The notes beneath the pieces are model-generated. The model did not search any database. It was given only the letters and a program-made list of their open reading frames with translations, and was not told where the DNA came from. From positions 15,066-79,065 of the forward strand of contig UQWK01000001.1 in NCBI GenBank assembly GCA_900544725.1: 64,000 bases of DNA, read 5' to 3'. The position numbers and the translations under genes were made by a program. How positions within the stretch are numbered: the first letter of the stretch is position 1; every line of letters begins with the position of its first letter. This document shows, piece after piece, positions 1 to 64,000 of the stretch. This DNA is from an uncultured Collinsella sp. Lineage in GTDB: Bacteria > Actinomycetota > Coriobacteriia > Coriobacteriales > Coriobacteriaceae.

Positions 1-323
1 CAGCAGCGCGAGCCCTGACCGTCGACCCAACCCCCATGCTCAAAGTCTACCGAGCCCGCCGCAAACGCGTGCTCGCGGCCTTAGACGCCATGGGCCTCGA
101 CGTGGTGGAACCGGCAGGTGCCTTCTACGCCTTCCCGAGCATCAAACAATTCGGCCTAACCAGCGAAGACTTCTGCATCAAAGCCATCGAGGAAGCCAAC
201 GTAGCCCTAGTCCCCGGAAACTGCTTCGGCACCGAAGGCCACATCCGCCTCAGCTACTGCGTCTCCGACCAAGATCTGGACGAAGGCCTAAATCGCCTGT
301 CCACCTTCATTTCGACTTTGTAG
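1..323 (+). CDS. PLP-dependent aminotransferase (class I/II), C-terminal fragment; gene begins upstream of window
   Basis: ORF open from window start in frame; C-terminal sequence ...VPGNCFGTEGHIRLSY... typical of aspartate-family aminotransferases. Confidence 0.6.
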   Translation, partial: AARALTVDPTPMLKVYRARRKRVLAALDAMGLDVVEPAGAFYAFPSIKQFGLTSEDFCIKAIEEANVALVPGNCFGTEGHIRLSYCVSDQDLDEGLNRLSTFISTL

Positions 324-420
324 TCCTCAGGGACGCAACACATCAGCCCACCGACCCAAGCATTATGAGTGGGGCGTGCCGGCCAACGGACGCGAGGATT
401 CGCAGCAAAGGCAACGTAGC

Positions 421-546
421 TCCGGCCGGGAGGGGCAGGGCGAGTTTTCCGTAGATTCCGCACGAGCCGAAGGCCACTTAATGTGGCCTTCGTGCGAGCC
501 CAGGACTTGACCGAGCGGAAAACTCGCCCTGCCCCTCCCGGTCGGA
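421..546. repeat. Palindromic repeat element copy R1 (conserved core ttccgcacgagcc...cacttaatgtg; 26-bp perfect outer inverted repeat ccgggaggggcagggcgagttttccg)
   Basis: Core shared with copies at 11397, 13571, 30851, 61196; central stem gaaggccac/gtggccttc covaries relative to other copies. Confidence 0.8.
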
Positions 547-582
547 GCGTATGCAGGGTTTGTGTACGAATCCTCGCGCCCG

Positions 583-611
583 TTGACCGACGCCGGGGTC
601 CCCGCCATAAT
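583..611 (+). promoter_or_regulatory. Candidate sigma70-type promoter for rplJ-rplL (ttgacc -N17- cataat)
   Basis: Near-consensus -35/-10 with 17-nt spacer about 220 nt upstream of rplJ. Confidence 0.45.
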
Positions 612-827
612 ACTTTCGGTTCACGCACGAATCCGCTGCCAGAGACAGCCGGTGCAAACGGGCATTGCCCGCGAGCTTAATGGGATATCCCGCCAGCCGA
701 GGTGGTCGAGTAGATATGTCTTCTCGCCCCCGTCGCTCATGCAGCGCGGGGGCTTTCTTTTTGGACATGCCCCCGTCACGTCCTTGTGGCGGACCGTGCC
801 CGGAAAGAATTCGAGGAGGTGTAATTC
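612..827 (+). promoter_or_regulatory. Putative rplJ (L10) leader, candidate autoregulatory 5-prime UTR
   Basis: Long GC-rich structured untranslated region directly upstream of rplJ; L10 leaders are a known cis-regulatory RNA class; not verified by covariance model. Confidence 0.35.
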
Positions 828-1349
828 ATGCCCCAGCAGTACAAAATCGACAAGGTTGCAGAGATCGAGTCCCGTATCGCCGAGAACGCCGGTCTGTTCG
901 TCGTCAACTACAACGGTCTGACGGTTAAGCAGGCTCAGGAGCTGCGTCATCAGCTTCGCGAGTGCGGCGCCGAGATGAAGGTCTACAAGAACAACCTGGT
1001 CAAGATCGCTCTCAAGAACCAGGAGCAGCCCGAGCTCGACGAGATCCTCGCCGGCCCCGTCGCTTATGTGTTCTACGAGTCCGAGCCGGTCGAGGCCGCT
1101 AAGGCCCTTAAGGACTTCTCCGCTAAGTCCAAGGGCGTCCTTGAGATCAAGGGCGGTATCTCCGACGGCAAGGCCGTTTCCGCTGATGATGTTAAGGCTA
1201 TCGCCGAGCTGCCCACCAAGGATCAGCTTCTCGGCCAGATCGCCGGTCTCATCTCCGGTTTCGCTCGCGACATCGCTGTCTGCGTCAACGGCGTTTCCTC
1301 TGGTCTCGCTCGTTCGATCCAGCAGGTCTCCGAGCAGAAGGCAGCCTAG
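828..1349 (+). CDS. rplJ: 50S ribosomal protein L10
   Basis: 173-aa ORF, RBS gaggagg; sequence and position before rplL. Confidence 0.95.
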   Translation: MPQQYKIDKVAEIESRIAENAGLFVVNYNGLTVKQAQELRHQLRECGAEMKVYKNNLVKIALKNQEQPELDEILAGPVAYVFYESEPVEAAKALKDFSAKSKGVLEIKGGISDGKAVSADDVKAIAELPTKDQLLGQIAGLISGFARDIAVCVNGVSSGLARSIQQVSEQKAA

Positions 1350-1451
1350 TCGCTGTTTTCACCCGCGGCGGCAACGCCGCACCCCTGGCGCATTCGCGCC
1401 GTGTTTTAACTGATCTCCGTGCATCCGCACGGAAACCGAAAGGACTTAGAA

Positions 1452-1829
1452 ATGGCTAAGCTTACCACCGATGAGATCATCGATGCTCTTAAGGAAATGA
1501 CCCTTCTCGAGGCTTCCGAGCTCGTCAAGGCTATCGAGGACACCTTCGGCGTTTCCGCCGCTGCTCCTGCCGCTGTTGTCGCCGCTCCTGCTGCTGGCGC
1601 TGCTGAGGCCGAGGAGAAGACCGAGTTTGACGTCGTGCTCGAGGGCTTCGGCGACAACAAGATCCAGGTCATCAAGGCCGTCCGTGAGCTCACCAACCTT
1701 GGCCTGAAGGAGGCCAAGGAGGTCGTCGAGGGCGCTCCCAAGGCTGTTCTCGAGGGTGCCAAGAAGGAGGACGCCGAGGCTGCCAAGGAGAAGCTCGAGG
1801 CTGCTGGCGCTGCTGTCACCCTCAAGTAA
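1452..1829 (+). CDS. rplL: 50S ribosomal protein L7/L12
   Basis: [16 protein letters not shown]... with Ala-rich hinge and conserved C-terminal domain; ATG at 1452 preferred over upstream in-frame ATG 1419 (RBS aaaggac). Confidence 0.95.
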
Positions 1830-1855
1830 TCAGGCTCTCTCGCCAGATTTCTTTG

Positions 1856-1893
1856 CAGACGGGGCTCGCATTGCGAGCCCCGTCTTTTTTGTT
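1856..1893 (+). terminator. Rho-independent terminator after rplL
   Basis: gacggggctcgc-attg-cgagccccgtc followed by ttttttgtttt. Confidence 0.85.
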
Positions 1894-2143
1894 TTGGCCC
1901 CTCTATTTTGCTGGCTCGGTATGCAAATTGCTGTCGTTTGCGGTGCTTTGGGGCCGCTACCGTTGGGCGATAAAATTGCACCATTCGCGCAATAATTTGC
2001 GTTGACCTGCTGAAGAATTGCGTTTGCCTTACGGCGACGTATGCCTCCGGCGGTAAGATACTTCGGTATCGCAATTTGGTCTGCGGCCGCCGTGCCGCAC
2101 GCACAGGGCGCATTCTGCGCCTGCGAAAGGATCCTTGAACAAC

Positions 2144-3052
2144 ATGAAGGCAATCATCCCCGCCGCCGGTCTTGGCACGCGTTTTCTGCCTGGCACTAAG
2201 TGCACGCCCAAAGAGATGCTGCCGGTGCTCGACAAGCCGGTCATCCAGTACGTCGTTGAGGAGGCGCTCGACCCCGATGAGGTCGACGATGCTATTATCG
2301 TCACCTCTCCTGGCAAGCCCGAGTTGCTGAGCTACTTCCAGCCCGATCGCTCGCTCGAGAACCTGCTTCGCGAGCGTGGCAAGGACGCCTACGCCGACGC
2401 CGTCGCCCATGCTGGTGGTATGCCGGTCGACTTCCGTTATCAGTACGAGCCCAAGGGCCTTGGCCACGCCATTCGCTCTGCCGCCGACGCTGTGGCAGGG
2501 GAGAACTTCCTGGTTCTTCTGGGCGATTACGTTGTGCCCAACCGTGACATCTGCGACAAGATGCTTGCCGTCTCCAAGGAGCACGGTGGCGCTTCTGTTA
2601 TCGCCGTTGCTGCTTGCTCGCCCGAGGAAGTCAGCCGCTACGGCGTTATCGCCGGCGAGCGAGTCGGTTCGCTCGAGGGCGCCGAGGGCGTTGCCGATGC
2701 CGAGCCGGGCGCTGTCTGGCGCATCGGCGGTCTGGTCGAGAAGCCCGCTCCCGAGGCGGCTCCGTCCAACCTGTACATCGTCGGTCGTTACCTGCTGAGC
2801 CCGCTGGTCATGGACCTGCTGGCCGATCAGCAGGCCGGCAAGGGCGGCGAGATCCAGCTCACCGACGCCATGGCCCGCTCGCTCGACCGCGAGGCCATGT
2901 ACGCTGTCGTCATCGACCCGCTCTCGGGCTACGACACCGGCACCCCGTCTGGCTGGATGGCCACCAACGCCCTCATGGCCGCAAGCGATCCTCGCTTTGC
3001 CAGCGCCTTCTGGGACGCCATCGACGAGCGCGGCGGTTTGATGCGCAAGTAA
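2144..3052 (+). CDS. galU: UTP--glucose-1-phosphate uridylyltransferase
   Basis: MKAIIPAAGLGTRFLP... nucleotidyltransferase N-terminus, VEKP motif; ~300 aa. Confidence 0.9.
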   Translation: MKAIIPAAGLGTRFLPGTKCTPKEMLPVLDKPVIQYVVEEALDPDEVDDAIIVTSPGKPELLSYFQPDRSLENLLRERGKDAYADAVAHAGGMPVDFRYQYEPKGLGHAIRSAADAVAGENFLVLLGDYVVPNRDICDKMLAVSKEHGGASVIAVAACSPEEVSRYGVIAGERVGSLEGAEGVADAEPGAVWRIGGLVEKPAPEAAPSNLYIVGRYLLSPLVMDLLADQQAGKGGEIQLTDAMARSLDREAMYAVVIDPLSGYDTGTPSGWMATNALMAASDPRFASAFWDAIDERGGLMRK

Positions 3053-3071
3053 GCCTTCGGGCATCGACATT

Positions 3072-3112
3072 TACGGGCGCGGACCTCGGTTCGCGCCCGT
3101 TTTTTTATAGAG
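3072..3112 (+). terminator. Rho-independent terminator after galU
   Basis: gggcgcgga-cctcggt-tcgcgccc followed by gtttttttat. Confidence 0.8.
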
Positions 3113-3339
3113 CTGCGATTGCCGGCTCTCTGTTCACAGAAAATATATGAACAGATGTTCGATACATACCTATCTACCTGTACCTTTTCTGTCGAAAAAC
3201 TTTGCTACTCCAAAAACTCAATTGCGTCAAGGCTTTTCTTGCCCAACGGTCGGTACCTGATAAACTATTAGGTTGCGATAACTGGCGAAGCCATGCCTCG
3301 CCAACCCACCGAGCATTTCCGTGAAGGAGGAAAAACCTG

Positions 3340-11316
<7,977 letters not shown>

Positions 11317-11344
11317 TTTCCTAGTACGTTAACCGTCCTTCCAA

Positions 11345-11381
11345 AGACCCGTTTCCCAACAGGGAAGCGGGTCTTTTTTTG
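11345..11381 (+). terminator. Rho-independent terminator after rpoC
   Basis: agacccgtttccc-aacag-ggaagcgggtct followed by ttttttt. Confidence 0.85.
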
Positions 11382-11396
11382 TGAGGAACGTTGCCC

Positions 11397-11576
11397 TGAC
11401 GAGCACGTCGGATTCCCGGAACGGGCGGCGCGGGGGTTAAGTTTGTCGCGAGTTCCGCACGAGCCGGAGAGCACTTAATGTGCTCTCCGTGTGAGTCAGG
11501 ACTGTAGAGCAGCAAACTTAACCCCCGCGCCGCCCGTTCCGGGAATCCGCTCCCGCGCACAGAAGGGGATTCCTTT
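11397..11576. repeat. Palindromic repeat element copy R2 (36-bp perfect outer inverted repeat; core gtcgcgagttccgcacgagccggagagcacttaatgtgctctccgtgtgagtcaggactgtagagcag)
   Basis: About 85% identical to R3 (13571-13751) over its whole length, with compensatory changes in the arms. Confidence 0.85.
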
Positions 11577-11578
11577 TG

Positions 11579-11603
11579 CCAAAAAGGGACAGGTTTATTT
11601 TGG
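11579..11603. repeat. 25-nt hairpin ccaaaa-agggacaggttta-ttttgg (GGGACAG-loop family); exact inverted partner at 13530-13554
   Basis: Perfect reverse complement found at 13530-13554; the two copies bracket the ECF sigma/anti-sigma cassette. Confidence 0.85.
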
Positions 11604-11701
11604 TCGGTTTTTCATGCTTGAATTTGAAACATTTCGCCCGACAAGAGCGTATCTATGGTGAGGGCCTCATCAAGAATCATTACCGTCACCGGGAGGTGAT
11701 T

Positions 11702-12220
11702 ATGGAAGAACAAGCTTTTAGACAGGCGGTCGAAGACCACCGGGATGTCGTGTTTCGGATCGCATTGACGTATCTGCGTGATCGCGCTGACGCCGACGAT
11801 GTCGCTCAAGACGTCTTTCTTAAGTTGCTCAAAAGCGACGCGCAATTTGAAAACTGGGAGCATCTTCGTCGATGGCTTATCCGGGTCACGATCAATGAAT
11901 GTAAATCTCTCTTTCGAAAGCCGTGGAGGCGCGTGGAGGATATTGAGAATCTGGCCGATTCGCTTTCGACGGCGCAGGAGGAGACCAAGGCGGTCCTGTC
12001 AGACGTTATGCGACTTCCGGAACGATTCCGTGTTCCCATCGTGCTCTATTACTATCTAGGCTTTTCGACCTCAGAGATTGCCGAGTTGTTGCATGTACCA
12101 GCCGCGACCGTTCGAACGCGTTTGGCTCGTGGCAGATCGAAGCTCAAGTTCATCCTAGAGGAGGGCGACCGTGAAATCCAATCAAATCAAGCAGGCCTTC
12201 GAGTCCGTCCAAGCCGATAG
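11702..12220 (+). CDS. ECF-family RNA polymerase sigma-70 factor
   Basis: Sigma-70 region 2 (DVAQDVFLKL...W..RV) and region 4 (SEIAELLHVPAATVRTRLARGRSKLK); RBS gggaggtga; lower GC than flanks. Confidence 0.85.
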   Translation: MEEQAFRQAVEDHRDVVFRIALTYLRDRADADDVAQDVFLKLLKSDAQFENWEHLRRWLIRVTINECKSLFRKPWRRVEDIENLADSLSTAQEETKAVLSDVMRLPERFRVPIVLYYYLGFSTSEIAELLHVPAATVRTRLARGRSKLKFILEEGDREIQSNQAGLRVRPSR

Positions 12221-13247
12221 CGATCTTGCTGACCGTGTTCTTTATGCCGCTGCTGGTGAGCCGCTTCGTCGAAAGGGTCACGCGAAGCCTCTGTATGTTG
12301 CCGTAGTTGGATGTCTTGTCGGAGTGTTGGCGACCGGAGGGGTCGCCTACGCCGTTGTCAAATCCGCCTATTTTGCCTCAGCCTGGGGAAACCACGGCAA
12401 CGGGGATTCCATCACCTGGACCAACGGCGGCTCATCGGGGACTAAATACACCTACACCAGAGAGTTTGGTGATGGCATCGCGCCCCAAAGCTTGGAGGGT
12501 TCAGTACAGAAGGTCAATCTGTCCGTCGAGGGCAACGGCTATACACTCGACATTCATGATATGGCTATCGATAAAAACGGTTGCGGTGCCGTGACGTTTA
12601 CGTTGTCCAATCCAAATGGTGTTAACTACTACAAGCCGGCAGCAGAGACTGGCGAACTTGTTCTCTATGGTGAAGAAGAACAAGGCATCGGCACGCCCAG
12701 CATGAACTTCGGCGAGGAATGGGCTGATACACGCTGCACAATTGATAAAGACACATCAAGCGACACGGTCATTAACGGCACGATGTACTTTGCCTCGTGG
12801 GATCGCGAGCGAGATTTGGGACATGCGGTCACCTGGAATATCTGCTGGACTGAGGGCGAAGGCGAGGACGCGAAGCTGTTCGAGGCATCGACGCCCGAGT
12901 TTAGCGTTGGAGCGTACGTCGATACAAAGGAACTCCGCTCCGATGACTCGCCTCTCGAGATCAGCCCGTTTTCCATCCAGACGCACATCGACGATCTGGG
13001 CATTGACGCAGTCACGAAAAAGTTGACCGTTACCTACAAGGATGGATCGGAGCAGATTATCGAAGATGACGACGCAGGGGCGTTCAACTTATATTTTTCT
13101 TATACGCGCAATAGCGGAGAGAACATCTGGGTGCCAACGAAGTTGATTGATGTCGACCAAGTGGTCTCAGTAACGCTTGAGGGCACGAGATACACATCAA
13201 CAGGAGAGACCGAAACAGAAGTACCCTTTACCATCGTCTATTCGTAA
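12171..13247 (+). CDS. Putative anti-sigma factor / membrane-anchored protein with large extracytoplasmic domain
   Basis: Immediately downstream of, and overlapping, the ECF sigma gene; single TM helix LYVAVVGCLVGVLATGGVAYAVV after a short N-terminal domain; GTG start uncertain. Confidence 0.6.
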   Translation: MKSNQIKQAFESVQADSDLADRVLYAAAGEPLRRKGHAKPLYVAVVGCLVGVLATGGVAYAVVKSAYFASAWGNHGNGDSITWTNGGSSGTKYTYTREFGDGIAPQSLEGSVQKVNLSVEGNGYTLDIHDMAIDKNGCGAVTFTLSNPNGVNYYKPAAETGELVLYGEEEQGIGTPSMNFGEEWADTRCTIDKDTSSDTVINGTMYFASWDRERDLGHAVTWNICWTEGEGEDAKLFEASTPEFSVGAYVDTKELRSDDSPLEISPFSIQTHIDDLGIDAVTKKLTVTYKDGSEQIIEDDDAGAFNLYFSYTRNSGENIWVPTKLIDVDQVVSVTLEGTRYTSTGETETEVPFTIVYS

Positions 13248-13252
13248 GGTCT

Positions 13253-13288
13253 AGGCCGCTTCCCAAGAGGGGAAGCGGCCTATTTTGC
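13253..13288 (+). terminator. Rho-independent terminator after anti-sigma gene
   Basis: aggccgcttccc-aaga-ggggaagcggcct followed by attttg. Confidence 0.75.
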
Positions 13289-13529
13289 GTTATATGGACG
13301 GTTATTTTGAGCGATATTCGCCTGAATTTCGGAAGTATGCGGCAAAATCTCGATGGGTCGACCACACCGCATATGCTCAAGCGCTCTGCCTGCGGGTTTA
13401 TTATCGCAAAACCCCGGCGTGCTCGGCAGGTCCAGAATTTGCCGCATACTTCCGAAAACACCGCCAATCTACATGTGTTAGTGAGGTCGGATCGCCGCTG
13501 GAGCGTGGCATTTCCCCAGGTAAAACCTA

Positions 13530-13554
13530 CCAAAATAAACCTGTCCCTTTTTGG
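13530..13554. repeat. 25-nt hairpin ccaaaataaacctgtccctttttgg, inverted partner of 11579-11603
   Basis: Exact reverse complement of 11579-11603. Confidence 0.85.
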
Positions 13555-13570
13555 CAGGTAGCGTTGTTCC

Positions 13571-13751
13571 GACGAGCACGTCGGATTCCCGGCCCGGGCG
13601 GCCCGCTGTTTAAGTTTGTCGCGAGTTCCGCACGCAAAGGAAAGCACTTAATGTGCTTTCCGTCTTGCGCAGGACTGTAGAGCAGCAAACTTAAACAGCG
13701 GGCCGCCCGGGCCGGGAATCCGCCCCCGCGCACAGAAGGGGATTCCTTTTG
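13571..13751. repeat. Palindromic repeat element copy R3 (core with gaaagcac/gtgctttc central stem)
   Basis: Same orientation and extended similarity to R2, including flanks gacgagcacgtcgg... and ...cgcgcacagaaggggattccttttg. Confidence 0.85.
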
Positions 13752-13780
13752 TGTAGGCTTTGCGGAAATATGCTCATTTT

Positions 13781-13834
13781 GGGATACGCCCGGCGGCGTG
13801 GTCTGTTGACGGCACAGCTAACGGCACGTATCCT
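13781..13834 (+). promoter_or_regulatory. rpsL upstream region: motif gggatacgcccggcggcgtgg followed by candidate promoter ttgacg -N17- tatcct
   Basis: GGAYACGCCCG motif shared with regions upstream of rplC and rplB; good -35/-10 spacing. Confidence 0.45.
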
Positions 13835-13927
13835 ATCGAACTGCGTGTTTCGTAGGGGGATGCTGACCCCTCGATTCAAGCCGTTGCACTTTACAGAAAG
13901 CTGGAATCATTCGAGAAGGAGTACGCT

Positions 13928-14305
13928 TTGCCTACTATTAACCAGCTGGTTCGCCAGGGCCGTCGTTCCGTGCCCAAGAAGTCCAAGAACGCTGCTCTGC
14001 AGCACAACTCCCAGAAGCGCGGCGTGTGCACCCGCGTCTTCACCACGAGCCCCAAGAAGCCGAACTCGGCTCTTCGTAAGGTTGCCCGTGTTCGCCTTGT
14101 CAACGGCATCGAAGTTACTGCTTACATCCCGGGTGAGGGCCACAACCTGCAGGAGCACTCCATCGTGCTCGTCCGCGGCGGTCGTGTCCGTGACCTCCCT
14201 GGTGTCCGTTATCACGTCATCCGTGGCGCCTACGACGCTGCTCCGGTCCAGAACCGTATGCAGGCCCGTTCCAAGTACGGTGCTAAGCGCCCCAAGGCTA
14301 AATAA
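13928..14305 (+). CDS. rpsL: 30S ribosomal protein S12
   Basis: TTG start with RBS gaaggag; [12 protein letters not shown]... conserved. Confidence 0.95.
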
Positions 14306-14378
14306 GCCAGATAACGTTTTGATACTTTCGCCGTGTGCCGCCTAAGCGCCGCACGGTAGACACTTAAGGAGATTTCAC

Positions 14379-14852
14379 ATGCCGCGTCGTGCAGCAGCTA
14401 ATCGTCGTGAGGTTCAGCCTGACGCCGTTTACAACAACCGCCTGGTGACTCAGCTCATCAACAAGGTCCTTCTTGACGGCAAGAAGGCCACCGCTGAGCG
14501 CATCGTTTACACCGCTTTCGAGATCGTTGCCGAGAAGTCCGAGGGTGGCGACGCTCTCGCTACCTTCAAGAAGGCTATGGACAACGTCAAGCCCACGCTC
14601 GAGGTTAAGCCCAAGCGTGTCGGTGGCGCTACCTATCAGGTCCCGATGGAGGTCAACTCCCGTCGTTCCACCGCTCTGGGTATCCGCTGGATCGTCAACT
14701 TCTCCCGCGCTCGCAAGGAGAAGACCATGGCCGAGCGTCTCGCCAACGAGATTCTCGACGCCTCCAACGGCCTGGGCGCTTCCGTCAAGAAGCGTGAGGA
14801 CGTCTTCAAGATGGCCGAGGCCAACCGCGCGTTCTCTCACTATCGTTGGTAA
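14379..14852 (+). CDS. rpsG: 30S ribosomal protein S7
   Basis: 157-aa ORF, conserved S7 sequence. Confidence 0.95.
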
Positions 14853-14871
14853 GTTAAGGTAAGGAACTAAC

Positions 14872-16971
14872 ATGGCTAAGCCTAAGTACAAGCTTTCCGA
14901 TACCCGTAACATCGGCATCATGGCCCACATCGATGCCGGTAAGACCACCACGACCGAGCGTATTCTTTACTACACCGGTAAAACCCACAAGATCGGTGAG
15001 GTCCATGAGGGCGCTGCCACCATGGACTGGATGGTTCAGGAGCAGGAGCGCGGCGTAACCATTACCTCCGCTGCTACCACGTGCTTCTGGAACAAGGACG
15101 GTAAGGACTACCGCATCCAGATCATCGACACCCCGGGCCACGTTGACTTTACCGCCGAGGTCGAGCGCTGCCTGCGCGTCCTCGATGGCGCTGTCGCCGT
15201 CTTCGACGCCGTTGCCGGCGTTCAGCCCCAGTCTGAGACCGTTTGGCGTCAGGCTTCTACCTTCAACGTCCCCCGCATCGCCTTCATCAACAAGTATGAC
15301 CGCGTGGGTGCTGACTTCTTCAACGCTATCGAGACCATGAAGGATCGTCTCGACGCCAACGCCGTGGCCGCTCAGGTCCCGATGGGCGCCGAGGACAACT
15401 TCTGGGGCGTCATCGACCTGGTCACCATGACTGCTTGGGACTTCAAGGCCGACGACAAGGGCATGACCTACCCCGAGCCGATGGACGAGATCCCGGCTGA
15501 GTTCGCCGACATCGCTGCCACCAAGCGCGAGGAGCTCCTCGACGCTGCTGCCAGCTTTGACGACGAGCTCATGGAGAAGATCCTCATGGAGGAGGACTTC
15601 ACCGTCGAGGAGCTCAAGGCTGCTCTGCGCAAGGGCGTTCTGGCCAACGAGCTCAACCTCGTCTTCGTGGGCTCCGCCTACAAGAACAAGGGCGTCCAGG
15701 AGCTGCTCGACGCTGTCGTCGACTACCTGCCCAGCCCGCTCGACGTCGAGGCCGTCACCGGTACCGATCCGGACACCGGCGAGGAGATCGAGCGTCATCC
15801 TTCCTTCGACGAGCCCTTCTCCGGCCTGGTCTTCAAGATCATGACCGACCCGTTCGTCGGTAAGCTCACCTACGTCCGCGTTTACTCCGGCCGCGCCGAG
15901 TCCGGCTCCTACGTTGTCAACGCTTCCAACGGTCAGCGCGAGCGCCTCGGCCGCATCCTCGAGATGAACGCCGCCGAGCGTATCGACCGTGACGACGCTG
16001 CCGCCGGCGACATCGTCGCTTGCGTCGGCTTCAAGAACTCCACCACCGGTGACACCCTGTGCGCCGAGGGCAAGGAGATCGTCCTTGAGAAGATCGAGTT
16101 CGCTAAGCCCGTTATCGACGTTGCCATCGAGCCCAAGACCAAGGCCGAGCAGGACAAGATGTCCCTGGCTCTGACCAAGCTCGCCGAGGAGGACCCGACC
16201 TTCCAGGTGTCCACCAACCACGAGACCGGCCAGACCATCATCGCCGGCATGGGCGAGCTGCACCTCGAGATCATCGTCGACCGTCTGCTCCGTGAGTTCA
16301 AGGTTGACGCTAACGTTGGTAAGCCCCAGGTTGCATACCGCGAGACCGCTGGTCACGACGTCGAGAAGGCTGAGGGCAAGTTCGTCCGTCAGTCCGGTGG
16401 TCGCGGTCAGTACGGCCACGCCGTCATCAAGCTCGAGAAGATGGAGGAGGGCTTCGGCTACGAGTTCGTCAACGCTATCGTCGGCGGCGTCGTGCCCAAG
16501 GAGTACATCCCGTCCATCGACAAGGGCATCCAGGAGGCCCTGAACACCGGTGTTATCGCCGGCTTCCCGGTCCTCGACGTCAAGGTCACCCTGTTCGACG
16601 GTTCTTACCACGAGGTCGACTCCTCCGAGGCCGCCTTCAAGATCGCCGGTTCCATGGCTATCAAGGACGCCCTCAAGAAGTCCGATCCGCAGCTGCTCGA
16701 GCCGATCATGGCTGTCGAGGTCGAGACCCCCGAGCAGTACATGGGCGACGTTATGGGCAACCTCTCCGGTCGCCGCGGCAAGATCGAGGGCATGGAGGAT
16801 CGCAAGAACAGCAAGCTCATCCGTGCCAAAGTGCCGCTGGGCGAGATGTTCGGTTACGCTACCGACCTTCGCTCCCAGACCCAGGGCCGTGCATCCTACA
16901 CGATGCAGTTCGACTCTTATGAGCCCGCGCCCAAGTCCATCGTGGACGAGGTCATGAGCAAGAACGCCTAA
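14872..16971 (+). CDS. fusA: Elongation factor G
   Basis: 699 aa; G-domain motifs [18 protein letters not shown]. Confidence 0.97.
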
Positions 16972-17031
16972 GTTCGAGCTCCCTGTTACGTAATCCGCGA
17001 GAACATCTCTCGCACTCTTTGGAGGTTTAAG

Positions 17032-17340
17032 TTGGCTACCCAGAAGATCCGCATTCGCCTCAAGGGCTATGATCACGAGGTCGTCGATCAGTCCGCGAAG
17101 CTCATCGTCGAGACCGCTCAGAAGACCGGCGCTCGCGTTTCCGGTCCTGTCCCCCTGCCCACCGAGCGCAACCTGTACACGGTTATCCGCTCGCCGCACG
17201 TGAACAAGGACTCCCGTGAGCAGTTCGAGATGCGCACCCACAAGCGCCTTATCGACATCCTCGACCCCACCTCGGGCACCGTTGATTCGCTCATGCGTCT
17301 CGACCTCCCCGCTGGCGTCGACATCGACATCAAGCTCTAA
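17032..17340 (+). CDS. rpsJ: 30S ribosomal protein S10
   Basis: TTG start, RBS ggagg; [15 protein letters not shown]... conserved S10. Confidence 0.93.
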
Positions 17341-17361
17341 GCGATATCGCTCATAGCTTAA

Positions 17362-17402
17362 AGGGCCCCGCTGCCATTATGGTAGCGGGGCCCTTTTGTT
17401 TT
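17362..17402 (+). terminator. Rho-independent terminator immediately after rpsJ
   Basis: gggccccgctgcc-atta-tggtagcggggccc followed by ttttgtttt. Confidence 0.85.
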
Positions 17403-17456
17403 GAATGGTGGCCTTGGGGGCCCGGATAATGCGGCCGAATGGGTGGCTATGGCGTC

Positions 17457-18233
17457 TTATTTACCCATGGGGCGCAGGGATGCCTCCTCAAAATGGAAGG
17501 ATCGCAAGTCGTCTTCTGTCTCGATGCACGCGCGACCAAAGTCATCGACCGTTTGAAAGATGCCAAGCGCCAGCTCGTCCCCAGCGGGGGAACGGGCGAT
17601 AACGTGATCCCCAATCCAATTGAGATGACCGATATATTCACCGTGAACGGGCGCGAGCGGTCCGGCGTCTTCCTCCATGGCGTTGAGACGCTCTGCCCAC
17701 GTGTCTACAGCGTTCACGACCGCGTGATAGACCTGCTTGAGTAGCACATCGACGGCGGGAACATTCTCGTTGAGGTCCGAGAGACCGATTGCCGGCAGGC
17801 CGCCATCGGGAACCTCCGAAGGCACATAGTTCACATTGACGCCAATGCCGCAGACGGCGAAAGGTTTGCCTTCGTTATCGCGTGCGGCCTCGACCAGAAT
17901 GCCGCCGAGCTTGCGTCCTCGCGCGACCAGATCGTTGGGCCATTTGAGGCCAATCTCGTTTGCAAGACCCTTCTTTTCGAGCGCCTCGAGCACCGCTAGG
18001 CCGCTGACGGCGGCAAGACCAGAGTACTTGGCGGGATCAACACGTGGACGCAGGACAATCGAAAGCAATAGGTTGCCGGCGGTTGAATCCCACTTGTGGC
18101 CGCGCCGGCCGCGTCCTGCTGTCTGAGCCCGGGCGGCAAGTCCTGTGCCGTGCGGCGCTCCTTGTTTTCCTGCTTCGAGCAGGTCATCGTTGGTCGATCC
18201 GGTTACGTCGACTATCGTTAATTTGGCATCCAT
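17457..18233 (-). CDS. birA: Biotin--[acetyl-CoA-carboxylase] ligase
   Basis: MDAKLTIVDVTGSTNDDL...GRGRRGHKW biotin protein ligase motif; RBS aaggagg; long ORF trimmed to internal ATG. Confidence 0.85.
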   Translation of the reverse strand: MDAKLTIVDVTGSTNDDLLEAGKQGAPHGTGLAARAQTAGRGRRGHKWDSTAGNLLLSIVLRPRVDPAKYSGLAAVSGLAVLEALEKKGLANEIGLKWPNDLVARGRKLGGILVEAARDNEGKPFAVCGIGVNVNYVPSEVPDGGLPAIGLSDLNENVPAVDVLLKQVYHAVVNAVDTWAERLNAMEEDAGPLAPVHGEYIGHLNWIGDHVIARSPAGDELALGIFQTVDDFGRACIETEDDLRSFHFEEASLRPMGK

Positions 18234-18330
18234 AGCGGCTGCTACCTCCTTAATGAATAAGTGAATAACGCAATGGTGTCGTGAGGCAGACACAATGTGA
18301 AGCCTTTGTCGCATTTGGACAATTTAATGT

Positions 18331-18396
18331 TAACACGTCAACAATGACTGAAATGCGCTATCCTCTCTTGGTCGATGTAAACACGTCAACAACTCA
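18331..18396. promoter_or_regulatory. Two direct repeats taacacgtcaacaa / taaacacgtcaacaa, 47 bp apart, in the birA-fabH divergent region (candidate operator)
   Basis: Two 14/15 matching copies just upstream of the fabH RBS. Confidence 0.4.
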
Positions 18397-18409
18397 AAGG
18401 AGGTTAGTG

Positions 18410-19369
18410 ATGGGTTTCACGATACTGGGAACAGGCTCGGCACTTCCCGAGCGCAGTGTTTCCAATGACGAGCTGTCCGAGTTCCTCGATACCTCGGATG
18501 AGTGGATTTTTACCCGCACGGGGATCAAGAGCCGCCATGTGTGCACCACCGAGTCACTCGACGACCTTGCCATGGCAGCGAGCGAGCAGGCTCTCCAGGC
18601 GTCTGGAATCGACGCGAGCCAGCTGGATCTTATCGTCTGCTCGACGACGACGGGCGACCATCTCGTTCCCGCGGAAGCGTGCGCCGTTGCCGAACGCCTG
18701 GGCGCCACATGTCCTGCCTTCGACGTTTCGGCGGCCTGTGCTGGCTTCGTATTTGCGCTCGATGTCGCCGAGGGCTATATCGCCCGCGGTCGCGCCAAGC
18801 GCGTCCTTGTCGTCGCCGCCGAGCAGATGACGCGTGCGCTCGACTGGACCGACCGCGCGACGTGCGTGCTCTTTGGTGATGGCGCGGGCGCTGCGGTCAT
18901 AGAGGCCGGGGGAGAGAACCCCCTTGCCGTCGAGCTTTCGACCGCACCCGATGTCGAGACGCTGCGTGTTCCGGGACTGGCTGGGACCTCACCGTTCAAG
19001 GATTCCGCGGACCGTGAGAGTGTGCTTTCCATGAACGGTCGTCGCGTGTTCAAGTTTGGCGTCAATGCAATCTGCGACACGGTCAACAAGCTCGCGAGTG
19101 ACACGAGTATCGCGGTTGAGGATATCGACCATTTTGTATTCCATCAGGCCAACGAACGAATCTTGAGCCAGGCGGTCAAGCGCTTGGGTGTGTCGGACGA
19201 CCGCGTGGTCCGTACGCTGCGCGAGACCGGCAATATCTCGAGCGCTTGCATTCCGCTTGCCCTCGACCGGTTGGCAAACTCCGGCGCTCTTTATCCGGGC
19301 GACACGATCGCCTTAGTCGGATTTGGCGCCGGCTTGGATATAGGTGGCTACCTGCTTCGCTGGAAGTAG
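18410..19369 (+). CDS. fabH: 3-oxoacyl-[ACP] synthase III
   Basis: 320 aa; catalytic Cys context AACAGF, His/Asn motifs; RBS aaaggagg. Confidence 0.9.
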   Translation: MGFTILGTGSALPERSVSNDELSEFLDTSDEWIFTRTGIKSRHVCTTESLDDLAMAASEQALQASGIDASQLDLIVCSTTTGDHLVPAEACAVAERLGATCPAFDVSAACAGFVFALDVAEGYIARGRAKRVLVVAAEQMTRALDWTDRATCVLFGDGAGAAVIEAGGENPLAVELSTAPDVETLRVPGLAGTSPFKDSADRESVLSMNGRRVFKFGVNAICDTVNKLASDTSIAVEDIDHFVFHQANERILSQAVKRLGVSDDRVVRTLRETGNISSACIPLALDRLANSGALYPGDTIALVGFGAGLDIGGYLLRWK

Positions 19370-19421
19370 TTGCACATAGGAAATAAAAACGCCCCCAGGG
19401 CACAAACAAAGGAGAAACACC

Positions 19422-19658
19422 ATGGCAGATCAGAAGACCTTCGAGCGCGTTTGCGACGTTATCCGCGAGACCGCCGGCCTTGACGATGTCGAGATGAAGC
19501 CCGAGTCCACGCTCGAGGAGATTGGCCTCGACAGCTTGGGCACCGTCGAGATCCTCGTCGCCGTCGAGGACGAGTTTGGCATTCAGCTCGACACCGAGGA
19601 GAACCCCAAGACGGTCGGCGAGTTTGTCGATACGGTCGAGGCGGCATTGGAGAAGTAG
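19422..19658 (+). CDS. acpP: Acyl carrier protein
   Basis: 78 aa with phosphopantetheine attachment motif LGLDSLG. Confidence 0.92.
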   Translation: MADQKTFERVCDVIRETAGLDDVEMKPESTLEEIGLDSLGTVEILVAVEDEFGIQLDTEENPKTVGEFVDTVEAALEK

Positions 19659-19660
19659 TA

Positions 19661-20605
19661 ATGCTCAAGACTCCTCTCTGCGACCTGCTTGGCATCGAAA
19701 AGCCCGTGTTCCAGGGCGGCATGGCCTGGATTGCCGATGCCTCGCTGGCATCGGCCGTGTCCGAGGCGGGTGGCCTAGGCATCATCGCGGCTATGAATGC
19801 CGATGCCAACTGGCTGCGCGACCAGATCCACGAGCTGCGCGCCAAGACGGACAAGCCCTTTGGCGTCAACGTCATGCTCATGAGCCCGTTTGCCGACGAG
19901 GTGGCACAGGTCGTGATCGATGAGCAGGTGCCCGTTGTGGTGACCGGTGCCGGCAACCCCACCAAGTACATGAAGGCTTGGAACGATGCGGGCATCAAGG
20001 TTATCCCCGTCGTGGCTTCGGTGGCGCTGGCGCGTCTCGTGGCGCGTCGGGGAGCCACTGCCGTGGTTGCCGAGGGCACTGAATCGGGTGGCCATATTGG
20101 CGAGACCTCGACGATGGCGCTTGTTCCGCAGGTTGTCGATGCGGTGGATATCCCCGTTGTGGCGGCAGGCGGCATTGCCGATGGCCGTGGCGTGGCAGCC
20201 GCCTTTATGCTGGGCGCCGCCGGCGTCCAGGTGGGCACGCGCTTTTTGGTTGCAGACGAATGTACCGTATCCGAGCAGTACAAAGAGCTGGTGCTCAAGG
20301 CAAACGACACGTCGACGCGTGCGACCGGCCGCTCAACGGGACATCCGGTGCGTGCCCTTAAGAGCCCCTTCACCAACGCCTATGCCAAGAACGAGGCTGC
20401 AGGCGCAAGCCCCGAGGAGCTTGGCGCCATGGGTACGGGTGCGCTTCGTAAGGCCGCCAAGGATGGCAATTACGAAGAGGGCTCGTATTTGTGCGGCCAG
20501 ATTGCCGGCATGGTCAAAGAGCGCCAGAGCGCGCGCGAGATCGTCGACGACCTGGTCGAAGGTGCCGAGCGCGTCTTGAAGGGTGCGTCCGCATGGGTGG
20601 CGTAG
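19661..20605 (+). CDS. fabK: Enoyl-[ACP] reductase II (FMN-dependent, nitronate monooxygenase family)
   Basis: 314 aa NPD/FabK family; position fabH-acpP-fabK as in streptococcal FASII clusters. Confidence 0.8.
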   Translation: MLKTPLCDLLGIEKPVFQGGMAWIADASLASAVSEAGGLGIIAAMNADANWLRDQIHELRAKTDKPFGVNVMLMSPFADEVAQVVIDEQVPVVVTGAGNPTKYMKAWNDAGIKVIPVVASVALARLVARRGATAVVAEGTESGGHIGETSTMALVPQVVDAVDIPVVAAGGIADGRGVAAAFMLGAAGVQVGTRFLVADECTVSEQYKELVLKANDTSTRATGRSTGHPVRALKSPFTNAYAKNEAAGASPEELGAMGTGALRKAAKDGNYEEGSYLCGQIAGMVKERQSAREIVDDLVEGAERVLKGASAWVA

Positions 20606-21519
20606 CGTTTCTGTTTGCCGGCCAGGGTGCCCAGCATCCCGAGATGGGCGTCGACCTCATCGAAGCATCGCCGGCGGCCGCCGAGGTGTTCGCGATCGCC
20701 GACGAGGTGCGCCCGGGGACCAGTGAACAGTGCCGGAGCGCCTCTAAGGAGGAGCTGTCGCAGACCGAGAACACACAGCCTTGCGTGTTCGTGCACGACT
20801 TGGCCGTCGCCGCTGCCCTACGCGAGCGCGGCGTGGTGCCTGCCGCCTGTGCGGGCTTCTCGCTGGGCGAGGTCGCCGCACTCACCTTTGCGGGGGCATT
20901 CGATACGCGAGCGGGTTTTGAGCTCGTGTGCGAGCGCGCGGCGCTGATGTCCGCGGCTGCCGAGCGCCATCCGGGCGGTATGCGCGCCGTTATCAAGCTC
21001 GATGCGGCACAGGTTGAGAGCCTGGCCGCACAGGCCGGCGAGGACTGCTGGCCGGTCAACTTCAACAGCCCGCAACAGACGGTTGTAGCCGGAACGCCCG
21101 AGACACTCCAGGAGCTCGACGTCCTGGTAAAAGAGGCTGGCGGCCGTGCGATGAAGGTTGCGGTGTCGGGTGCGTTCCATAGCCCCTATATGGCAGAGGC
21201 GACTGAGGGGCTGGCGACGTATATCCAAGCCGGCCACGCGCCGTCTCCGCTGCTCATTCCGGTTGTGGCAAACATGACGGCGGCGCCCTATCCGGCGGAC
21301 CCCCAAGCGGCATCGGAGGTCCTGGCCAACCAGGCGAGCCATGCCGTGCGCTGGGTTGACACGCTGCACACTCTGCAGGATCAGGGCATCGATACGTTTA
21401 TTGAGGTCGGCCCCGGTAAAACGCTGTCCGGCCTGGTCAAGCGTACGTTGAGCGATGTTCGCGTGTATTCGTGCGAAACGGCCGAGCAGGTCGCAGCTAT
21501 TGCCGACGAGCTCGCATAG
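20593..21519 (+). CDS. fabD: Malonyl CoA-ACP transacylase
   Basis: AFLFAGQGAQ...GFSLGE active-site serine motif; overlaps fabK 3-prime end. Confidence 0.9.
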   Translation: MGGVAFLFAGQGAQHPEMGVDLIEASPAAAEVFAIADEVRPGTSEQCRSASKEELSQTENTQPCVFVHDLAVAAALRERGVVPAACAGFSLGEVAALTFAGAFDTRAGFELVCERAALMSAAAERHPGGMRAVIKLDAAQVESLAAQAGEDCWPVNFNSPQQTVVAGTPETLQELDVLVKEAGGRAMKVAVSGAFHSPYMAEATEGLATYIQAGHAPSPLLIPVVANMTAAPYPADPQAASEVLANQASHAVRWVDTLHTLQDQGIDTFIEVGPGKTLSGLVKRTLSDVRVYSCETAEQVAAIADELA

Positions 21520-21549
21520 CCCACAGGGCTGTAACCCGAAAGGAACGAC

Positions 21550-22323
21550 ATGGGCAACATGAACAACGGCGCGCTCGAGCGCAACGACACACGTCGGGTG
21601 GCGCTCGTTACGGGCGGCTCGCGCGGCATCGGTCGCGCTTGTGCCGTGGGCCTGGCGGAGGATGGCTACGATGTCGCCGTCATCTATGCCGGCAGCGCCG
21701 ATGCAGCGCGCGAGACGTGCGAAGCCTGCGAGGCGGCTGGCGCCACGGCGCGCGCATATCAATGCGACGTGGCCGACCCCGCTGCCGTCAACGCATGCGT
21801 GGAAGCGGTCCTGAGCGACTTCGGCTCGATCTGGGCGCTCGTCAACAACGCCGGCATCACCTGCGATGGCCTGCTTATGCGCATGGGCGACGATGCGTTC
21901 GATCGCGTACTCAATGTCAATCTCAAGGGCACGTTCAACACGACACGCGCGCTCACCAAGACTTTTATGCGCCAGCGCGGCGGTTGCGTCATCAACATGA
22001 GCTCGGTCGTGGGCCTGATGGGCAATGCCGGACAGGTCAATTACGCCGCCTCCAAGGCGGGCGTTATCGGCCTGACCAAGGCGGTGGCGCGCGAACTTGC
22101 GCCTCGCGGCGTGAGGGCTAACGCGGTCGCCCCCGGGTTTGTCGAGACCGATATGACGGCAACGCTTTCGGAGAAGGTACGCACGGCGTGTGAGGAGCAG
22201 ATTCCCCTCAAGCGCATGGCGCGTCCCGAGGAAGTGGCCGGCGTGGTGCGCTTTTTGGCAAGCGATGCGGCGGCCTACATTACGGGCGAGGTCGTGCGCG
22301 TCGATGGCGGAATGGCGATGTAG
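21550..22323 (+). CDS. fabG: 3-oxoacyl-[ACP] reductase
   Basis: SDR: TGGSRGIGRA, NAG, YAASKAG motifs. Confidence 0.9.
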   Translation: MGNMNNGALERNDTRRVALVTGGSRGIGRACAVGLAEDGYDVAVIYAGSADAARETCEACEAAGATARAYQCDVADPAAVNACVEAVLSDFGSIWALVNNAGITCDGLLMRMGDDAFDRVLNVNLKGTFNTTRALTKTFMRQRGGCVINMSSVVGLMGNAGQVNYAASKAGVIGLTKAVARELAPRGVRANAVAPGFVETDMTATLSEKVRTACEEQIPLKRMARPEEVAGVVRFLASDAAAYITGEVVRVDGGMAM

Positions 22324-22364
22324 AAATTAGAGCCGGCACATACATCGGCTTGGATGAGGAGACC

Positions 22365-23615
22365 ATGATGGAACAGAGAGTTGCAATCACCGGCATCGGC
22401 GCTGTATCGCCGCTCGGCAACACCGCGCTTGCCACCTGGGCGGCCATGTGCGCCGGTACGTGTGGCGTCGGCCAGATCACGCACTTCGATACCGACGCGT
22501 TTGCCGTCAAGGTAGCGGCCGAGGTCAAGGGCTTTGACGGTACCGAGTACTTTGGCAAGCGTGACGCCAAGCATCTCGACCCCTGCGTTCAGTTTGCGAT
22601 GGCGGCTTCGGACGAGGCCATGCACGACGCAGGACTCGATGCCGAAGGCGCGATCGACCACGAGCGCCTTGGCGTGTACGTGGGATCGGGCGTGGGCGGC
22701 ATGACGACGCTCGTCGACAACGTCCACACGATTGCCGATCGCGGACCCCGCCGCGCATCGCCTTACATGATCGCGATGATGATCCCCAACATGGCTTCGG
22801 GCAATATTGCGATCCGCCACAAGGCAAAGGGTCCGACCCTGCCCGTCGTGACTGCTTGCGCGACCTCGGCCCATGCGGTGGGTGAGGCGTTCCGTGCTAT
22901 CAAGCACGGTTATGCCGACGCGATCCTTGCGGGCGGTGCCGAGGCGGCTATCATCCCCGACGCCGTTGCGGGCTTTACGTCCTGCCGTGCGCTTACCACC
23001 AACCCCGATCCGCAGTCGGCGTGTCGTCCGTTCGATGCGAACCGCGACGGCTTTGTGATGGGCGAAGGCGCCTGCGTGCTCGTGCTCGAGGGTATGGAGC
23101 ACGCACAGGCCCGCGACGCGCACATTTACGCCGAGGTCGTGGGCTACGGCAACACCGATGATGCCTATCACATCACGAGCCCCGATCCCGAGGCTGCCGG
23201 CATTGCCCGCGCGATATCGCTGGCGGTGGCCGAGGGCGACGTCAAGCCTTCCGAGGGTCTCTACATCAACGCTCACGGCACCTCGACCAAGCTCAACGAT
23301 TCGTCCGAGACGGCGGGCATTAAGCGAGCGCTTGGCGAGGATGCGGCGCGCGCCGCGCACGTCTCGTCGACTAAGTCGATGACCGGGCACATGATCGGTG
23401 CCACGGGCGCCATCGAGGTCATGGCCTGTGCCATGGCACTCGAACAGGGCGTGGTGCCGCCGACCATTAACTACAGCACGCCCGATCCCGCCTGCGATCT
23501 TGACTACACGCCCAATCGCGCGGTTCGCGCCGACCTTACCTGGGCGCTTTCGACCAACCTGGGCTTTGGCGGCCACAACGCCGCCATCGCGCTGCGCAAA
23601 TATACAAGGAGCTAG
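22365..23615 (+). CDS. fabF: 3-oxoacyl-[ACP] synthase II
   Basis: KAS II family; ORF opens at TTG 22350, ATG 22365 preferred (RBS gaggag). Confidence 0.9.
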   Translation: MMEQRVAITGIGAVSPLGNTALATWAAMCAGTCGVGQITHFDTDAFAVKVAAEVKGFDGTEYFGKRDAKHLDPCVQFAMAASDEAMHDAGLDAEGAIDHERLGVYVGSGVGGMTTLVDNVHTIADRGPRRASPYMIAMMIPNMASGNIAIRHKAKGPTLPVVTACATSAHAVGEAFRAIKHGYADAILAGGAEAAIIPDAVAGFTSCRALTTNPDPQSACRPFDANRDGFVMGEGACVLVLEGMEHAQARDAHIYAEVVGYGNTDDAYHITSPDPEAAGIARAISLAVAEGDVKPSEGLYINAHGTSTKLNDSSETAGIKRALGEDAARAAHVSSTKSMTGHMIGATGAIEVMACAMALEQGVVPPTINYSTPDPACDLDYTPNRAVRADLTWALSTNLGFGGHNAAIALRKYTRS

Positions 23616-23618
23616 AGC

Positions 23619-24092
23619 ATGGATTCCAAAAGACTTGCCGAGATAGCCGATGTTATGGAGGACCGCGGCCTCACGCGCGTGCGCGTGGAGGAGCCCGATG
23701 GCACCGCGGTCGAACTTGAGCGCGCGAGTGCCGCGCAGCCGGTTGCCGTGCCCATGCCCATGCCGAGCGCTATGGCTGCTCCGGTTGCGGCGCCCGCAGC
23801 TGCGCCTGCCGCGCCGGAACCTGCCGCGCAAGCGCCCACTGCCGCACCGGAGCCCAAGGGCGTCGAGGTCACGGCTCCCATGGTGGGCGTCTTCTATGCC
23901 GCCCCGGCGCCGGGCGACGAGCCGTTCGTGCGCGTGGGCTCCAAGGTCAAGGCCGGCGAGACCCTCTGCATCATCGAGGCCATGAAGGTTCTCAACGAGG
24001 TAACGGCAGAGGCGGATGGCGAGGTGCTCGAGATTTGCGTGGCCGACGGCGACCTCGTGGAGTTTGGCAGCTGCCTCATGAGAATCGGATAG
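23619..24092 (+). CDS. accB: Biotin carboxyl carrier protein of acetyl-CoA carboxylase
   Basis: Ala/Pro-rich linker and biotinylation motif EAMKV. Confidence 0.9.
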   Translation: MDSKRLAEIADVMEDRGLTRVRVEEPDGTAVELERASAAQPVAVPMPMPSAMAAPVAAPAAAPAAPEPAAQAPTAAPEPKGVEVTAPMVGVFYAAPAPGDEPFVRVGSKVKAGETLCIIEAMKVLNEVTAEADGEVLEICVADGDLVEFGSCLMRIG

Positions 24093-24101
24093 GTGATATC
24101 C

Positions 24102-24524
24102 ATGAACAAAGAAGAGCTTAAAGAACTGTTGCCGCATCGCGAGCCGATGCTTTTGCTCGACGAGGCCGAGCTGGTGGGCGATGAGGCCCACGGCAAGATC
24201 ACGATTGCGGGCGATGAGTACTTTTTGCAGGGGCACTTTCCGGGAAACCCGGTCGTGCCCGGCGTGATCCAGTGCGAGATGCTCGCCCAAAACTGCTGCG
24301 TGCTGCTGATGGGCGATGAGGAAGCGCGTGGTGCGACGCCGTTCTACACGAGCCTGGACAAGGTGCGTTTTAAGCGTCCGGTGCGCCCGGGCGACACGGT
24401 GGACCTGGTGTGCTCGATCACCCGTGCGCGCGGGCCGTTCCGCTTTGCGACGGGTACTGCGAGCGTCAACGGTGAGGTTTGCTGCCGCGCCGATATGTCC
24501 TTTGCGCTCGTGCACGAAAGTTAA
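24102..24524 (+). CDS. fabZ: 3-hydroxyacyl-[ACP] dehydratase
   Basis: Hotdog fold; LLPHREPMLLLD and GHFPGNPVVPGV motifs. Confidence 0.9.
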   Translation: MNKEELKELLPHREPMLLLDEAELVGDEAHGKITIAGDEYFLQGHFPGNPVVPGVIQCEMLAQNCCVLLMGDEEARGATPFYTSLDKVRFKRPVRPGDTVDLVCSITRARGPFRFATGTASVNGEVCCRADMSFALVHES

Positions 24525-24534
24525 GGAAGGCTTC

Positions 24535-25878
24535 ATGTTCGACAAAGTGCTCATCGCCAATCGCGGCGAGGTCGCGGTCCGTGTTATCCGCGCGTGCCGC
24601 GATATGGGCATCAAGACCGTTGCCGTCTATTCCACGGCCGATGCGGACGCACTGCACGTGCAGCTTGCCGACGAGGCATACTGCATCGGCGGCCCACGTC
24701 TTGCCGAGAGCTACCTCAACGACGATGCCGTGCTCACCTGCGCCGTAAAGTCGGGAGCTAAGGCAATCCATCCCGGCTATGGCTTCTTTTCCGAAAAGGC
24801 GAGCTTTGTGCGCGATTGCGACAAGTATGGCCTGACGTTTGTCGGCCCCTCGGCCGAGGTGATCGACAGCATGGGCGACAAGGATGCGGCGCGCCGAACG
24901 GCTGCCGCCGCGGGCGTGCCCATCGTGCCGGGCTGCGATTTGCTCAAGAGCCCCGAGGAGGCGACGGCCGAGGCCGAGCGTATTGGCTGCCCCGTGCTCA
25001 TCAAGGCGCGCGCGGGCGGCGGCGGCCGCGGCATCCGCAAGGTCGAGCGCGTGGAAGATGCGGCAAAGGCTTTTATTGAAGCACGCGCCGAGGGCGAGGC
25101 CGTTTTTGGCGACGGCGAGTGCTACATGGAAAAGTTCGTCGCGCCGGCGCATCACGTTGAGGTGCAGATTATGGCCGATAAGCAGGGCCATGTGTTTTCG
25201 CTCGGCGAACGCGAGTGCTCGGTGCAGCGCCGCAACCAAAAGCTGATCGAGGAGAGTCCCGCGCCGTGCCTCGACGGACACGACGACATTCGCGCGCGCA
25301 TGCACAAGGCGGCGCGTGACCTGGCTCGTGCCGTCGGCTACGAAGGAGCCGGTACCATCGAGTTCCTGTATTCGGACGACGGCAATTTCTACTTTATGGA
25401 AATGAACACGCGCTTGCAGGTGGAGCATCCGGTTACGGAGTTTGTGACCGATACCGACTTGGTCAAGTGGCAGCTGCGCGTGGCAGCCGGCCAGCCTCTG
25501 CCCTTTGAGCAGGAGGACATGCCGGTCCGCAACCACGCCATGGAGTGCCGCATCAATGCCGAAACGCCGGACTTTCTGCCGTCATGCGGAACGGTCACCA
25601 CGTTGCGCGTGCCGGGTGGTCCGCGCGTGCGCTGGGATTCGGCCATGTTCACCGGTGCGACAGTTCCGCCGTACTACGACTCCATGCTCGGCAAGCTCAT
25701 CGTGTGTGCGCCCACGCGTGACGGCGCCATTCGCAAGATGCGCTCGGCCCTGGGCGAGCTCGTGATTGAGGGCGTGAGCGAAAACAGCGAGCTTCAGCTC
25801 GACGTGCTGGCAAACGACGAGTTCTTGTCGGGCATGTATCACACCGATCTGATGGGGCATCTCTATGCTGATGAATAG
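24535..25878 (+). CDS. accC: Acetyl-CoA carboxylase biotin carboxylase subunit
   Basis: MFDKVLIANRGEVAVRVIRA... ATP-grasp; 447 aa. Confidence 0.93.
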   Translation: MFDKVLIANRGEVAVRVIRACRDMGIKTVAVYSTADADALHVQLADEAYCIGGPRLAESYLNDDAVLTCAVKSGAKAIHPGYGFFSEKASFVRDCDKYGLTFVGPSAEVIDSMGDKDAARRTAAAAGVPIVPGCDLLKSPEEATAEAERIGCPVLIKARAGGGGRGIRKVERVEDAAKAFIEARAEGEAVFGDGECYMEKFVAPAHHVEVQIMADKQGHVFSLGERECSVQRRNQKLIEESPAPCLDGHDDIRARMHKAARDLARAVGYEGAGTIEFLYSDDGNFYFMEMNTRLQVEHPVTEFVTDTDLVKWQLRVAAGQPLPFEQEDMPVRNHAMECRINAETPDFLPSCGTVTTLRVPGGPRVRWDSAMFTGATVPPYYDSMLGKLIVCAPTRDGAIRKMRSALGELVIEGVSENSELQLDVLANDEFLSGMYHTDLMGHLYADE

Positions 25879-27589
25879 AAAAGCGAAGACGGTCAATGTC
25901 CTTGAGGGGCCGATAACCGAGTCGTGCGCCGAGTTTCCCGCGCGCCACGTGTTTATCAAGTGCCCGGAGTGCCGCCGTGTGATCGATGAGGCACGCCTAC
26001 ACGACAACCTCGAGGTCTGCCCTCGTTGCGGCAAACACTTTCGCGTGAGCGGTCGCGCGCGCATGCGCATGACGGTCGACGAGGGCACGTTTGAGGAATG
26101 GGATGCCAATCTGGCGTCGGAGGATTTCCTCTCGTTTCCCGGCTATGCCGACAAGCTCAAGAGCGTGAGCGAGCGTTCGGGCGAGCGCGACGCCGTTGTG
26201 TGCGGCAGGGGCAAAATCTGCGGTTGCGATACCGCGTTCTTCTTTATGGACGCCAACTTTATGATGGGCTCGATGGGTTCCGTGGTGGGCGAGAAGATCT
26301 GTCGCACATTTGAGCGTGCGACCGAGCTGGGATTGCCAGTTGTCGGCTTTACCGTTTCGGGCGGTGCGCGCATGCAAGAGGGCGTGACATCGCTTATGCA
26401 GATGGCCAAGATTTCTGCGGCGGTTAGGCGCCACAGCGAGGCGGGTGGCCTGTATATCACGGTGCTCACCGACCCCACGACCGGAGGCGTAACCGCGAGC
26501 TTCGCCATGGAGGGCGACATTATCCTGGCCGAGCCCGATGCCCTGACGGCATTTGCCGGCCCGCGCGTGATCGAGCAGAACATGCACAAGCGCCTGCCCA
26601 AGGGATTCCAGCGCTCCGAGTTTTTGCTGGAGCACGGCTTTTGCGATGCCGTTGTTCCGCGCGGCGAGATTGCGCTCACGGTAGGCGAGCTGCTGGCGCT
26701 GCACGAAGGGCACGCGCCCGGCTTGGGGGCACCGCATGAGATCGTGCATACGGGTCGCCGCGGCAAAAAGCTGGGGCACTTGTTCAAGCGCGCGGCGGCG
26801 CCAAAAACCGCGCTCGAGATTGTCAAGCAGACCCGCTCGGCAGATCGCGCCACGGCGGGCGAGGTGATCTCGCTGGGCCTGGATGGATTTGTGGAGCTGC
26901 ACGGCGACCGTTACTTTGGCGACGACGCCGCTGTGGTGGCTGGCATTGGCTGGAAGGACGGGCGCCCCGTAACGGTCATCGCCATCGAGCGCGGCACCAC
27001 GACCAAAGAGCGTATGCGCCGCAACTTTGGCATGGCGCATCCCGAGGGCTACCGTAAAGCGCGTCGCCTGATGCGCCAAGCCGAAAAGTTTGGTCGGCCG
27101 GTTCTGTGCCTGGTCGATACTTCGGGCGCGTTTTGCGGCATCGGTGCCGAGGAGCGCGGCCAGGGCGAGGCGATTGCCCAGAATCTCATGGAGATGAGCG
27201 GCCTTAAGACGCCGATTGTCTCGGTGGTAACAGGCGAGGGCGGCTCTGGTGGCGCGCTGGCGCTGTCCGTGGCCGACCGCATCCTGATGCTCTCGAGCTC
27301 GGCCTATTCGGTCGTGAGCCCCGAGGCCTGTGCGTCGATTCTGTGGAAGGATACCGAGCGCGCGAATGAGGCCGCCGAGGCGCTTAAGCTCACGGCTCCC
27401 GATCTGTTGGCGCTCGGTATCATCGACGGCATTGTTGACGATAGGGGTCTGTCGCATGAGGAGATCGCCGGCGCCGTCATGTCCTCGGCATTTGATGCCT
27501 TCGATACGCTTGGGCGGCTCGACGACGCGACCCTCACAAACCTCCGCTACGAAAAGTACCGCGCAATCGGTCAGTATCGCACGATGTGA
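25865..27589 (+). CDS. accD: Acetyl-CoA carboxylase carboxyltransferase, fused beta (AccD) and alpha (AccA) subunits
   Basis: N-terminal AccD zinc ribbon CPECRRV...CPRCGKHF, followed by an AccA-like domain in a single 574-aa ORF. Confidence 0.85.
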   Translation: MLMNRKAKTVNVLEGPITESCAEFPARHVFIKCPECRRVIDEARLHDNLEVCPRCGKHFRVSGRARMRMTVDEGTFEEWDANLASEDFLSFPGYADKLKSVSERSGERDAVVCGRGKICGCDTAFFFMDANFMMGSMGSVVGEKICRTFERATELGLPVVGFTVSGGARMQEGVTSLMQMAKISAAVRRHSEAGGLYITVLTDPTTGGVTASFAMEGDIILAEPDALTAFAGPRVIEQNMHKRLPKGFQRSEFLLEHGFCDAVVPRGEIALTVGELLALHEGHAPGLGAPHEIVHTGRRGKKLGHLFKRAAAPKTALEIVKQTRSADRATAGEVISLGLDGFVELHGDRYFGDDAAVVAGIGWKDGRPVTVIAIERGTTTKERMRRNFGMAHPEGYRKARRLMRQAEKFGRPVLCLVDTSGAFCGIGAEERGQGEAIAQNLMEMSGLKTPIVSVVTGEGGSGGALALSVADRILMLSSSAYSVVSPEACASILWKDTERANEAAEALKLTAPDLLALGIIDGIVDDRGLSHEEIAGAVMSSAFDAFDTLGRLDDATLTNLRYEKYRAIGQYRTM

Positions 27590-27605
27590 CAAAGGGACAG
27601 TCCGC

Positions 27606-28844
27606 ATGTCACATTGGGAAAGGGTTCCTGTGTCACAAGTTTCTAACACCTCGTTTACAACGACGGTCTCATCAAACGCCATGGCTGTGGTGGATTATCT
27701 GTCCAAAAGCATGATGTCGGCGCTGCCGTTTATTGTCTGCGCGGCGTTGTTCCGCACCGTCGCCGTCATTATGGGCGAAGGCATGCTGGGCCTGTGGTCT
27801 GCCGATTCCGATATCTATCGCCTGTTCTACAGTTGGCTCTATAACGCCGGCTACTACTTCTTGCCCGTTTATCTTGGTTGGGCGGCCGCTCGCCAGCTCG
27901 GTTGCTCGGAGCAGCTGGGCATGATGCTGGGCGGCGTATTGATTGCGCCCGATCTGCTTAAGCTCGTCGATGCCGCATCGACGACGGGGGCATCGATGAC
28001 TTCCGTGTATGGCCTGCTTCCCGCGCCGGTCAACGATTACACGACGACTGTTATTCCGGTTCTCATCTCGGTACCCGTGCTTTGGCAAGTGGAGTGTTTC
28101 TTTCAGCGCGTTATCCCTAAGGCCGTGGCGTTTTCGTTTGTTCCGTTTGCGACCATGCTTGTCATGGTTCCGGTTTCGCTGTGTATTACGGCGCCGGCGG
28201 GCAGCTATTTGGGCATGCTGTTGGGCCAGCTTATGTTTATGCTTGGCAATTCCGGTGGCATCGTATCGTTGCTCACACTCATGGGGCTTGCCGCGGGCTG
28301 GGAGTTCCTTAAGATCGCGGGCGTCAGCAACGTTGTCCTATCGCTCGCCTATGCGCAGTTTATGAGTGTGGGAACGGATTCGTGCATCCTGATCGCCGCG
28401 ACGATGGCAACGTTTGCCGTTTGGGGCATGCCCTTTGGCGCGTCGCTCCGCGTTGCGGATAAGGACGAGAAGACGCTCATGCTGGGCTATTCGATCTCGG
28501 GTGTTCTTGGCGGCGTAAGCGAGCCTGCGCTGTACGGTTGCGGCTTTAAATATGGCAGGTGCCTGACGTGCATGGCCATTGGCGGCGCCGTCGGAGGCCT
28601 TGTTGCGGCCGTGGGCCACGTTACGGCCTATACCATCGGCATGACGAATGTCCTCATGGTCATTGGCTTTGCCACGGGCGGCATCCCGAACCTGCTGTGG
28701 TGCTGCGCTGCCGGCGGCACGGCATTTGCGGTGTCTGCGGCGCTGAGCTACTGCTTTGGCGTGGTGCCGGCGAAGGGACAGGCGACGGGGGACGGAGGCG
28801 ATTCGCCCGAAACAGTGGCGAGCGCTGCTGAAGTAAGCGCATAA
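27606..28844 (+). CDS. PTS EIIC-domain-like membrane permease (no EIIB/EIIA domains)
   Basis: Polytopic membrane protein with GVSEPALYG (GITEP-like) motif; start choice 27606 vs 27681 uncertain. Confidence 0.5.
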   Translation: MSHWERVPVSQVSNTSFTTTVSSNAMAVVDYLSKSMMSALPFIVCAALFRTVAVIMGEGMLGLWSADSDIYRLFYSWLYNAGYYFLPVYLGWAAARQLGCSEQLGMMLGGVLIAPDLLKLVDAASTTGASMTSVYGLLPAPVNDYTTTVIPVLISVPVLWQVECFFQRVIPKAVAFSFVPFATMLVMVPVSLCITAPAGSYLGMLLGQLMFMLGNSGGIVSLLTLMGLAAGWEFLKIAGVSNVVLSLAYAQFMSVGTDSCILIAATMATFAVWGMPFGASLRVADKDEKTLMLGYSISGVLGGVSEPALYGCGFKYGRCLTCMAIGGAVGGLVAAVGHVTAYTIGMTNVLMVIGFATGGIPNLLWCCAAGGTAFAVSAALSYCFGVVPAKGQATGDGGDSPETVASAAEVSA

Positions 28845-28993
28845 ACCTGTGCGACAAAAGGACGATCCCTTTGTCGTGTTCCAAGGCCGTGGCTCGTGTG
28901 GGCTGCGGCCTTTTGTATCTTGAGGACAAAGTGGCTACACTACAATCCGTTTGAGCAATAGATATATAGGTAGTACCGTGGGGGCGGATGTAG

Positions 28994-30148
28994 ATGGTCG
29001 AGTGGATTGTTGGGCGCGCACAGGGCGATCGTGCGCGTGTGGGCACGTTAGCGGGCATGGTGTGTATTGTCGCCAATGTTGCGCTTTGTGCTGCGAAGGG
29101 TGCCATTGGTGTGGTTTCGGGATCGGTTTCGATTGTTGCGGATGCCATGAACAACCTGTCCGATGCCAGCTCGAATATCGTGAGCGTGCTGGGCTTTAAG
29201 CTGGCGAGCAAGCCGGCCGACCCCGAGCATCCTTACGGCCACGGTCGCTACGAGTATCTCTCGGGTCTGGTCGTGGCGGCACTCGTGCTGCTGATTGGCG
29301 TTGAGCTGGTGAAGTCCTCGGTCGAGCGCGTCATCCACCCCGAACCTGTCGAGTTCTCGCTTGCCCTGGTGGCAGTTCTAGTGCTTTCGATGGTCGTAAA
29401 GCTCTGGATGGCGGCCCTCAACCAAAAGCTCGGCGACCGTATCGAGTCCGAGACACTGCATGCGACGGCTCAGGATTCCAAGAACGATGTCCTTGCCACG
29501 GGTGCCGTGCTGGCGTGCGCAGTTGTTTCGCAGGTGACGGGCATCAATCTTGACGCTTGGGTCGGCCTTGCCGTTGGTGCCTATATTGGCTGGAGCGGTT
29601 TTGAACTCATCCAGGATACGGTGAGCCCGCTTTTGGGCCAGACGCCCGATCCTAAGCTGGTCAAGCACATTCGAGACAAGATCATGAGCTATCCCGGCGT
29701 TTTGGGCGTTCACGATTTGATGGTTCACGACTACGGCCCGGGCAGGAAGTTCGCAAGCGCTCACGCCGAGATGGCGGCCGAAGCCAGCCCGATGGAAAGT
29801 CACGACACGCTCGACAATATTGAGCAGGCGTTTAGGAACGAAGACGGCATGATCGTCACGCTCCATTACGATCCCATCGTGACCGACGATCCCAAGGTGG
29901 CGAGCATGCGTTTACGCATTAACGCCATGGCCCAACAGATTGATAGCCGCCTCTCGATTCATGACCTGCGCTGCGTGCCGGGTCCTACGCACACCAACGT
30001 GATCTTTGACTGCGTACGTCCCTCGGATCTGCAGATGAGCGCCGAAGACGTAAAACACGCGCTGGCACAACGGGTCGAATCGGAATATCCCAAGTCGATT
30101 GCCAAGATTACGATCGACGAGGACTACGTAGGGCATACCCACGAGTAG
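28994..30148 (+). CDS. Cation diffusion facilitator family transporter
   Basis: CDF signature ...SVSIVADAMNNLSDA..., HPYGHGRYE motif, C-terminal cytoplasmic domain. Confidence 0.85.
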   Translation: MVEWIVGRAQGDRARVGTLAGMVCIVANVALCAAKGAIGVVSGSVSIVADAMNNLSDASSNIVSVLGFKLASKPADPEHPYGHGRYEYLSGLVVAALVLLIGVELVKSSVERVIHPEPVEFSLALVAVLVLSMVVKLWMAALNQKLGDRIESETLHATAQDSKNDVLATGAVLACAVVSQVTGINLDAWVGLAVGAYIGWSGFELIQDTVSPLLGQTPDPKLVKHIRDKIMSYPGVLGVHDLMVHDYGPGRKFASAHAEMAAEASPMESHDTLDNIEQAFRNEDGMIVTLHYDPIVTDDPKVASMRLRINAMAQQIDSRLSIHDLRCVPGPTHTNVIFDCVRPSDLQMSAEDVKHALAQRVESEYPKSIAKITIDEDYVGHTHE

Positions 30149-30187
30149 GGCTGCGCCGGCAAAGCAAGTTATACAGAAGGGGAGAGC

Positions 30188-30814
30188 ATGAAGCGTCTAT
30201 ATCTACTCCGCCACGGCCAGACAGAATTCAACGTTAAAAAGCTCGTCCAGGGTCGCTGCGATTCACCGCTCACCGATTTGGGCCGTCAGCAAGCCGGGAT
30301 GGCAGCCGCATGGCTCAAAGCCCACAATGTCGTTCCTGACAAGGTGGTCTCTTCGCCTTTGGGTCGAGCCATGGACACAGCACAGCTCGTCGCAACCGAA
30401 CTCCTTGGCCCGGACGCAGCAGTCGAGTCCTGCGAAGGCATCATCGAGCGCTGCTACGGCACCTTCGAAGAAGGCCCCCACGACGCGCTGCCCACCGACG
30501 TCTGGGAACCCGGCGAGGATCTAGTCCCCTTTGGAGGAGAGGGAAGCCAAGCCCTGCAAAAACGCATGGTAGCCACCCTCACCAATCTCATAAGCGCCGA
30601 GAATGTCGAAACCCTCCTAGCAGTAAGCCACGGCAGCGCCAGCCGCCAATTCATCAAAGCCGCAGCCCCAGAGGGCTTCGAGCTCCCAACAAAACTCCCC
30701 AACTGCGCCATCATGATCTTCGATTTCGAAGAGGCAAAGCCACAAGCAGAAGGCGAGCCAATGCAATGCAAGTTCACCCTCCAGCAAATAGTGGACCCCC
30801 AACAAAGTCATTAG
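30188..30814 (+). CDS. Histidine phosphatase family protein (phosphoglycerate mutase-like)
   Basis: LLRHGQTEFN catalytic motif; 208 aa. Confidence 0.8.
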   Translation: MKRLYLLRHGQTEFNVKKLVQGRCDSPLTDLGRQQAGMAAAWLKAHNVVPDKVVSSPLGRAMDTAQLVATELLGPDAAVESCEGIIERCYGTFEEGPHDALPTDVWEPGEDLVPFGGEGSQALQKRMVATLTNLISAENVETLLAVSHGSASRQFIKAAAPEGFELPTKLPNCAIMIFDFEEAKPQAEGEPMQCKFTLQQIVDPQQSH

Positions 30815-30850
30815 CCTGAGCGAGCAAGGTTTAGCAGACATCAACGTGGC

Positions 30851-31013
30851 GTTCCCAGTGTGCGGCGGAGGGGGCGGGCCTGAGACATATTAAGGTTGCT
30901 GCTCTACAGTCCTGCTCACGACGGAGAGCACATTAAGTGCTCTCCTGTTCGTGCGGAACTCGCGACAACCTTAATATGTCTCAGGCCCGCCCCCTCCGCC
31001 GCACACTGGGAAC
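30851..31013. repeat. Palindromic repeat element copy R4 (inverted orientation; 48-bp perfect outer arms gttcccagtgtgcggcggagggggcgggcctgagacatattaaggttg)
   Basis: Core ggagagcacattaagtgctctcc plus ctgctctacagtcctg equals reverse complement of the R2 core. Confidence 0.85.
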
Positions 31014-31063
31014 GTGCCACGCACTTTACCTGCGTAAACAATGTGAGTGAAATATGAATCTCG

Positions 31064-31089
31064 ATGGATACGCCCGCAGCCGTGTATAC
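31064..31089 (+). promoter_or_regulatory. Motif atggatacgcccgcagccgtgtatac upstream of rplC (candidate promoter/operator)
   Basis: Matches 32929-32954 at 22 of 26 positions and shares GGAYACGCCCG with 13781-13802. Confidence 0.4.
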
Positions 31090-31282
31090 TAATCAGCTGT
31101 GTGTAACCAGGGGAGTATTCTGGCTGGACAAAATGCCTGCTTAATAGGGTTGTCAGGTAGTCCAGGCGAAATACAAGGCTGGGGAGCACGTCGTGTAAGT
31201 AGTGGTCCTCTAGGGGCGTACGCTCGGTGGTGTACGCATTGTCCCAAGACCACGCGAGAGTTGGGATCATATCTTGATCAGC

Positions 31283-31894
31283 ATGATTCTCGGCCGCAAG
31301 ATTGGCATGACCCAGGTTTGGGACGAGGACGACAACGTCGTTCCCGTCACGGTCATCCAGGCTGGCCCCTGCGCTGTCTCGCAGGTTAAAACTCAGGCAA
31401 CCGACGGCTATGACGCCGTCCAGATCGGTTTCGGCGACATCAAGGCCAAGAACGTGAACAAGCCCATGGCTGGTCACTTCGCCAAGGCTGGCGTCGAGCC
31501 TGTCCGCTTCCTTCGTGAGGTCCGCGTCGAGAACGGCGAGGAGCACAAGGTCGGCGAGGTCGTCACCGTCGCTGATTTCGCTGATGTCGAGAAGGTCGAC
31601 GTCATCGGTACCTCCAAGGGTAAGGGCTTCCAGGGTCGCATCAAGCGCTGGGGTCAGCGCCGCGGTCCTATGACGCATGGTTCTCACTTCCAGCGTCACC
31701 CCGGTTCTATCGGTCAGTGCGCCTATCCTGCGCGCGTCCTCAAGGGCGTCAAGATGGCCGGTCACATGGGTAACGAGCGCGTTACCGTCAAGAACCTTTC
31801 CGTTGTCCGCATCGATGCCGAGCAGAACCTCATCTTGGTCAAGGGCGCTGTCCCGGGTGCCAAGAATGGTCTCGTCGCCATCCGTATGGCCTAA
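31283..31894 (+). CDS. rplC: 50S ribosomal protein L3
   Basis: [11 protein letters not shown]... conserved; ORF opens at TTG 31274, ATG 31283 preferred. Confidence 0.93.
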
Positions 31895-31940
31895 GGGCCC
31901 AGCCCATTTAGCCCAGCGTCATACCAAGGAGAACACTTAA

Positions 31941-32567
31941 ATGGCAAAGTTTGAAGTAAAGAACAGCGAGGGCAAGAAGGTCGCCGAGGCCGAGCTCGCC
32001 GCTGAGGTGTACGGCATCGAGCCGAACATCCACGTTATGCACCACATCGTCAAGTGCCAGATGGCCTCTTGGCGTCAGGGCACCCAGTCCGCTAAGGGCC
32101 GCTCTGAGGTTTCCGGTGGCGGCAAGAAGCCTTGGCGTCAGAAGGGCACCGGCCGTGCCCGCCAGGGTTCCATCCGTGCTGCCCAGTGGCGTCACGGTGG
32201 CGTTGTCTTCGCCCCCAAGCCCCGTTCTTACGCTAAGCGTATGAACAACAAGGAGGTCAAGCTGGCTATGCGCTCCGCGCTGTCTGCCAAGCTGGCCGAC
32301 GGCGAGCTCGTGCTCGTCGACGACTACGGCTTCGAGAAGCCTTCCACCAAGGCTGCCGTCGCCATGCTCAAGGCTCTCGGCCTTGAGGGCAAGCGTCTGA
32401 CCATCATCGTTCGCGATGAGGACGTCAACGCCTACCTGTCGTTCCGCAACATTCCCAAGACGTTCATCATCACTGCCGACGAGGCCAACACCTACGATCT
32501 CGTCAACAACAACGCTGTGCTGATGCCCGCCGACATCGCCGCTCACTTCGGGGAGGTGCTTGCATAA
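31941..32567 (+). CDS. rplD: 50S ribosomal protein L4
   Basis: 208 aa; conserved L4; operon position. Confidence 0.93.
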   Translation: MAKFEVKNSEGKKVAEAELAAEVYGIEPNIHVMHHIVKCQMASWRQGTQSAKGRSEVSGGGKKPWRQKGTGRARQGSIRAAQWRHGGVVFAPKPRSYAKRMNNKEVKLAMRSALSAKLADGELVLVDDYGFEKPSTKAAVAMLKALGLEGKRLTIIVRDEDVNAYLSFRNIPKTFIITADEANTYDLVNNNAVLMPADIAAHFGEVLA

Positions 32568-32855
32568 ATGACCGCCCACGAGATCATCATCCGTCCGATC
32601 GTGTCCGAGCGTTCCTTCTCCGGCATGGAGCTGAACAAGTACACGTTCGAGGTCGCCAAGGATGCTAACAAGTATCAGATCAAGGACGCTGTCGAGGAGA
32701 TCTTCGGCGTCAAGGTCGTTCGCGTGAACACCCTGACGGTCAAGCCCAAGACCAAGCGCGTGCGCTATGTCGCCGGCAAGACCCGTTCTTGGAAGAAGGC
32801 CATCGTCACGCTGGCCGAGGGCGACACCATCGAGGTCTTTGGCAACCAGGCCTAA
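32568..32855 (+). CDS. rplW: 50S ribosomal protein L23
   Basis: 95 aa; start codon directly abuts rplD stop. Confidence 0.93.
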   Translation: MTAHEIIIRPIVSERSFSGMELNKYTFEVAKDANKYQIKDAVEEIFGVKVVRVNTLTVKPKTKRVRYVAGKTRSWKKAIVTLAEGDTIEVFGNQA

Positions 32856-32881
32856 GACTCGCTGCTGTTGAGTGAGCTCAT

Positions 32882-32954
32882 GCCTCCCAAATAGGGGAGG
32901 CGAGAGCTCAAGGTTTTGGGCGTATAAAATGGACACGCCCGGAACCGTGTATAC
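32882..32954 (+). promoter_or_regulatory. Hairpin gcctccc-aaata-gggaggc, then motif atggacacgcccggaaccgtgtatac, in an unusual 179-bp rplW-rplB gap
   Basis: Second copy of the 26-nt motif found upstream of rplC. Confidence 0.4.
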
Positions 32955-33034
32955 GTCCGGTGTCATCGCACCCGAGGCAGAACCTCGAATCCCTGTCTGC
33001 GATGGCTAACGGATTCCTATTGAAAGGGATTGTA

Positions 33035-33865
33035 ATGGCTGTAAAGCACCTTAAGCCGACCTCCGCTGGTAGGCGTTGGCAGACGATCTCCGATTTCTCC
33101 GAGATCACCTGCACCAAGCCCGAGAAGTCTCTTCTCGAGCCCCTGCCCAAGAAGGCCGGTCGTAACAACAACGGCCGCATCACCACCCGCCACCAGGGCG
33201 GCGGCGTGAAGCGTCGTTACCGCGTGATCGACTTCAAGCGCAACAAGGACGGCGTGCCCGCCAAGGTTGCCACGATCGAGTACGATCCGAACCGTTCCGC
33301 TCGCATCGCTCTGCTGCACTACGCTGACGGTGAGAAGCGCTACATCCTGGCCCCCAAGGGCCTCGAGGTCGGTCAGACCATCATGTCCGGTTCTGACGCC
33401 GACATCAAGCCGGGCAACGCTCTGCCCCTCGCCGACATCCCCGTCGGTACGCTCATCCACGCCGTCGAGTTCCAGCCGGGCAAGGGCGCCGCAATCGCCC
33501 GTTCCGCCGGTAACTCCTGCCAGCTGATGGGTAAGGAGGGCAAGTACGCTATCGTCCGTATGCCTTCCTCCGAGATGCGCCGCATCCTCGTTACCTGCCG
33601 CGCCACCGTCGGTGAGGTCGGCAACGCCGATCACGCCAACATCGTCATCGGCAAGGCCGGCCGTAAGCGTCACATGAACGTGCGCCCGACCGTCCGCGGT
33701 ACCGTCATGAACCCTGTCGACCACCCGCACGGCGGTGGCGAGGGCAAGAACCACACCTCTGGTCGTCCCTCCGTTACCCCCTGGGGTAAGCCGACGAAGG
33801 GCCTTCGTACGCGCAAGAAGAAGAAGGTCTCGAACCAGCACATCATTCGTCGCCGTAAGAAGTAA
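33035..33865 (+). CDS. rplB: 50S ribosomal protein L2
   Basis: [14 protein letters not shown]... conserved; long ORF trimmed to internal ATG. Confidence 0.93.
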
Positions 33866-33897
33866 TTTCGGATACCGAGTTTTAGGAGAAAGCACTT

Positions 33898-34158
33898 ATG
33901 AGCAGAAGTCTCAAAAAGGGCCCGTTCGTGGAGACTCGCCTTCTCTCGCGTATCACCGCGATGAACGAGGCTGGCAAGAAGGACGTCGTGAAGACTTGGT
34001 CTCGCGCGTCTACCATCTTCCCCGAGATGGTTGGTCACACCATCGCCGTCCACGACGGCCGCAAGCATGTGCCCGTGTATGTTACCGAGTCCATGGTTGG
34101 TCACAAGCTCGGCGAGTTCGCGCCGACTCGTACGTTCCGTGGCCACAAGGCCAAATAG
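33898..34158 (+). CDS. rpsS: 30S ribosomal protein S19
   Basis: [11 protein letters not shown]... conserved. Confidence 0.93.
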
Positions 34159-34172
34159 GGGGTTAACCGTAA

Positions 34173-34544
34173 ATGGCAACTAAGTCTATTGAAACTGAGG
34201 CCACCGAGGTTCGCGCCGTCGCTAAGTACGTGCGTGTTTCCCCCAGCAAGGCCCGCCTGGTGGTCGATCTGATCCGCCGCAAGCCTGTCGCTCAGGCCTT
34301 CGACATCCTCCACTTCTGCGACCGCGCCGTCGCCGTGGATGTCGAGAAGGTTCTCCGTTCCGCTGTTGCGAACGCCGAGAACAACAACGGTCTGCGTGCC
34401 GACAACCTGGTTGTCGCCGCTGCCTACGTTGACGAGGGTCCGACGCTTAAGCGCATCCGTCCCCGCGCCAAGGGTTCCGCTTCTCGTATTCTGAAGCGCA
34501 CTTCCCACATCACCGTCGTCGTTGCTCCTCGAAAGGAGGCGTAA
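34173..34544 (+). CDS. rplV: 50S ribosomal protein L22
   Basis: 123 aa; conserved L22. Confidence 0.9.
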
Positions 34545-34550
34545 AGCTGT

Positions 34551-35261
34551 ATGGGTCAGAAAGTCTACCCCACCGGCTTCCGTCTTGGCATCACCGAGAA
34601 CTGGCGCTCCCGCTGGTTCGCAGAGAAGGATTACGCTAAGACCCTCGGTAACGATCTCGAGATCCGCAAGTACCTCGAGAAGCGTCTTTCCCGCGCAGCT
34701 GTCTCCCGCGTCGAGATCGAGCGCGCTGGCGACAAGGTGAAGGTCATCATCCTCACCGCTCGCCCCGGCGTTGTCATCGGTAAGAAGGGTGCCGAGATCG
34801 ATACCCTCCGCACCGAGCTCGAGAAGGTCGCTGGCGTCTCCAAGGGCCAGCTCTCCGTCGACGTTGTCGAGATCAAGCGCCCCGAGCTCGACGCCAACCT
34901 CGTTGCTCAGTCCATTGCTGAGCAGCTCGAGGGCCGCGTTGCCTTCCGTCGCGCTATGCGCAAGGCTGTCCAGTCCGCCCGCAAGGCCGGCGCTAAGGGC
35001 ATCCGTATCCAGTGCTCCGGTCGTCTCGGCGGTGCCGAGATGGGCCGTCGTGAGTGGTACCGCGAGGGTCGCGTGCCTCTGCACACCCTCCGTGCCAAGA
35101 TCGACTACGGCACGGCTGTCGCCAGCACCACCATGGGCGCTTGCGGCGTGAAGGTCTGGATCTACCTGGGCGAGAAGCTCCCGGGCCAGCCTGTTCCCAA
35201 CCCTGCACTCGAGGGCTCTTCCCGTCCTCGTCGTCGTAACTCCGAGAGGAGGGGTCAGTAG
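34551..35261 (+). CDS. rpsC: 30S ribosomal protein S3
   Basis: KH domain; 236 aa. Confidence 0.93.
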
Positions 35262-35764
35262 TGCTTGCCCCTAAGCGTATTCTTCACCGCAAGGTGCAGC
35301 GTGGCTCCATGAAGGGCCAGGCCAAGGGTAATACCGAGCTGCATTTCGGCGAGTTTGGTATCCAGGCTCTCGAGGCCCATTGGATCACCAACCGTCAGAT
35401 CGAGGCCGCTCGTATTGCCATGACCCGCTACATGAAGCGTGGCGGTCGTGTGTACATCACGATCTTCCCCGATAAGCCCATCACCAAGAAGCCTGCTGAG
35501 ACTCGCATGGGTTCTGGTAAGGGTAACCCCGAGGAGTGGGTGGCCGTCGTCAAGCCCGGCCGCATCATGTTCGAGGTCAAGGGCGTGCCCGAGGAGGTCG
35601 CTCGCGAGGCTCTGCGTCTTGCACAGCACAAGCTTCCCATCAAGACCAAGATTGTTGCTGCTAAGAACGCTGAGCAGCGCATCGAGAAGGAGATGGCTGA
35701 GGAGGCCGCTCTCGAGGCCAAGTGGGCTGCTGAGGACGCCGCCGCCGCCAAGGAGGAGAACTAA
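35261..35764 (+). CDS. rplP: 50S ribosomal protein L16, with ~30-aa Ala/Glu-rich C-terminal extension
   Basis: GTG start overlapping rpsC stop; conserved L16 core, then ...[31 protein letters not shown]. Confidence 0.9.
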
Positions 35765-35979
35765 TGAAGCCCGCAGAGATTCGTGAGCTCTCGGACGCTC
35801 AGCTCGTTGAGAAGCTGAAGGAAATGCGCGCCGAGCTCTTTAACCTTCGTTTCCAGATGGCCACCAGCCAGCTGGACAACACCGCTCGCGTCAACACCGT
35901 GAAGAAGGACATCGCTCGCGTCCTCACGGAGCAGCGCGCCCGCGAGATCGCAGCGGAGAAGTCCGCTGTCGCCGAGTAG
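35764..35979 (+). CDS. rpmC: 50S ribosomal protein L29
   Basis: 71 aa; ATG overlaps rplP stop (taATG). Confidence 0.9.
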   Translation: MKPAEIRELSDAQLVEKLKEMRAELFNLRFQMATSQLDNTARVNTVKKDIARVLTEQRAREIAAEKSAVAE

Positions 35980-35995
35980 GACCTAAGGAGAGAAC

Positions 35996-36256
35996 ATGAC
36001 TGATTCGCGTAACTCGCGTAAGGTCCGTACGGGTGTCGTTACCTCCGTCTCCGGTGCCAAGACCATTGTCGTCACCATCACCGAGCGCAAGCGTCACCCC
36101 AAGTACGGCAAGATGATGACCAGCTCCAAGAAGCTGCACGCTCACGACGAGGAGTGCACGGCTGGCGTGGGCGATACCGTCCGCGTTATGGAGACCCGTC
36201 CTATGTCCAAGATGAAGCGTTGGCGCCTCATCGAGGTCGTCGAGCGCGCTAAATAA
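35996..36256 (+). CDS. rpsQ: 30S ribosomal protein S17
   Basis: 86 aa; conserved. Confidence 0.92.
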   Translation: MTDSRNSRKVRTGVVTSVSGAKTIVVTITERKRHPKYGKMMTSSKKLHAHDEECTAGVGDTVRVMETRPMSKMKRWRLIEVVERAK

Positions 36257-36374
36257 GCAGTCGCTCTTACGACTTGTACGTTTCCGAAGATGTGCGTATG
36301 CCTGGTTTGCATACCACAGGCCGCCTAAAGGCTGCGCACCTCTCTTCGGTTCTTAGTTCGGAGGAACATCTACC

Positions 36375-36743
36375 ATGATTCAGATGCAAACCATGCTGAA
36401 CGTCGCCGACAACTCCGGCGCTCGCAAGATTCGCTGCATCAAGGTGCTTGGCGGTTCCAAGCGTCGTTATGCAGGCATCGGCGATGTGTTCATCGGTGCT
36501 GTCCAGGAGGCTACCCCTGGCGCCAACGTCAAGAAGAAGGACGTTGTCCGTTGCGTCGTCGTTCGCACCGTTAAGGAGATCCGCCGCAAGGATGGCTCCT
36601 ACATTCGCTTTGATGAGAACGCCTGCGTTGTCATCAACAACGATGGTTCGCCCGTCGGCACCCGTATCTTCGGGCCCGTCGCTCGCGAGCTTCGTGACAA
36701 GAAGTACATGAAGATCGTCTCGCTCGCTCCCGAGACCCTGTAG
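36375..36743 (+). CDS. rplN: 50S ribosomal protein L14
   Basis: [17 protein letters not shown]... conserved; preceded by 118-bp gap containing dyad gtatgc-N7-gcatac. Confidence 0.95.
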
Positions 36744-36756
36744 TTAGGGGAGATAT

Positions 36757-37062
36757 ATGTATATCAAGAAGGGCGATAAGGTCCAGGTTCTCTCTGGTAA
36801 GGATCGCGGCAAGCAGGGCGTTATCCTGCGTGCTCTCCCCGCCGAGAACAAGGTCGTTGTCGAGGGCGTTTCGGTCGTCAAGAAGGCCGTCAAGCCCAAC
36901 GCTGCCAACCAGCAGGGCGGCATCGTTTCGCAGGAGGCTCCCATCGATGCCTCCAACGTCAATCTCGTCTGCCCCGAGTGCGGTAAGGTTACCCGCGTCG
37001 GTCACGAGAAGGACGGCAAGAACAAGCTGCGCGTCTGCAAGAAGTGCGGCCACAAGTTCTAA
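36757..37062 (+). CDS. rplX: 50S ribosomal protein L24, with C-terminal CxxC...CxxC zinc-ribbon-like tail
   Basis: KOW motif [16 protein letters not shown]; C-terminus ...[30 protein letters not shown]. Confidence 0.9.
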
Positions 37063-37090
37063 GCTGCCCGCAACATCAAGTTGCTAGCAA

Positions 37091-37126
37091 AGGCCCGGAT
37101 GCCCCTCGGCATCCGGGCCTTTTTCT
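37091..37126 (+). terminator. Rho-independent terminator after rplX
   Basis: aggcccggatgcc-cctc-ggcatccgggcct followed by ttttct. Confidence 0.85.
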
Positions 37127-37131
37127 ATCCC

Positions 37132-37324
37132 CACTCATTGGGGACAGACTTAAATGAGTGGCCGTTGATTGGCAGTCATTGGGGACAGACTTAAATGACT
37201 AGTCGTTTGGGACGTTCTTAAACGACTAGTTGATAGGGACGGTCTTTAGATCTGTATATCTGGCCATCTAGGATAGGCTTCAACGAAAGCGGCACCTAGG
37301 GACAGTTCTTTGATGTCTGGTGCC
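37132..37324 (+). repeat. Tandem array of five hairpins with variable stems and conserved loop GGGAC(A/G)G-NN-CTT(A/T)A
   Basis: U1 cactcatt-ggggacagactta-aatgagtg; U2 cagtcatt-ggggacagactta-aatgact; U3 agtcgttt-gggacgttctta-aacgact; U4 gatagggacggtctttagatctg; U5 ggcacc-tagggacagttctttgatgtct-ggtgcc. Confidence 0.8.
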
Positions 37325-37568
37325 CCCAGAGGGGTGAAGTAATACAGCTGGCTCTGTCTTTAGGGCTTTGGTGCTCCGCCCCTATATGTTTCACAAGGAT
37401 TGTCGCATGCGCATTTACGCGCAGAGTCTTGCGCGATGATGCGCATTGCCGCGCAAATATCTGCTAACTATGGTTAAATAATGACCGATAAACAAATAAA
37501 CACGCAAATACAAGCAAAAGCGCGCGCAATTGTGCGAATATAGGGCTGTTAGAAATGAAGGACTTCCG

Positions 37569-38666
37569 ATGACTCAGGAGGCACTCATGGCAGATTCCAA
37601 ACAGGCTCCGCTCGACGCCGAAGCAGCCGCTAAGGCGGCGTTTGCCTCGGTCCAGGATCGGCCGTTCCCCGACGACATTTTTACGGCTCCCGAGCTTCGC
37701 TGGGCTGTGATCGGTTGCGGCGTTATCGCCAACCAGATGGCCCAGTCTCTAGCTCTTGCCGGCCGCAAGCTTGCGGGCGTCGCAAACCGTACGCTATCCA
37801 AGGCTCAAGCTTTTGCCGAGCAGTATGGCATCGAGAAGGTCTATGAGACGGTCGAGGACCTCTACGCCGATCCGGACATCGACGCCGTTTATATCACCAC
37901 GCCGCACAACACGCATATCACCTACCTGCGAGCCGCTCTGGCAGCTGGCAAGCACGTGCTCTGCGAAAAGGCCATTACCCTCAACTCTGCCGAGCTCCAC
38001 GAGGCCCGTGCCATCGCCGTCGAGCACAACGTGGTCCTTATGGACGCCACCACGGTGCTCCACATGCCGCTGTATCAAGAGCTGCGCCGTCGCATGGATG
38101 CGGGCGACTTTGGCCGCATGAACCTCGCCCAGCTCAACTTTGGCAGCTATAAGGAGTACGGCGACCTGACCAACCGCTTCTACAACCGTAGCCTTGCCGG
38201 CGGCGCCATGCTCGACATTGGCGTGTATGCCCTGTCCGTCATGCGCCTGTTTATGGCCAGCCAGCCAGCCGAGGTCGTGTCTCTGGGCAACACCTGTGAG
38301 ACCGGTGTCGACGTTGCGGGCGGCATTGTCTGCCGTAACGCCGAGCAGCAGCTGGGCGTCGTGAGCCTTACACTCCACTCCAAGCAGCCCAAGCGCTCGG
38401 TCATCAGCTTCGACAAGTGCTATATCGAGGTCAACGAGTATCCGCGCGCCGACCATGCGACCATCGTGTGGACTGCGGACGGTCACCGTGAGGAGGTCCA
38501 CGCTGGCACCGAGGCATATGCTCTGTGCTACGAGATGGCCGACCTGGAGAAGGCCGTTGCCGGCGATGATTCGAAGCGCGAGCTTCTGGGCTATGCTTCT
38601 GATGTTATGGAGCTGATGACCAAGCTCCGCGCCGACTGGGGAGTCGTGTACCCCGAGGAGGAGTAA
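37569..38666 (+). CDS. Gfo/Idh/MocA family NAD(P)-dependent oxidoreductase
   Basis: Rossmann N-terminus WAVIGCGVIANQMAQ; EKA motif HVLCEKAITLN; ORF opens at TTG 37530, ATG 37569 preferred. Confidence 0.8.
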   Translation: MTQEALMADSKQAPLDAEAAAKAAFASVQDRPFPDDIFTAPELRWAVIGCGVIANQMAQSLALAGRKLAGVANRTLSKAQAFAEQYGIEKVYETVEDLYADPDIDAVYITTPHNTHITYLRAALAAGKHVLCEKAITLNSAELHEARAIAVEHNVVLMDATTVLHMPLYQELRRRMDAGDFGRMNLAQLNFGSYKEYGDLTNRFYNRSLAGGAMLDIGVYALSVMRLFMASQPAEVVSLGNTCETGVDVAGGIVCRNAEQQLGVVSLTLHSKQPKRSVISFDKCYIEVNEYPRADHATIVWTADGHREEVHAGTEAYALCYEMADLEKAVAGDDSKRELLGYASDVMELMTKLRADWGVVYPEEE

Positions 38667-38669
38667 GCG

Positions 38670-39416
38670 ATGCTTGCGGAAGATAGGCTCAACGCGATCG
38701 TGACGATGGTGCAGCAGGCCGGCTCGGTTACCGTGCCGGAGCTTGCTGAAGCCCTGGGCGTGACGGCGTCTACCATTCGGCGCGACCTGCAGGCGCTCGA
38801 CCGTGCACACCGTATCGCCAAGGTGCACGGAGGCGCGACGAGTCTGGAGCGTGCGCACGTGACGCGCGACCTGACGATCAGCGAGCGCAGTGATCTCCAT
38901 AACGATGACAAGGAGCGCATCTGCGCCCGTGCCGCGGCTCTGGTGGAGCCCGATAGCTTTGTGTATATCGATTCGGGCTCCACGACCCTCAAGCTCATCG
39001 AGCATCTTCCGCGCCTTGAGGGTGTCACCTATGTGACCGATTCCGTGCTCCATGCTCAGCATCTCGCCCTGCGTGGTATGCGCACCGTGGTGCTAGGCGG
39101 CGAGCTCAAGCCCGAGACCGAGGCACTCGTCGGTCCCGATGCCTTGGCAACCCTGGACCGCTATAACTTCAACTGCGGTTTTTGGGGTTCCAATGGCATC
39201 GCCGCCGAGCAAGGTCTCACCACACCGGATATCGAGGAAGCGCAGGTCAAGCGTATCTCGATGCGCCATACCGCCAAACGCTTCGTAATCTCGGACGCCA
39301 GCAAATTTGGCATGGTGGCGCCCGTCAAGTTTGCGGACTTCCGCGACGCAACGATCATCACTACGGGCGAGGTGCCCGCCAAGTACCAGTCGATGGACAA
39401 CGTCATCACGGTCTAG
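38670..39416 (+). CDS. DeoR/GlpR family transcriptional regulator
   Basis: N-terminal HTH ...VPELAEALGVTASTIRRDLQAL...; C-terminal sugar-phosphate-binding DeoR domain. Confidence 0.85.
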   Translation: MLAEDRLNAIVTMVQQAGSVTVPELAEALGVTASTIRRDLQALDRAHRIAKVHGGATSLERAHVTRDLTISERSDLHNDDKERICARAAALVEPDSFVYIDSGSTTLKLIEHLPRLEGVTYVTDSVLHAQHLALRGMRTVVLGGELKPETEALVGPDALATLDRYNFNCGFWGSNGIAAEQGLTTPDIEEAQVKRISMRHTAKRFVISDASKFGMVAPVKFADFRDATIITTGEVPAKYQSMDNVITV

Positions 39417-39441
39417 CAAGCAGGGGCAGGCTAAGGCCAAA

Positions 39442-39475
39442 ACCACCACAAAGGTGCCTGTCCCCATTGTGGTGG
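39442..39475 (-). repeat. Hairpin ccaccacaa-aggtgcctgtccccat-ttgtggtgg; loop carries the GGGGACAGGCACC motif on the minus strand
   Basis: 9-bp perfect stem; related copy at 39731-39761. Confidence 0.6.
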
Positions 39476-39509
39476 TTGGTAACGAAAACCGAGTAGTTTT
39501 CTCAATAGA

Positions 39510-39550
39510 AAAGCGGCAACGTCTATCACGGGCGTTGCCGCTTTCGTTGT
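39510..39550 (+). terminator. Possible terminator after DeoR gene (strong stem, weak T-tract)
   Basis: aagcggcaacg-tctatcacgg-gcgttgccgctt followed by tcgttgt. Confidence 0.4.
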
Positions 39551-39568
39551 CTGCCGGTTTTGTCTAAG

Positions 39569-39699
39569 TCTGTAACATCTGGGGCCGATTTTGCCGAGTT
39601 ATTGTTACAGATTGAGATTTTCCCTTGAGGGGGATTCAAATGTCTCGATCTGTAACAGATAGACCGGAAAATGGGTTCCAGCTGTTACAGATCGAGACG
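39569..39699. repeat. Cluster of four TGTTACAGATYGAGA-like short repeats in alternating orientation
   Basis: gtctgtaacatctgg (minus), tgttacagattgagat (plus), tctcgatctgtaacag (minus), tgttacagatcgagacg (plus). Confidence 0.6.
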
Positions 39700-39730
39700 T
39701 TTTGGGACCGCGGCTGAGCCATTGCGGCAA

Positions 39731-39761
39731 AGCCACCACCAAGGTGCCTGTCCCTATTTGG
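39731..39761 (-). repeat. Second copy of the ccaccacNaaggtgcctgtcccYatt repeat
   Basis: gccaccaccaaggtgcctgtccctatttgg; 24 of 27 matches to 39444-39470. Confidence 0.6.
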
Positions 39762-39767
39762 CAGGTT

Positions 39768-40427
39768 TTAGGGCTCCCAGGGGCAGGGGGCTTCGATGTG
39801 GATGTGCTCGCCGGTTACGGGATGCGTGAAGGACACACTGTGGGCGTGGAGCATCAGGCCACAGGGGCGCGGCGTGCCGTACAGGTCATCGCCAACCAGG
39901 GGGTGGCGCTCGCTTGCCAGGTGCACGCGGATCTGGTGTTTGCGGCCGGTGAGCAGCTCGACATCGATATACGAGCGCGTGGGCAGGCCACGACGGCTCT
40001 TAAGACGCTTGAGCACCTTCACGCGCGTTTGAGACGGCTTGCCGCTGGCGCCGACGCGCATCTTTCGGCTGTCGTGACGGTCGCGGGCGATGGGCTTGTC
40101 GATGAGCTTTTCGTTCCAGTCGATCTTGCCCTCGGCGAGCGCCAGGTAGTGCTTTTCGAACGCGTGGTCGATAATCATCTGGTCAAAGGCGGGCTGCGTC
40201 TGCTTGTCGAGTGAGAACAGCACCACGCCGGTGGTGTCGCGGTCCAGGCGGTTGAGCGGCTGCATGTCGGTCGCGGCAAAGCCGTCGCCCATCGCCAGTA
40301 GCAGGTCGCTGGCGTAGTCGGTGAGTGTGCGCTCGCCGGTGCCATCGCCGTGGACGATCATGCCGGCAGGCTTGTCGATGGCCATGAGCCAGGCGTCGCA
40401 GTAGAGGACTTGAGGTTCTTCGTTCAC
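39768..40427 (-). CDS. RluA family pseudouridine synthase
   Basis: Catalytic motif HRLDRDTTGVVLF; 219 aa. Confidence 0.85.
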   Translation of the reverse strand: MNEEPQVLYCDAWLMAIDKPAGMIVHGDGTGERTLTDYASDLLLAMGDGFAATDMQPLNRLDRDTTGVVLFSLDKQTQPAFDQMIIDHAFEKHYLALAEGKIDWNEKLIDKPIARDRHDSRKMRVGASGKPSQTRVKVLKRLKSRRGLPTRSYIDVELLTGRKHQIRVHLASERHPLVGDDLYGTPRPCGLMLHAHSVSFTHPVTGEHIHIEAPCPWEP

Positions 40428-40442
40428 GTGTATGCCTTTCGG

Positions 40443-42938
40443 TTAGCTGATTCCCACAAACATGCAGCCCGAGGTCGCCCCGCGCAGGCGGGCGGCGGGC
40501 TTACGGCCGGCCTGCGCGGCCTCGACGGCACGACGGACGCGGGCGACGGCACGGCCCACCTCATCCGTCTCGAGCAACGTTCCGTTCACCATGAGACGAC
40601 GCACGCCGGCATCGAGCAGCTGAGGAACCTGCGGCGTGAGGTCGATGGGGTAGGCATCGTACAGGCGAGAACGGCCGTGGATGTCGGTGCGGACGGGCAT
40701 GACCTTTCCGTCGATATTCTTGAGCGACAGCTTGCGGGCGCGCAGGCGGCAGTTGGCGCAATCGTGGATGCAGCCGTTGGCAACCTGCAGAATGCAATGC
40801 TCGCTTGTCATGACGCGCGGGCGGCCAAAGACGGTGATGCCCAGAGCCGCGGGCGCGGCGGCGCCGAGCGAGATAATCTCGTCGAGCGTGATCTCGGGCG
40901 AGAGCCAAAACGCACCGGCTCCGCGCTCGGCGAGTGCCTCCATGCAGGGAATGTTGTGAACCGGCAGGCAAGAGCGAATCTCGGCCGTGGCGCCAACCTG
41001 GGCGGCCAGGGCAAGCTCGGAGATATTGCCAACGGCGACGGTGGCCCCGGCATTGATCCAGGGATCGACGCGCTCGTGGTCAACGGCGCGGCAGACCTCG
41101 TCGAGTACGGGCACGATACCCTGCTCAAATGCATTGGCAGGGGAGACACCGGCGGCCTCGAGCGCATCGGTGGTCATGTAGATGCGCGTTGCACCCTCCG
41201 CCCGCGCTGCCTCGGCGGCCTCGAGCGAGGTGACGGTGGCGCAGATCTGCGGCTCGTCGCGGTAGTGCTCGGGCGCGGGGCGGGAATCACTGGTGACAAT
41301 CGCCGGCAACTCGAGTGTTTTCGCGCGCTCCTCGTACGGCGCAAGAATGGCCTCCTCCAATGCCTTACAGGCAGCGGCGCGCACCTTGTGTACGGCGGAG
41401 AAGCCCATACCACAGCCGGCGTCGAGCGAAACGTCAAAGCTCGCTGCCTCAAAGGGCGAGGAGCCCATGCGGCCCACATGCTCAACCAGGTCTGCCGCCT
41501 CGATGGCGCGGGTCTTGGCGGCCTCGACGGTGAAGCCCGTGGCGGTGGCGGTGAGCGCGGGGCTGTCACAGCAGGTGAGTGTGACGGTAAACGGCTCGCC
41601 CAGGCGTGCCACGACGGACACATCAACAGCTCGGCGGCGCAGCACATCGCGCTTGAGTGCGGCGCCGGCGGCGTCGATGGCACGCTGACTGCGAATCACG
41701 CGGACGCGGCAGCCCTCGGGCATGCTGCGGGGCACGCGGCACTCGATGATGTCGCCGGCAGCGGCATCATCGGCGGCAATGGTGGTCAGGAACTGGTCAA
41801 ACTCGTTATCGTGGCGAAGCTCCAGCAGGTCGCCCTTGCCCACGGGCTCAAACAGCTCAATGCGGGCGATGGCGGCGCGGCGACGGCGGTCGTCGGGCTT
41901 GAGACCGCGCACATCGCGGTTGGCCAAGCGGCTGCCCAGCACCGTGCCCACGATCTGGCCGCGGTTGTTGGAACGCTCGTAGCTCATCATCTCGTCGCCC
42001 GAGGTGCCGTCCTGATAGGCGTGCGTAAAGTCGCGGTTGAAGCAGCGCTTGAGCTGGCGCTGGCGGGCGGCTTCCTCGTCCTTGGTAACGGCGGCTCCGG
42101 ATAGCATGTCGTCAATTTCGTGACGATACACATCAACGATGGAGTACACGTAATCGGGCGCCTTCATGCGGCCCTCGAGTTTGAGCGACGCGGCGCCGGC
42201 GTCATACAGACGGCGAACGAGCTGCGAAGTGTTGGTGTCGCGCGGGCATAGAGCGCGCTCGCGACCGGCAGGGGAGAGCGTACGTCCGTTCTCGTCGATC
42301 AGCTCGTAGGGCAGGCGGCAGGGCTGGGCGCACATGCCGCGGTTGGCCGATCGCCCCGCCATGGCAAAGCTCGAAAGCAGGCACAGGCCCGAGTAGCAAA
42401 AGCAGATGGCGCCGTGGCTAAAGACCTCAAGGTCCACATCGGGCGCGGCATCGTGAATGGTGGCAATCTCGTCGATGGAAAGCTCGCGCGAGAGAGTCAC
42501 GCGGTCGGCGCCCTGCTCGCGGCACCAAAGGGTTCCGCGGTCGTCGTGGATGTTTGCTTGGGTTGAGATGTGCGTCTCGATGCCGGGCATCGTGCGCTTG
42601 ACCTCAAAGAACAGGCCCCAGTCCTGGATGATAAAGGCGTCGGCGCCCAACGTGGAGCAGCGGTGGATGAGTTGCAACGCATCGCCCATCTCGGACTGCT
42701 TGATGACGATGTTGACCGTGACGTAGACGCGCGACCCGGCTAGATGCGCGGCGCGGCAGGCTTGCTCAAAGGCCTCGTCGGTAAAGTTGGTGGCCTTGCG
42801 ACGGGCGTTGAAGCTGCCCATGCCGCAGTAGATGGCGTCTGCCCCGGCGGCGAGTGCGGCGGCAAAGGGCTCGGGCCCTCCGGCGGGCGCCAAAAGCTCG
42901 GGTCTGCGGTTGGTGGTTCGACTGGCGGTTGCGGTCAT
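40443..42938 (-). CDS. Peptidase U32 family protein (long form with C-terminal DUF3656-type region)
   Basis: N-terminal LLAPAGGPEPFAAALAAGADAIYCG and Cys-rich ...CAQPCRL... typical of U32 collagenase-like proteins; 831 aa. Confidence 0.8.
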   Translation of the reverse strand: MTATASRTTNRRPELLAPAGGPEPFAAALAAGADAIYCGMGSFNARRKATNFTDEAFEQACRAAHLAGSRVYVTVNIVIKQSEMGDALQLIHRCSTLGADAFIIQDWGLFFEVKRTMPGIETHISTQANIHDDRGTLWCREQGADRVTLSRELSIDEIATIHDAAPDVDLEVFSHGAICFCYSGLCLLSSFAMAGRSANRGMCAQPCRLPYELIDENGRTLSPAGRERALCPRDTNTSQLVRRLYDAGAASLKLEGRMKAPDYVYSIVDVYRHEIDDMLSGAAVTKDEEAARQRQLKRCFNRDFTHAYQDGTSGDEMMSYERSNNRGQIVGTVLGSRLANRDVRGLKPDDRRRRAAIARIELFEPVGKGDLLELRHDNEFDQFLTTIAADDAAAGDIIECRVPRSMPEGCRVRVIRSQRAIDAAGAALKRDVLRRRAVDVSVVARLGEPFTVTLTCCDSPALTATATGFTVEAAKTRAIEAADLVEHVGRMGSSPFEAASFDVSLDAGCGMGFSAVHKVRAAACKALEEAILAPYEERAKTLELPAIVTSDSRPAPEHYRDEPQICATVTSLEAAEAARAEGATRIYMTTDALEAAGVSPANAFEQGIVPVLDEVCRAVDHERVDPWINAGATVAVGNISELALAAQVGATAEIRSCLPVHNIPCMEALAERGAGAFWLSPEITLDEIISLGAAAPAALGITVFGRPRVMTSEHCILQVANGCIHDCANCRLRARKLSLKNIDGKVMPVRTDIHGRSRLYDAYPIDLTPQVPQLLDAGVRRLMVNGTLLETDEVGRAVARVRRAVEAAQAGRKPAARLRGATSGCMFVGIS

Positions 42939-43045
42939 ATCCTGCCTTTCAAAATGCTCAGATATTCAAAAGTATAGTGGTGCTGTTGCGGCGGACGAGC
43001 CATGTGGCCCAAGCAGGATAAAGTCTTCAGCAGCCCTTGCAGCAA

Positions 43046-43316
43046 AAATGAACCGTTTCCCTCCGTCCCCTATGGATCACCTGATCGGCTGGGGACTGAG
43101 GGAAGCGGATCGTTTTGAGCTTCACCGTCCGGTCGTGCCGTTCAGCGGCCGACAGACGCCGTTGGGCGATAAAAGATTCTCGCAACGTGATAATAATCTT
43201 GCATCGCGCGGAAACCTTGAGTACTATCCCAATCAAGCGCGGCGTTCAGACCGAACTGTGCCTCCCGGTGTGAACGCCGCGCTCACGCTCTTTCAACTGA
43301 TCGTAAGGAGATAAAC
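43046..43316 (+). promoter_or_regulatory. Structured ~270-nt region upstream of ridA (hairpins ccctccgtcccc/ggggactgaggg and a 13-bp stem agcgcggcgttca/tgaacgccgcgct)
   Basis: Long non-coding divergent region; 5-prime portion repeated at 43776-43815. Confidence 0.35.
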
Positions 43317-43694
43317 ATGAGCAAGACCGTCGTGTCTTCCGATAACGCACCCGCAGCCATCGGCCCGTATTCCCCCGGCATCAAGACCGGCAACATGGTG
43401 TTCCTGTCCGGCCAGCTGGGCATCGACCCCGCAACCGGCAAGATGCCCGAGGGCGTCGAGGCCCAGGCTAAGCAGTCCCTTGCTAACGTCGAGGCGCTGC
43501 TGACCGCTGCCGGCGCCACCTTTGCCGATGTCGTCAAGACCACGGTCTACCTGGCCGACATCGCCGACTTCGCTGCCGTGAACGAGATCTACGCCTCCAA
43601 GTTCGAGGCTCCGTTCCCCGCGCGCAGCGCTTTCCAGGTTGCCGCCCTTCCGGCCGGCGGTCTGGTTGAGATCGAGGTCGTCGCCGCTCTCTAA
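43317..43694 (+). CDS. ridA: RidA family reactive enamine/imine deaminase
   Basis: 125 aa YjgF/RidA fold; ...PARSAFQVAALPAGGLVEIEV... conserved C-terminus. Confidence 0.9.
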   Translation: MSKTVVSSDNAPAAIGPYSPGIKTGNMVFLSGQLGIDPATGKMPEGVEAQAKQSLANVEALLTAAGATFADVVKTTVYLADIADFAAVNEIYASKFEAPFPARSAFQVAALPAGGLVEIEVVAAL

Positions 43695-43728
43695 GGCGTT
43701 GGCAACAACTAAACATGACATGCAAAAA

Positions 43729-43764
43729 GACCCTGCAGCGCGTGTGAGCTGCAGGGTCTTTTGT
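43729..43764. terminator. Bidirectional rho-independent terminator between ridA and the convergent regulator gene
   Basis: gaccctgcagc-gcgtgtga-gctgcagggtc, flanked by aaaaa / ttttg. Confidence 0.8.
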
Positions 43765-43775
43765 CAGGCGATGCG

Positions 43776-43815
43776 GCAAAATGATCCTTTTTCCTCCGTC
43801 CCCAAGGGATCAGCG
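43776..43815. repeat. Second copy of motif aaaatgaNCC-ttt-cctccgtcccc-NNgggatca (first copy at 43046-43085)
   Basis: About 30 of 38 positions shared; the two copies flank ridA in direct orientation. Confidence 0.5.
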
Positions 43816-43817
43816 GG

Positions 43818-44615
43818 TTAGCCTTCCTTGCGGACTTTTTGCAGGTAGCGGTAGACGCTGGGCTCCGAGATGCCCAGCGCGGTGGCGGCGCAGGCCACGG
43901 CACCCTTGAGCATGAACACCCCGTTGCCGTTGAGGTGGCGAATGACGTCCACGCGGTCGCTTTGACCAAGCGATGCTACATCCAGCCCGCGCGCGCTCAG
44001 CAACTCGGCAATGCTGCGGTCGATGAGCTCCTGTGTAGACTCCGAAAGGCTTTCGACCTCGATAGACGCGGGCTCTGCCTGTCTAGGCGCCGCGTCGAAG
44101 CACGCCATGAGCTGCTGCGCCATGGCGTTGATGGAGCGCACGGTCGAGAGGTCAGTGTTGACGCAGAGCATACCGACAATCTCGTCATTCTCGCGGATAA
44201 AGTACGTCGCCGACTCCAACGTCTTGCCACCGGCACCGCGCCCCTCGTAGCCCGTAATAAACGGCAGGTCACGATACTTGGCGTCGTGCATGATCTTGAG
44301 TGCCAGGTCGGTGGCGGGACCGCCGACCTTGCGGCCGCTCACGATGCCGTTGCGAATATCGACGATGGCGTGGTCGGGATCCGAGAAATCGTGCAGCACG
44401 ATTTCGCTGTTTTTGCCGAGTATCTGCTCCAGGAAATCGACCATCGGCAAAAAGCGACTTACGGTCTCGTTCACGGGCAACTCCTTGGGGTGAAATCGGA
44501 AATGTTCATAACAATTTTTTATCATGGTAACACGCTGCTCATCATCTCGTATATCCGCAGGTACATTGCGTAATACAGACGAACGGTAGGAATTTAGCGG
44601 TAAACGGTTGACCAA
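43818..44615 (-). CDS. YheO-like PAS-domain plus HTH transcriptional regulator
   Basis: C-terminal HTH ...LGISEPSVYRYLQKVR; N-terminal YheO-type sensor domain; paralog at 59040-59693. Confidence 0.7.
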   Translation of the reverse strand: MVNRLPLNSYRSSVLRNVPADIRDDEQRVTMIKNCYEHFRFHPKELPVNETVSRFLPMVDFLEQILGKNSEIVLHDFSDPDHAIVDIRNGIVSGRKVGGPATDLALKIMHDAKYRDLPFITGYEGRGAGGKTLESATYFIRENDEIVGMLCVNTDLSTVRSINAMAQQLMACFDAAPRQAEPASIEVESLSESTQELIDRSIAELLSARGLDVASLGQSDRVDVIRHLNGNGVFMLKGAVACAATALGISEPSVYRYLQKVRKEG

Positions 44616-44826
44616 AAGAAAAGTAAGATGTTATTTTGACCAGACACTTTCCTGACCTGCGGAAATGCGTTATCTCAGCTGAAGAATAGTCTGATAACAA
44701 AAAATTATTATTGAGAATGAGAATCATCTTTAATACGATATGCAACGAAGGCACAACCTCAACCCCGCACTGCGTCACAATAGAGCGTTAGATGCGAAAA
44801 CAACTATTTCGAGGATTGGTGGTCAA

Positions 44827-46221
44827 ATGACCCAGGAGACGGTTACGAACGGCACTGAAGCCCTGTTCACTCGCGAAGGCATGCCTCCCGTTAAGGAAAT
44901 GATCCCGTGTGCCCTTCAGCACGTACTGGCATCGTTTGCCGGTATCATTACCCCGGCGGTCATCATGGCCGGCGTCTACGGCTTTAATAGCCAGCAGAGC
45001 ACCGACATCATTCAGGTTGCGCTCATTCTTTCGGCAATCGACACGGCCCTTCAGGCCTTCGCTCCCTTCCGTCGTATCGGCGGCGGCCTGCCCATCGTCA
45101 TGGGCGTTTCGTTCGCGTTCCTGCCGGCCCTTCAGGCCATGGGCGCCTCGGGCTTTAGTTTTGGCGCGCTGCTGGGCGGCGAGATCGTCGGCGGCGCCGT
45201 TGCGGTTCTCTTTGGTCTGGCCTACAGCAAGATCAAGTGGCTGTTCCCGCCCGTCGTGACCGGTACGGTCATCTTCTCCATTGGCGTCTCTCTCTATCCC
45301 ACGGCCGTCAAGTACATGGCCGGCGGTATGGGTACGCCGCTGTGGGGCACCCCGCAGGCATGGTGCGTCGCCCTGATCACCTTCGCTGTGGTCTTTGCGC
45401 TCGCCAACTTTGGCAAGGGCACGCTCAAGCTGGGATCCGTGTTCTTTGGCATGATCGTTGGCATGATCGTTTCGATCCCCTTTGGCATGATCGACTTCTC
45501 CAGCGTCGCCACCGCTCAGGTCTTCGCCCTTCCCAAGCTCATGCCCTACGCGCTCGAGTTTGATCCCGAGGTCTGCATTACCCTCGCCGTCGTGTTCCCC
45601 ATGGTCGCCATCCAGGTTATCGGCGACGTCTCCGCCGCCTGCCTGGGCTCCATTGACCGTATGCCCACCGAGCGCGAGCTCTCCGGCGCTATTGTGTCCC
45701 AGGGCCTCACCTCTATGGTCGGCGGCCTGCTGGGCGGTCTTCCCACCAGCGCCCTTGGCCAGAACGTGGGCATCATCTGCTCCAACAAGGTCGTCAACAA
45801 GTGGGTCTTTGTGATCATCGCGGCCGTCTTTGCCATCGCCGGTCTGTTCCCGCAGCTCTCTGCCGTCCTTTCCGCCATCCCGCAGCCCGTCATCGGCGGC
45901 GCGACCGTCGGCGTCTTTGGCACCATCACCATGAACGGTGTGCGCATGTTCACCCGCGAGGGCCTCACGCAGCGCACCACCACCATCGTCGGCACCTCCG
46001 TTGTCTTTGGCCTGGGTATCTGGATGGCCAGCGGTTGCCTTGCCGGCGAGGGCATGCCCACCTGGGTGTCCACCGTCATCGGCTCCAATGCCGTAACCCC
46101 CACCGCCATCATGGCCATTGTCCTTAACCTGATCCTTCCGCAGACGCCGGTCGTGGCTCAGCACATCGATGCCGCCAAGGATGCCGCTGTTGATCTGGTC
46201 CTGCCCGAGAGCAAGAAGTAA
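44827..46221 (+). CDS. NCS2 family nucleobase:cation symporter (xanthine/uracil/urate permease-like)
   Basis: Polytopic membrane protein with NCS2 signatures (QHVLASFAGIITPA..., GLPTSALGQNVGII); ORF trimmed to ATG with RBS. Confidence 0.85.
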   Translation: MTQETVTNGTEALFTREGMPPVKEMIPCALQHVLASFAGIITPAVIMAGVYGFNSQQSTDIIQVALILSAIDTALQAFAPFRRIGGGLPIVMGVSFAFLPALQAMGASGFSFGALLGGEIVGGAVAVLFGLAYSKIKWLFPPVVTGTVIFSIGVSLYPTAVKYMAGGMGTPLWGTPQAWCVALITFAVVFALANFGKGTLKLGSVFFGMIVGMIVSIPFGMIDFSSVATAQVFALPKLMPYALEFDPEVCITLAVVFPMVAIQVIGDVSAACLGSIDRMPTERELSGAIVSQGLTSMVGGLLGGLPTSALGQNVGIICSNKVVNKWVFVIIAAVFAIAGLFPQLSAVLSAIPQPVIGGATVGVFGTITMNGVRMFTREGLTQRTTTIVGTSVVFGLGIWMASGCLAGEGMPTWVSTVIGSNAVTPTAIMAIVLNLILPQTPVVAQHIDAAKDAAVDLVLPESKK

Positions 46222-46417
46222 CCAATTCGGTGCTATTCGCCGGCGGACGCATCGCCTCGTCCGCCGGCGCCATGCGGCGCCAAGCCGCACTTCAAAGGGC
46301 TTGTCCCTTTGGTGAAGCGTTGACGGGAGAGGGCCCGTTTCCGGTGTAGGCCGGCGCTTCGCACTTCCGCCATGTCAGAGGTGTCAAACCCCGCCCCTGA
46401 TGTTGAAGGGAGCATTT

Positions 46418-47773
46418 ATGCTTCTGGTCGCTAACGGTTCCGTCTTTACCCGCAACGCTCAGACTCCGTTCATTCCCAACGGTGCGGTCGCCATTGACGG
46501 AGATACGATCGTCGAAGTGGGCCCCGAGCGCGAGCTCAAGGCCAAGTACCCGGATGCCGAGTACGTCGACGCCCAGGGCAACCTCATCATGCCCGGACTT
46601 ATCAACTGCCACACCCACATCTACTCGGGTCTGGCCCGCGGCCTTGCCATTAAGGGCTGCAACCCCACCAACTTCCTGGAGAATCTTGAGCAGCAGTGGT
46701 GGAAGATCGACGACAACCTGACGCTCGACGGCACCAAGGCCAGCGCCTATGCCACGATTCTGGATTCCATCCGCGACGGCGTTACCACGATCTTCGATCA
46801 CCACGCGAGCTTCTGCGAGATCCCGGGAAGCCTCTTTACCATTAAGGACGCCGCTCAGGAGCTGGGCATGCGTTCGTGCCTGTGCTACGAGGTCTCCGAT
46901 CGCCGCGGCCAGGAAAAATGCGACCAGGCCATTGCCGAGAACGCCGAGTTCGCCCAGTGGGCCGCCAAGGAGCGTCGCGATAACGACAACCACATGATCG
47001 CCGCCATGTTTGGCGGTCACGCCACCTTTACGCTGTCGGACGAGACCATGGACAAGATGGCCGAGGCCAACAACGGCCTGACCGGCTTCCACATCCACGT
47101 GTGCGAGGGCATGAATGACGTGTGGGACTCCCGCCTCAACCGCGGCGGCATCAGCCCCGTCGAGCGCCTGCTGCAGCACAACCTGCTCGGTCCCGACACC
47201 ATGCTCGGCCACTGCATCCATGTGACGCCCGCCGAGATGGATATCGTCAAGGAGTCCGGCACCTGGCTGGTCAACAACCCCGAATCCAATATGGGAAACG
47301 CCGTGGGCTGCGCCCCCGTGCTCGAGTTCTTCCGCCGCGGCATCCCCGTGTGCATGGGCACCGACGCCTACACCCACGATATGCTCGAGAGCCTCAAGGT
47401 TTTCCTGATCATTCAGCGCCACAACGCCGCTATGCCCAACGTGGGCTGGTGCGAGGCCATGACGATGCTGTTCGAGAACAACGCCAAGATGGCCAGCAAG
47501 TACTTCGATCGCAAGCTCGGCGTGCTCGAGGCCGGCGCTGCCGCCGACGTCATCGTTATGGACTACAAGCCCTTTACGCCGCTGAGCGAGGAGAACATCG
47601 ACGGCCATATGCTCTTTGGCATGATGGGAAAAAACTGCCGCACCACCATCATCAACGGCCGCGTCCTGTACAAGGATCGCGAGTTCGTCGGTATCGATGA
47701 GGACAAGATCAACGCGTGGACCATGGCTGAGTCCAAGAAGCTCTGGAGCACGCTCAACGATCGCACCTACTAA
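46418..47773 (+). CDS. ssnA: SsnA-like amidohydrolase (chlorohydrolase/aminohydrolase family)
   Basis: Metal-dependent hydrolase motifs PGLINCHTHIYS; size and neighbourhood as E. coli ssnA. Confidence 0.8.
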   Translation: MLLVANGSVFTRNAQTPFIPNGAVAIDGDTIVEVGPERELKAKYPDAEYVDAQGNLIMPGLINCHTHIYSGLARGLAIKGCNPTNFLENLEQQWWKIDDNLTLDGTKASAYATILDSIRDGVTTIFDHHASFCEIPGSLFTIKDAAQELGMRSCLCYEVSDRRGQEKCDQAIAENAEFAQWAAKERRDNDNHMIAAMFGGHATFTLSDETMDKMAEANNGLTGFHIHVCEGMNDVWDSRLNRGGISPVERLLQHNLLGPDTMLGHCIHVTPAEMDIVKESGTWLVNNPESNMGNAVGCAPVLEFFRRGIPVCMGTDAYTHDMLESLKVFLIIQRHNAAMPNVGWCEAMTMLFENNAKMASKYFDRKLGVLEAGAAADVIVMDYKPFTPLSEENIDGHMLFGMMGKNCRTTIINGRVLYKDREFVGIDEDKINAWTMAESKKLWSTLNDRTY

Positions 47774-47922
47774 TTCACAAGTAGATTCACGCGCGTCGGA
47801 TGTTTCGCCGCATCTGACGCGCGTATAGGCGACCTCCGCGGGGTCGCCGGCGCTGTGCTAGCGCTACACCGTATTTGCGCCCGCCGCGCGGTCTCGCCGG
47901 GCGTTACAGAGAGGAGCTCATT

Positions 47923-50922
47923 ATGAGCGACATCATGAGGCCGATCCCGTTTTCGCAGCTGATGAACTGGATCATCGAGGAGCACAAGACTCAGGGCGCC
48001 ATCTTTGGCGTGCGCAAGATGGTCACGGCCAACCAGGAGGGCGCGCTTCCCATTTTTGACGAGCGCATCGAGACTCCGTTTGGCCCGGCCGCCGGCCCCA
48101 ATACACAGCTTGCCCAGAACATCGTGGCGTCCTATGTGGCCGGTTCCCGCTTCTTTGAGCTCAAGACCGTTCAGGTTATGGACGGCGAGGAGCTCTCCAA
48201 GTGTGTGAACAAGCCCTGCATCGTGGCGCAGGACGAGTGCTACAACTGCGAGTGGTCGACCGAGCTCGAGGTTCCGCAGGCTTTTGCCGAGTACGTGAAG
48301 GCATGGTTTGCCTGCCACCTGATCGCTCGCGAGTACGGCCTGGGCAGCCCGGACGGCTTTGTCTTTAACATGTCCGTGGGCTATGACCTGGAGGGCATTA
48401 AGAGCCCCAAGGTCGATGCGTACATTGAGGGCATGAAGGACGCCAGCGGCTCTGACGTCTGGAACGAGTGCCGTGCCTGGGCGCTCGCCAACCTGGACAA
48501 GTTTGAGCATGTCGACGCCGCGTTTGTCGAGTCCATCCCGGCACGCGTGTCCAACTCCATCACCGAGTCTACCCTGCACGGCTGCCCGCCGGCGGAGATC
48601 GAGCGCATCGCGACCTATCTGATCACCGAGAAGGGCCTCAACACCTACATCAAGTGCAACCCCACGCTGCTGGGCTATGAGTTTGCCCGCCAGCGTCTGA
48701 ACGAGCTGGGCTTTGACTACATCGTCTTCGATGACACGCACTTCCGCGAGGACCTGCAGTGGGCCGATGCCGTGCCCATGTTCGAGCGCCTGATTGCCCT
48801 GTGCGCCGAGCGCGGCCTGGAGTTTGGCGTCAAGCTGACCAACACGTTCCCCGTCGACGTGACGAGAAACGAGCTGCCCTCCACCGAGATGTACATGTCC
48901 GGCCGTTCGCTGTTCTCGCTGACCATCGAGGCTGCTCGCCGCATTACCGAGCAGTTCGATGGCAAACTGCGCATCAGCTACTCCGGTGGCGCCACGGTCT
49001 ACAACGTCCGCGCCCTGTATGACGCCGGCATTTGGCCCGTCACCCTGGCGACCGACGTGCTCAAGCCCGGTGGCTACGAGCGCTTTAGCCAGATGGCCGG
49101 CGAGTTTACCGACCTGGACGGCAAGCCGTTCGCGGGTGTCTCTCTCGACGCCGTGACCGCGATCCAGGCCGATTCGCTCACCAACTCGCTCTACAAGAAG
49201 CCGCTGCGCCCGCTGCCCGATCGCAAGGTCGCCGGCAAGAGCCCGCTTTCCGACTGCTTTACCACGCCGTGCCGCACGAGCTGCCCCATCCAGCAGGATA
49301 TTCCCGCCTACCTGGCGGCCGTTGACGAGGGCCGCTTCGAGGACGCACTCAACATCATCATCGAGCGCAACGCCCTGCCGTTCATTACCGGCACCATCTG
49401 CCCGCATCCCTGCGGCCGTGCCTGCGAGCGCGCGTTCTACGAGCCCGAGGGCGCCCAGATCCGCGCCAGCAAGCTCAAGGCCGCCCGCGAGGCCATGACC
49501 GCCGTGCTGCCCAAGCTGCGCGCCCAGGCCATCGCCAACGACGGCGAGCGCAACGTTGCCGTTATCGGCGGCGGCCCTGCCGGTCTGGCGACGGCGTTCT
49601 TCCTGACGCGCGCCGGCGTGCCCGTCACCATCTTTGAGGCCCGCGATTCGCTCGGCGGCGTGGTCCGTCACGTGATCCCCGAGTTCCGTATCGCCAGCGA
49701 CGATATCTCGCACGATGCCGAGCTCTGCCTGGCCTTTGGCGCCAAGGTTCAGCTCAACGCCCGCGTGGAGTCCATCGACGAGCTCAAGGCCCAGGGCTTT
49801 ACCGACGTGGTCGTGGCCACCGGCGCCTGGATGCCCGGCTCTGCAGGCTTGGGCGAGGGTGCCGAGCTCGACGTGCTGGAGTTCCTCGAGGCCGCCAAGA
49901 AGGGCGAGAAGCTCGAGCTGGGCGAGGACGTCGTGGTCATCGGCGCCGGCAACACCGCCATGGACGCGGCCCGCGTGGCCAAGCGCCTGGCTGGCGTGAA
50001 GAACGTGCGCCTGGTGTATCGCCGCACCAAGAAGCAGATGCCCGCCGACGAGGAAGAGCTTGATCTTGCTCTTGCCGACGGCGTTGAGTTCTGCGAGCTG
50101 CTGGCGCCCAAGGCACTTAACGGCGCCGTGCTGACCTGCGACGTTATGGAGCTTGGCGAGCCGGATGCAAGCGGCCGTCGCAGCCCTGTCGCCACGGGTG
50201 AGACCGTCGAGCTTCCTGCCACCACGGTGATCTGCGCCGTTGGCGAGGGCATCGACGCCAGCCTGTACGATGCCGCGGGCGTTGAGCACGACCGTCGCGG
50301 CCGCCTTGCCGCCACCTCCACCGGCGTCGAGGGCGTCTGGGCTGCGGGCGACTGCCGTCGCGGTCCTGCCACCGTGGTCGAGGCTATTGCCGACGCCGCC
50401 GAGGTCGCCCGTGCCATCGCCGGCGTGGACTTTAACAAGTACGCCGATTGCAACGAGCAGGCTGGCCGCGAGGGCACCTGCTACGAGCGCAAGGGGTCGC
50501 TGTGCCGCGACAAGCGCAACTGCACCAAGACCCGCTGCCTGGGCTGCGGCTCGGTATGCGAGGTCTGCTGCGACGTGTGCCCCAACCGCGCCAACGTGGC
50601 AATTAAGGTGCCGGGCCTGGCCAAGCATCAGGTCGTCCACGTCGATGGCATGTGCAACGAGTGCGGCAACTGCGCCGTGTTCTGCCCCTACCAGGAGGGC
50701 CGTCCCTACAAGGACAAGCTCACCCTGTTCTGGAGCGATCAGGACATGGAGAACTCCGAGAACGAGGGCTTCCTGGCCGTGGACGAGGACCACTTTAAGG
50801 TCCGCGTCGCCGGCACGGTCCGCACCGTCTCGGTCGATGCCGTCAACACCGGTCTGCCCGAGGCCGTCCGCCTGACCATCAGGGCCGTGCGCGACAACTA
50901 TTCGTACCTTCTTAAGAAATAG
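47923..50922 (+). CDS. ygfK: YgfK-like putative selenate reductase / oxidoreductase Fe-S-flavoprotein subunit
   Basis: ~1000 aa; FAD/NAD(P) Rossmann VAVIGGGPAGLATAFFL and VVVIGAGNTAMD; C-terminal 4Fe-4S Cys clusters; RBS gagaggag. Confidence 0.75.
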   Translation: MSDIMRPIPFSQLMNWIIEEHKTQGAIFGVRKMVTANQEGALPIFDERIETPFGPAAGPNTQLAQNIVASYVAGSRFFELKTVQVMDGEELSKCVNKPCIVAQDECYNCEWSTELEVPQAFAEYVKAWFACHLIAREYGLGSPDGFVFNMSVGYDLEGIKSPKVDAYIEGMKDASGSDVWNECRAWALANLDKFEHVDAAFVESIPARVSNSITESTLHGCPPAEIERIATYLITEKGLNTYIKCNPTLLGYEFARQRLNELGFDYIVFDDTHFREDLQWADAVPMFERLIALCAERGLEFGVKLTNTFPVDVTRNELPSTEMYMSGRSLFSLTIEAARRITEQFDGKLRISYSGGATVYNVRALYDAGIWPVTLATDVLKPGGYERFSQMAGEFTDLDGKPFAGVSLDAVTAIQADSLTNSLYKKPLRPLPDRKVAGKSPLSDCFTTPCRTSCPIQQDIPAYLAAVDEGRFEDALNIIIERNALPFITGTICPHPCGRACERAFYEPEGAQIRASKLKAAREAMTAVLPKLRAQAIANDGERNVAVIGGGPAGLATAFFLTRAGVPVTIFEARDSLGGVVRHVIPEFRIASDDISHDAELCLAFGAKVQLNARVESIDELKAQGFTDVVVATGAWMPGSAGLGEGAELDVLEFLEAAKKGEKLELGEDVVVIGAGNTAMDAARVAKRLAGVKNVRLVYRRTKKQMPADEEELDLALADGVEFCELLAPKALNGAVLTCDVMELGEPDASGRRSPVATGETVELPATTVICAVGEGIDASLYDAAGVEHDRRGRLAATSTGVEGVWAAGDCRRGPATVVEAIADAAEVARAIAGVDFNKYADCNEQAGREGTCYERKGSLCRDKRNCTKTRCLGCGSVCEVCCDVCPNRANVAIKVPGLAKHQVVHVDGMCNECGNCAVFCPYQEGRPYKDKLTLFWSDQDMENSENEGFLAVDEDHFKVRVAGTVRTVSVDAVNTGLPEAVRLTIRAVRDNYSYLLKK

Positions 50923-50933
50923 GCGAGTCTCTT

Positions 50934-51413
50934 ATGGCCAAATCCATTCAACATCACGTGGCCTACGTTGCCTGCGGAAGCGGCTGTGCTTCCGCAGGCG
51001 GCGACGCCCGCTGCAGCGAAGGCTGCATTGGCTGTGGCGCCTGCGTTACGGCCTGCCCCCACGGTGCCATCGCGCTGGTCGACGGCGTCGCCCGTGTGGA
51101 CCGCTCCAAGTGCACGGGCTGTGGCCTGTGCGGCATGGCGTGCCCGCAGCGCGTGATTGCCTTCGTTCCCGGCTACCAGAACATCCTGGTGCGCTGCAAC
51201 AACACCGATAAGGGCGCCATTGCGCGCAAGATCTGCGACACCAGCTGCATCGGTTGCGGCATGTGCGCCAAAAAGTGCCCTGCCGGCGCTATCCGCATCG
51301 AGGACAACTGCGCCCATATCGACGGCACGGACTGCCTGTCGTGCGGCATGTGCGCCGTCGTCTGCCCGCATGGCGCCATCCACGACCGCACCGGTATCGC
51401 CGCCGGCGTGTAG
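50934..51413 (+). CDS. 4Fe-4S ferredoxin-type protein (multi-cluster)
   Basis: Repeated CxxCxxCxxxCP motifs across 159 aa. Confidence 0.8.
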   Translation: MAKSIQHHVAYVACGSGCASAGGDARCSEGCIGCGACVTACPHGAIALVDGVARVDRSKCTGCGLCGMACPQRVIAFVPGYQNILVRCNNTDKGAIARKICDTSCIGCGMCAKKCPAGAIRIEDNCAHIDGTDCLSCGMCAVVCPHGAIHDRTGIAAGV

Positions 51414-51425
51414 AAGGGAATCACC

Positions 51426-54203
51426 ATGGCACAGGAATTCACTTTTACCGTTAACGGCGTCGAGCACACGACGACCCAAAACAAACCGCTGCTGCGCTAT
51501 CTGCGCGACGACCTGCACATTCACTCCGCCAAGGACGGCTGCTCCGAGGGCGCCTGCGGCACCTGCACCATCCATGTGGACGGTGCGGCCGTCAAGGCGT
51601 GCGTGCTGACCACCGCCCTTGCCGCCGGCCGCGACATCGTGACTGTCGAGGGCCTGCCCGAGAACGTGCGCGAGGCGTTTGTGTACGCCTTTGGCGCCGT
51701 GGGCGCCGTGCAGTGCGGCTTTTGTATCCCCGGTATGGTCATGGCGGGTGCAGCGCTCATCGCCGAGGATCCCGAGCCTACCGAGGAGCAGATCAAGTAC
51801 GCCATCCGCGGCAATGTTTGCCGCTGCACCGGCTACAAAAAGATTATCGAGGGCATCTCGCTGGCAGCTGCGGTGCTCCGTGGCGAAAAGCAGATCGACG
51901 AGGATCTGGAGCGCGGCGACGACTACGGCGTGGGCAAGCGCGCCTTCCGTATTGACGTGCGCAAGAAGGTGCTCGGCGAGGGCAAGTATCCCGACGACAT
52001 CGACGAGCTCGATCAGCCGGGTCTGACCTACGCCAGCGCTGTGCGCTCCAAGTATCCGCGCGCCCGCGTGCTCTCCATCGATACCTCCAAGGCCGAGGTC
52101 CTACCCGGTGTGGTTGGCATCCTGCGCGCCGAGGACGTGCCGGTCAACCAGGTCGGCCACCTTATCCAGGACTGGGACGTCATGATCGCCCAGGGCGACA
52201 TCACCCGCTGCGTGGGCGATGCCATCGTGCTGGTGGTTGCCGAGGACGAGGCGACGCTCGAGAAGGCCAAGAAGCTCGTAAAGATTGATTACGAGCCGCT
52301 GGAGCCCGTGCGCAACATCGCCGAGGCCAGGTCTGCCGACGCCCCGCGCCTGCACGACAGCTTCTTTGCCTTTGGCAACACGGTGGAGCTCAAGGACAAC
52401 GTGTGCCAGAGCCGCCATGTGACGCGCGGCGACGCCGCCAAGGCGCTGGCGGAGAGCGCATTCACCGTGACGCAACGCTTTACTACGCCCTTTACCGAGC
52501 ATGCCTTCTTGGAGCCCGAGTGCGCCGTTGCCTTCCCGTACAAGAATGGCGTCAAGGTGCAGTCGACCGACCAGGGCGCCTACGACACGCGCAAAGAGTG
52601 TGCCCACATGTTTGGCTGGGATAGCGAACCCGAGCGTGTGGTCGTCGAGACTATGCTCGTGGGCGGCGGTTTTGGCGGCAAGGAGGACGTGTCCATCCAG
52701 CACCTGGCTGCGCTCGCCGCATATAAGTTCCAGCGTCCTGTGAAGTGCAAGCTCACGCGCGCCGAGTCGCTCGCGTTTCATCCCAAGCGCCACGCCATGG
52801 ACGGCACCTTTACACTGGGCTGCGACGCCGAGGGCAACTTTACCGGCCTGGACTGCGAGATCAACTTTGACACCGGCGCCTACGCGTCGCTGTGCGGCCC
52901 GGTGCTCGAGCGCGCCTGCACGCATGCCGTCGGCCCCTACAAGTACCAGAACACCGACATTCGCGGCTTTGGTTACTACACCAACAACCCGCCTGCCGGC
53001 GCGTACCGCGGCTTTGGCGTCTGCCAGTCCGAGTTTGCGCTCGAGAGCTTGATCGACCTGTTGGCAGAGAAGGTCGGCCTGGATCCGTGGGAGATTCGCT
53101 ACCGCAACGCCATCGAGCCGGGCGAGGTTCTGCCCAACGGCCAGATTGCCGATTGCTCCACGGCGCTTAAAGAGACGCTGCTCGAGGTCAAGGATGCCTA
53201 CTACGCGCATCCCGGACACGCCGGTATCGCCTGCGCCATGAAGAACGCCGGCGTGGGCGTGGGCCTGCCCGATGCCGGCCGCTGCAAGATCCGCATCGAG
53301 AACGGCGTGGCCGTGGTCTATGCCGCCACGTCCGACATCGGCCAGGGCTGCAACACCGTCTTTTTGCAAGACGTTGCCGAGGCATGCGGCCTGCCGCTTC
53401 GCTGCATCGCCAACGGCGAGTGCTCCACCGAGAACGCTCCCGACTCCGGCACCACGTCTGGCTCGCGTCAGACGGTCGTGACCGGCGAGGCCGTGCGCGG
53501 TGCCGCCTTCTTGCTGCGCGATGCCATGCTTGACGTCGAGGCCGGCAAGCCCGCACCTGCCGCCCCGGTGAGCGCCCACGGCGACGGCGTCAAGATCGAG
53601 TACGACGACGGTCGCGCCTATCGGCTGCGCACGCAGGAGCTCGTCGCCGGCCAGGGTATGCATCCTCAGGATCCCGCGGCTGCCATCAAGGCGCTCGAGG
53701 GATGCGAGTTTGGCTACGTGTACCTGGAGCCGACCGACAAGCTGGGCGCCGACGTTCCCAACCCCAAGAGCCACATCTGCTACGGGTTTGCCACGCATGT
53801 GGTCATTCTGGATGATGACGGCCGCGTGAGCGAGGTCTATGCCGCGCACGATTCCGGCAAGGTGGTCAACCCCATCTCCATCCAGGGTCAGATCGAAGGC
53901 GGCGTGCTCATGGGTATGGGCTATGCGCTTACCGAGGACTGGCCGCTCAAGGACTGCGTGCCCCAGGCAAGGTACGGCACGCTCGGGTTGTTCCGTGCGC
54001 CCGAGATTCCGGATATCCACGCCATCTACGTGGAGAAGGACGAGCTGCTGCCTGTGGCATATGGCGGCAAGGGCATCGGCGAGATCGCAACGATCCCCAC
54101 GGCGCCCGCCGTACAGAACGCTTACCGCGCGTTTGACGGCAAGCTGCGTCCAAATCTGCCCATGGTGGATACGCCATACAGCCGCGCCCGTCACCGCGGC
54201 TAG
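51426..54203 (+). CDS. xdhD: XdhD-like molybdopterin-dependent hydroxylase (xanthine dehydrogenase family, with N-terminal [2Fe-2S] domain)
   Basis: N-terminal 2Fe-2S motifs CSEGACGTCT and CGFCIPG, CRCTGYKKI; large Mo-cofactor-binding domain; 925 aa. Confidence 0.85.
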   Translation: MAQEFTFTVNGVEHTTTQNKPLLRYLRDDLHIHSAKDGCSEGACGTCTIHVDGAAVKACVLTTALAAGRDIVTVEGLPENVREAFVYAFGAVGAVQCGFCIPGMVMAGAALIAEDPEPTEEQIKYAIRGNVCRCTGYKKIIEGISLAAAVLRGEKQIDEDLERGDDYGVGKRAFRIDVRKKVLGEGKYPDDIDELDQPGLTYASAVRSKYPRARVLSIDTSKAEVLPGVVGILRAEDVPVNQVGHLIQDWDVMIAQGDITRCVGDAIVLVVAEDEATLEKAKKLVKIDYEPLEPVRNIAEARSADAPRLHDSFFAFGNTVELKDNVCQSRHVTRGDAAKALAESAFTVTQRFTTPFTEHAFLEPECAVAFPYKNGVKVQSTDQGAYDTRKECAHMFGWDSEPERVVVETMLVGGGFGGKEDVSIQHLAALAAYKFQRPVKCKLTRAESLAFHPKRHAMDGTFTLGCDAEGNFTGLDCEINFDTGAYASLCGPVLERACTHAVGPYKYQNTDIRGFGYYTNNPPAGAYRGFGVCQSEFALESLIDLLAEKVGLDPWEIRYRNAIEPGEVLPNGQIADCSTALKETLLEVKDAYYAHPGHAGIACAMKNAGVGVGLPDAGRCKIRIENGVAVVYAATSDIGQGCNTVFLQDVAEACGLPLRCIANGECSTENAPDSGTTSGSRQTVVTGEAVRGAAFLLRDAMLDVEAGKPAPAAPVSAHGDGVKIEYDDGRAYRLRTQELVAGQGMHPQDPAAAIKALEGCEFGYVYLEPTDKLGADVPNPKSHICYGFATHVVILDDDGRVSEVYAAHDSGKVVNPISIQGQIEGGVLMGMGYALTEDWPLKDCVPQARYGTLGLFRAPEIPDIHAIYVEKDELLPVAYGGKGIGEIATIPTAPAVQNAYRAFDGKLRPNLPMVDTPYSRARHRG

Positions 54204-54271
54204 GGTAGGGCGCAGACGGCATTGCTGACGAGCTGTTCGCGCTCAACATCAACTGCATATGCTGCACCTTT

Positions 54272-54306
54272 GGCCCCGGCTCCATCGCGAGCCGGGGCCT
54301 TTTGTT
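54272..54306 (+). terminator. Rho-independent terminator after xdhD
   Basis: ggccccggctc-catcgcg-agccggggcc followed by ttttgttt. Confidence 0.85.
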
Positions 54307-54380
54307 TGGAGCGGAGACAGCATCCCGGAATTCGGGCAATCCGGTGGTCAGGGGTTGAGCGAGCGTCGCGCTAAGGATGT

Positions 54381-54462
54381 CAAGCGTAAAACCTTCAATG
54401 AAAATGGCGTAAAAACTACATTGAAAGTAGCGTAAAATCAGCATTGAGAATGGCGTAATTTC
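54381..54462 (+). repeat. Three-and-a-half tandem ~23-bp direct repeats cATTGAaAaTgGCGTAAaa upstream of the ATPase gene
   Basis: caagcgtaaaacc / ttcaatgaaaatggcgtaaaaac / tacattgaaagtagcgtaaaatc / agcattgagaatggcgtaatttc. Confidence 0.75.
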
Positions 54463-54494
54463 GCATATCGCGTGATAGAGAGGGACGGCCGTCT

Positions 54495-55790
54495 ATGGAT
54501 GCACCAAAGAGATTGACCCAAAAGGGATATAGGCCCCGGCTCATAGAGGAGCGCCTCGACACCCTTATGCGGGCGTTTGGCTGTGTGGAGATCAACGGCC
54601 CCAAATGGTGCGGCAAGACCTGGACGGCGCTCTCTCGCTCGGCGAGCGTCTCCAGGCTCGATGAGCCTGCGCAGCGCGCGGCGGCAGAGGTCGACCCAAG
54701 CCTGGCACTCATCGGCGATGCGCCACACCTGGTCGATGAATGGCAGGAGGTGCCCGAGGTTTGGGATGCCGCCCGGCGCTTCGTGGACGCGAGCGGCAAC
54801 GAACGCGGGACACTTTTGCTCACGGGCTCGACCGCGCTCAAAAGCGAGGAGCGCAGCCATGTTCGTCATTCCGGCACGGGTAGGATCGCCCGTCTGTCAA
54901 TGCGCCCCATGGCCCTGTGTGAGTCGAGCGACGGCGAGCCGCTCGTGTCACTGGCAAGCCTCTTTAAGGGCGAGGGTTTTGCCCCTCAGCGTCGCGAGAG
55001 CACGGTGGATGACGTCGCCCGCTGGTGCTGCAGGGGCGGTTGGCCTGCAAACCTTGGGCTTTCGGATGATCTTGCGCGAGAGACGGCAAGCCAGTACGTG
55101 CACTCGGTGCTCGACGTCAACGTGCTGGACGAGGGCATGTCGCCCGAGCTTGCACACGGCCTTTTGCGAGCTCTTGCCATGAACGAGAGCCAGGCTGTCA
55201 CGTACAAGACGCTCGTAAAGGACGCCTCGTACGGTGAGGCGGGCCCCGACGAGAGGACCATCGCTGCGTACTTGGACCTCTTCAACAGGCTCAAGCTGAC
55301 CGAGGACCTGTGCGGATGGGAGCCGCCCATGCGCTCGAAGGCCCGCGTTCGCGTGCGCCCCAAGCGCTACTTCTGTGACCCGTCACTTGCGGCGGCGTTG
55401 CTGGGGGCTACCCCTGAGCGGCTGCTTGGCGATATGCAAACGCTGGGGATGCTCTTTGAGAATCTCGTCCTGCGCGACATGCGCGTGTTCCTTTCCACCT
55501 ACGGCGGTGTCGACAACAGTGTCCATTATTTCCGAGATGAGAAGGGCCTTGAGGTCGATCTGATCGTTGAGCACGACGGGCGTTGGGGAGCCATCGAGGT
55601 CAAACTGAGTGATGCGAAAGCAGACGATGGAGCGAGAAATCTCAAGGCGCTGGAGAAGAAAGTGCTCTCCAATCCTGCCGCCCAGAATGCTGCGCCGGCG
55701 TTTTTGGCGGTTGTGGTTGGAAAGGGAAGCATCGCCTACACGCGCGACGACGGCGTAGCAGTGATTCCCATGGCGGCACTTGGGGCGTAG
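54495..55790 (+). CDS. AAA+ family ATPase (COG1373-like, AAA domain plus DUF4143-type C-terminal domain)
   Basis: Walker A-like GPKWCGKTW; 431 aa with architecture typical of the widespread orphan ATPase family. Confidence 0.7.
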   Translation: MDAPKRLTQKGYRPRLIEERLDTLMRAFGCVEINGPKWCGKTWTALSRSASVSRLDEPAQRAAAEVDPSLALIGDAPHLVDEWQEVPEVWDAARRFVDASGNERGTLLLTGSTALKSEERSHVRHSGTGRIARLSMRPMALCESSDGEPLVSLASLFKGEGFAPQRRESTVDDVARWCCRGGWPANLGLSDDLARETASQYVHSVLDVNVLDEGMSPELAHGLLRALAMNESQAVTYKTLVKDASYGEAGPDERTIAAYLDLFNRLKLTEDLCGWEPPMRSKARVRVRPKRYFCDPSLAAALLGATPERLLGDMQTLGMLFENLVLRDMRVFLSTYGGVDNSVHYFRDEKGLEVDLIVEHDGRWGAIEVKLSDAKADDGARNLKALEKKVLSNPAAQNAAPAFLAVVVGKGSIAYTRDDGVAVIPMAALGA

Positions 55791-56249
55791 TGGTTTTGCG
55801 GGCGTGCCGTGCTTCCTTTACCGAAAATCCATTTGGTAAACCAGATGCTCGCGGATAGAATAAAGTTGACGGCAGCCCAAGTGGTGAAGAGCTGGGCAGC
55901 GCCGTTGCTTGGTCAAGAGGTCAGTGCCTTAATGGCAGCGACTTGTTATGCTTCGAATGCTGCTTGAGTGCCTCGGAAATTTCGATAAGCGCCGTGAAGA
56001 GCGAGACCAAAGCAACCAAGAGCTCTACGAGCTCTGATGGGCCCGGGATGACCTCTGATTCAAGTCACCGGGCCTCAATCTTTTTTATCCATTTGAATAG
56101 AGTGGGCGGCGCCCTTGGGGTCGACCGTATGGCGTGTGCCTGGCGCGCGTGGTATTGCGCTCCGCTTTCATGTCCGCACGGGCGCCTATCCTTACGGCAA
56201 TGTAGCCGCCTATGTGGCGAGCGGTAGTTGACGGAGAAAGGCCCTAACT

Positions 56250-56984
56250 GTGTCAGCTGAAAAGACGCCGTGTATCTCGGCTATCGATACGACGAACTTT
56301 GCGCGCCAGATCGTGCTGGACTTTGAGTTTGCGCCGGTGCCAAAGCAGCGCCAGCGCCGTGGACTGCGCAACGAGATTATTGAGGTCGGCGCCGTCAAGC
56401 TCGATTACCACGGCAACGTTATGGGCGAGTTCTCGCAGTTTGTGCAGACGGAATTTACCGAAGGCGTTGCGTTCCCTGTCCGCGAGCTTACGGGGATATC
56501 GGCTGTGGACACCGCGATGGCCGATCCGCTCTACGTGGTGATCAAAAGGCTCAGCGATTGGATCGGTCGCCACTCCGCCCAGATAGTTTGCTGGAGCGGG
56601 ACGGACCGTCGACAGCTTTTGACCGAGTGCCAGGCAAAGCACATAGACCTTTCCGCATTTCCTGCGGACTGGGCCGACCTGCAGGCGTTTTACACCTCGA
56701 TTATGGACGTAGGCAGCCACGGGCGTGTCTCGCTGGGCGACGCGGCAACGTGGTTTGGCATCGAGTTTGACGAGTCGACGGGGCACGCCCACAGTGCTTT
56801 GGCCGATGCGCGCGTAACCGCCAAATTGCTCAGGCAGATGATGGACGGGGACTACCACGTGAGCCCGCGCGCCCAGGAAGTCCGCCAGCGGTGGGGGATG
56901 GGCGAGCGGGCCCAGACACGCCTTTCCAGCAAGTGCCCCGAGCTGGGCGACCTGCTGCTGAGACTGAAGGCGGAGGGGAGGTAG
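56250..56984 (+). CDS. DEDDh-family 3-prime to 5-prime exonuclease (DnaQ-like)
   Basis: Exo I motif VLDFEFAP, Exo II WSGTDRRQL, Exo III HSALADARVTAKLL; GTG start uncertain. Confidence 0.75.
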   Translation: MSAEKTPCISAIDTTNFARQIVLDFEFAPVPKQRQRRGLRNEIIEVGAVKLDYHGNVMGEFSQFVQTEFTEGVAFPVRELTGISAVDTAMADPLYVVIKRLSDWIGRHSAQIVCWSGTDRRQLLTECQAKHIDLSAFPADWADLQAFYTSIMDVGSHGRVSLGDAATWFGIEFDESTGHAHSALADARVTAKLLRQMMDGDYHVSPRAQEVRQRWGMGERAQTRLSSKCPELGDLLLRLKAEGR

Positions 56985-57040
56985 GCCTTTTGAGAACGCC
57001 ATTCGGTTTGGCATGGCGGAGCTGTAAGCGCGACTCCGCC

Positions 57041-57518
57041 CTGCTGTTTGAATTGAAGCGTCAACCAGTATGACGAGCTGTCTGGCCTGTCTGCCTACAC
57101 CCCCCGCGATCCCGCGCGCGGCACTCAGCAGCTCGTACTCCCTCTGGCTCCATTGGCACAGATCGGTCGCGCGTACGGCGTCGCGGCACAGGTCCAGGAA
57201 CACCTCGGCTCCCTCGCAGAAGCACTCGCGGGCAAAGGCGCCCGAGCCGCTTGCGATGCACATGCCGTCGGCGAAGAGCTTCCAGCTGGACGGCTCGCGC
57301 AAGTCATCTCCGAGCAGCTTGATCTGCAGTACGTGCGGGTCACCGGCGGTGCAGAGCTCTTCCTCGAGCACCTGCACCGTAAAGCGCATCTGGTGGGAGA
57401 GACTGCTCTTGACCATGGCCGAGGCGTAGCCATTCGGCTTGTCCAGAAAATGCATTCGTTTTGGCTTGACTGCCAGGTTGTGGAAGTTGCGCTCGCTGCG
57501 CACGGAGAAATTGTCCAT
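57041..57518 (-). CDS. Hypothetical protein (N-terminus well supported; 3-prime end undefined)
   Basis: Strong RBS aaaggag plus ATG at 57518; strong GC3 codon bias over ~150 codons; the reading frame stays open to 56253 through the antisense of the exonuclease gene, so the true stop is unknown (possible frameshift or pseudogene). Confidence 0.35.
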
Positions 57519-57667
57519 ACGGACTCCTTTCATCGATGTTGGCAGGGCCACCGTGCCTCTTGGCCGGTTGGCGTCGGGATCGTGGAGCCAACTCTCTACC
57601 CCGACTCTGGATAAAACGCGCCCGCTCCTTGCGGGCACGATGGAGTCTATCAGCACGCGCGGACAGA

Positions 57668-57721
57668 AATCAAGCGCCGCCTGCGAAATGATGTGCAGAC
57701 GGCGCTTGATTACGCGGCAAT
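57668..57721. other. 12-bp perfect-stem hairpin aatcaagcgccg-N20-cggcgcttgatt
   Basis: Perfect inverted repeat adjacent to the tandem repeat array. Confidence 0.5.
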
Positions 57722-57731
57722 TATTCGGCCA

Positions 57732-57850
57732 ACATCCGGAAAAGTGTCGAAATCAGCCGTATGAAAGTACGGAAAAGTGTCGAAATCGGCACCTCAAAAG
57801 TACGGAAAAGTGTCGAATCTGATGGTCTCAACATCCGGAAAAGTGTAACC
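57732..57850 (+). repeat. Four tandem ~30-bp direct repeats with core CGGAAAAGTGTCGAAATC
   Basis: acatccggaaaagtgtcgaaatc / aaagtacggaaaagtgtcgaaatc / aaaagtacggaaaagtgtcgaatc / acatccggaaaagtgtaacc. Confidence 0.8.
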
Positions 57851-57915
57851 GGATGACAAAACAGCACGTAGAAGCTGGTGCTACATATGGACACTTCAGC
57901 CGCCCCCGATCCTCG

Positions 57916-58917
57916 CTACTCGTCTCCGTCGTTGGGGTCGCCCTTGAGGGTGTTGATGTCCAGGTACTGGTTGTCGTCCTCTGCTTTCTGCGTTTCCGAT
58001 TCGGACGCGGTGGGGCCGCGGAATAGCTGGAATCCCTCAAACGCGATCACGCCGAGCAGAGCGATGATGATGGCGATAAAGACAACCTTTGCCGCTTGCG
58101 AAAACTCCGAAAAGCGCGGCGGTTCTTTTTCGGTGTAGTAATCGGTAGCGCGCTCATCGTCGGTGCCGTGGGTATACGACGATGCCGAGGCTGCCTTTAC
58201 GCTCGCTTGGTTGTAATCGGGAGCGGGCGTGGCAGCAAACGGGTCACGAGAATAGCCGCGCGACGCTTGGCCGTAATCCTCGGTTTCGATGCGGCTGGCG
58301 CGAGGCTGTTCGCTCGGGCGGTTGGCGTATGCTGCGGTGTTGTCGTATGCGGAGTCGCGTTCCTCGGCAGCCGCAAACAGGGGGTTTACCGGAATGTCGA
58401 GCGCCGGCATGTCGCCCGAGGTCTCGTCCAGATCTGCCGCGGCCCAGGAATCAAAGGCAAACTGGCGGTTGGAAAGATCATCCAGATCCATGACAGGCGG
58501 CTCGAGCTCGGGCTCGGGAGCCGTGTATGCCGACCGCTGCGGGGCAGCGTAGCGAATCGTGCTGTCTGCCGTGGGGCGCTGTGCCGCTGCAGCGAGAAAC
58601 GCCGCCGTTTCGGACGGATCGCTAGTAGGACGGGGTGCAGGGGCGGCTTTACGCGTCGCCTGCACGATGGGACGGGTAGCAAAGTCGTCCGCGGGCACGG
58701 ACGCCGGCGCGGGCGTGGCAGAAGGTGCGGGCTTTGCACTTGTCGGGCGAGCTCCGCCGCCCATGAGTTCCTCGGCGGTCCAGGGGCGGTCGCTCATCAC
58801 GTCGTCGAGGCTCAGCGAAAAAAGGCCCTCTTCGCCCTCGTCAAACGCGTGTTTCGCATGCCTGGCGCCAGAAGCGATGCCTCCGCGGACGTTGCGTGAT
58901 GCGTTGCTCGACCCCAT
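57916..58917 (-). CDS. Hypothetical Pro/Ala-rich low-complexity protein with single C-terminal transmembrane helix
   Basis: RBS aaagga before MGSSNASR; TM helix VVFIAIIIALLGVIAF near C-terminus, followed by an acidic tail. Confidence 0.55.
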   Translation of the reverse strand: MGSSNASRNVRGGIASGARHAKHAFDEGEEGLFSLSLDDVMSDRPWTAEELMGGGARPTSAKPAPSATPAPASVPADDFATRPIVQATRKAAPAPRPTSDPSETAAFLAAAAQRPTADSTIRYAAPQRSAYTAPEPELEPPVMDLDDLSNRQFAFDSWAAADLDETSGDMPALDIPVNPLFAAAEERDSAYDNTAAYANRPSEQPRASRIETEDYGQASRGYSRDPFAATPAPDYNQASVKAASASSYTHGTDDERATDYYTEKEPPRFSEFSQAAKVVFIAIIIALLGVIAFEGFQLFRGPTASESETQKAEDDNQYLDINTLKGDPNDGDE

Positions 58918-59039
58918 CTTGTCCCATCCTTTCGAAATGCTCACATTCATCGATTATATGGAACTTGCCTTGCGGCCGACTCTCGGATTCGCGCATTCCA
59001 GAACTCGCGCCCAAAAGGGGAGGGATGCGGGCGCGCTGA

Positions 59040-59693
59040 CTATTTGTCGTCGGCCTCTGCCTTGGCCTCGTTAAGGTAGCTGTAGAAGCTGTACTTGGAG
59101 ATGCCAAAGAACTCGCAGGCGCGCTCGCTCGATTTGGAGATAAGGAAGGCGCCGCGGCGGTCGAGGTATCCGATAGCGCGAATGCGCTCGTCCTTGGTCA
59201 TGAGGGCGGCGGGCTTGCCCACGTACTGCTCGCACTCGCGCAGCAGATCCTCGAGCAGGTCGCCGATGTTTTTGGTGATGGGCTCGGGCTCAGTGTATCC
59301 CTTGTCGCCCGTGCCGGTGAGCGCGTCGAGCGAACGCTCAAACGCCTTCATGAGCGTGATGTCAAAGTTGATGCCCATAATGCCAACGGGGTTGCCGGCG
59401 TCGTCGCGAATGAAGATGGTCGACGATTTGAGCAGCTTGCCATCGGCGGTCTTGGTGAGGTACGGCGCGCGGTCGTGGACCTCGGCGGCATCCTCGTGCA
59501 TGGACTCGAGCACAATATGGCTGGGGCCGTCGCCCAGTTTACGTCCGCTGATGTGGCCGTTTTCAATCACCACGATAGAGTGGTCCATGTCCTCGGTCTC
59601 CAGATCGTGGACGACGATTTCGCAGTTGGGGCCAAACTGTAGCGCCAGGCTGCGCGCAAGACGCTTGTAAAACTCAATCTGTGCGGGGGTCAT
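59040..59693 (-). CDS. YheO-like PAS-domain plus HTH transcriptional regulator (paralog of 43818-44615)
   Basis: Shared family blocks ...IVVHDL...D.HSIVVIENGHISGRKLG...; C-terminal HTH ...ACEFFGISKYSFYSYL. Confidence 0.7.
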   Translation of the reverse strand: MTPAQIEFYKRLARSLALQFGPNCEIVVHDLETEDMDHSIVVIENGHISGRKLGDGPSHIVLESMHEDAAEVHDRAPYLTKTADGKLLKSSTIFIRDDAGNPVGIMGINFDITLMKAFERSLDALTGTGDKGYTEPEPITKNIGDLLEDLLRECEQYVGKPAALMTKDERIRAIGYLDRRGAFLISKSSERACEFFGISKYSFYSYLNEAKAEADDK

Positions 59694-59810
59694 AGGTGCC
59701 TTCCTAAAAATTAGTTTGGGCTCACTGTGCCATAAACCACACCTGTTCGCAAATAACGAAAGCGTCGCTGCGTTATGCGACCGTTCGGCGGCGAAAAAGT
59801 ACCGATTACG

Positions 59811-59882
59811 GCAACAAACAATTTGTTAGGTTTGCCAATCAAAAAGTGTGATAGAACAGTGCTAACAAACTTTTTGTTTGGC
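59811..59882. promoter_or_regulatory. Two AACAAAC-N-TTTGTT palindromes in the divergent region between the YheO-like regulator and dpaL (candidate operators)
   Basis: ggcaacaaacaatttgttagg and gctaacaaactttttgtttggc. Confidence 0.4.
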
Positions 59883-59970
59883 ATCCACATAAAAGTTCAG
59901 CCGCATGAATGGGAATGGGCTGAAACGCGTATGCGGGGGCCGGCAAGAGAGAACTTAAGGAGTTCACCGT

Positions 59971-61185
59971 ATGGCCGATAAGATCCAGTGGGCGGGCAAC
60001 ACGATGCCCAAGAGCGATGACAAGCACTTGGGAATCATGAGCCTCGACCACGTGAAGAAGGCCCGCGCCTTCCACCAGTCGTTCCCCCAGTACACCGTCA
60101 CTCCGCTTGCCCGCCTGGATGGCCAGGCCGCGCGCCTGGGCCTGTCCAACCTGTGCGTTAAGGACGAGAGCTATCGCTTTGGCCTCAACGCCTTTAAGGT
60201 CCTGGGCGGTTCGTTTGCCATGGCCAACTACATTGCCGACGAGACCGGCAAGGACGTTGCCGAGTGCACCTTCGATTACCTGACCTCCGATCAGCTTGCC
60301 AAGGACTTTGGCCAGGCTACCTTCTTTACCGCCACCGACGGCAACCATGGCCGCGGCGTGGCATGGGCTGCCAACAAGCTGGGCCAGAAGGCCGTCGTGC
60401 ACATGCCCAAGGGTTCCACCAAGCCCCGCTTCGATAACATCGCCGCCGAGGGCGCCACGGTGACCATCGAAGAGGTCAACTACGACGAGTGCGTGCGCAT
60501 GGCCGCCGCCGAGGCCGATGCCTGCGAGCGCGGCGTCATCGTTCAGGACACCGCCTGGGAGGGCTACGAGAAGATTCCGTCCTGGATCATGGAGGGCTAC
60601 GGCACCATGGCTTCCGAGGCTGCCGAGCAGCTGCGCGAGATGGCCATCAACCGCCCGACGCACGTCTTTGTTCAGGCCGGTGTAGGCTCGCTGGCCGGCG
60701 CCGTGGTGGGCTACTTCACCAACCTGTATCCCGATAACCCGCCGACCTTCGTTGTGGTCGAGTGCGCTCCGGCCGCCTGCCTGTACAAGGGCGCTGCCGC
60801 CGGCGACGGCGATCCGCGCATCGTGGACGGCGACATGCCCTCCATCATGGCCGGCCTGTGCTGCGGCGAGCCCAACATCCTGGGCTGGGATATCCTGCGC
60901 AACCACGCTACCGCCTTCGTGTCCTGCCCCGACTGGGTCACCGCTCGCGGCATGCGCACCCTGGGCGCTCCCGAGAAGGGCGACCCGCGCGTCATCTCCG
61001 GCGAGTCCGGCGCAGTGACCACCGGCCTGGTCGAGACCCTCATGCTCGATCCCGAGTACGCTGAGCTCAAGGAGCTCATCGGCCTGGACAAGACGAGCTC
61101 CGTGCTCTGCTTCTCCACCGAGGGCGACACCGATCCGGATCAGTACCGTCGCATCGTCTGGGAGGGCGAGTATCCCACCTGCTAG
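59971..61185 (+). CDS. dpaL: Diaminopropionate ammonia-lyase (PLP-dependent)
   Basis: PLP-lysine context CVKDESYRFGLNAFKVLGG; ~400 aa as E. coli YgeX/DpaL. Confidence 0.85.
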   Translation: MADKIQWAGNTMPKSDDKHLGIMSLDHVKKARAFHQSFPQYTVTPLARLDGQAARLGLSNLCVKDESYRFGLNAFKVLGGSFAMANYIADETGKDVAECTFDYLTSDQLAKDFGQATFFTATDGNHGRGVAWAANKLGQKAVVHMPKGSTKPRFDNIAAEGATVTIEEVNYDECVRMAAAEADACERGVIVQDTAWEGYEKIPSWIMEGYGTMASEAAEQLREMAINRPTHVFVQAGVGSLAGAVVGYFTNLYPDNPPTFVVVECAPAACLYKGAAAGDGDPRIVDGDMPSIMAGLCCGEPNILGWDILRNHATAFVSCPDWVTARGMRTLGAPEKGDPRVISGESGAVTTGLVETLMLDPEYAELKELIGLDKTSSVLCFSTEGDTDPDQYRRIVWEGEYPTC

Positions 61186-61195
61186 CAGGATGACC

Positions 61196-61318
61196 TGTCC
61201 GGAGGCAGCCGGAGGACTTTACTCCCTGCTCGGACAGTCCTGCTCGCACGGAGAGCACATTAAGTGCTCTCCGGCTCGTGCGGAACTCGCGACGGAGCAA
61301 AGTCCTCCGTCCGCCTCC
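61196..61318. repeat. Palindromic repeat element copy R5 (inverted orientation)
   Basis: cggacagtcctgctcgcacggagagcacattaagtgctctccggctcgtgcggaactcgcgacgg; outer arms ggaggactttactcc / ggagcaaagtcctcc. Confidence 0.8.
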
Positions 61319-61422
61319 TATGGTTACTTGCTTGTGGGGTACTCGACCTCACGCTGCTTGGCACAAGTGATCTATCTGAAATATCTACCTGTAGGTAAAC
61401 CCTTGTAGAAAGGTTGACTGTT

Positions 61423-62808
61423 ATGACTAAAGAACTCGATTTTGATGCCATCAAGGCTGCGGCTGAGTCCCATCGTGCTGATATGACTCGCTTCCTGCGC
61501 GCTATGATCTCCCACCCCTCTGAGTCTTGCGAGGAGGGTGAGGTTGTCGCTTGCATCAAGGCCGAGATGGAGAGCCTTGGCTATGACGAGGTCAAGGTCG
61601 ACGGCCTGGGCAACGTTATGGGCTTTATGGGCGAGGGCGACAAGATCATCGCCATCGACTCCCACATCGACACCGTCGGCATCGGCAACATCGAGAACTG
61701 GGACGCCGATCCCTATGAGGGCTACGAGACCGACGAGATCATCTACGGCCGCGGCGGCTCCGACCAGGAGGGCGGCATGGCTTCCGCTACCTACGCTGCC
61801 AAGATGATGAAGGACATGGGCCTCATCCCCGAGGGCTACAAGATCATGGTCGTCGGCACCGTCCAGGAAGAGGACTGCGACGGCATGTGCTGGCAGTACA
61901 TCTACAACAAGGACGGCATTAAGCCCGAGTTCGTCATTTCCACCGAGCCCACCGACGGCGGCATCTATCGCGGTCACCGCGGCCGCATGGAGATCCGCGT
62001 CGACGTTCACGGCACCTCCTGCCACGGCTCCGCTCCCGACCGCGGCGATAACGCCATCTACAAGATGGCCGACATCATCGCCGACGTCCGCGCCCTCAAC
62101 AACAACGGCTGCGACGAGTCGACCGACATCAAGGGCCTCGTCAAGATGCTCGACCCCAAGTACAACCCCGAGCACTTCGAGGACGCCCGCTTCCTGGGCC
62201 GCGGCACCTGCACCGTCAGCCAGATCTTCTACACCAGCCCCAGCCGCTGCGCTGTCGCTGACTCCTGCGCCATCTCCATCGACCGCCGCATGACCGCCGG
62301 TGAGACCTGGGAGTCCTGCCTGGACGAAATCCGCAACCTGCCGGCCGCCAAGAAGTACGGCGACGACGTGAAGGTCTCCATGTACATGTATGACCGTCCG
62401 TCCTGGACCGGCGAGGTCTACGAGACCGAGGCTTACTTCCCCACGTGGATCAACAAGGAGACCGCTCCGCACGTCAAGGCCCTCGTCGACGCCCACAAGG
62501 CCATGTTCGGTGACGAGCGCATCGGCTGCGAGCCCAGCATGGACAAGCGCACCGGTCGTCCGCTGTGCGACAAGTGGACCTTCTCCACGAACTGCGTTTC
62601 CATCCAGGGCCGCTATGGCATCCCCTGCGTCGGCTTTGGCCCGGGTGCCGAGTCTCAGGCTCACGCTCCCAACGAGGTCACCTACAAGGACGACCTGGTC
62701 ACCGCTGCCGCCATGTATGTGGCTGCCCTGAACCTCTACGATCCGAGCCAGGCCGATGGCGACGCCACCGTGTTCCGCGCCGGTCTGACCAACAACAAGA
62801 TCGACTAG
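61423..62808 (+). CDS. ygeY: YgeY-family M20/DapE-like metallohydrolase
   Basis: M20 peptidase motifs ([25 protein letters not shown]); neighbourhood with dpaL and ygeW; ORF opens at TTG 61414, ATG 61423 preferred. Confidence 0.8.
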
Positions 62809-62830
62809 TCCCATTCCTCGATTTTGTTGA

Positions 62831-62855
62831 GCCGGGGACAGTTTATGCCCCCGGC
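62831..62855 (+). other. Hairpin gccgggg-acagtttatg-ccccggc containing GGGGACAGTTTA
   Basis: Member of, or related to, the GGGACAG-loop hairpin family; lies between ygeY and ygeW. Confidence 0.45.
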
Positions 62856-63009
62856 ACCTCCTGTTGACTTGGGGCCCGCGGTCGTTATCTCCCATGCTTC
62901 CTCAACGGTAGCGGGTCCTCGTCATAGCGCTCTGCATGTTCTAGCCACACGCGCATGCCGGAGCACATCTACTCATTGCGATCGTTTCATCTTTGGAAAG
63001 GATATTTAC

Positions 63010-64000
63010 ATGGACGCTAAGTTTACCGAGCTCGTCGAGCAGCTGAACGGCCTCGATTTTAAGGGTATGTACGGCAGCGACTTCCTGCACACCTGGGATA
63101 AGACCACCGATGAGCTCAAGGCTCTCTACATCGTCGCCGACGCCCTGCGCGAGCTGCGCGAGAACAACGTTTCGTCCAAGATTTTCGACTCTGGTCTGGC
63201 CGTCTCCCTGTTCCGCGACAATTCCACCCGCACGCGCTTCTCCTTCTCTAAGGCCGCCAACCTGCTCGGCCTTGAGCTGCAGGACCTGGACGAGAAGAAG
63301 TCCCAGATCGCTCACGGCGAGACTGTCCGCGAGACCGCTACCATGATCTCCTTCATGGCCGACGTCATCGGCATCCGCGACGACATGTACATCGGCAAGG
63401 GCGACGCCTACATGGCCGAGGTCTCCGAGTCTGTCCAGCAGGCTTACGAGGACGGCGTTTTGGATCACCGTCCCACGCTCATCTCCCTGCAGTCCGATTC
63501 CGATCACCCCACGCAGTCCTCTGCCGACATGCTCTACCTCATCAACGAGTTTGGCGGCCTCGAGAACCTCAAGGGCAAGAAGGTTGCCGTCACCTGGGCC
63601 TATTCGCCCTCTTACGGCAAGCCGCTGTCCTGCCCGCAGTCGCTGATCAGCCTTCTGCCCCGCTTTGGCATGGACGTCACCCTGGCCCACCCCGAGGGCT
63701 ACGACCTCATGCCCGAGGTCGTTGAGCGCGCCAAGGGCTATGCCGCCGAGTCCGGCACCACCTTTAAGCAGGTCAACACCATGGCCGAGGCCTTCGAGGG
63801 CGCCGACATCGTGATCCCCAAGAGCTGGGCTCCGTTTGCCGCCATGGAGAAGCGTACCAACCTGTACGCCGAGGGCGACGACGCCGGCATCGCTGCGCTC
63901 GAGAAGGAGCTACTCGCCCAGAACGCTACGCATCAGGATTGGTGCTCCACGACCGAGCTCATGGAGAAGACCGCCAACGGCCAGGACACCATCTTTATGC
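63010..64000 (+). CDS. ygeW: YgeW-like carbamoyltransferase (knotted OTC/ATC-family transcarbamylase), 5-prime portion; continues beyond window
   Basis: STRTR carbamoyl-phosphate-binding motif (DNSTRTRFSF); RBS ggaaagga; ORF open to window end. Confidence 0.8.
   Translation, partial: MDAKFTELVEQLNGLDFKGMYGSDFLHTWDKTTDELKALYIVADALRELRENNVSSKIFDSGLAVSLFRDNSTRTRFSFSKAANLLGLELQDLDEKKSQIAHGETVRETATMISFMADVIGIRDDMYIGKGDAYMAEVSESVQQAYEDGVLDHRPTLISLQSDSDHPTQSSADMLYLINEFGGLENLKGKKVAVTWAYSPSYGKPLSCPQSLISLLPRFGMDVTLAHPEGYDLMPEVVERAKGYAAESGTTFKQVNTMAEAFEGADIVIPKSWAPFAAMEKRTNLYAEGDDAGIAALEKELLAQNATHQDWCSTTELMEKTANGQDTIFM

Follow-up and report, generated by a model that had tools for sequence, protein, structure and literature searches.

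An ECF sigma/anti-sigma module, probably an old insert, at the rpoC–rpsL junction of the Collinsella aerofaciens group

Between the rpoBC operon and the str operon (rpsL-rpsG-fusA), a 64-kb stretch of Collinsella DNA (hereafter the window, meaning the whole stretch that was analysed) carries genes for a sigma factor and a putative membrane-bound partner, bracketed on each side by repeats. How did this gene pair come to lie there, what would it do, and do the repeats mark the ends of a mobile unit? We compared the junction with 81 loci of C. aerofaciens-group species, 71 of which were resolved for the state of the cassette. The account we consider likely is that the pair is a self-contained regulatory module, an old insert that has been inherited vertically, and that the brackets are unrelated dispersed repeats. 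A unit made up of its own promoter, an ECF sigma gene, a cognate single-pass anti-sigma gene and its own terminator would have entered between the two operons in an ancestor of the C. aerofaciens species complex, and would since have passed down vertically under purifying selection. The gene pair is ordinary in kind and its predicted function is like that of many others; what the comparison adds is a clean record, over evolutionary time, of an intergenic 'safe harbour' that separates two operons among the most conserved of all.

Layout and composition of the rpoC–rpsL junction

The rpoC stop codon ends at 11316 and rpsL occupies 13928–14305. Between them lie, in order, the rpoC terminator, the repeat R2, a 40-nt repeat, the ECF sigma gene, the anti-sigma gene, a terminator, the partner of the 40-nt repeat, the repeat R3 and the rpsL promoter. 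The sigma and anti-sigma genes overlap by 50 nt, and a terminator is found at each end of the module. This layout agrees with that given in a preliminary description of the same DNA, all of whose features were recovered where it had placed them. The features are as follows.

11343–11376, + strand: rpoC intrinsic terminator (terminator scan; 15-pair stem, then a T run)
11375–11578, + strand: R2, left R repeat unit of ~200 nt (direct repeat with a 37/37 inverted repeat)
11409–11445 and 11513–11549: palindrome arms of R2, 37/37 complementary
11446–11512: asymmetric conserved core of R2
11577–11616, + strand: IRL, left 40-nt inverted repeat, a diverged copy of a dispersed ~55-nt intergenic motif
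11625–11653, + strand: ECF-type promoter TGAAAC-N17-CGTATC, presumably autoregulatory (motif search, cross-locus conservation)
11702–12220, + strand: ECF (group 4) sigma-70 family sigma factor, 172 aa (Pfam, NCBIfam)
12171–13247, + strand: predicted single-pass membrane anti-sigma factor, 358 aa
13252–13282, + strand: cassette intrinsic terminator (13-pair stem with 9 G-C pairs, then TTTT)
13327–13457, unstranded: locus-specific spacer hairpin after the cassette (43-nt arms, 81% complementary)
13517–13556, − strand: IRR, right 40-nt inverted repeat, a well-preserved copy of the dispersed ~55-nt motif
13548–13751, + strand: R3, right R repeat unit (direct repeat with a 37/37 inverted repeat)
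13582–13618 and 13686–13722: palindrome arms of R3, 37/37 complementary
13806–13834, + strand: rpsL sigma-70-type promoter TTGACG-17-TATCCT (promoter scan)

Conservation differs along the junction. The rpsL promoter is nearly invariant over loci (diversity ≤ 0.02), and the variant of the rpoC terminator termed T1 is conserved in 44 of the 81 loci. The spacer hairpin is variably present (occupancy 0.31 in an alignment of 49 loci); a search of 2.3 Mb of related DNA recovered it nowhere but at the rpoC–rpsL junction, which speaks against a dispersed repeat.

The cassette has a GC content of 0.51–0.53, with GC3 values of 0.56 and 0.60 for its two genes, against 0.71–0.86 for rpoB, rpoC, rpsL, rpsG and fusA. 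These GC3 values are the lowest among all retained ORFs of the 64-kb window, and not merely low relative to the neighbours. The cassette is thus more AT-rich than rpoC and rpsL, as had been proposed, but the contrast is exaggerated because the neighbours are highly expressed, codon-biased genes.

Sigma factor, promoter and anti-sigma factor

The sigma factor has the regions (2 and 4 only) and the length (172 aa, where about 160–200 aa is expected) of an ECF (group 4) protein. Pfam places Sigma70_r2 at residues 10–76 (54.9 bits) and Sigma70_r4_2 at residues 104–148 (51.3 bits), and TIGR02937 reaches 89.7 bits, where 42.9 is its cut-off. As is typical of this group, an anti-sigma ORF, whose product would bind the sigma factor, overlaps the sigma gene and a single terminator follows the two. 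The pairing is kept in 67 loci and in three related modules (L213, L217 and L218). Among the NCBIfam equivalog models, none reached its cut-off on the sigma factor; the best were PRK11924.1-5 (105 versus 259 bits), and the SigV model scored 72.6 against 190 bits. RefSeq labels the two products 'RNA polymerase sigma factor' and 'DUF4179 domain-containing protein'.

The sequence TGAAAC-N17-CGTATC, 49 nt upstream of the sigma start codon, is the sole match to this motif in the window (0.09 expected). Autoregulatory ECF promoters are expected to have an AAC-type −35 and a CGT-type −10, and the sequence is a candidate for one. TTTGAAAC and GCGTAT are invariant in the 49 aligned loci and the spacer between them varies; the same motif stands upstream of two of the related modules (L213 and L217), which lie at other loci in high-GC genomes.

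The anti-sigma factor is predicted to begin with a short cytoplasmic stretch and to cross the membrane by one helix at about residues 41–63, followed by the tripeptide ASA at 69–71 and a beta-rich ectodomain. Its family in Collinsella is small (178 clusters at 50% identity among 1.84 billion representatives). The structure model, built from a 46-sequence alignment, is confident (pLDDT 86.7), whereas a shallow alignment of close homologues gave a pLDDT of 33.8. The only strong match to the ectodomain fold among the matches listed is PDB 3FBQ; a profile search of PDB sequences gave no useful match. Pfam DUF4179 scored 23 bits on the window protein, under its cut-off of 30.1, and matched 34 of the 46 family members at E ≤ 0.01. 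For the DUF4179-like domain that had been named as one possibility, the fold match speaks in favour, and the Pfam score of the protein itself falls short.

3FBQ is the ectodomain of BAS1627, an ECF30 anti-sigma factor of B. anthracis that belongs to the DUF4179 family and is itself uncharacterised (PMC6066255), so that the likeness names no signal. Like the window protein, BAS1627 is a single-pass anti-sigma factor encoded directly downstream of a small ECF sigma gene, and its DUF4179-type juxtamembrane segment has a putative counterpart in the window protein. However, the two share only 12–13% sequence identity, and the host of BAS1627 is a Firmicute whereas that of the window pair is an actinobacterium (Coriobacteriia). 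A second system of this type is found in Bacillus subtilis, where the ECF sigma factor sigma-V is likewise paired with an anti-sigma factor, the DUF4179-bearing RsiV, which is lysozyme-gated and undergoes site-1 cleavage by signal peptidase. The RsiV signal-peptidase site lies within amphipathic helices right after the transmembrane segment (PMC6066255), and ASA 69–71, a candidate AXA site, occupies the same position, in a short helix just past the transmembrane helix. By contrast with sigma-V itself, the window sigma factor does not reach the SigV model. Because, in addition, DUF4179 was the only Pfam family found on the anti-sigma factor and no RsiV structure, with its lysozyme-binding ectodomain, appeared among the fold matches listed, a lysozyme signal is not implied.

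By analogy with RsiV (PMC6066255, PMC8844934), we infer a proteolytic route of activation. At rest, the N-terminus of the anti-sigma factor would hold the sigma factor at the membrane. An extracellular cue acting on the BAS1627-like ectodomain might then expose a signal-peptidase site just outside the membrane, for which the conserved ASA at residues 69–71 is the candidate. Cleavage at this site would be followed by intramembrane cleavage at site 2, and the sigma factor thereby freed would transcribe from TGAAAC-N17-CGTAT promoters, its own included. For Collinsella biology, the module is a candidate sensor of envelope stress or of a host factor.

Distribution and age of the module

The cassette lies at the same site in 67 of the 71 resolved species-level genomes and is absent from four; the site is occupied even in a lineage whose anti-sigma factor is only 83% identical. 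Both genes are under purifying selection (dN/dS 0.086 for sigma, over 62 loci, and 0.176 for anti-sigma), and their synonymous divergence (dS 0.22 and 0.28, respectively) matches that of three ordinary neighbouring genes (0.23–0.35). Together, these observations argue that the cassette is old and has been inherited vertically within the clade. Recombination at the locus is frequent: which of the two terminator variants a locus carries does not follow its rpoBC distance.

Outside the clade the junction looks different. The outgroup closest by RpoC-tail identity among those sampled (L085) has a compact junction of 282 nt that lacks R, the inverted repeat and the cassette alike, while its terminator and rpsL promoter are homologous to their counterparts in the window. 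Other relatives carry unrelated cargo (Flg_new with Rce1; Rce1; LytTR with DUF559; ArsR), so that in Coriobacteriia the content of the junction differs by lineage, and IS256 and IS3 elements are also attracted to it. The rpoBC–str junction had been described as normally compact; this is true of one relative only, cargo and insertion sequences being frequent elsewhere. Because distant relatives have a compact junction or other genes in it, the cassette is an insertion at the scale of the family, and the genomes sampled suggest that lineages with the cassette branch within a wider set whose junctions are compact or filled in other ways.

Could the pair instead be ancestral backbone, with nothing inserted and the low GC reflecting weak expression or codon bias beside extreme neighbours? 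Near-universal presence and backbone-like divergence within the clade would be expected in that case. The unusual GC3 richness of rpoC, rpsL and fusA (0.71–0.86) inflates the contrast, and related modules elsewhere are also somewhat GC-poor relative to their own flanks. However, the compact outgroup junction, with its homologous terminator and promoter, and the unrelated genes of other relatives speak against it, as does the GC3 of the cassette, which falls below that of every other retained ORF in 64 kb. Homologous modules (L213, L217 and L218) also lie at different loci in other genomes, and published reports place DUF4179 anti-sigma factors almost entirely in Firmicutes (PMC7826278, PMC6066255). 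We therefore regard an ancestral pair as unlikely. The preliminary description held that a family-wide cassette with identical flanks and backbone-like composition would argue for ancestry: the cassette was indeed found at the same site across the clade, but outgroup junctions differ, the composition is atypical and the R2 flank is mostly missing.

The near-restriction of such anti-sigma factors to Firmicutes (PMC7826278) is also the ground on which we infer a foreign origin for the sigma/anti-sigma family, here fixed in a dominant human-gut actinobacterium. The nearest homologous modules were found in other genomes of 62–66% GC, not in Firmicutes. The literature on Collinsella repeats or on the sigma factor yielded nothing relevant.

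Repeats flanking the module

R2 and R3 are direct repeats of 204 nt each with 84% identity, and their homology extends about 30 nt past the palindrome on each side, close to the ~85% and ~20 bp first reported. R2 folds strongly (−128.6 kcal/mol, z −12.4). The left repeat is found in 11 of the 67 cassette-bearing loci, and R3 in 40 of the 51 loci with a resolved right side. R is a dispersed repeat family: one C. aerofaciens replicon has it at 11 places within 0.9 Mb, and single copies are scattered over unrelated intergenic DNA. R2 and R3 are thus not the ends of the cassette, as the left copy is present in a minority of loci and the family is dispersed; R2 was probably added later and is confined to the smaller part of the lineages.

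The inner pair of repeats was first noticed as a 25-mer, ccaaaaagggacaggtttattttgg, at 11579–11603, with its exact reverse complement at 13530–13554. The inverted repeat extends to 40 nt (11577–11616 and 13517–13556, 93% complementary), and a 20-mer from it occurs at two places in the window (0.00 expected). The two copies had been called hairpins; they are reverse complements of each other, but neither folds more stably than shuffled versions do (z +1.1 to −0.4). Both copies belong to the ~55-nt motif. In the same 0.9 Mb of a C. aerofaciens replicon this motif lies at 13 places, and it also stands alone between genes unconnected with the cassette; for this reason the 40-nt repeat is not part of the cassette. 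The right copy may have a function related to the locus, as its nucleotide diversity (0.04) is below that of flanking non-coding DNA (0.1–0.25); it is kept in a cassette-less locus (L040). Three readings of these sequences were set aside: an inverton, as 67 of 67 cassette loci have the same orientation relative to rpoC; a sigma-54 or sigma-70 promoter in the 55-nt motif, in which no consistent −10/−12 element was seen by eye; and a second ECF −35 in its tail, GGGGAAACG, as solo copies have no properly spaced CGT.

The 40-nt repeats could nevertheless be the terminal inverted repeats of a mobile insertion cassette served by a transposase in trans, with sigma and anti-sigma as still movable passengers. 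They end in TG...CA exactly at the limits of the inserted DNA, with their 93% complementarity, both are present in most cassette-bearing loci, and at two empty sites (L026 and L034) both are lost along with the genes. Mobile insertion cassettes, of which MIC231 of Bacillus cereus is reportedly one, likewise carry passenger genes without a transposase between inverted repeats. The window unit, however, has no target-site duplication (flanks ...CCTTT/TGCC and GGCA/GGTAG) and no second copy. Whereas a transposon-type unit is expected at more than one genomic site, or its repeat always in inverted pairs, every orthologue examined lies at the single rpoC–rpsL site, none was found on phages, and the motif occurs alone at unrelated places. 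Moreover, L040 retains the right copy without a cassette, L081 has a degenerate left copy, in the sequence examined no motif accompanies the related modules L213, L217 and L218, and synonymous divergence equals that of the backbone. We therefore consider a mobile insertion cassette very unlikely.

A recent genomic islet, with R2 and R3 as attachment-like direct repeats, site-specific circular excision and frequent gain and loss among strains, is hardly credible: the direct repeats in the window, the single-R empty sites, the atypical composition and a low-coverage metagenome contig reading R-IRL-cassette-IRR-R-IRL, as a circle or tandem copy would (L157), would fit it, but the left R is absent from 56 of 67 cassette loci and so cannot mark its limits, the unit contains no integrase or recombinase gene and the window no tRNA, the cassette is present in 67 of 71 genomes with backbone-like dS, the crossovers at the two empty sites fall at different positions in R, and the contig is equally explained by an assembler walking through R, at which many contigs break. 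Of the proposal that the module was acquired as a unit, then, insertion relative to the wider family stands (L085, other cargo), but recent acquisition does not (67/71, dS), nor do R2, R3 and the 25-mers as its ends; in relatives, the junction is empty or otherwise filled outside the clade and nearly always occupied within it, with a variable number of R copies.

On the reading of an old insert among dispersed repeats, R2 and R3 are copies of a ~200-nt hairpin repeat and the 40-nt pair two copies of the ~55-nt motif. With an R on either side of the module, the state seen in the window, homologous recombination can on occasion delete it and leave a single R. Excision by recombination between R2 and R3 had been proposed, and a natural deletion of this kind is evident. 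The empty site of L026 has one chimeric R, equal to R-left as far as the core and to R-right past it. Its first 144 nt or so match the R-left of L029 and the rest matches R-right, exactly the product expected of R-left × R-right recombination, and a deletion through flanking repeats is documented in this way. L034 also has a single R, and in both genomes the two 40-nt repeats are missing together with the cassette genes. In L026 the apparent crossover falls on the right-hand side of the core, in L034 within the left flank, and because these points differ, homologous rather than site-specific exchange fits. Conceivably, the empty sites are ancestral alleles that have survived, instead of deletions.

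The R repeat family is the oddest part of the region. A central stretch of ~70 nt is conserved, and the basal arms (25–49 nt) differ between copies and are complementary within a copy. Among 50 copies at the rpoC–rpsL site there are 23 different arms, which change even between sister-species orthologues, and 41 of the 50 pair with ≤ 2 mismatches in 35 nt. R abuts the 55-nt motif three times. Dispersed intergenic palindromic repeats are known from other bacteria (ERIC/IRU, REP/BIME and REPIN, Correia and BOX-type elements), and R resembles ERIC, REP, Correia and BOX-type elements in being an imperfect palindrome of 140–200 nt, intergenic only and in either orientation, with tens of copies per genome and variable presence at orthologous sites, and in acting as a recombination substrate and breaking assemblies. 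In MITEs and REPINs, however, the ends are the conserved part; in R this is reversed, with a conserved centre and variable basal arms, and no associated transposase was identified for it. REP/REPIN elements have a conserved REP sequence at both hairpin ends and a RAYT transposase in the genome, and the variable ends of R argue against membership.

An integron attC site has conserved R and L boxes at the base of its stem, a free centre and an adjacent integron integrase. R has the inverted pattern, a conserved centre and variable base, and its left copy is missing in 56 of 67 loci; GTTAAGT in R fits the attC consensus GTTRRRY, but inside the stem rather than at its base, and we set the attC reading aside. 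Rfam gave no family for R or the 40-mer (whole window at gathering thresholds; 11300–13950 at permissive ones), and its matches, mir-1292 and Metazoa_SRP, are chance only.

That R elements are an undescribed class of structured repeat is a rather unlikely, tentative suggestion. If it held, the pattern would speak for selection on a hairpin, folded as RNA or as DNA, whose role is to offer the core to a dedicated partner, or alternatively for an active process that homogenises the arms. R together with the 55-nt motif could then make the junction prone to recombination, a port where regulators are picked up and lost. Of practical note, R repeats break short-read assemblies exactly at a phylogenetic marker locus.

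The rpoC–rpsL junction and its sigma/anti-sigma module

Direct reading of the sequence bears out the order set out in the preliminary description, that is, rpoC, R2, a 25-mer, sigma, anti-sigma, a terminator, the second 25-mer, R3 and rpsL. Layout, repeats and composition thus confirm the observation, and its explanation, as judged from sequence, appears mostly ordinary: an old, functional DUF4179/BAS1627-type ECF sigma/anti-sigma module in a variable intergenic site.

Features of the junction in the window
to 11316, rpoC, ending with its stop codon
11343-11376, rpoC terminator
11375-11578, R2 unit (perfect 37-nt arms, 11409-11445 / 11513-11549)
11577-11616, IRL, left 40-nt inverted repeat
11625-11653, ECF-type promoter, TGAAAC-N17-CGTATC
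11702-12220, sigma gene
12171-13247, anti-sigma gene
13252-13282, cassette terminator
13327-13457, spacer with its own hairpin
13517-13556, IRR, right 40-nt inverted repeat
13548-13751, R3 unit
13806-13834, rpsL promoter
13928-14305, rpsL

R2 and R3, the R hairpin repeats left and right of the cassette, are in direct orientation and 84% identical over 204 nt (about 85% had been estimated). The 25-mer occurs together with its exact reverse complement, each inside a longer 40-nt repeat (93% complementary); they had been called hairpins, a label that the window copies do not bear out, folding no better than shuffled sequence. The lower GC of the cassette is real: GC3 is 0.56 in sigma and 0.60 in anti-sigma, the lowest values among the retained ORFs of the 64 kb, a contrast heightened by neighbouring genes that are unusually GC3-rich. 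Relatives have an rpoC terminator (GCTTCCCAA.AGGGGAGCGG; L085:5740-5780, and immediately 3' of rpoC in L034 and L026) to which the cassette terminator hairpin (GCCGCTTCCCAAGAGGGGAAGCGGC) is closely similar; the likeness could reflect a duplicated terminator or coincidence.

The sigma factor passes the ECF superfamily model and contains Sigma70_r2 and r4_2 as its only domains; no equivalog model reached its cut-off. The start at 11702, marked by an ATG and a conserved ribosome-binding site, points to a protein of 172 residues; many gene callers begin the ORF farther upstream, within the intergenic repeats, and so arrive at 247 residues (proteins P0241-P0274). The anti-sigma has a short cytoplasmic N terminus, one transmembrane helix and an ectodomain of ~290 residues. 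It scores 23 bits against DUF4179, under the 30.1-bit cut-off, and 34 of the 46 members of its family match that domain; the family is small (178 clusters at 50% identity among 1.84 billion representatives). The PDB structure 3FBQ is the ectodomain of BAS1627, a DUF4179 member and the ECF30 anti-sigma of B. anthracis, and in RsiV, DUF4179 carries a gated signal-peptidase site (PMC6066255). Directly past the membrane helix, residues 69-71 are a nearly invariant ASA, a candidate cleavage site.

The promoter motif occurs once in the window (0.09 expected); its hexamers are invariant and its spacer variable across 49 aligned loci. With GYGAGGGCC after it, the motif also lies upstream of related modules at other loci in other high-GC genomes. 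Both genes are under purifying selection (dN/dS 0.086 for sigma and 0.176 for anti-sigma).

Age and probable loss of the cassette

A scan with the RpoC C terminus picked out 80 contigs at 99-100% identity, each representing a species and almost all bearing Collinsella or C. aerofaciens in the title, which places the window in Collinsella; with the window they made 81 loci. The cassette occupies the rpoC–rpsL site in 67, always in the same orientation, and is absent from four (L026, L034, L040 and L078, of which L040 is catalogued under Bulleidia but is Collinsella by sequence); no call was made at ten, mostly because the contigs break at R. The cassette also sits here in a lineage with just 83% anti-sigma identity, and cassette dS (0.22-0.28) is comparable to that of three ordinary neighbour genes (0.23-0.35), so the cassette diverged in step with the genomes. 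It was not found in phages. Its sole 'plasmid' match, with the order rpoC–sigma–DUF4179–rpsL as in the window, is a 900-kb C. aerofaciens replicon labelled 'plasmid 6' (NZ_OY725717.1; L215, L216), which is a chromosome piece since it contains rpoBC and ribosomal protein genes. With the outgroup junctions (listed below) taken into account, the cassette is a family-scale insertion, ancestral to the C. aerofaciens species complex. The proposal that it was acquired as a unit stands only for the promoter–sigma–anti-sigma module and only on an evolutionary timescale, and fails for R2, R3 and the 25-mers as its ends.

Excision by recombination between R2 and R3, also proposed, is supported by the empty locus L026, whose single R is of the R-left type (as in the two-R genomes L029 and L008) from its left flank through the left arm to the end of the core, and of the R-right type from the right arm onward, the product expected of homologous exchange. 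In L034, an R-left-type flank is fused to an R-right-type body, consistent with a crossover farther left. L040 and L078 share one junction, which differs from both. Over 8 kb of rpoBC, the loci closest to L026, L040 and L078 all have the cassette (upstream sequence of L034 is too short), which favours loss, on a tree blurred by recombination at the locus. Chimeric R copies occur at cassette-bearing loci too (at least 5 arm mismatches in 7/50 copies), so R × R exchange appears common. The paired R copies of the window genome give the module a demonstrated route to deletion. A low-coverage metagenome contig (L157:1-3168) reads rpoC-R-IRL-sigma-anti-sigma-IRR-R-IRL up to its end; this could equally well be a tandem copy or circle, or an assembler path through R.

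Two dispersed repeat families

R and the 40-mer are two dispersed repeat families surrounding the cassette. R-left is present at only 11 of the 67 cassette loci, which argues against R2 and R3 as ends of an acquired unit; R-right is present in 40 of the 51 loci with a resolvable right side, several others having internally deleted remnants. R occurs five times in the window, at 11 places in the 0.9-Mb C. aerofaciens replicon and in more than 120 metagenome stretches.

Other R copies in the window
419-548 (+), conserved core GTCGCGAGTTCCGCACG...CACTTAATGTG...GGACTGTAGAGCAGC; arms 33 nt
30850-31014 (-), conserved core kept; arms 49 nt
about 61205-61325 (-), conserved core kept; arms about 25 nt

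The arms of these three are mutually quite different, and each pair is complementary within its copy. The hairpin is very stable on both strands (-128.6 and -126.3 kcal/mol, z -12.4), and no Rfam family matches it. Its asymmetric core of ~70 nt is nearly invariant and its arms vary among sites and orthologues (23 distinct arms in 50 copies at the junction), with at most 2 mismatches per 35 nt within a copy in 41/50 and a between-copy mean of 5.2. This pattern, constant core and variable arms, is opposite to that of MITEs, REPINs and attC sites. It may reflect selection on the hairpin; template-switch correction of quasipalindromes, which is known to cause mutations, is the other candidate.

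The 40-mers likewise do not delimit the module. They belong to a family found at 13 places in the 0.9-Mb replicon, with a consensus of ~55 nt (AAAACCTGCCAAAAAAGGGACAGGTTTATTTTGGCAGGTTTTATCTGGGGAAACG) and a 14-bp stem. Solo copies (L105:6368-6422, L159:654-712, L196:975-1031 and 2001-2057, L199:6409-6465, L201:710-765, L216:1501-1554) are scattered over intergenic regions unrelated to the junction, one of them ahead of a ROK-family gene; they stand in either orientation, somewhere between a terminator or stop codon and the start of the next gene. Three times independently, R directly adjoins the motif at its CCAAAA end. L040 keeps the spacer, IRR and R but has lost or never had IRL, both genes and their terminator, so the two 40-mers do not act as ends of one unit; direct reading found no target duplication flanking them in the window.

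Other insertions and elements

The rpoC–rpsL junction is a recurrent landing place for inserts.

Junctions in outgroups (L085 to L089, by RpoC-tail identity) and other inserts within the clade (L053 to L038)
L085, 88%: compact, 282 nt; rpoC terminator and rpsL promoter recognisable; R, 40-mer and cassette all absent
L086, 84%: Flg_new + Rce1-like
L087, 80%: 229-aa ORF + Rce1-like
L088, 77%: 228-aa ORF + LytTR + DUF559 + 70-aa ORF
L089, 69%: ArsR-type HTH
L053:12651-15100: IS256-family transposase
L062:3252-4851: IS3-family transposase
L007:10941-14400: IS3-family transposase + AAA_14/DUF4143 ATPase
L038:2039-3838: DUF6273 membrane protein gene, low-GC segment

In L004, L012, L013 and 33 more loci (~45% of genomes), the first ~185 nt past rpoC are a 'T2' module, a nested palindrome around another terminator that stands in place of the window's short rpoC terminator. 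The two terminator variants do not track rpoBC relatedness, which implies recombination at the locus.

Elsewhere in the window, the sole Rfam family is a SAM riboswitch (RF00162, 57527-57617, minus strand; 45.1 bits, gathering score 44.4), and three tandem 33-nt units, each beginning CGGAAAAGTGTCGAA, adjoin its region (57737-57835). A 26-nt inverted repeat at 39638-39702 (AAATGTCTCGATCTGTAACAGATAGA / ...; 88% complementarity, 13-nt gap) looks like an operator or terminator.

Follow-up and report, generated by a model that had tools for sequence, protein, structure and literature searches.

WhiA is a monomeric transcription factor of Gram-positive bacteria that combines a helix-turn-helix (HTH) domain resembling sigma region 4 with a homing-endonuclease-like domain, and it has been reported in most Gram-positive bacteria. 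Fisunov et al. 2024 described a core, GAYACRCY, in the rpsJ-operon promoters of phyla that carry whiA, accompanied by a clade-specific downstream motif, the core being more G+C-rich in G+C-rich genomes (PMC11701221). Binding of Mycoplasma gallisepticum WhiA to the core was demonstrated by EMSA and MST, while modelling, mutagenesis and FRET placed the HTH on the core and the endonuclease-like domain on the auxiliary motif; this protein represses and responds to ATP (PMC11701221). A supplementary table of that study gives CGACACGCCCGACCGCGTGGG for Streptomyces coelicolor and similar sites in Micrococcus, Kytococcus and mycobacteria, and Coriobacteriia are absent from its supplementary files (PMC11701221). 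In Mycobacterium tuberculosis, ChIP-seq and in vitro IDAP-seq yielded the WhiA motif GACACGCC and a regulon enriched for ribosome genes, the rpsJ operon included (PMC13473873). ChIP-seq in Streptomyces venezuelae yielded GACAC, with targets including infA, efp, rpsH, rpsJ and rpsA, the expression of which is reduced in a whiA mutant (PMC3781837). By cryo-EM, the C-terminal domain of WhiA was seen to occupy GACAC immediately before the -35 element, and the orientation and spacing of WhiA sites differ between promoters (PMC10243135). Activation by WhiA requires WhiB in Streptomyces, and WhiB-family genes are reported absent from Coriobacteriales. WhiA is conserved across Gram-positive bacteria, and its role outside Streptomyces, Mycobacterium and Mycoplasma has been described as unknown. 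The WhiA literature that we searched held no explicit statement of its presence in Coriobacteriales, and a search for the motif string described below and for Coriobacteriia ribosomal promoters returned nothing relevant.

The 64-kb stretch of Collinsella DNA analysed here (the window) carries rplJ-rplL, rpoB, rpoC, an ECF sigma/anti-sigma pair and rpsL-rpsG-fusA-rpsJ, followed, beyond a 13.7 kb insertion between rpsJ and rplC, by rplC-rplD-rplW and by rplB through rplX. This gene order indicates that an ancestral str/S10 cluster has been split into three pieces, each of which starts with one copy of a 21-nt box (Table 1). Three exact matches to the 11-mer GGAYACGCCCG occur in the window, all intergenic and on the plus strand, preceding rpsL, rplC and rplB; 0.24 would be expected by chance, and none of 100 dinucleotide-preserving shuffles of the window contained three or more. 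An earlier note on this DNA had quoted these three strings at the positions where we find them and had described the 11-mer as a core common to three ribosomal-operon starts, as the exact matches bear out. Several of its details needed correction. The common form is GGAYACGCCCG-N4-CGTG, with a gap of four nucleotides in all three copies rather than four to six, and the dyad at rplB reads ACACG-N8-CGTGT instead of ACACG-N9-CGTGT. The distance from box to gene, given as 150 to 220 nt, is correct for rplC (208 nt) and too long for rpsL (146 nt) and rplB (104 nt).

Table 1 Features at the three str/S10 pieces of the window (positions are those of the window)
Feature	Position	Strand	Remarks
Large hairpin about 60 nt upstream of the rpsL box	13582..13722		37-nt arms, 100% complementary
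Putative WhiA-type box before rpsL, GGATACGCCCGGCGGCGTGGT	13782..13802	+	29.4 bits; conserved in L001-L005
Parts of the rpsL box	core GATACGCC 13783-13790; downstream half CGTG 13797-13800	+	
Predicted rpsL promoter	13806..13834	+	TTGACG 13806-13811, 17-nt spacer, TATCCT 13829-13834; consensus scan
rpsL, first gene of rpsL-rpsG-fusA-rpsJ	13928..14305	+	TTG start; Pfam Ribosom_S12_S23
Large hairpin about 50 nt upstream of the rplC box	30850..31014		49-nt arms, 100% complementary
Putative WhiA-type box before rplC, GGATACGCCCGCAGCCGTGTA	31066..31086	+	25.8 bits
Parts of the rplC box	core GATACGCC 31067-31074; CGTG 31081-31084	+	
TATACT, probable -10 of the rplC promoter	31085..31090	+	inferred from homology with the Atopobiaceae promoter
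rplC, first gene of rplC-rplD-rplW	31274..31894	+	TTG start; Pfam Ribosomal_L3; homologues 206 aa
Small G+C-rich hairpin following the rplW stop, some 20 nt before the rplB box	32874..32909	+	
Putative WhiA-type box before rplB, GGACACGCCCGGAACCGTGTA	32931..32951	+	27.9 bits
Parts of the rplB box	core GACACGCC 32932-32939; CGTG 32946-32949	+	
TATACG, -10-like hexamer at rplB, role doubtful	32950..32955	+	hexamer not conserved
Conserved rplB leader helix	32956..33013	+	TCCGGTGTC (32956-32964) with GGC...CGGA (33004-33013); RNAalifold
rplB, first gene of the rplB...rpsQ run	33035..33865	+	ATG start; ORF frame; tblastn and Pfam names in related loci

The box was then scored with a 21-nt weight matrix built from related sites. 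The three copies, with a G+C content of 71-76%, are the best sites of the window; the runner-up reaches 14.8 bits, and the top site in 1.28 Mb of shuffled window 16.0 bits. The annotated first 39.5 kb, which contains all of the window's ribosomal operons, has intergenic GAYACGCC at the three box cores only. Matrix and core scans of the window found no box upstream of rplJ, rpoB or rplN.

Conservation was analyzed in the surroundings of RplC homologues from Coriobacterium glomerans, whose RplC is 89% identical to that of the window, and from two other lineages. The box is kept at the same three intergenic positions in all of these, within diverged flanks, and the consensus is (t)AT-GGATACGCCCGG-NNN-CGTG(G/T). 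More broadly, other Coriobacteriaceae and Atopobiaceae keep the 21-nt box at the three positions, so that the conservation in related genomes called for by the earlier note is present at orthologous intergenic sites in other genera. Orthologues of the rplC box were found in L001-L005, L062, L101 and L109, and those of the rplB box in L001-L005, L019, L049, L123 and L197. The rpsL box is conserved in about 80 Coriobacteriia loci among the matches listed, and dozens of Collinsella assemblies share an identical rpsL region.

Two pattern scans, both requiring the long form of the box, extended the comparison. The first covered one genome per species with the pattern GGATACGCCCGGNNNCGTG and gave at least 120 matches. 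Among the 120 listed, 74 lie upstream, on the same strand, of translation genes: rpsL (67), tRNA-tuf (4) and, for the rest, rplM, rpsA or rplB. These sites come from Collinsella, Olsenella, Atopobium, Tractidigestivibacter, Slackia, Eggerthellaceae, Eggerthellales, Coriobacteriales and a few deeper Actinomycetota assemblies. Another 43 of the 120 fall inside long open frames, mostly of unrelated phyla, by a crude test that may misfile a few Coriobacteriia sites (L019 and L021, for example), and 3 are cut by a contig end. The second scan, of metagenomes with a pattern ending in CGTGT, also gave at least 120 matches; those listed include at least 23 sites before tRNA-tuf, at least 12 before rpsL and at least 3 before rplM, as well as sites before rplU, rpmJ-rpsM (after infA), rpsJ (with two tandem boxes) and rplB. 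Across Coriobacteriia, the genes found behind the box are thus rpsL, tRNA-tuf, rplM-rpsI, rpsA, rplU, rpmJ-rpsM, rpsJ, rplC and rplB, and nearly all intergenic matches listed sit upstream of a translation gene. By the tallies of both scans, enrichment upstream of translation genes, on which the earlier note's regulatory reading had been made to depend, holds for the pattern-selected matches listed. The tandem boxes at rpsJ (L235, minus strand, about 215-275 from the start of the reverse complement) belong to a more distant lineage and lie about 200 nt upstream of a TATAAT promoter.

The matches inside coding sequence raise the question of whether the box repeats by chance, is left over from a GTPase gene or forms a short leader ORF. 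The 19-nt search pattern coincides with the codons for DTPGHVDF, the switch-II segment of EF-G/LepA-type translational GTPases (GAT ACG CCC GGC CAC GTG GAC), in many phyla, and the box itself, read as ATG GAT ACG CCC GG. ..C GTG, would encode M-D-T-P-G-x-V, with two window copies starting with ATG. Against this, the box is conserved at non-coding positions across genera, the ATG is replaced by ATA, GTA, GGG or AGG, and neither a Shine-Dalgarno sequence nor a conserved downstream reading frame accompanies it, while the shuffles and matrix scores exclude chance. We therefore consider all three explanations extremely unlikely. A leader ORF of the form MDTPG.V was discarded for its variable start codon and missing ribosome-binding site; the DTPGHVDF codons account for many coding matches and leave the conserved intergenic sites unexplained. 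Matches of the DTPGHVDF type, which we take as coincidence, are L020, L037, L053, L080, L083, L085, L086, L102, L105, L110, L111, L116, L120 and L068; in the last (minus strand, offset 4414), the match, of 22 bits, lies in the organism's own fusA, at a distance of 1.3 kb downstream from the rpsL box.

The sequence of the box points to WhiA. All three window cores conform to GAYACRCY or to GACACGCC, matching the published WhiA motifs at 8 of 8 positions. Like the rpsJ-operon site of Fisunov et al. 2024, with which it shares this 8-nt core (GATACGCC or GACACGCC), the box has a second conserved block 6-7 nt downstream of the core and a location at ribosomal operons, and the Actinomycete entries in their table align with it over 21 nt (PMC11701221). 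The downstream block, CCCG-N4-CGTG(G/T), is present in all Coriobacteriia sites and is in register with the S. coelicolor, M. luteus and Kytococcus rpsJ sites GACACGCCCGACCGCGTGG, as would be expected of a clade-specific auxiliary block. Aligned on the matrix, the S. coelicolor site CGACACGCCCGACCGCGTGGG and the rpsL box are identical at 16 of 21 positions in the same register; the published Actinomycete sites score only 9-16.5 bits, because they differ at positions 1, 4 and 12. The placement at the promoter or 5' end of a translation operon is also kept in relatives.

Differences from the described systems concern number, position and partners. The window has three sites in 20 kb, with rpsJ itself lacking a box, as opposed to one site in the published rpsJ-operon survey (PMC11701221). 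The Mollicutes site, 22-40 nt beyond the transcription start, has the auxiliary motif GTTGT and mediates repression by WhiA, whereas the window rpsL site is upstream of the -35 element (PMC11701221). The M. tuberculosis and S. venezuelae regulons likewise feature GACACGCC or GACAC and translation-gene targets, with WhiA acting as both activator and repressor and the motif occurring in both orientations; unlike the Coriobacteriia sites, they are dominated by cell-division and replication genes, and the ChIP reports contain no conserved downstream half (PMC13473873, PMC3781837). The recovered Coriobacteriia sites all adjoin translation genes, in searches whose patterns required the long box form.

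Taken together, the orthologous conservation, the translation-gene scans and the match to the published WhiA site support the operator option of the earlier note, which had left open whether the motif was a common promoter architecture or the operator of a coordinating regulator. We consider it likely, judging from sequence, that the three boxes are WhiA operators for ribosomal-protein operons, with the identity of the binding protein deduced from other species. The box is real and conserved, and since it is most likely a WhiA site, it represents a new example of a known regulatory site and not a new kind of element.

The alternative that comes nearest is that the box is the site of another Coriobacteriia-specific factor, or a G+C-rich upstream element read by RNA polymerase, which boosts strong translation-gene promoters and resembles the WhiA core by coincidence. 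The whiA gene is not among the genes of the window, and neither a motif search nor tblastn with the WhiA proteins of Thermotoga maritima and M. gallisepticum found it in the compared loci, which, like the window, cover small parts of their genomes. The latter probe matches T. maritima WhiA only at E = 2e-4 and is thus too divergent to be useful. The promoter geometry also gives this alternative some appeal. Relative to the predicted TTGACG-17-TATCCT promoter, which the box abuts at rpsL in place of a TATAC(T/G) hexamer, the box lies at about -59 to -39; a TTGACA-17-TAnnnT promoter is conserved across genera at this gene, and near-consensus versions follow the box at rpsL, tuf, rplM, rplU and rpsA. 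At rpsL, tuf and rplM, the box is thereby in the position of an UP element, at about -40 to -60.

Among the matches listed, the gap between box and -35 element is 3-6 nt in 68 distinct promoters, 15-16 nt in 10 and 26-27 nt in 3; at five Atopobiaceae rplC loci, with diverged spacers, it is 45-46 nt. No gap between these four classes was seen among the promoters listed. The steps approximate one helical turn, so that, as seen from RNA polymerase, the box would always be on one side of the helix, a pattern that is suggestive and not a statistic, since the promoters are themselves related. Most spacers of 15-16 nt are A/T-rich and resemble an UP element inserted between box and -35. In six loci (L140, L146, L147, L191, L229 and L243), the G+C-rich box stands as an island in A/T-rich DNA, and in this group it lies 26-27 nt upstream of a TTGACA-17-TAATAT rpsL promoter.

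Upstream elements at whole-helical-turn distances are familiar from E. coli, as the UP element and Fis sites of rRNA promoters and as class I CRP sites. UP elements are A/T-rich and read by the alpha-CTD, and Fis and CRP sites are dyads. The Coriobacteriia box shares the spacing of such activator sites, a similarity of working and not of membership; the analogy is functional only, as the sequence and the presumed protein are unrelated. An UP element in the strict sense was set aside: the box fits that position at rpsL, is G+C-rich and is located elsewhere in other promoters. Extracytoplasmic-function (ECF) promoters have the spacing GGAAC-N16-17-CGT, and sigma-54 promoters read TGGCAC-N5-TTGC. 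Both were rejected as identities of the box, in which only 9 nt separate GGATAC from CGTG and a TTGC block is missing.

Another parallel is the Streptomyces sepX complex of WhiA, WhiB and RNA polymerase, where an asymmetric box also lies just upstream of a sigma-A -35 element, with the factor on the polymerase-facing side and the alpha-CTD further upstream (PMC10243135). WhiB bridges to sigma region 4 in that complex (PMC10243135); with WhiB-family genes reported absent from Coriobacteriales, contact there would have to be direct or through another partner. Reading of the box by some other factor or directly by RNA polymerase, which its place on one helical face at gaps of 3-6, 15-16 and 26-27 nt would allow, appears unlikely. 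UP elements are A/T-rich and the box is not; it matches the WhiA core completely and carries the downstream half of the Actinomycete rpsJ sites in register; and its placement varies, as it overlaps the rplC promoter of the window, lies 45 nt upstream at rplC of Atopobiaceae and is inverted in the leader of L019. The complete core match and the variable placement speak for WhiA.

At rplC and rplB, the box is arranged differently. The earlier note had reported TATAC(T/G) fused to the box in two cases and taken it as -10-like; the hexamers are indeed there, TATACT at rplC and TATACG at rplB, and the -10 role is supported for the former and doubtful for the latter. The window sequence GTGTATACTAatCAGCTG is homologous to the -10/start region of the Atopobiaceae promoter TTGTGA-17-TA(A/T)A(C/T)T-AGACAGGCTG, so TATACT is probably the rplC -10, although no -35 could be recognised for it. 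If so, the box probably occupies about -31 to -11, over the spacer and the place of the -35. A promoter in the same register as at rpsL, TAATCA-17-GAGTAT, was considered for rplC and dropped in favour of TATACT, which aligns with the Atopobiaceae -10; GAGTAT lies in an 'AGGGGA' block that aligns with the transcribed leader of Atopobiaceae. At the position of the rplB hexamer, relatives have GTAATC, GTAAAT, GTTGTC or GATAAA. A conserved leader helix (TCCGGYGTC with GGC..CGGA), in which 2 pairs are changed on both sides in an RNAalifold alignment of 6 sequences, begins 1 nt after TATACG, too near for a start driven by the hexamer; the rplB start site is therefore expected in or before the box. 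This helix has no match to an Rfam family and is a candidate L2-operon leader.

One Atopobiaceae lineage, represented by L019 (box at 7265-7285 on the plus strand of that locus) and L205, has an inverted rplC box within the leader: a TTGTGA-17-TATACT promoter precedes it, with a predicted start about 35-55 nt upstream of the box. This inversion in L019 agrees with the variable orientation of WhiA sites (PMC10243135). Directly before the rplC start of the window (about 31200-31270) is a strongly conserved, structured segment, GTGGTCC, a variable hairpin with compensating changes, and GTCCCAAGACCAC-CGAGAGTTGGGA, found in 6 of 6 aligned lineages. It matches no Rfam family and is a candidate ribosomal-protein leader.

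These structured leaders, which come after the box at rplC and rplB, invite the explanation that the box acts as RNA, as part of a leader that is bound by a ribosomal protein or folds into an attenuator; at rplB, and in the rplC leader of L019, transcription probably includes the box. At rpsL, tuf, rplM, rplU and rpsA, however, it lies upstream of the -35 of the sole recognisable promoter, and from the promoter positions it is predicted to be outside the rpsL and tuf transcripts. The only structure that the box adopts in the alignment at rplB is a 3-bp stem, invariant and without covariation, single-sequence folds are inconsistent, and the box has no Rfam match at gathering or E-value thresholds. 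A role as RNA is accordingly very unlikely, and classification as a ribosomal-protein leader RNA was rejected on its position upstream of the promoter at rpsL, tuf and rplM and on the absence of covariation.

Returning to WhiA as the probable binder, we propose a mechanism modelled on the published cases. The core GAYACGCC would be read by the HTH domain, and the downstream half, CCCGG-N3-CGTG(G/T), would serve as the clade-specific auxiliary motif contacted by the second domain, an assignment of domains to half-sites carried over from other species. With a box of its own on each str/S10 piece, rpsL-rpsG-fusA-rpsJ, rplC-rplD-rplW and rplB...rpsQ could all be coordinated by one factor, together with other translation operons. 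At rpsL, where the box immediately precedes the -35 and keeps to one side of the helix, the factor would contact RNA polymerase and probably activate. The arrangements at rplC, over the -35 and spacer of the TATACT promoter, and at rplB, where a structured leader starts at the box or shortly after it, would be more typical of repression, as seen in Mycoplasma; in each case, the sign of regulation is judged from box geometry. The Mollicutes mechanism is not simply transferable, as the site there is downstream of the transcription start and here is mostly upstream of the -35.

A more far-reaching and tentative reading, which we regard as possible but doubtful as a whole, is that WhiA is a WhiB-independent, single master switch of ribosome synthesis in Coriobacteriia. 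Under this joint reading, WhiA alone would be a phase-locked upstream activator of nearly the whole translation apparatus (rpsL-fusA-rpsJ, tRNA-tuf, rplM, rplU, rpsA and the alpha operon) in Coriobacteriia, which are reported to lack WhiB, would cover the core promoter of the split S10 pieces rplC and rplB, and might sense ATP, as in Mycoplasma. If true, this switch would be a Gram-positive counterpart of growth-rate control of the Fis/UP type. At the more modest level, the data suggest a role for WhiA in Collinsella, a very abundant human-gut genus, and across its class, where the long form of the WhiA-type box marks the promoters of many translation operons. Helically phased boxes in a lineage reported to lack WhiB provide a concrete case for how WhiA might tie ribosome production to the state of the cell in the absence of its Actinomycete partner. 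For annotation, the 21-nt box may serve as a specific marker of highly expressed translation-gene promoters in Coriobacteriia.

The interruptions of the str/S10 cluster were also compared with relatives. Between rpsJ and rplC (17341-31273), the window carries birA, a fatty-acid synthesis cluster led by fabH-acpP-fabK, whose downstream ORFs are unannotated, a cation-efflux gene and a histidine phosphatase. In relatives, this gap holds only the last one or two of these genes or is empty, and insertions upstream of the rplC box seem to be tolerated. The ribosomal cluster ends after rplX (37063-37530 and beyond), with an oxidoreductase and a DeoR regulator following, and relatives likewise break the cluster there. 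The genes rplE, rpsN, rpsH and the remaining spc operon are absent from the window, and the sequence beyond the window, upstream of rplJ, holds no further translation genes. The ECF sigma factor (11576-12220) and the DUF4179 anti-sigma-like gene (12171-13247) between rpoC and rpsL are bounded by 40-nt inverted repeats (11577-11616 and 13517-13556, 93% complementary). Two 204-nt direct repeats, 84% identical, enclose the pair, and each contains a hairpin element; relatives have other genes or none at this spot, and the segment 11375-13751 looks like an inserted cassette.

The hairpin elements belong to a family of five very large hairpins (419-548, 11409-11549, 13582-13722, 30850-31014 and about 61200-61330), two of which sit just upstream of WhiA-type boxes. 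Members have a conserved core of about 65 nt (GTCGCGAGTTCCGCACG..GGAGAGCACTTAATGTGCTCTCC..CAGGACTGTAGAGCAG) between arms of 33-49 nt; the arms differ between copies and are 97-100% complementary within each of four copies, no arm pair being reported for the copy at about 61200-61330. The hairpin at 30850-31014 has a folding energy of -146 kcal/mol (z = -19), and Rfam returned only spurious miRNA or SRP matches for the long hairpins. The family may consist of mobile hairpin elements or of structured RNAs, and termination or insulation is a possible function of the copy before the rpsL box. At the position of the small hairpin at the end of rplW, relatives have a hairpin of other sequence. Elsewhere in the window, a SAM riboswitch is predicted on the minus strand at 57527-57617 (45.1 bits against a gathering score of 44.4 bits), and on that strand its 5' side is immediately preceded by three tandem 33-nt repeats (CGGAAAAGTGTCGAAATC...) at 57737-57835.

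Follow-up and report, generated by a model that had tools for sequence, protein, structure and literature searches.

A fab cluster and variable cargo in the spacer between rpsJ and rplC of Collinsella

In the stretch of DNA analysed here (64,000 nucleotides from an uncultured member of the Collinsella aerofaciens group, hereafter the window), rpsJ (17032-17340) and rplC (31274-31894) lie 13.9 kb apart. The space between them holds birA on the minus strand, the cluster fabH-acpP-fabK-fabD-fabG-fabF-accB-fabZ-accC-accDA with its last gene a fusion, and genes for an orphan PTS EIIC protein, a CDF transporter and a histidine phosphatase. Gene assignments are Pfam and NCBIfam profile matches, and they bear out the gene content and order given in a preliminary description of this DNA, which had proposed that the block splits the S10 operon, either as a Firmicutes-type fab module or by a lineage-specific rearrangement. 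In our judgement the block is probably native cargo gathered in a spacer between two operons, and neither an operon interruption nor a recent import. The arrangement would then be an ordinary though neat genome rearrangement at a highly variable insertion site, not an import of foreign genes. Since the same layout recurs in 11 Collinsella species genomes that reach beyond rpsJ, and in many independent metagenome contigs, it is not an assembly artefact.

The boundary between rpsJ and rplC

The features that flank the block are as follows.

13928-17340, plus strand: str-type unit rpsL-rpsG-fusA-rpsJ, rpsJ last, without tuf (Pfam)
13928-14305, plus strand: rpsL (Pfam)
14379-14852, plus strand: rpsG (Pfam)
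14872-16971, plus strand: fusA (Pfam)
17032-17340, plus strand: rpsJ (Pfam)
17360-17402, plus strand: intrinsic terminator 3' of rpsJ, left edge of the inserted block (17-bp stem, 11 G-C pairs, T-run)
31060-31273, plus strand: promoter-like block and leader of about 190 nt before rplC, right edge of the inserted block (alignment with relatives)
31274-31894, plus strand: rplC (Pfam)
31274-37062, plus strand: rplC-rplD-rplW-rplB-rpsS-rplV-rpsC-rplP-rpmC-rpsQ-rplN-rplX (Pfam for rplC and rplD; gene calls and Pfam on identical contigs)

The 60 nt that separate fusA from rpsJ in the window contain no terminator or promoter-like site, and this gap measures 38-97 nt across the window and its relatives (L013, L014, L017, L089, L091, L093, L126, L130, L151, L219). 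Every Coriobacteriales lineage sampled has rpsJ as the final gene of its str unit, from which tuf is absent; in Actinomycetia and other phyla rpsJ is preceded by tuf and/or a wider gap, and the spacing between rpsJ and rplC is about 30 nt. The window does not show an E. coli-type S10 operon, in which rpsJ stands first, behind a promoter and leader of its own, and rplC follows directly; no match to an Rfam S10 leader was found. The strong hairpin previously noted after rpsJ is real, and a strong terminator occupies this position in nearly all Coriobacteriales lineages checked (listed for the window, L014, L089, L091, L093, L126, L130, L151 and L219), those of L126 and L089 being homologous to that of the window.

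On the other side of the block, the promoter-like motif proposed before rplC also holds, as a -10-like TATACT at 31085-31090 that is kept in relatives, and the leader carries a conserved structured motif at 31202-31253, immediately upstream of the ribosome-binding site. Promoter-like block and leader can be aligned in L014, L017, L089, L091 and L093, with or without an insert. Atopobiaceae and other Coriobacteriales (L014, L017, L091, L130, L100, L170) have rpsJ next to rplC, with spacers of 190-450 nt in L014, L017 and L091. Because the promoter-like block and leader stand before rplC even there, the block lies in a pre-existing inter-operon spacer. To say that it splits the S10 operon is thus misleading, as the boundary of terminator, promoter and leader was already present after rpsJ in Coriobacteriales. 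An interrupted S10 operon was considered and set aside on the strength of this pre-existing boundary, by which no transcription unit would be broken; the insertion appears to lie between, not inside, transcription units. Termination after rpsJ, initiation at the rplC promoter and the lack of read-through between them are predictions from sequence.

The leader motif was matched by 120 metagenome stretches. In its apical hairpin (P3) double changes are found in 6 of the 7 pairs, none of 500 shuffles reaches the covariation score, and 95.4% of cells are paired against 31-51% in slid controls; the search pattern prescribed P1 and P2, which for that reason show no variation. No Rfam family matches the leader. 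With a conserved, covarying structure upstream of a ribosomal-protein operon, it can be regarded as a putative ribosomal-protein leader RNA. As for rplC itself, the preliminary description placed its start at 31283; alignment with relatives makes a TTG start at 31274 more likely than the ATG at 31283. A second break in the cluster follows rplX: the genes rplE to rplO come after rplX in L014 but are missing in the window and in L081 and L082.

We propose that in Coriobacteriales tuf would have left the str operon, leaving rpsJ as its last gene ahead of an intrinsic terminator, and that a conserved promoter of their own would drive the genes rplC to rplX, by way of the structured leader of about 190 nt. 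With a terminator before it and a promoter after it, the stretch of about 100 nt between the two may constitute a "safe" site.

The fab cluster and its origin

The first part of the block consists of the following features.

17457-18236 or 18314, minus strand: birA, divergent biotin-protein ligase gene, no repressor HTH domain (PF03099 and PF02237)
18315-18397, no strand: birA-fabH divergent promoter region (sequence and motif search)
18398-27589, plus strand: FASII/ACC operon fabH-acpP-fabK-fabD-fabG-fabF-accB-fabZ-accC-accDA (Pfam, NCBIfam)
about 18398-19369, plus strand: fabH (Pfam)
19422-19658, plus strand: acpP (Pfam)
19661-20605, plus strand: fabK (PF03060; TIGR03151, 459.6 bits against a cut-off of 453.1)
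20593-21519, plus strand: fabD (Pfam)
21550-22323, plus strand: fabG (Pfam)
22368-23615, plus strand: fabF (Pfam)
23619-24092, plus strand: accB (Pfam)
24102-24524, plus strand: fabZ (Pfam)
24535-25878, plus strand: accC (Pfam)
25865-27589, plus strand: fused accD-accA (AccD and AccA models match the two halves of one 574-aa protein, NCBIfam)

The gene described as a divergent birA indeed lies on the minus strand, opposite to the fab operon, and matches TIGR00121 with 132.7 bits against a cut-off of 83.1 (NCBIfam). Its likely product is the ligase of 258-260 aa ending at 18236, its homologues measuring 258-278 aa. The region between birA and fabH contains AACACGTCAACAA twice, at 18332 and 18380, and the motif recurs just upstream of fabH in relatives (two copies in L002, one in L093); the paired copies are a candidate operator.

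FabK and the gene order mark the cluster as streptococcal, of the FabK/FabT type. The streptococcal order claimed for it matches the S. pneumoniae reference, fabKDGF-accB-fabZ-accCDA (PMC4996995), with accD and accA fused. It has the same enzymes in the same order as the streptococcal/enterococcal operon (fabT-fabH-acpP-fabK-fabD-fabG-fabF-accB-fabZ-accC-accD-accA), including FabK, an FMN-dependent enzyme encoded within the cluster, as the enoyl-ACP reductase, and like that operon several Coriobacteriales relatives begin with a MarR/fabT gene before fabH (L091, L094, L095, L217, L218, L221). Unlike it, the window has a divergent birA in place of fabT (no MarR ORF is found between birA and fabH, where the space is too small) and a fused accD-accA. 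Streptococcal fab clusters also include fabM, whereas nothing resembling fabM was noticed among the genes assigned here. The best solved structures are 7L00 for FabK (59% identity, and 53% to 2Z6I) and 4LS5 for FabF, which we take to be C. difficile FabK and B. subtilis FabF, respectively; FabF scores 441 bits there against 238 for M. tuberculosis KasA, and about 370 bits for E. coli-type FabF.

These likenesses of enzyme type, gene order (PMC4996995) and best solved structures, with KasA far lower, are what would be left behind if Collinsella had recently gained a Firmicutes fab module horizontally, within its S10 operon, but we regard such an event as extremely improbable. The nearest Fab relatives are other Coriobacteriales, with 65-96% concatenated identity (named FabF matches being Tractidigestivibacter, Thermophilibacter, Enorma and Atopobiaceae, 69-78% identity), whereas the window's FabK reaches only 53-59% identity with Firmicutes enzymes of known structure. 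Further, no sampled lineage of Coriobacteriales lacks the cluster with its characteristic accDA fusion (about 12 in the fab-context sample, mostly MAGs and metagenome contigs of uncertain taxonomy); 11 lineages besides the window's share gene order and fusion (L089, L091-L095, L216-L219, L221), with birA in most of them and MarR/fabT and degV in many.

Composition, which the preliminary description had named as a check on foreign origin, proved host-like and thus speaks against import. The codon usage of the block is closer to that of ordinary window genes (RMS 0.100) than that of translation genes is (0.128), so that the block has a native composition. The GC3 of the fab genes differs between lineages along with the genome and so tracks each of four hosts (0.72-0.85 in the window, 0.88-0.93 in L091, 0.90-0.96 in L089, 0.83-0.91 in L092). 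The order of Fab divergence (L093, then L089, then L091) agrees with that of ribosomal proteins, and there are neither mobility genes nor tRNA. Taken from composition and from Fab identities and a tree built without an outgroup, the inserted genes appear native, free of long-distance HGT and of mobility genes, and acquisition from Firmicutes as a recent event finds no support.

A much older event is possible, if less than probable: the ancestor of Coriobacteriales or Coriobacteriia may have received a fabT-fab-degV cluster of Firmicutes type, which then descended vertically and was relocated, a history that would be compatible with our explanation for the window. The full Lactobacillales-like architecture of six lineages (L091, L094, L095, L217, L218, L221), with MarR/fabT first, FabK, the same order and an adjoining degV, suggests it, as does a FabF much nearer to that of Bacillales than to mycobacterial KasA/KasB. 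Yet the likeness to Firmicutes may be only the shared ancestry of a widespread canonical FASII, as the score of about 370 bits for E. coli-type FabF would allow.

Whatever its ultimate source, the cluster's position is specific to one group. A comparison of synteny in relatives, also called for in the preliminary description, showed that fab placement is not identical across the class. Only in a clade centred on Collinsella (window, L001-L012, L126, L093, L219, L089) does the cluster sit between rpsJ and rplC; it lies between rpoC and rpsL in a Thermophilibacter-like lineage (L091) and in L221, and at unlinked positions in L092, L094, L095, L216, L217 and L218, a distribution which favours the lineage-specific rearrangement that had been offered as an alternative. 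In a neighbour-joining tree of concatenated FabH/K/D/G/F-AccC-AccDA (2,500 columns, midpoint-rooted, no outgroup) all clusters located between rpsJ and rplC form one clade with 100% bootstrap, whose sister is a group of Thermophilibacter, Tractidigestivibacter and L094. We suggest that in the ancestor of the Collinsella-centred clade the order's own birA and fabH-to-accDA cluster would have been relocated into this site, losing fabT and degV during the move or soon after. Candidate mechanisms are a rearrangement of the duplication-deletion or excision-reinsertion type, or an exchange of cassettes through recombination within the highly conserved ribosomal genes on either side. Four Collinsella-like lineages nested by ribosomal-protein identity (L013, L151, L123, L131) have no fab at the site, so a single ancestral insertion requires later losses or moves; cassette transfer between relatives through the conserved flanks would yield an identical tree.

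The sister relationship also bears on another route, a local swap of fab and str modules from an ancestor ordered rpoC, birA-fabT-fab-degV, rpsL-rpsG-fusA-rpsJ, rplC, as in the Thermophilibacter-like lineage. L091 and L221 do carry the cluster between rpoC and rpsL, and two independent landings in one supercluster of about 40 kb would be an unlikely coincidence. On the other hand, L216 and L094, of the same sister group, carry it elsewhere, the window's gap between rpoC and rpsL holds an ECF sigma insert with no fab or degV remnant found in it, rpsL of L089 does not adjoin rpoC, and polarity cannot be set in a tree without an outgroup. We consider this swap unlikely.

The similarity of the Enorma cluster is 71%, against about 73% for Atopobiaceae-like lineages. 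Enorma is placed in the same family as Collinsella, and simple vertical descent would not lead one to expect its lower value.

Additional modules and the palindromic element

The remainder of the block contains the following.

27630-28844, plus strand: orphan PTS EIIC-domain membrane protein, separate add-on module (TIGR01995 only)
28883-28912, plus strand: intrinsic terminator ending the fab-EIIC unit (13-bp stem, T-run)
28994-30148, plus strand: cdf, cation diffusion facilitator, add-on module (Pfam, NCBIfam)
30188-30814, plus strand: hisP, histidine phosphatase family (His_Phos_1), add-on module (Pfam, NCBIfam)
30850-31014, no strand: palindromic element of 165 nt (49-nt perfectly complementary arms, 67-nt core)

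The PTS EIIC assignment stands for the domain: the protein matches TIGR01995 (beta-glucoside PTS) with an E-value of 1.5e-54 over profile positions 96-452 of 618, the EIIC part only. It is an orphan, with no Pfam match and neither IIB nor IIA domains, and its gene is missing from the L153, L126, L089 and L093 loci. The second strong terminator after this gene indicates that the block comprises several transcription units; a homologue of it sits directly 3' of rpsJ in L151, which has no birA-fab-EIIC.

Among Collinsella relatives the spacer is hypervariable, and the block is therefore composite. Other Collinsella-like lineages have cdf and hisP in this spacer singly or in different combinations. 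The spacer is empty in L130, L100 and L170; it holds hisP alone in L123, L117 and L157, cdf alone in L136 and L154, cdf-hisP in L151, gfo (a GFO-family oxidoreductase gene) in L131 and L161, gfo-hisP in L013, fab-hisP in L093 and birA-fab in L089 and L126. In L219 it holds a gene for a 1,397-aa surface protein, birA-fab, hisP, EIIBC and two gfo genes, and in L105, L119, L132, L148 and L173 unrelated genes over 7-11 kb have fully disconnected the two operons. Some relatives thus show rpsJ and rplC uninterrupted and others a further disconnection. After the proposed relocation, separate modules would have been gained, lost or swapped by lineage, those of the window being the orphan PTS EIIC, the CDF transporter and the histidine phosphatase, with a palindromic invertible element also added in the C. 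aerofaciens clade. Each module may retain its own signals (divergent birA/fab promoters, the terminator at 28883-28912, a cdf promoter, the palindrome), so that transcription of the ribosomal-protein genes is expected to be independent of that of the lipid genes.

The palindromic element described before rplC is real and restricted to the C. aerofaciens clade. Its core occurs both ways round, with exact forward copies at 2 loci and the exact reverse complement in place at 10.

Many assemblies end at this element, and in L174 a hybrid version joins rpsL on the minus strand to the rplC leader. Breaks of this kind, the invertibility of the element and a cargo very variable among close relatives could suggest that the block is a mobile genomic island with the palindrome as its integration or excision site. 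We judge this very unlikely. Neither Pfam nor NCBIfam detects integrase or transposase domains among the block genes, no tRNA genes lie in the window, no flanking direct repeats were found around the block and its composition is native, so that the recombinase, tRNA or att repeats and atypical composition of an integrative genomic island are all wanting. Moreover, the modules vary separately rather than together as a unit, and the fab insertion is older than the clade-confined element, being common to L093 and L089, which carry it without the palindrome.

Comparison with known gene arrangements

The preferred reading, native cargo between operons, fits what is known of the rpoBC-str-S10-spc cluster, whose operons can be separated by inserted groups of genes. 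Reported cases are tusDCB at rpoBC/str, bfd-bfr and ilvEBNC-leuABCD at str/S10 and murB-birA-coaA at rrnB/tufB; they involve native genes, including the biosynthetic ilv-leu operon, and further disconnection follows (PMC8046335, PMC6735719). The window resembles them in having native, non-mobile genes exactly at an operon-operon junction with no sign of long-distance HGT, and in relatives whose operons were disconnected further afterwards. It differs in that the str/S10 boundary of Collinsella has moved by one gene, leaving rpsJ in the upstream unit, in a cargo that is a whole FASII and ACC pathway of 10 kb, and in a site much more variable between close relatives. Coriobacteriales lie outside the taxa of those studies (PMC8046335, PMC6735719).

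The window links ribosomal-protein and lipid-synthesis genes physically, like rpmF-plsX-fabH-fabD-fabG-acpP-fabF of E. coli. Unlike that cluster, where a ribosomal-protein gene is linked to lipid genes and partly co-transcribed with them, the window's fab genes are predicted to be insulated from the ribosomal units by terminators and a divergent gene. In cyanobacteria and archaea rpsJ also ends a str-type unit, apart from rplC, with tuf between fus and rpsJ, unlike the unit of Coriobacteriales, which is without tuf. The shared position of rpsJ at the end of the unit marks the junction between rpsJ and rplC as a recurrent evolutionary breakpoint.

Gene layout and a predicted operon boundary behind rpsJ

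The source of the window is a Collinsella aerofaciens-group bacterium, which shares 99-100% RpsJ identity with 12 Collinsella species and is collinear with them over the entire stretch from rpsL to accDA. Pfam and NCBIfam searches confirmed the genes listed in the preliminary description, and the hairpin behind rpsJ, a textbook intrinsic terminator, was found together with the palindromic element and the promoter-like -10 that had been placed before rplC. The features of the locus are as follows.

Features of the rpsJ-rplC locus (genes assigned with Pfam and NCBIfam)
rpsL, rpsG, fusA and rpsJ, with rpsJ at 17032-17340
ending at ~17400: intrinsic terminator after rpsJ, a hairpin of textbook form
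birA, on the strand opposite to the flanking genes
up to 27589: fabH, acpP, fabK, fabD, fabG, fabF, accB, fabZ, accC and a fused accD-accA
27630-28844: membrane protein, orphan EIIC (beta-glucoside PTS model, EIIC portion only, E 1.5e-54)
28883-28912: second intrinsic terminator, after the EIIC gene
up to 30814: CDF transporter and histidine-phosphatase-family protein
30850-31014: palindromic element preceding rplC; further copies at 419-548, 11409-11549, 13582-13722 and ~61226-61293
31085-31090: -10-like TATACT preceding rplC
31274-37062: rplC to rplX, ribosomal-protein genes

The membrane protein, for which Pfam gave no match, had been called PTS EIIC. This identity is right, with the qualification that the domain is an orphan, the EIIC portion of the PTS model alone being matched. 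An assembly artefact was ruled out, since numerous independent genomes and metagenome contigs share the identical layout. As a detail of composition, third codon positions of the histidine phosphatase gene hisP (30188-30814) favour A over T (AT3 skew +0.43), and those of all other genes of the window favour T over A.

The spacing between fusA and rpsJ is 38-97 nt, with tuf absent between them, in every Coriobacteriales locus examined (16972-17031 in the window; the comparison loci L013, L014, L017, L089 and L091 are included), and nearly all lineages checked have a strong hairpin behind rpsJ, rich in G+C and followed by a U-run. In the loci that keep rpsJ and rplC side by side, namely those of an Atopobiaceae MAG (L014), RUG844 (L017), Thermophilibacter immobilis (L091) and several metagenome contigs, 190-450 nt separate the two genes, compared with ~30 nt in other phyla and in other Actinomycetota. 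Within this spacer are the terminator, a promoter-like block that is conserved (consensus ~GTGTATACTAGACAGGCTGTG) and the rplC leader, a structured 5' stretch. The identical arrangement of promoter and leader precedes rplC in the window. Since relatives carry a terminator behind rpsJ and a conserved promoter and leader before rplC, the unit boundary predicted for Coriobacteriales falls after rpsJ, and to say that the block splits the S10 operon, as had been proposed, is an overstatement: the 13.9-kb block lies in a gap whose flanking terminator and promoter predate it.

The ribosomal cluster is broken again after rplX (37062-37530 and downstream), and the window lacks rplE, rpsN, rpsH, rplF, rplR, rpsE, rpmD and rplO, which stand behind rplX in L014. 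Past rplX, gene content varies among contigs of the C. aerofaciens group (L081 and L082), with GFO/IDH-DeoR in one and PNP_UDP plus a PRD/EIIA regulator in another.

Descent of the fab cluster

A search with FabF returned matches with identities between 97% and 68%, and those bearing names came from Tractidigestivibacter, Thermophilibacter, Enorma and Atopobiaceae. The context of the fab genes was recovered for twelve lineages, all of which have fabH-acpP-fabK-fabD-fabG-fabF-accB-fabZ-accC and a fused accDA, and birA adjoins the cluster in most of them. A MarR (fabT-like) gene comes first in six comparison loci (L091, L094, L095, L217, L218 and L221), and degV comes last in all fab clusters away from the rpsJ-rplC site. 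The window clade, L126, L219, L093 and L089 have the cluster between rpsJ and rplC, a Thermophilibacter-like lineage (L091 and L221) has it between rpoC and rpsL, and in Enorma (L092), Tractidigestivibacter (L216), L094, L095, L217 and L218 it shows no linkage to ribosomal genes. A tree built from seven concatenated proteins (2,500 columns, bootstrap computed with a custom script) unites the rpsJ-rplC clusters in one clade with 100% bootstrap, and Atopobiaceae-like clusters are closest to it. A position that differs among Coriobacteriales lineages and a single clade at the rpsJ-rplC site support a lineage-specific rearrangement, one of the two readings first offered.

The other reading was the acquisition of a Firmicutes-type module. 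Clusters of the FabK/FabT type are known from streptococci (PMC4996995) and the Collinsella cluster is of that type; its FabK shares 59% identity with 7L00, the best solved structure, and 53% with 2Z6I, and FabF, of which a model reached pLDDT 82.7, matches Bacillales FabF with a far higher score than mycobacterial KasA. This Firmicutes-like resemblance extends to the order in its entirety, and an ancient transfer is a possible source of it. The divergence of the Fab proteins parallels that of RpsJ, FusA, RplC and RplD, the codon usage of the block is nearer to that of ordinary window genes than the codon usage of translation genes is, and the GC3 of the fab genes tracks that of the host genome in four lineages; the codon usage and the host-tracking GC3 agree with long residence. 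Given native composition, parallel divergence and the same cluster throughout the twelve lineages, acquisition is unsupported as a recent event, and a Firmicutes-like gene order should not be read as evidence of recent transfer.

The change of sign in GC skew across the block was considered as a mark of foreign origin or inversion and rejected. It corresponds to C-ending codons being preferred less strongly than they are in translation genes, and the fab genes of L091 and L089 behave likewise. A genomic island or prophage was also rejected, there being no tRNA, no recombinase and a native composition. A homologue search with BirA listed 120 matches, all of them C. aerofaciens-group proteins (83-94% identity), with no distant relatives among the matches listed.

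Variable content of the rpsJ-rplC spacer

Metagenomes were scanned with the leader motif, which gave 80 loci, and the proteins of the window were mapped onto them. What lies between the terminator of rpsJ and the promoter of rplC varies widely from locus to locus. Most contigs with 100% identical RplC carry accDA-EIIC-cdf-hisP (cdf being the CDF transporter gene), while the EIIC gene is missing from one of this group (L153), another (L126) has birA-fab alone, and a third (L105) has unrelated genes upstream, hpt and ftsH among them. In contig L151 (SKER01000224.1, 1-2700), in which both RpsJ and RplC are 100% identical, the order is rpsJ-terminator-cdf-hisP-rplC, with no birA, fab or EIIC genes at this site, and the terminator is homologous to the one that follows EIIC in the window. 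FASII at the rpsJ-rplC locus is polymorphic, as L151 shows, among very close Collinsella relatives. Contigs with RplC at 89-96% identity have hisP, cdf, cdf-hisP or a GFO/IDH/MocA oxidoreductase in the spacer; one of them (L219) combines a 1,397-aa surface protein with birA-fab, hisP, a full EIIBC and two oxidoreductases, and others hold 7-11 kb of genes unrelated to those of the window. In more distant relatives the spacer is mostly empty or has one small ORF. Because the modules occur in varying combinations among relatives, the single block consists of at least four modules with separate histories, namely birA plus fab, EIIC, cdf and hisP.

In the Thermophilibacter-like genome L221, pilus genes (FctA/SpaA, sortase; 16048-21248) follow the rpoC-fab arrangement, and the rpoC-rpsL gap of that lineage may also gather cargo.

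The modules keep their own signals and would be expected to be transcribed independently. The rpsL-rpsG-fusA-rpsJ transcript would end at ~17400, birA and the fab operon would diverge from 18315-18397, the fab-EIIC transcript would end at 28912 with cdf-hisP next, and the rplC operon would start near 31090, probably controlled via the leader. The birA-fabH intergenic region contains AACACGTCAACAA in two direct copies (18332-18344 and 18380-18392), and the same sequence lies just upstream of fabH in relatives, with two copies in the Collinsella species L002 and one in L093; the pair is a possible operator for a regulator replacing the missing FabT. No mobility genes or tRNA were found as traces of the relocation. 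Candidate mechanisms for it are duplication-deletion, an exchange of places with the adjacent str module from a Thermophilibacter-like order, and cassette exchange by recombination in the flanking genes, which hardly vary.

A farther-reaching proposal, which we regard as improbable, is that the placement of fab in gaps of rpoBC-str-S10 is selected and not neutral, coupling membrane-lipid to ribosome synthesis via position, dosage or local transcription, and that the spacer is also a site of cassette exchange. It starts from the presence of a FASII cluster in such gaps in two Coriobacteriales clades (rpoC-rpsL in the Thermophilibacter-like one, rpsJ-rplC in Collinsella). If the proposal were true, the near-identical flanking ribosomal genes would provide homology arms for cargo swaps between species. 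A cassette-exchange spacer of this kind resembles capsule or O-antigen loci.

The same insertion pattern has been described in Gammaproteobacteria and Bacilli, where the insertions did not come from long-distance transfer and a first one was followed by further separation (PMC8046335, PMC6735719). The Coriobacteriales case is a fresh example of this known kind of event, and differs from the earlier ones in the boundary after rpsJ, in the complete FASII and ACC pathway as cargo, and in the unusually high variability among close relatives. It extends to a gut actinobacterial order the rule by which breaks in the deeply conserved ribosomal supercluster fall at operon boundaries and one insertion opens the way to more; within Collinsella, spacer content has come to differ even among close relatives. 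The FASII polymorphism could matter for the fatty-acid dependence of gut strains and for narrow-spectrum drugs targeted to FabK.

The rplC leader and the palindromic element

The leader before rplC (31094-31273, motif 31202-31253, ~190 nt) is also present in L014, L017, L089, L091, L093 and L096-L175. It ends in a three-stem motif, composed of GTGGTCCKCTRGGG, a hairpin and GTCCCAWGACCAC, directly before the ribosome-binding site. Among 26 distinct sequences, six of the seven pairs of the apical hairpin have changed on both sides and 95% of cells are paired, versus 31-51% with the partners slid; the covariation score was reached by none of 500 shuffles. In many lineages GACCAC, which forms the 3' half of the outer stem, is also complementary to ATGGTC in the region of the start codon. 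The leader is likely autoregulatory. No family in Rfam 15 matches it, and no known ribosomal leader was found near rpsJ or rplC; in a published list of ribosomal-leader candidates, the rplC-associated (L4) candidate occurs in Archaeoglobi only (PMC7247131). The rplC leader of Coriobacteriales is an undescribed structured leader, found in neither Rfam 15 nor the published candidates. Together with the palindromic element, whose core occurs in two orientations in natural populations, it may deserve more attention than the block.

The members of the palindromic family are ~130-165 nt long, the copy before rplC having 165 nt, and share a conserved 67-nt core; their long arms differ from copy to copy and are 97-100% self-complementary within each. 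In independent samples the copy before rplC was found in exact forward form at 2 loci and as its exact reverse complement, in place, at 10 loci, so that the core flips. The core is present in 34 of the 80 leader-bearing metagenome loci, all of the C. aerofaciens clade, and was not found in L013, L014, L089, L091 or L093; being confined to that clade, the element was rejected as the cause of the original relocation. Many assemblies break at the element, and Rfam gave only spurious miRNA-hairpin matches on it.

In contig L174 (735-1290), inverted rpsL and rpsG are joined to the rplC leader via a hybrid palindromic element, the left part like the copy at 13582-13722 and the right like that at 30850-31014. 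The cores of these two copies are inverted in the window and 91% complementary over 85 nt, and L174 is either a real rpsL-to-hisP inversion via the two cores or an assembly chimera.

The copies at 11409-11549 and 13582-13722 bracket an insert between rpoC and rpsL (11576-13247), made up of genes for an ECF sigma factor and a DUF4179 (anti-sigma-like) protein, the only clearly atypical genes nearby (GC3 0.56-0.60 versus ~0.8 elsewhere). A core search upstream of rpsL gave two copies in one Collinsella species only (L010) and one copy in L001, L002, L003 and L005, differences which suggest that the insert is variable. Elsewhere in the window, a SAM riboswitch on the reverse strand (57527-57617; Rfam 45.1 bits versus a gathering score of 44.4) adjoins three tandem 33-nt repeats (CGGAAAAGTGTCGAAATC...) at 57737-57835.

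Follow-up and report, generated by a model that had tools for sequence, protein, structure and literature searches.

A family of extragenic quasi-palindromes with a conserved asymmetric core and complementary, drifting arms in Collinsella

The intergenic DNA of Collinsella contains a family of hairpin-forming repeats in which a conserved, asymmetric centre is enclosed by two arms that diverge rapidly between alleles and nevertheless stay complementary to each other. Five copies lie in the window, the 64,000-nucleotide stretch of DNA analysed here. We hold with moderate confidence that these repeats are old, site-stable extragenic quasi-palindromes, functionally analogous to REP/BIME elements, whose arms correct each other and whose core is under selection as a putative factor-binding site. 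Collinsella is a common human gut genus, and the elements adjoin core genes, including rpoBC, ribosomal-protein operons, thrB and valS. With a constrained centre and near-neutral mirrored arms in about 150 bp, they provide a small natural model in which intramolecular gene conversion, the stability of palindromes and their inversion can be studied in bacteria, and the conserved core points to a candidate host-factor site or RNA function at operon borders.

Five copies in the rpoBC and ribosomal-protein region

The window is Collinsella DNA of 61% G+C from the rpoBC and ribosomal-protein region. It carries rplJ, rpoB, rpoC, rpsL, rpsG, fusA, rpsJ, a block of fatty-acid synthesis genes and then the genes from rplC onwards; gene calls were made with a simple codon model trained on the window itself. 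A degenerate core pattern matched exactly five places, at 456, 11453 and 13626 on the plus strand and at 30923 and 61250 on the minus strand, and had no match in 100 dinucleotide-preserving shuffles of the window. A family of five copies with a shared core, as proposed in an earlier sequence-only reading, is thus borne out. Each copy (R1 to R5, in order of position) consists of an asymmetric conserved core of ~67 nt with a covarying 9-bp apical stem, set between site-specific arms of 25-49 bp, and is predicted to fold as a single long hairpin (-81 to -139 kcal/mol).

R4, the copy that had been flagged for study, was delimited by the core pattern, inverted-repeat detection and folding to 30850..31014 on the minus strand. 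Its 49-nt arms (30850-30898 and 30966-31014) are 100% complementary and are separated by 67 nt, the core (30899-30965, minus-strand reading), in which the apical stem occupies 30923-30931 and 30937-30945 and the loop 30932-30936. R1 (419..548, plus strand) lies between an aminotransferase gene (3-323) and rplJ (828-1349); its 33-nt arms (419-451 and 516-548) are 97% complementary with one G·T pair, and its core is the variant TCGTAGATTCC...CAGGACTTGACCGAGCGG with the apical stem GAAGGCCAC/GTGGCCTTC. Copies orthologous to R1 were found at L020, L024, L029, L056, L084 and L108. R2 (11409..11549, plus strand) is located downstream of rpoC and the rpoC terminator, and R3 (13582..13722, plus strand) 205 nt upstream of rpsL. 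Both have 37-nt arms that are 100% complementary (11409-11445 and 11513-11549 in R2, 13582-13618 and 13686-13722 in R3). The second helix of the core reads CGCAC/GTGTG in R2, with one G·T, and CGCAA/TTGCG in R3, where the apical stem is GGAAAGCAC/GTGCTTTCC. R5 (61201..61318, minus strand, start approximate) lies antisense to a gene for a PLP-dependent enzyme (59971-61185), beginning 15 nt past its stop codon, and is followed after 95 nt by an M20 peptidase gene (61414-62808); its 25 arm pairs comprise 22 Watson-Crick pairs, two G·T pairs and one mismatch. The arms, which had been described as internally perfect throughout, are therefore perfect in R2, R3 and R4 but not in R1 and R5.

All five copies had also been placed behind genes with terminators of their own. 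This holds for R2, which follows the canonical intrinsic terminator of rpoC (11343..11376, plus strand), and for R3, which follows a canonical terminator at a distance (13252-13282), but a terminator scan found none between the upstream gene and R1, R4 or R5. The elements as intrinsic terminators were rejected because the scan called none of the five and no U-tract follows the arms. Promoter-like sites for rplJ and rpsL come after R1 and R3, respectively. A tRNA or tmRNA origin of the elements was looked for and none was found.

Anatomy of the core

Core anatomy was derived from a sample of 140 core matches, which gave 114 full copies, and later from 158-171 unique elements. The whole element, 105-165 bp long, forms a hairpin. 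Its arms measure 23-53 bp and can drift freely in sequence; the core, about twice as conserved as the arms, is built of three short helices and conserved bulges within its ~67 asymmetric nucleotides. Helix 1, the apical one, has 9 bp and occurs in ten perfect variants, with covariation at positions 2, 4, 5 and 6 that includes G-C/C-G swaps. Among 56 distinct cores, five of its nine pairs vary on both sides and pairing is kept in 98.8% of cells, values that were not reached in any of 500 shuffles or approached in any slid register. These data uphold the compensatory changes that had been noticed in the central stem of the window copies. Such a covariation signal is also expected from a DNA hairpin, and not from an RNA alone.

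Helix 2 always has 5 bp, in one of three registers (CGCAC/GTGCG, CGCAA/TTGCG or CACGA/TCGTG). Helix 3, AGTTC/GGACT, holds a T·G pair (U·G as RNA) in 56 of the 56 cores and one covarying pair, which is A-T in 43 cores and G-C in 10. The outer internal loop falls into few subtypes, for example TCGCGAG...GTAGAGCAG and TCGTAGA...CTGACCGAGCGA, and the tetranucleotide GTAG is present in one core subtype only. The apical loop is TTAAT in every copy returned by the search pattern, which itself fixes CAC-TTAAT-GTG; a relaxed search returned three copies with the loop TAAAT and one (L048) with a different apex, GGAGGCGCC-AGT-GGCGCCTCC. G·T pairs on the core strand of R1, R2 and R5 favour the fold of that strand, and for R5 the predicted energies are -80.8 kcal/mol for the core strand and -69.5 kcal/mol for the opposite strand. 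Two more families in these genomes follow the same plan, with variable perfect arms around a conserved asymmetric centre.

Arms that drift together

The arms of 158 unique elements are 98% Watson-Crick: 5283 pairs are of this kind, against 29 G·U, 46 A·C and 46 mismatches of other types. In 94 of these elements the arms are perfect. G·U pairs are not in excess among the arm mismatches (29 against 46 A·C), so that these look like the raw mutational spectrum rather than the wobble tolerance that would be expected under selection on an RNA. Between orthologous arm pairs, 398 differences are compensated on both arms versus 226 that are one-sided. Indels of 1 nt are likewise mirrored between alleles, as between L125 and L123, and one such example has GGGGG/CCCCC in one allele and GGGGGG/CCCCCC in the other. 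The extent of the palindrome also varies between alleles of one site.

At any one site, the arms change faster than every other part. Mean pairwise differences at the R4 site, calculated over ten high-quality genomes that include three complete chromosomes, are 0.20-0.22 in the arms (plus ~8% gaps), 0.18 at third codon positions of the adjoining His_Phos gene, 0.09 in the core and 0.02 in the rest of the intergenic DNA. The arms thus drift at about the silent-site, or neutral, rate while staying almost perfectly complementary. Because independent mutation followed by selection would hardly yield mirrored indels at a neutral rate, one arm appears to have been copied repeatedly from the other. 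Copying between the arms had been raised as one possible origin of the family, and the patterns of variation, mirrored substitutions and indels among them, make it well supported.

The window copies had been said to have unrelated arms. Their arms are indeed site-specific, but all share a G+T-rich 5' arm, a feature seen in 65 of 71 arms and on either strand, and most share an A/T-rich stretch beside the core, such as TTAAGTTT or TAAGGTY.

Distribution, loss and inversion

A core search of related genomes, suggested when the window copies were described, found the core in at least 120 genome loci in a scan of one genome per species, many of them in metagenome-assembled genomes. The loci listed come from Collinsella or Coriobacteriaceae with a single exception, a contig that was binned with Methanobrevibacter and is probably a contaminant. 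The loci cluster by flanking sequence into at least 25 orthologous sites, and a single site is common to up to 15 species representatives. Since sites are orthologous across many species, the elements are old and stable in position. We would guess that a genome holds tens of copies. A viral collection of 2.9 million contigs gave merely three matches, and a viral origin was rejected on that ground.

The presence of individual copies varies. R2 is missing from L107, L205, L208, L209 and L211 and present in L204, L206 and L213, and R3 has been deleted in L207 and L212. The losses in L152, L181 and L207 are microhomology deletions that left part of one arm, and the deletion in L212 left only the flank. 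No clean empty site was found: all of the element-less alleles that were found (these four) are deletion derivatives. Copies also appear to have exchanged parts. Alleles of one site differ in their helix-2 and helix-1 modules, and some copies have left and right halves from different variants. These exchanged core modules suggest gene conversion between copies, though some of them may be assembly chimeras.

R4 is inverted relative to some 60 other genomes and contigs with the same site: its arms are the same 49-bp arms as in L050, L081 and L101, but the core is reversed with respect to the flanks. Metagenome contigs covering the site were retrieved with the upstream His_Phos protein as query (n = 80); 50 of them have the common orientation, three are flipped and 22 end inside the element. 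The common orientation was found in ten of ten high-quality genomes at this site, and flips are absent from the other 24 site clusters. Flipped copies occur on two different arm alleles, one shared by the window, L121 (whose His_Phos protein is 100% identical to that of the window) and L177, the other found in L158, so the inversion arose at least twice. Short-read assemblers may mis-orient a segment between repeats, and some flips and chimeric copies come from such assemblies; the R4-site flip was seen in separate metagenome contigs, from different assemblies and on both arm alleles. Inversion at the R4 site is real but rare. The elements do break and mis-join metagenome assemblies, several R4-site contigs being chimeric, and could as a result be mistaken for breakpoints of horizontal transfer or for invertons.

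Gene context and polarity

A gene 3' end is faced by 91 of 98 copies, 40 of them in sense only, 17 in antisense only and 34 between convergent genes; seven of the 98 lie between divergent genes. At the level of sites, no preference of orientation relative to transcription was found, and element orientation has no clear relation to local GC skew or gene-strand bias.

The two ends of the element are embedded differently. The right arm ends 3-46 nt from a gene boundary at ~21 sites; where the neighbouring gene converges on the element this boundary is its stop codon, and where the gene is co-directional it is its ribosome-binding site. At L044, for example, 13 nt separate the end of the element from the start codon of thrB, and the AGGAGG Shine-Dalgarno sequence of that gene comes immediately after the element. 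At L091, valS has a copy on either side, one in sense orientation 20 nt ahead of its start and one in antisense orientation 15 nt beyond its stop. A gene lies within 50 nt of the left arm at one site only, the R4 site, where 35 nt separate the upstream stop codon from the arm. To the left of the element there is usually the terminator of the upstream gene and then the motif WWTCAG[CA][CT], which is present 27-100 nt from the arm in 31 of 52 site representatives compared with 5-10 of 52 controls; of all intergenic occurrences of the motif, 48 of 121 are left of an element. The motif was rejected as a promoter because inspection showed no consistent -10 or extended -10 hexamer in either direction, and the left flank was rejected as a Rho-loading site because its C>G bias is weak. 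The polarity of the element is the main argument for a directional unit, for example an RNA gene with its own promoter.

Absence of known RNA families and of mobility genes

The family had not been recognised from its sequence, and database searches agree. At gathering thresholds, Rfam 15 reported a SAM riboswitch elsewhere in the window and nothing at the elements, and at E<=10 over R2-R3 it returned spurious long-hairpin matches only, far below threshold. This result rules out Collinsella-1, the hairpin and hammerhead ribozymes, 6S and any other curated RNA family. With ACAGUCCUG on its opposite strand and two internal loops in a long hairpin, the element seemed to us to resemble the hairpin ribozyme; the likeness was dropped because no model matched and that motif is not kept in all subtypes. 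Full-text searches of the literature turned up no account of the family, and the core sequence is absent from the 200 of 408 supplementary files searched of a human-microbiome catalogue of candidate structured RNAs that lists Collinsella motifs.

No transposase, integrase, invertase or HUH gene lies beside the copies examined, and 23 neighbouring proteins analysed with Pfam are all housekeeping proteins. A RAYT-like gene was absent from the neighbours scanned in the window and at L091. The longest direct repeat flanking the element is 0-3 nt at 42 sites, no more than in randomly paired flanks, and thus gives no sign of a target-site duplication. Across 25 clusters, no arms are shared between sites, and common stretches reach at most ~14 nt. 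A transposon or integron was rejected on these grounds, namely the lack of such neighbouring genes, of target-site duplications and of shared arms.

Weighing the explanations

If the elements are self-correcting quasi-palindromes, a mutation in one arm would be either erased or copied onto the other arm. The repair would be templated within the molecule, by fold-back or template switching at replication or by gene conversion from arm to arm, and inversion would be an occasional crossover by-product. The core would have to be held by purifying selection, because copying from arm to arm would otherwise erase its lopsided sequence. Most plausibly, it would be a putative docking site for a host factor that reads the folded single strand, whether transcript or single-stranded DNA. 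The elements are positioned after stop codons, before ribosome-binding sites and upstream of ribosomal-protein promoters. At these operon borders they may insulate or stabilise transcripts through their very stable hairpins, or act as DNA that readily forms cruciforms. Conserved bulges and an invariant U·G are typical of functional RNAs, which counts against a REP-like reading, and so does the polarity of the element, which suits a directional unit better than symmetric DNA. A variant that seems rather unlikely has the palindrome maintain itself, through a dedicated activity that would recognise the core, perhaps in the form of a folded single strand, and re-template one arm from its partner; this activity could extend the palindrome into the flanks, so that the family would persist and diversify without transposition. 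As an alternative within this unlikely reading, the core could be a new RNA motif that needs a long perfect duplex and works as a protein-docking or catalytic internal loop.

It is possible, though on balance doubtful, that the family consists of structured non-coding RNA genes or cis-acting RNA modules, whose core strand would be transcribed from a left-flank promoter. The long hairpin would then be the body and the 3' end of the RNA, and the perfect arms a side effect of palindromic DNA. The structural part of this idea, which had been put forward for the window copies, fits several observations: helix 1 covaries, helix 2 stays at 5 bp through three registers, the invariant helix-3 pair is a U·G on the core strand but a C·A on the opposite strand, and the G·T pairs of R1, R2 and R5 favour folding of the core strand. 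Polarity points the same way, with at least 75 nt of non-coding sequence on the left, often past a terminator and with a conserved motif, and a right end that abuts genes, and so does an ECF-type promoter-like sequence, GGAAC-N16-CGTC, read by eye at 11385-11409 directly left of R2. What the RNA idea does not account for is an arm spectrum with no wobble signature, the lack of a U-tract after the hairpin and of a consensus promoter, the absence of an Rfam match, the range of motif-to-hairpin distances (27 to 100 nt) and the mere 35 nt that the R4 site leaves between the upstream stop and the arm. Inverted alleles persist, copies occur in both orientations relative to the neighbouring genes, and many sites could be covered only by the antisense mRNA of a neighbour, whose stop codon lies 3-46 nt from the right arm. 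Mobility provides another reading: a non-autonomous element of the MITE/REPIN type, its hairpin or core moved in trans by an enzyme encoded elsewhere and its arms made from flanking target DNA by inverted duplication on insertion. The family is multi-copy, intergenic and palindromic, R2 is present or absent depending on the genome, palindromes differ in extent between alleles of one site, and core modules occur in new combinations at different sites; in addition, the outer ends of the R2 and R3 arms match the stem of a neighbouring hairpin, which the element-less L212 still has. This reading is nonetheless improbable, as there are no target-site duplications, conserved terminal repeats or arms common to two sites and no transposase, integrase or HUH gene beside the copies examined, copies are orthologous across many species, the empty alleles found are deletions that keep part of one arm (flank only in L212), and viral contigs are practically free of the core. 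The earlier suggestion of a mobile DNA element is not supported by these data, and the core did not turn out to be the end of a transposon with a transposase nearby, Pfam identifying housekeeping neighbours only. Least probable by far is an inverton, a phase-variable switch that would recombine at the arms and regulate neighbouring genes through the orientation of the core. Both orientations do exist at the R4 site, on two arm alleles, and the 22 of 80 contigs that end inside the element resemble those at population-heterogeneous sites; such breaks are, however, equally expected from a dispersed 70-bp repeat. Flips are rare, with three among 53 metagenome contigs, none in the ten high-quality genomes and none at the other 24 clusters; arms that differ by site provide no common recombinase site, and there is neither an invertase gene nearby nor a promoter-like site in the core.

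Comparison with known systems

Among known systems, the REP/BIME class is the closest kind, and the quasi-palindromes of Collinsella may be regarded as a new twist on it. Like REPs, BIMEs and REPINs, they are multi-copy extragenic palindromes that follow gene 3' ends or lie between convergent genes, fold into stable hairpins and could play a role at the DNA as well as the RNA level. REPs differ in being 20-40 nt long, with a conserved stem sequence, a GTAG head and a link to RAYT transposases of the Y1 HUH type; the Collinsella elements have site-specific stems of 23-53 bp around a conserved asymmetric centre of 67 nt and show no sign of recent spread. With stems that differ between sites and no RAYT gene among the neighbours scanned, they fall outside the REP class by its defining features, and the analogy is one of role and location, not of homology. 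They also fall outside the MITEs: the outer ends of their arms vary from site to site and give the copies no terminal repeats in common, target-site duplications are lacking, and no insertion sequence with the core was found.

In the attC sites of integrons, too, a hairpin shape is kept while the sequence is free, unpaired or extrahelical bases are conserved, and the site lies at gene ends and acts as a folded single strand. The arrangement is the reverse, with conserved R and L boxes (GTTRRRY) at the base of the attC hairpin and a variable top; as the conserved part of the Collinsella elements is central and not basal, they are not attC sites, and intI, a cassette array and a constant orientation towards genes are all lacking. 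Invertons of gut Bacteroidota are similar in that a short segment lies between inverted repeats and is found in both orientations in gut metagenomes. They have family-specific conserved repeats, a nearby invertase, an internal promoter and frequent switching, none of which is seen here; with no invertase, no internal promoter-like site and rare flips only, the Collinsella elements are not invertons.

The behaviour of the arms has parallels in much larger structures. In the palindromes of the human Y chromosome and the inverted repeats of plastids, gene conversion operates from arm to arm and the unique spacer can invert. The arms of large palindromes remain near-identical while diverging between lineages, a mismatch being either fixed on both arms or removed. 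Unlike the Collinsella elements, Y-chromosome palindromes and plastid inverted repeats measure kilobases to megabases and carry genes. Correction of bacterial quasipalindromes by template switching likewise adjusts the arms against each other; to our knowledge it is documented as a source of mutation rather than as a means by which a family of dispersed repeats with a protected asymmetric centre is maintained in the long term. The hairpin repeats of organelle genomes, such as those of sponge mitochondria, are similarly dispersed, intergenic and devoid of coding capacity, but belong to another lineage and size class, and the portions of the sponge report consulted here (PMC2800124) mention no conserved core with neutral, self-complementary arms.

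The R2-R3 direct repeat and an adjoining cassette

R2 and R3 lie in the two copies of a 204-nt direct repeat that are 84% identical. The left copy (11375..11578, plus strand), identified by repeat detection, consists of R2 and short flanks, the ECF-type promoter-like sequence lying in the flank, and the right copy (13548..13751, plus strand), identified by repeat detection and alignment, contains R3. The wider bounds originally assigned to R2 and R3 took in ~12-30 nt of the flank of this repeat. At their outer ends, the arms of R2 and R3 (GGATTCCCGG/CCGGGAATCC) duplicate the stem of a neighbouring terminator-like hairpin (GGGAATCC...GGGGATTCC), the hairpin that L212 retains without the element.

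Between R2 and R3, outside the element, lies a cassette (11577..13556, plus strand) bounded by 40-bp inverted repeats (11577-11616 and 13517-13556). It encodes an ECF sigma factor (11576-12220) and a DUF4179 protein (12171-13247). Other mobile DNA lands alongside REPs, which are targeted by insertion sequences (Tobes & Pareja 2006, as cited in PMC7771070), and the ECF cassette may be a comparable case here, its 40-bp inverted repeat being recurrent: it also adjoins R elements at no fewer than three other loci.

Surroundings of the R elements

Most copies of the R element, the intergenic hairpin of Collinsella in which site-specific complementary arms enclose a conserved asymmetric core, carry a WWTCAG[CA][CT] motif in the left flank, 27-100 nt from the left arm (left and right, sense and antisense refer to the strand on which the core is read). 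This motif is about eight times as dense in intergenic as in coding DNA, and R elements have 48 of its 121 intergenic occurrences on their left side; the example beside R5, a copy near the end of the window, is TTTCAGATAG (61372-61381, minus strand). The motif is often found immediately past the terminator of the upstream gene. R1, the first copy in the window, is enclosed by a second, outer inverted repeat (AACGGACGCGAGGATTCG at 393-410 and CGAATCCTCGCGCCCGTT at 567-584). Unpaired stretches separate this repeat from the R1 arms.

At one of the other loci compared (L091, 1495-4451), as well as in L053, two R elements flank valS, each with its right arm towards the gene. The sense copy lies 20 nt upstream of the start codon, and the antisense copy 15 nt downstream of the stop codon. 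Within the mRNA, the two cores would be complementary to each other.

At the site of R4, 22 of 80 metagenome contigs (L121-L200) terminate within the element. Several contigs join the left half of the R4-site element to the right half of a different copy, which is another allele in L130, L139 and L143-L145 and another genomic copy in L135, L142, L186 and L195. Either assembly breaks and chimeras or genuine recombination events concentrate at the R element. A typical Collinsella R element also forms the end of a contig filed in a Methanobrevibacter smithii bin (L038; CAVHBE010000088.1), where its presence is probably due to contamination of the bin.

ECF sigma cassette between R2 and R3

A cassette encoding an ECF sigma factor and an anti-sigma-like DUF4179 protein lies between rpoC and rpsL (11577-13556), in the interval separating R2 from R3. 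Its codon usage is atypical, and its edges are 40-bp inverted repeats (11577-11616 and 13517-13556). The cassette is polymorphic across Collinsella genomes; L210 lacks it and retains a solo repeat. The 40-bp repeat also adjoins R elements elsewhere (L006, L007, L034, L113 and L053). The stretch at 13327-13457 contains an imperfect palindrome unrelated to the R family, with 43-nt arms that are 81% complementary and spaced 45 nt apart. This palindrome is situated downstream of the DUF4179 gene and also occurs in L021.

Other palindromic families

A second palindromic family has the same design as the R family, and its members include L033 7354-7483, L079 2589-2718, L093 3081-3207, L003 6596-6712 and L048 592-662, among others. 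Its arms are perfect, site-specific and 18-30 bp long, the junctions ACTCCGCAGACC ... ATGGTCGAGGAC are conserved, and the inner stem is variable (16-18 bp). The two families have TCCGCA and GGAC motifs in common. In a third family (L054 5332-5414 and 6652-6726, L102 4006-4078, L104 4826-4898), variable, perfect arms of 31-36 bp with GAGAAGT at the end surround an 11-nt asymmetric loop, GGGCTTCGCGA.

SAM riboswitch and S10 operon

The sole Rfam match in the window is a SAM riboswitch (RF00162; 57527-57617, minus strand), whose 45.1 bits exceed the gathering score of 44.4. Just above it in coordinates (57737-57835), a 33-nt unit (CGGAAAAGTGTCGAAATC...) is repeated three times in tandem.

The usual S10 operon is split, with rpsJ (17032-17340) and rplC (31274) lying about 13 kb apart. 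The stretch between them (17457-30814) contains birA, an operon for acetyl-CoA carboxylase and fatty-acid synthesis, and genes for cation efflux and for a histidine phosphatase. The fab block is variable, since in L204 the cation-efflux gene directly follows rpsJ.

Follow-up and report, generated by a model that had tools for sequence, protein, structure and literature searches.

The two direct-repeat arrays at this locus are, by comparison of homologous loci, conserved, subfamily-specific upstream elements of PDC-S01 genes, each made of 3–7 direct repeats with a period of 23 or 33 bp. They lie in a window of 64,000 nucleotides from an uncultured Collinsella sp.: the 23-bp array precedes the PDC-S01 ATPase gene ATP1, and the 33-bp array is the orphaned upstream element of a PDC-S01 gene deleted in the window strain. 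Their conservation hints at how PDC-S01 genes are controlled. The best explanation as a whole, which has roughly an even chance of being right, combines a hotspot with a self-contained PDC-S01 unit that carries its own array, the arrays being iteron-like operators bound by the ATPase.

The features of the segment, in window coordinates and with their strands, are:

54272–54309, + strand: xdhD intrinsic terminator (GC stem of 11 bp, then a T-run), marking the variable segment's left edge
54383–54460, + strand: direct-repeat array of 23-bp period, 3.3 units, core GCGTAAAA..CATTGAAA, ending 35 nt before the ATP1 start codon
54495–55790, + strand: ATP1, 431 aa, AAA_14 plus DUF4143, PADLOC PDC-S01 member
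55791–56249, unstranded: non-coding gap or scar of 459 bp between ATP1 and the exonuclease gene
56250–56984, + strand: DEDDh 3'-5' exonuclease (RNase_T family, KapD/ERI-1-like), 244 aa
57100–57518, − strand: ORF140, narrowly distributed, with relatives in Collinsella or unlabelled metagenome sequences
57527–57617, − strand: SAM-I riboswitch aptamer (RF00162), its 3' end overlapping the ORF140 ribosome-binding site (RBS)
57668–57711, unstranded: inverted repeat separating the riboswitch from the 33-bp array, arms of 17 nt (94% complementary), loop of 10 nt
57730–57846, + strand: direct-repeat array of 33-bp period, four CGGAAAAGTGT(CGAAAT) cores, orphaned in the window strain
57847–57915, unstranded: deletion scar, from comparison with L001-type strains
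57916–58950, − strand: Pro/Ala-rich protein, 344 aa, whose one hydrophobic segment lies near the C-terminus, about 34 residues from it

In the gut bacterium Collinsella (the Collinsella aerofaciens complex), the region from xdhD to the Pro/Ala-rich gene is hypervariable, a hotspot for defence genes. The cargo differs among ten contigs whose YheO proteins are identical (type I RM plus integrase, GmrSD, DUF2357, PDC-S01 and PDC-S27 ATPases), and IS110 insertions are likewise present at the hotspot in other strains. This cross-strain comparison, which the first-pass annotation had called for, bears out its proposal of a strain-variable island; all the features it listed were found at or near where it had placed them, and all exceed chance. 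The outline of the island changes. Its variable part runs from about 54300 to 57915, and it is not bounded by the two arrays as had been thought: directly 3' of each array comes a PDC-S01 ATPase gene or the scar of its deletion. The Pro/Ala-rich membrane protein is present with its one C-proximal hydrophobic segment, but it had been counted as an island member; its gene occurs in 10/10 contigs that have the YheO protein and is part of the conserved flank, not cargo.

ATP1 forms a PDC-S01 unit by itself, a single protein in which an ORC/STAND-like NTPase is joined to a winged helix and a predicted PD-(D/E)xK nuclease. Recognition of a COG1373-type AAA+ ATPase next to the 23-bp array was correct (Pfam AAA_14/DUF4143, E=3e-31). 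The accompanying verdict that the genes could not be assigned to a described system is outdated, because the PADLOC search suggested at that stage assigns ATP1 to PDC-S01, a candidate system, through a full-length match to PDLC04790 (E=1.3e-62, profile positions 10–417 of 422). The protein carries Walker A (GPKWCGKT) and Walker B (LVDE) motifs, a winged helix at about residues 217–293 of the AF2 model (pLDDT 88, pTM 0.90) and a C-terminal PD-(D/E)xK motif, D355...E368-V-K370. Across 50 homologues the catalytic D/E/K residues and the Walker motifs show little or no variation; the winged helix has a conserved, strongly basic wing. The top PDB folds for the model are PABY2304, SSO1545, CED-4 and Orc1/Cdc6 (2qby, E=2.4e-4; ORC, E about 1e-4), with the nuclease domain following the winged helix; further matches include Apaf-1, MalT and Can2/Cdn1, the last of which are attributed to the predicted C-terminal nuclease domain.

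The window gene resembles PADLOC's PDC-S01 in its full-length profile match, its domain architecture (ATPase and PD-(D/E)xK domain in one gene), its single-gene form and its setting among RM and other defence genes; by this profile it is a candidate anti-phage defence gene. PDC-S01 homologues are frequent on plasmids, and no gene neighbours are conserved across the PDC-S01 contexts compared. PDC-S01 is reported as no. 4 among the commonest defence candidates in prokaryotes. In the only published assay, E. coli carrying one representative was not protected from T4, T5 or T7 (bioRxiv 10.1101/2024.09.26.614923).

The 23-bp array is the conserved upstream element of the PDLC04790-type PDC-S01 ATPase. 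Tandem repeats of about 23 bp had been noticed directly 5' of the ATPase gene, and they hold up: TRF reports 3.3 copies of a 23-bp unit at 54384–54458, and the unit occurs three times in the 64-kb window vs 0.01 expected. Copy number elsewhere is 3.3, 4.3 or 5.3 (other strains). The array occupies positions −36 to −133 in 66/66 Collinsella loci and is almost invariant there, which the sequence further upstream is not. Of 39 periods tested upstream of ATP1 homologues, exactly 23 scored best in 12/12 representative loci (2 from Collinsella and 10 at 64–74% identity), with z = 5.8 to 21.7. Among plasmid genes at 30–40% identity, 7/10 score best at a period of 23 (Bacteroides, Prosthecochloris, Mycobacterium and Collinsella; one not significant) and 3/10 at one of 22 (Rhizobium, Rhodoferax and Agrobacterium; one clearly significant).

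The second array had been described as four repeats of about 30 bp; the four repeat cores are there, with a period of 33 bp instead, and there are three matches vs 0.04 expected. In other strains it lies directly 5' of a second PDC-S01 ATPase gene, ATP2 (PDLC04792-type, 440 aa), whose products match PDLC04792 at E=5e-165. L001-type strains hold about 1.4 kb with the ATP2 ORF between the equivalents of about 57870 and 57911; this gene is deleted in the window strain, and therefore only its 33-bp array remains. Of 24 ATP2 homologues, with identities down to 42%, 22 have a best period of 33; at 28–35% identity it is 32–33 in 6/8 ATP2-type plasmid genes. Among ATP2-type genes the GAAAAGTG core is common to Collinsella, Prevotella and Glaesserella, in different phyla; in Acinetobacter and Vibrio two AAAAGTG half-sites make up a palindromic repeat unit.

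The arrays are properties of the ATPase genes. In a control set of 463 ORF-upstream regions from the same loci, all those with period 23/33 and at least 39/66 matches proved to be ATPase or orphan arrays. Significant periodicity is absent upstream of some homologues (L141, L150, L161, L177, L237 and L243). Arrays remain after loss of the ATPase gene in the window strain and in L006, L085 and L081; since they outlast the gene, they may have some other use or just be slow to decay. Within an array the core is conserved while the spacer varies from unit to unit, and A and T interchange within cores, e.g. CGTAAAAT and CGTATTTT. The distance from array to start codon is only 20–45 nt, RBS included, and the orientation of the array relative to the gene is fixed. 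A TAnnTTTG box, the Bacteroides promoter consensus, lies 3' of the array in both Bacteroides loci. In the literature on DUF4143, COG1373 and PDC-S01, neither an upstream repeat array nor a mechanism was found described.

Several features count for a role at the DNA level: the core/spacer pattern, the A/T swaps, the palindromic half-sites, the position of the Bacteroides box, the basic wing and the lack of excess folding in the RNA of the 23-bp array (z = 0.08 and 0.26). The suggestion that the iterated repeats are protein-binding sites stays the best reading. In the proposed mechanism, the arrays would be iteron-like operator sites acting as DNA; the ATPase would bind them head-to-tail via its own winged helix and oligomerise on them; the array-bound ATPase would then autoregulate its gene at the core promoter or a little 5' of it, and would possibly also keep the nuclease in an inactive assembly, awaiting a trigger. 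The ATPase itself is named as the binder solely because it is the one gene shared by all contexts. The winged helix of STAND proteins often makes oligomer contacts instead of binding DNA, which counts against binding through this domain.

A more far-reaching version, rather doubtful at present, would make PDC-S01 proteins sequence-specific DNA-binding ORC/STAND-like switches that form an ordered head-to-tail oligomer on a private iteron array. With units fixed off-phase at 23 or 33 bp, about 2.2 or 3.1 turns of the helix, the oligomer would be forced into a helical filament, autoregulating the gene and holding the nuclease inactive until infection releases or remodels the filament. If true, the switch/filament reading would add a novel way of regulating an immune system made of one gene.

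Known systems offer partial parallels. Plasmid Rep-iteron, ParR-parC, TubR-tubC and archaeal Orc1/Cdc6-ORB systems share with the window array direct repeats at fixed two-to-three-turn spacing beside the gene of the presumed binder; iteron- and centromere-like arrays also combine a conserved core with a variable spacer, and Orc1/Cdc6 (2qby) joins AAA+ to a winged helix in a manner similar to the ATP1 fold. Unlike the proteins of these systems, ATP1 lacks a replication or partition function and partner genes, ends in a nuclease and is chromosomal, in a defence hotspot, and its binding to the array is putative. No Rep-family (WH1-WH2) gene was found in the window segment or related loci. MalT-type STAND regulators, signal-dependent oligomers on direct-repeat boxes, are comparable in their STAND-like NTPase fold and in boxes lying 5' of the promoter; ATP1 differs in having a nuclease C-terminus and no LuxR-type DNA-binding domain or sensor repeats, and its only candidate target is its own gene.

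The binder might instead be a factor other than the ATPase: a nucleoid protein of the host, some small HTH regulator or RNA polymerase itself, the last for example at repeated −10-like TANNNT boxes forming a promoter cluster in AT-rich DNA. TANNNT is the actinobacterial −10 pattern, and the ATP1-type cores, which contain TAAAAT, TATTTT or TAATTT, fit it; the survival of arrays beyond their ATPase gene points the same way. In two Collinsella plasmid homologues a gene for a small HTH regulator sits immediately 5' of the array, and its protein could be the array binder there, counting against the ATPase. On balance this reading is unlikely: cores and exact periods track the ATPase subfamily across phyla with dissimilar promoters and nucleoid proteins (Actinomycetota, Bacteroidota, Chlorobiota and Pseudomonadota); the contexts have no other gene in common; and the promoter-like box in Bacteroides is outside the array.

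It is quite improbable that the repeats act as RNA, whether as a type III toxin-antitoxin-like repeat RNA restraining the nuclease or as a protein-bound repeat mRNA leader. The fixed orientation of the array would suit such a role, as would the layout: ToxIN, CptIN and AbiQ have tandem repeats directly upstream of a nuclease gene, and type III systems in general (ToxIN, CptIN, TenpIN, AbiQ/antiQ) resemble the window in placing them 5' of a nuclease-type, defence-associated gene. The window repeats differ from these: they are short, at 23 or 33 nt, lack structure and show conservation in the cores alone, the spacers being variable. Further arguments against an RNA are the A/T swaps in cores, the palindromic half-sites in some lineages, the promoter-like box 3' of the array in Bacteroides the distance of only 20–45 nt, RBS included, from array to gene, and the lack of a terminator-like site between the two in the window (54383–54495 searched). 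ATP1 also belongs to an unrelated protein family and is not a ToxN, AbiQ, CptN or TenpN endoribonuclease (Pfam, PADLOC).

The first-pass annotation favoured a two-gene defence system of ATPase and DEDDh exonuclease with the repeats as accessories, a model that now has little probability. Its DnaQ-like exonuclease is real (RNase_T, 39.8 bits vs a cut-off of 24; Exo I–III motifs DFE, SGTD and HSALAD). Essentially all of the Collinsella loci that reach far enough, some 70, have the two genes side by side on the same strand, and the exonuclease has weak PADLOC matches to a Cas-associated DEDDh protein (E=9e-14) and to PDC-S48 (E=1.6e-9, less than half of the profile). The pairing is nevertheless limited to one orthologous locus in one genus: the exonuclease is missing beside the 10 homologues outside the Collinsella locus (64–74% identity), and it is retained in strains with a truncated (L001-type) or deleted (L004) ATPase. 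The 459-bp gap between the genes tolerates insertions, holding in other strains an IS110 transposase or a 223-aa gene flanked by a duplicate of 55820–56030, and the ATPase has its own nuclease domain. A conserved two-gene module is thus not sustained; the PDC-S01 unit does not include the exonuclease, ORF140 with its SAM riboswitch or the Pro/Ala-rich gene, which are its neighbours.

Replication-origin iterons or transposon-end/recombination sites, with the ATPase as initiator or target selector, are very unlikely: the 22–23 bp repeats equal classical plasmid iteron spacing, the fold is like Orc1/Cdc6, homologues are common on plasmids and the locus is an insertion/deletion hotspot in which two deletions begin 16–24 bp after an array, but this is a single chromosomal gene with no Rep, transposase, integrase or second element end associated across contexts, some host plasmids have their own typed replicons, and the fixed short distance to the start codon is that of a promoter-proximal element.

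Among the neighbours, the convergent minus-strand ORF reported earlier is present, with its start at 57518, but it is frameshifted in the window: a 1-bp insertion in the C-run 57100–57105 removes the TAG stop (57095–57097 in relatives), so that ORF140 reads on to 56253, antisense through the exonuclease gene, while the ORF140 of relatives is 140 aa. The SAM-I aptamer 5' of this gene is full-length (model positions 1–108) and scores 45.1 bits vs the Rfam gathering threshold of 44.4; the same element occurs in 10/10 related loci and, at 47.8 bits, before a 37%-identical homologue in L181. The hairpin at 57668–57711 had been given a 12-bp stem; it exists and is conserved in relatives (folding z = −6.5), with arms of 17 nt and one mismatch, not 12.

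The two tandem-repeat arrays between xdhD and the YheO-type regulator gene both represent a conserved cis-element that accompanies PDC-S01 genes, a group of PADLOC phage-defence candidates, in four phyla. Repeat finding, domain searches and inverted-repeat searches recover every feature that the first-pass annotation had described here. These features, and a riboswitch that it did not list, are as follows.

54384-54458: 23-bp tandem repeat, 3.3 copies (TRF)
54495-55790 (+): ATPase with AAA_14 and DUF4143 domains (Pfam), called ATP1 below
56250-56984: exonuclease, RNase_T/DEDDh (Pfam)
57100-57518 (-): ORF140, a small reading frame of 140 aa in relatives
57527-57617 (-): SAM-I riboswitch, 5' of ORF140 (45.1 bits, threshold 44.4)
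57668-57711: inverted repeat with 17-nt arms, folding z -6.5
57730-57846: 33-bp tandem repeat (TRF)
57916-58950: Pro/Ala-rich ORF with one hydrophobic segment near its C-terminus

The window ATPase is a recognisable PDC-S01 member. Its AF2 model is confident (pLDDT 88, pTM 0.90), and the best solved folds are the archaeal Walker ATPases PABY2304 and SSO1545, CED-4/Apaf-1 and Orc1/Cdc6-ORC. The model contains a winged helix (~217-293), whose wing is basic and conserved, followed by a PD-(D/E)xK core (D355, E368, K370). Can2/Cdn1 nucleases are also among the fold matches, which is attributed to the predicted C-terminal domain. DUF4143/COG1373 is catalogued among the PD-(D/E)xK families that lack an assigned function (PMC3424549). 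PDC-S01/DUF4143 ATPase-nucleases are reported to rank among the most abundant candidate defence genes of bacteria and archaea, as an untested candidate (PMC12988326); the PDC candidates were defined in bioRxiv 10.1101/2024.01.29.577857. One PDC-S01 representative gave no protection in a single heterologous test in E. coli (bioRxiv 10.1101/2024.09.26.614923).

The 23-bp unit matches three times in the 64-kb window, always at the array (0.01 expected). The array lies at -36 to -133 of ATP1 in 66/66 Collinsella loci, with 3.3 or 4.3 copies. In 29 distinct ATP1 upstream sequences, array and leader hardly vary, and conservation ends ~20 bp before the first repeat. In homologues with 64-74% identity (from Olsenella, Parafannyhessea and Coriobacteriales, and from contigs labelled uncultured Collinsella, Atopobium or Methanomethylophilaceae), the unit sequences differ and the period is unchanged. 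By autocorrelation over periods 12-50, the best period of ATP1-type upstream regions is 23 in 12/12 cases (z 5.8 to 21.7). Plasmid-borne homologues at 30-40% identity have a best period of 23 in seven of ten (Bacteroides ovatus, B. uniformis, Prosthecochloris, Mycobacterium, two Collinsella plasmids and Actinomyces, the last not significant); the remaining three, alpha/beta-proteobacterial, have 22. Strains of the L001 type (L001 being a related contig) have lost the N-terminal half of ATP1 (54477-55134) and kept the array. Copy number is polymorphic among strains (L001-L010, L011-L086), at 3.3, 4.3 (commonest) and 5.3 units, the 5.3-copy arrays occurring in some metagenome contigs. In Olsenella uli (L085, 7388-7480), a second 23-bp array (core CGTATTTTGCCGAATG) lies beyond the ATP1 homologue and its terminator, as an orphan with no ATPase gene behind it.

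In the second array the units repeat every 33 bp, not every ~30 bp as given at first. Its unit likewise matches three times in the 64-kb window, all at the array (0.04 expected). It is the upstream element of a second, 440-aa PDC-S01 ATPase of other strains (ATP2), since the ATP2 of L001-type strains fits exactly between the array and the stop codon of the Pro/Ala-rich gene. ATP2 is absent from the window and from the related locus L006, and the deletion junctions differ between them. The best period is 33 in 22/24 non-redundant ATP2 homologues, down to 42% identity, and 32-33 in 6/8 plasmid ATP2-type genes at 28-35% identity (Prevotella, Glaesserella, Vibrio, Acinetobacter, Ruminococcus and Fusobacterium, the last not significant by shuffle test). 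A GAAAAGTG core is common to the ATP2-type arrays of Collinsella, Prevotella and Glaesserella. Both ATPases belong to PDC-S01, matching the PADLOC profiles PDLC04790 (ATP1) and PDLC04792 (ATP2), and are only remotely related (BLASTP E=0.04). Recent paralogues whose recombination built the arrangement were therefore rejected; ATP2 was lost by separate deletions. In L081, another related locus, an orphan 33-bp array with a AAAAACGTCGCA core (~1470-1640) lies 1.1 kb upstream of a 23-bp array and its gene.

The arrays exist, are conserved and carry a period specific to the ATPase subfamily. Among 463 control ORF-upstream regions of the same loci, periods of 23 or 33 with at least 39/66 matches occur only at the ATPase genes or at orphan arrays with the same core (L085, L081). 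No neighbouring gene common to the divergent ATPase contexts was found. This specificity, together with the lack of a shared neighbour, makes array and ATPase gene a conserved unit. The arrays had been taken as the bounds of an island; strain alignment and homologue periods identify both as upstream elements of PDC-S01 genes. No description of them was found in the literature searched on DUF4143, COG1373, PDC-S01 and AAA_14/PF13173/PF13635, whose incomplete coverage makes this weak evidence of novelty. The upstream array offers a concrete, testable handle on the mechanism of an abundant, uncharacterised family. It predicts a DNA ligand for the ATPase protein and suggests that PDC-S01 genes are tightly self-controlled. 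Constructs in which the native upstream region is missing or misused may give different assay results, and in genome annotation orphan arrays can serve as marks of PDC-S01 gene loss.

Judged from sequence, the favoured reading is that the arrays would act as protein-binding DNA sites rather than as RNA. The winged helix of the ATPase is the most economical candidate binder, because cores and periods go with the ATPase subfamily from phylum to phylum, with no other element in common. The ATPase might assemble cooperatively, head-to-tail, on its own array, and the bound protein would then regulate its own gene at the core promoter or just above it; we hold this to have an even chance of being right. 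Binding by another DNA-binding factor, or a cluster of promoters, is unlikely. A sigma-70 promoter scan found sites no more numerous than in shuffled sequence and so assigns no promoter positions in Collinsella.

It is improbable that the arrays act as repeat RNAs like those of type III toxin-antitoxin systems. The 33-bp array has an RNA folding z of -1.7 to -2.2; against this reading, the 23-bp array has no RNA structure beyond chance (z ~0). Within each repeat unit only a 16-17-nt core is conserved and spacers vary between units, A/T swaps occur inside the core (CGTAAAAT, CGTATTTT, CGTAATTT), and in Acinetobacter and Vibrio two AAAAGTG half-sites form a palindromic unit. A TAnnTTTG box, which we take to be the Bacteroides -7 promoter consensus, lies 3' of the array in two Bacteroides loci, and no terminator was found between array and ATPase gene. 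All these points also speak against RNA repeats. Structured RNA in the arrays was rejected, as Rfam at a permissive threshold matched neither array and the 23-bp array lacks excess folding.

The ATPase and exonuclease had been read as a gene pair, and a two-gene system of this kind is similarly doubtful. The exonuclease resembles KapD/ERI-1, and its DEDDh motifs are intact. It stands beside ATP1 only in the Collinsella locus and is retained where ATP1 is truncated or deleted, so a conserved pair was rejected. Next to a Bacteroides homologue, an annotated "3'-5' exonuclease" proved to be a UvrD_C fragment. ORFs in the gap between the two genes (55791-56249) have no Pfam or PADLOC match. In three related loci (L072, L076, L080) an IS110-family transposase or a 223-aa gene is inserted in the gap, the latter without Pfam or PADLOC match, and a ~81%-identical copy of window 55820-56030 flanks the insert.

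Origin or mobile-element sites are a very improbable reading of the arrays. Phages carrying the array cores were rejected, since two scans of viral contigs found single matches per contig, near chance level, and no arrays.

As an island, the segment is an ordinary defence hotspot. Ten gut-metagenome contigs, retrieved by the exact YheO protein, share the same flanks and differ in what lies between xdhD and the Pro/Ala-rich gene. In most of them this is a 440-aa AAA_14/DUF4143 gene together with ORF140, the exonuclease and a DUF4143 fragment of 203 aa; in others it is a set of type I RM genes plus an integrase, or GmrSD, or a protein with DUF2357. Among 80 genome loci, a PDC-S27-type ATPase_2/DUF234 ATPase-nuclease occurs between xdhD and the 23-bp array, and ~3.6-kb inserts lie between exonuclease and ORF140. 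These differences in cargo define a strain-variable hotspot rich in defence-type genes and bear out the general idea of the first-pass annotation. The Pro/Ala-rich gene, counted there as part of the island, belongs to the conserved flank in the exact-YheO contigs. Its protein diverges much faster (58-92% aa identity, window 57916-58950) than YheO (90-93%) or DpaL (99-100%; both in 59040-61185) across loci L013-L071.

The PDC-S27 gene is a third ATPase-nuclease of many Collinsella strains (459 aa, E=1e-61; L021 4424-5803, also L019 and L004). In L021 it is preceded by a palindrome with ~23-nt arms, GCGTTATAGCTAGCTATATTATA / TATAATATAGCTAGCTATAACGC (4353-4408), with no tandem repeats there. A short element similar to CAGAACGGGACACGCTTTCCGGA, in appearance a REP- or MITE-type repeat, occurs several times in the intergenic DNA around the extra cargo (L021 ~2290-4310). 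Two contigs labelled as archaeal bins, Methanobrevibacter smithii and Methanomethylophilaceae (L075, L082), carry the locus or a 73%-identical homologue; L075 is almost certainly mis-binned, because its xdhD is the Collinsella xdhD at 99% identity.

The minus-strand ORF is present as first noted, with its frame corrected: compared with all relatives examined, the window has a 1-bp insertion in the C-run 57100-57105, so that the stop codon of the relatives is lost and the frame extends to 421 codons, antisense through the exonuclease gene. The insertion is either a true frameshift or an assembly error in the homopolymer. The SAM-I element precedes ORF140 in 10/10 related loci, its 3' end overlapping the ribosome-binding site, and lies also 5' of a 37%-identical homologue on an unrelated contig (L181, 435-526; gene 536-1012). 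ORF140 therefore defines a small protein family under SAM-riboswitch control, which clustering at 50% reduces to 112 representatives. It has no Pfam, NCBIfam, PHROG or PADLOC match, PDB profiles reach at best a non-significant E=0.21, and the AF2 model (pLDDT 45) is unusable. Its place in a defence hotspot raises the idea that ORF140 might respond to SAM depletion. The adjacent hairpin was also described correctly except for its stem, given as 12 bp where the arms are 17 nt. A further GC-rich hairpin with a T-run (57617-57639, -) directly precedes the P1 stem of the riboswitch, an unusual position for a terminator.
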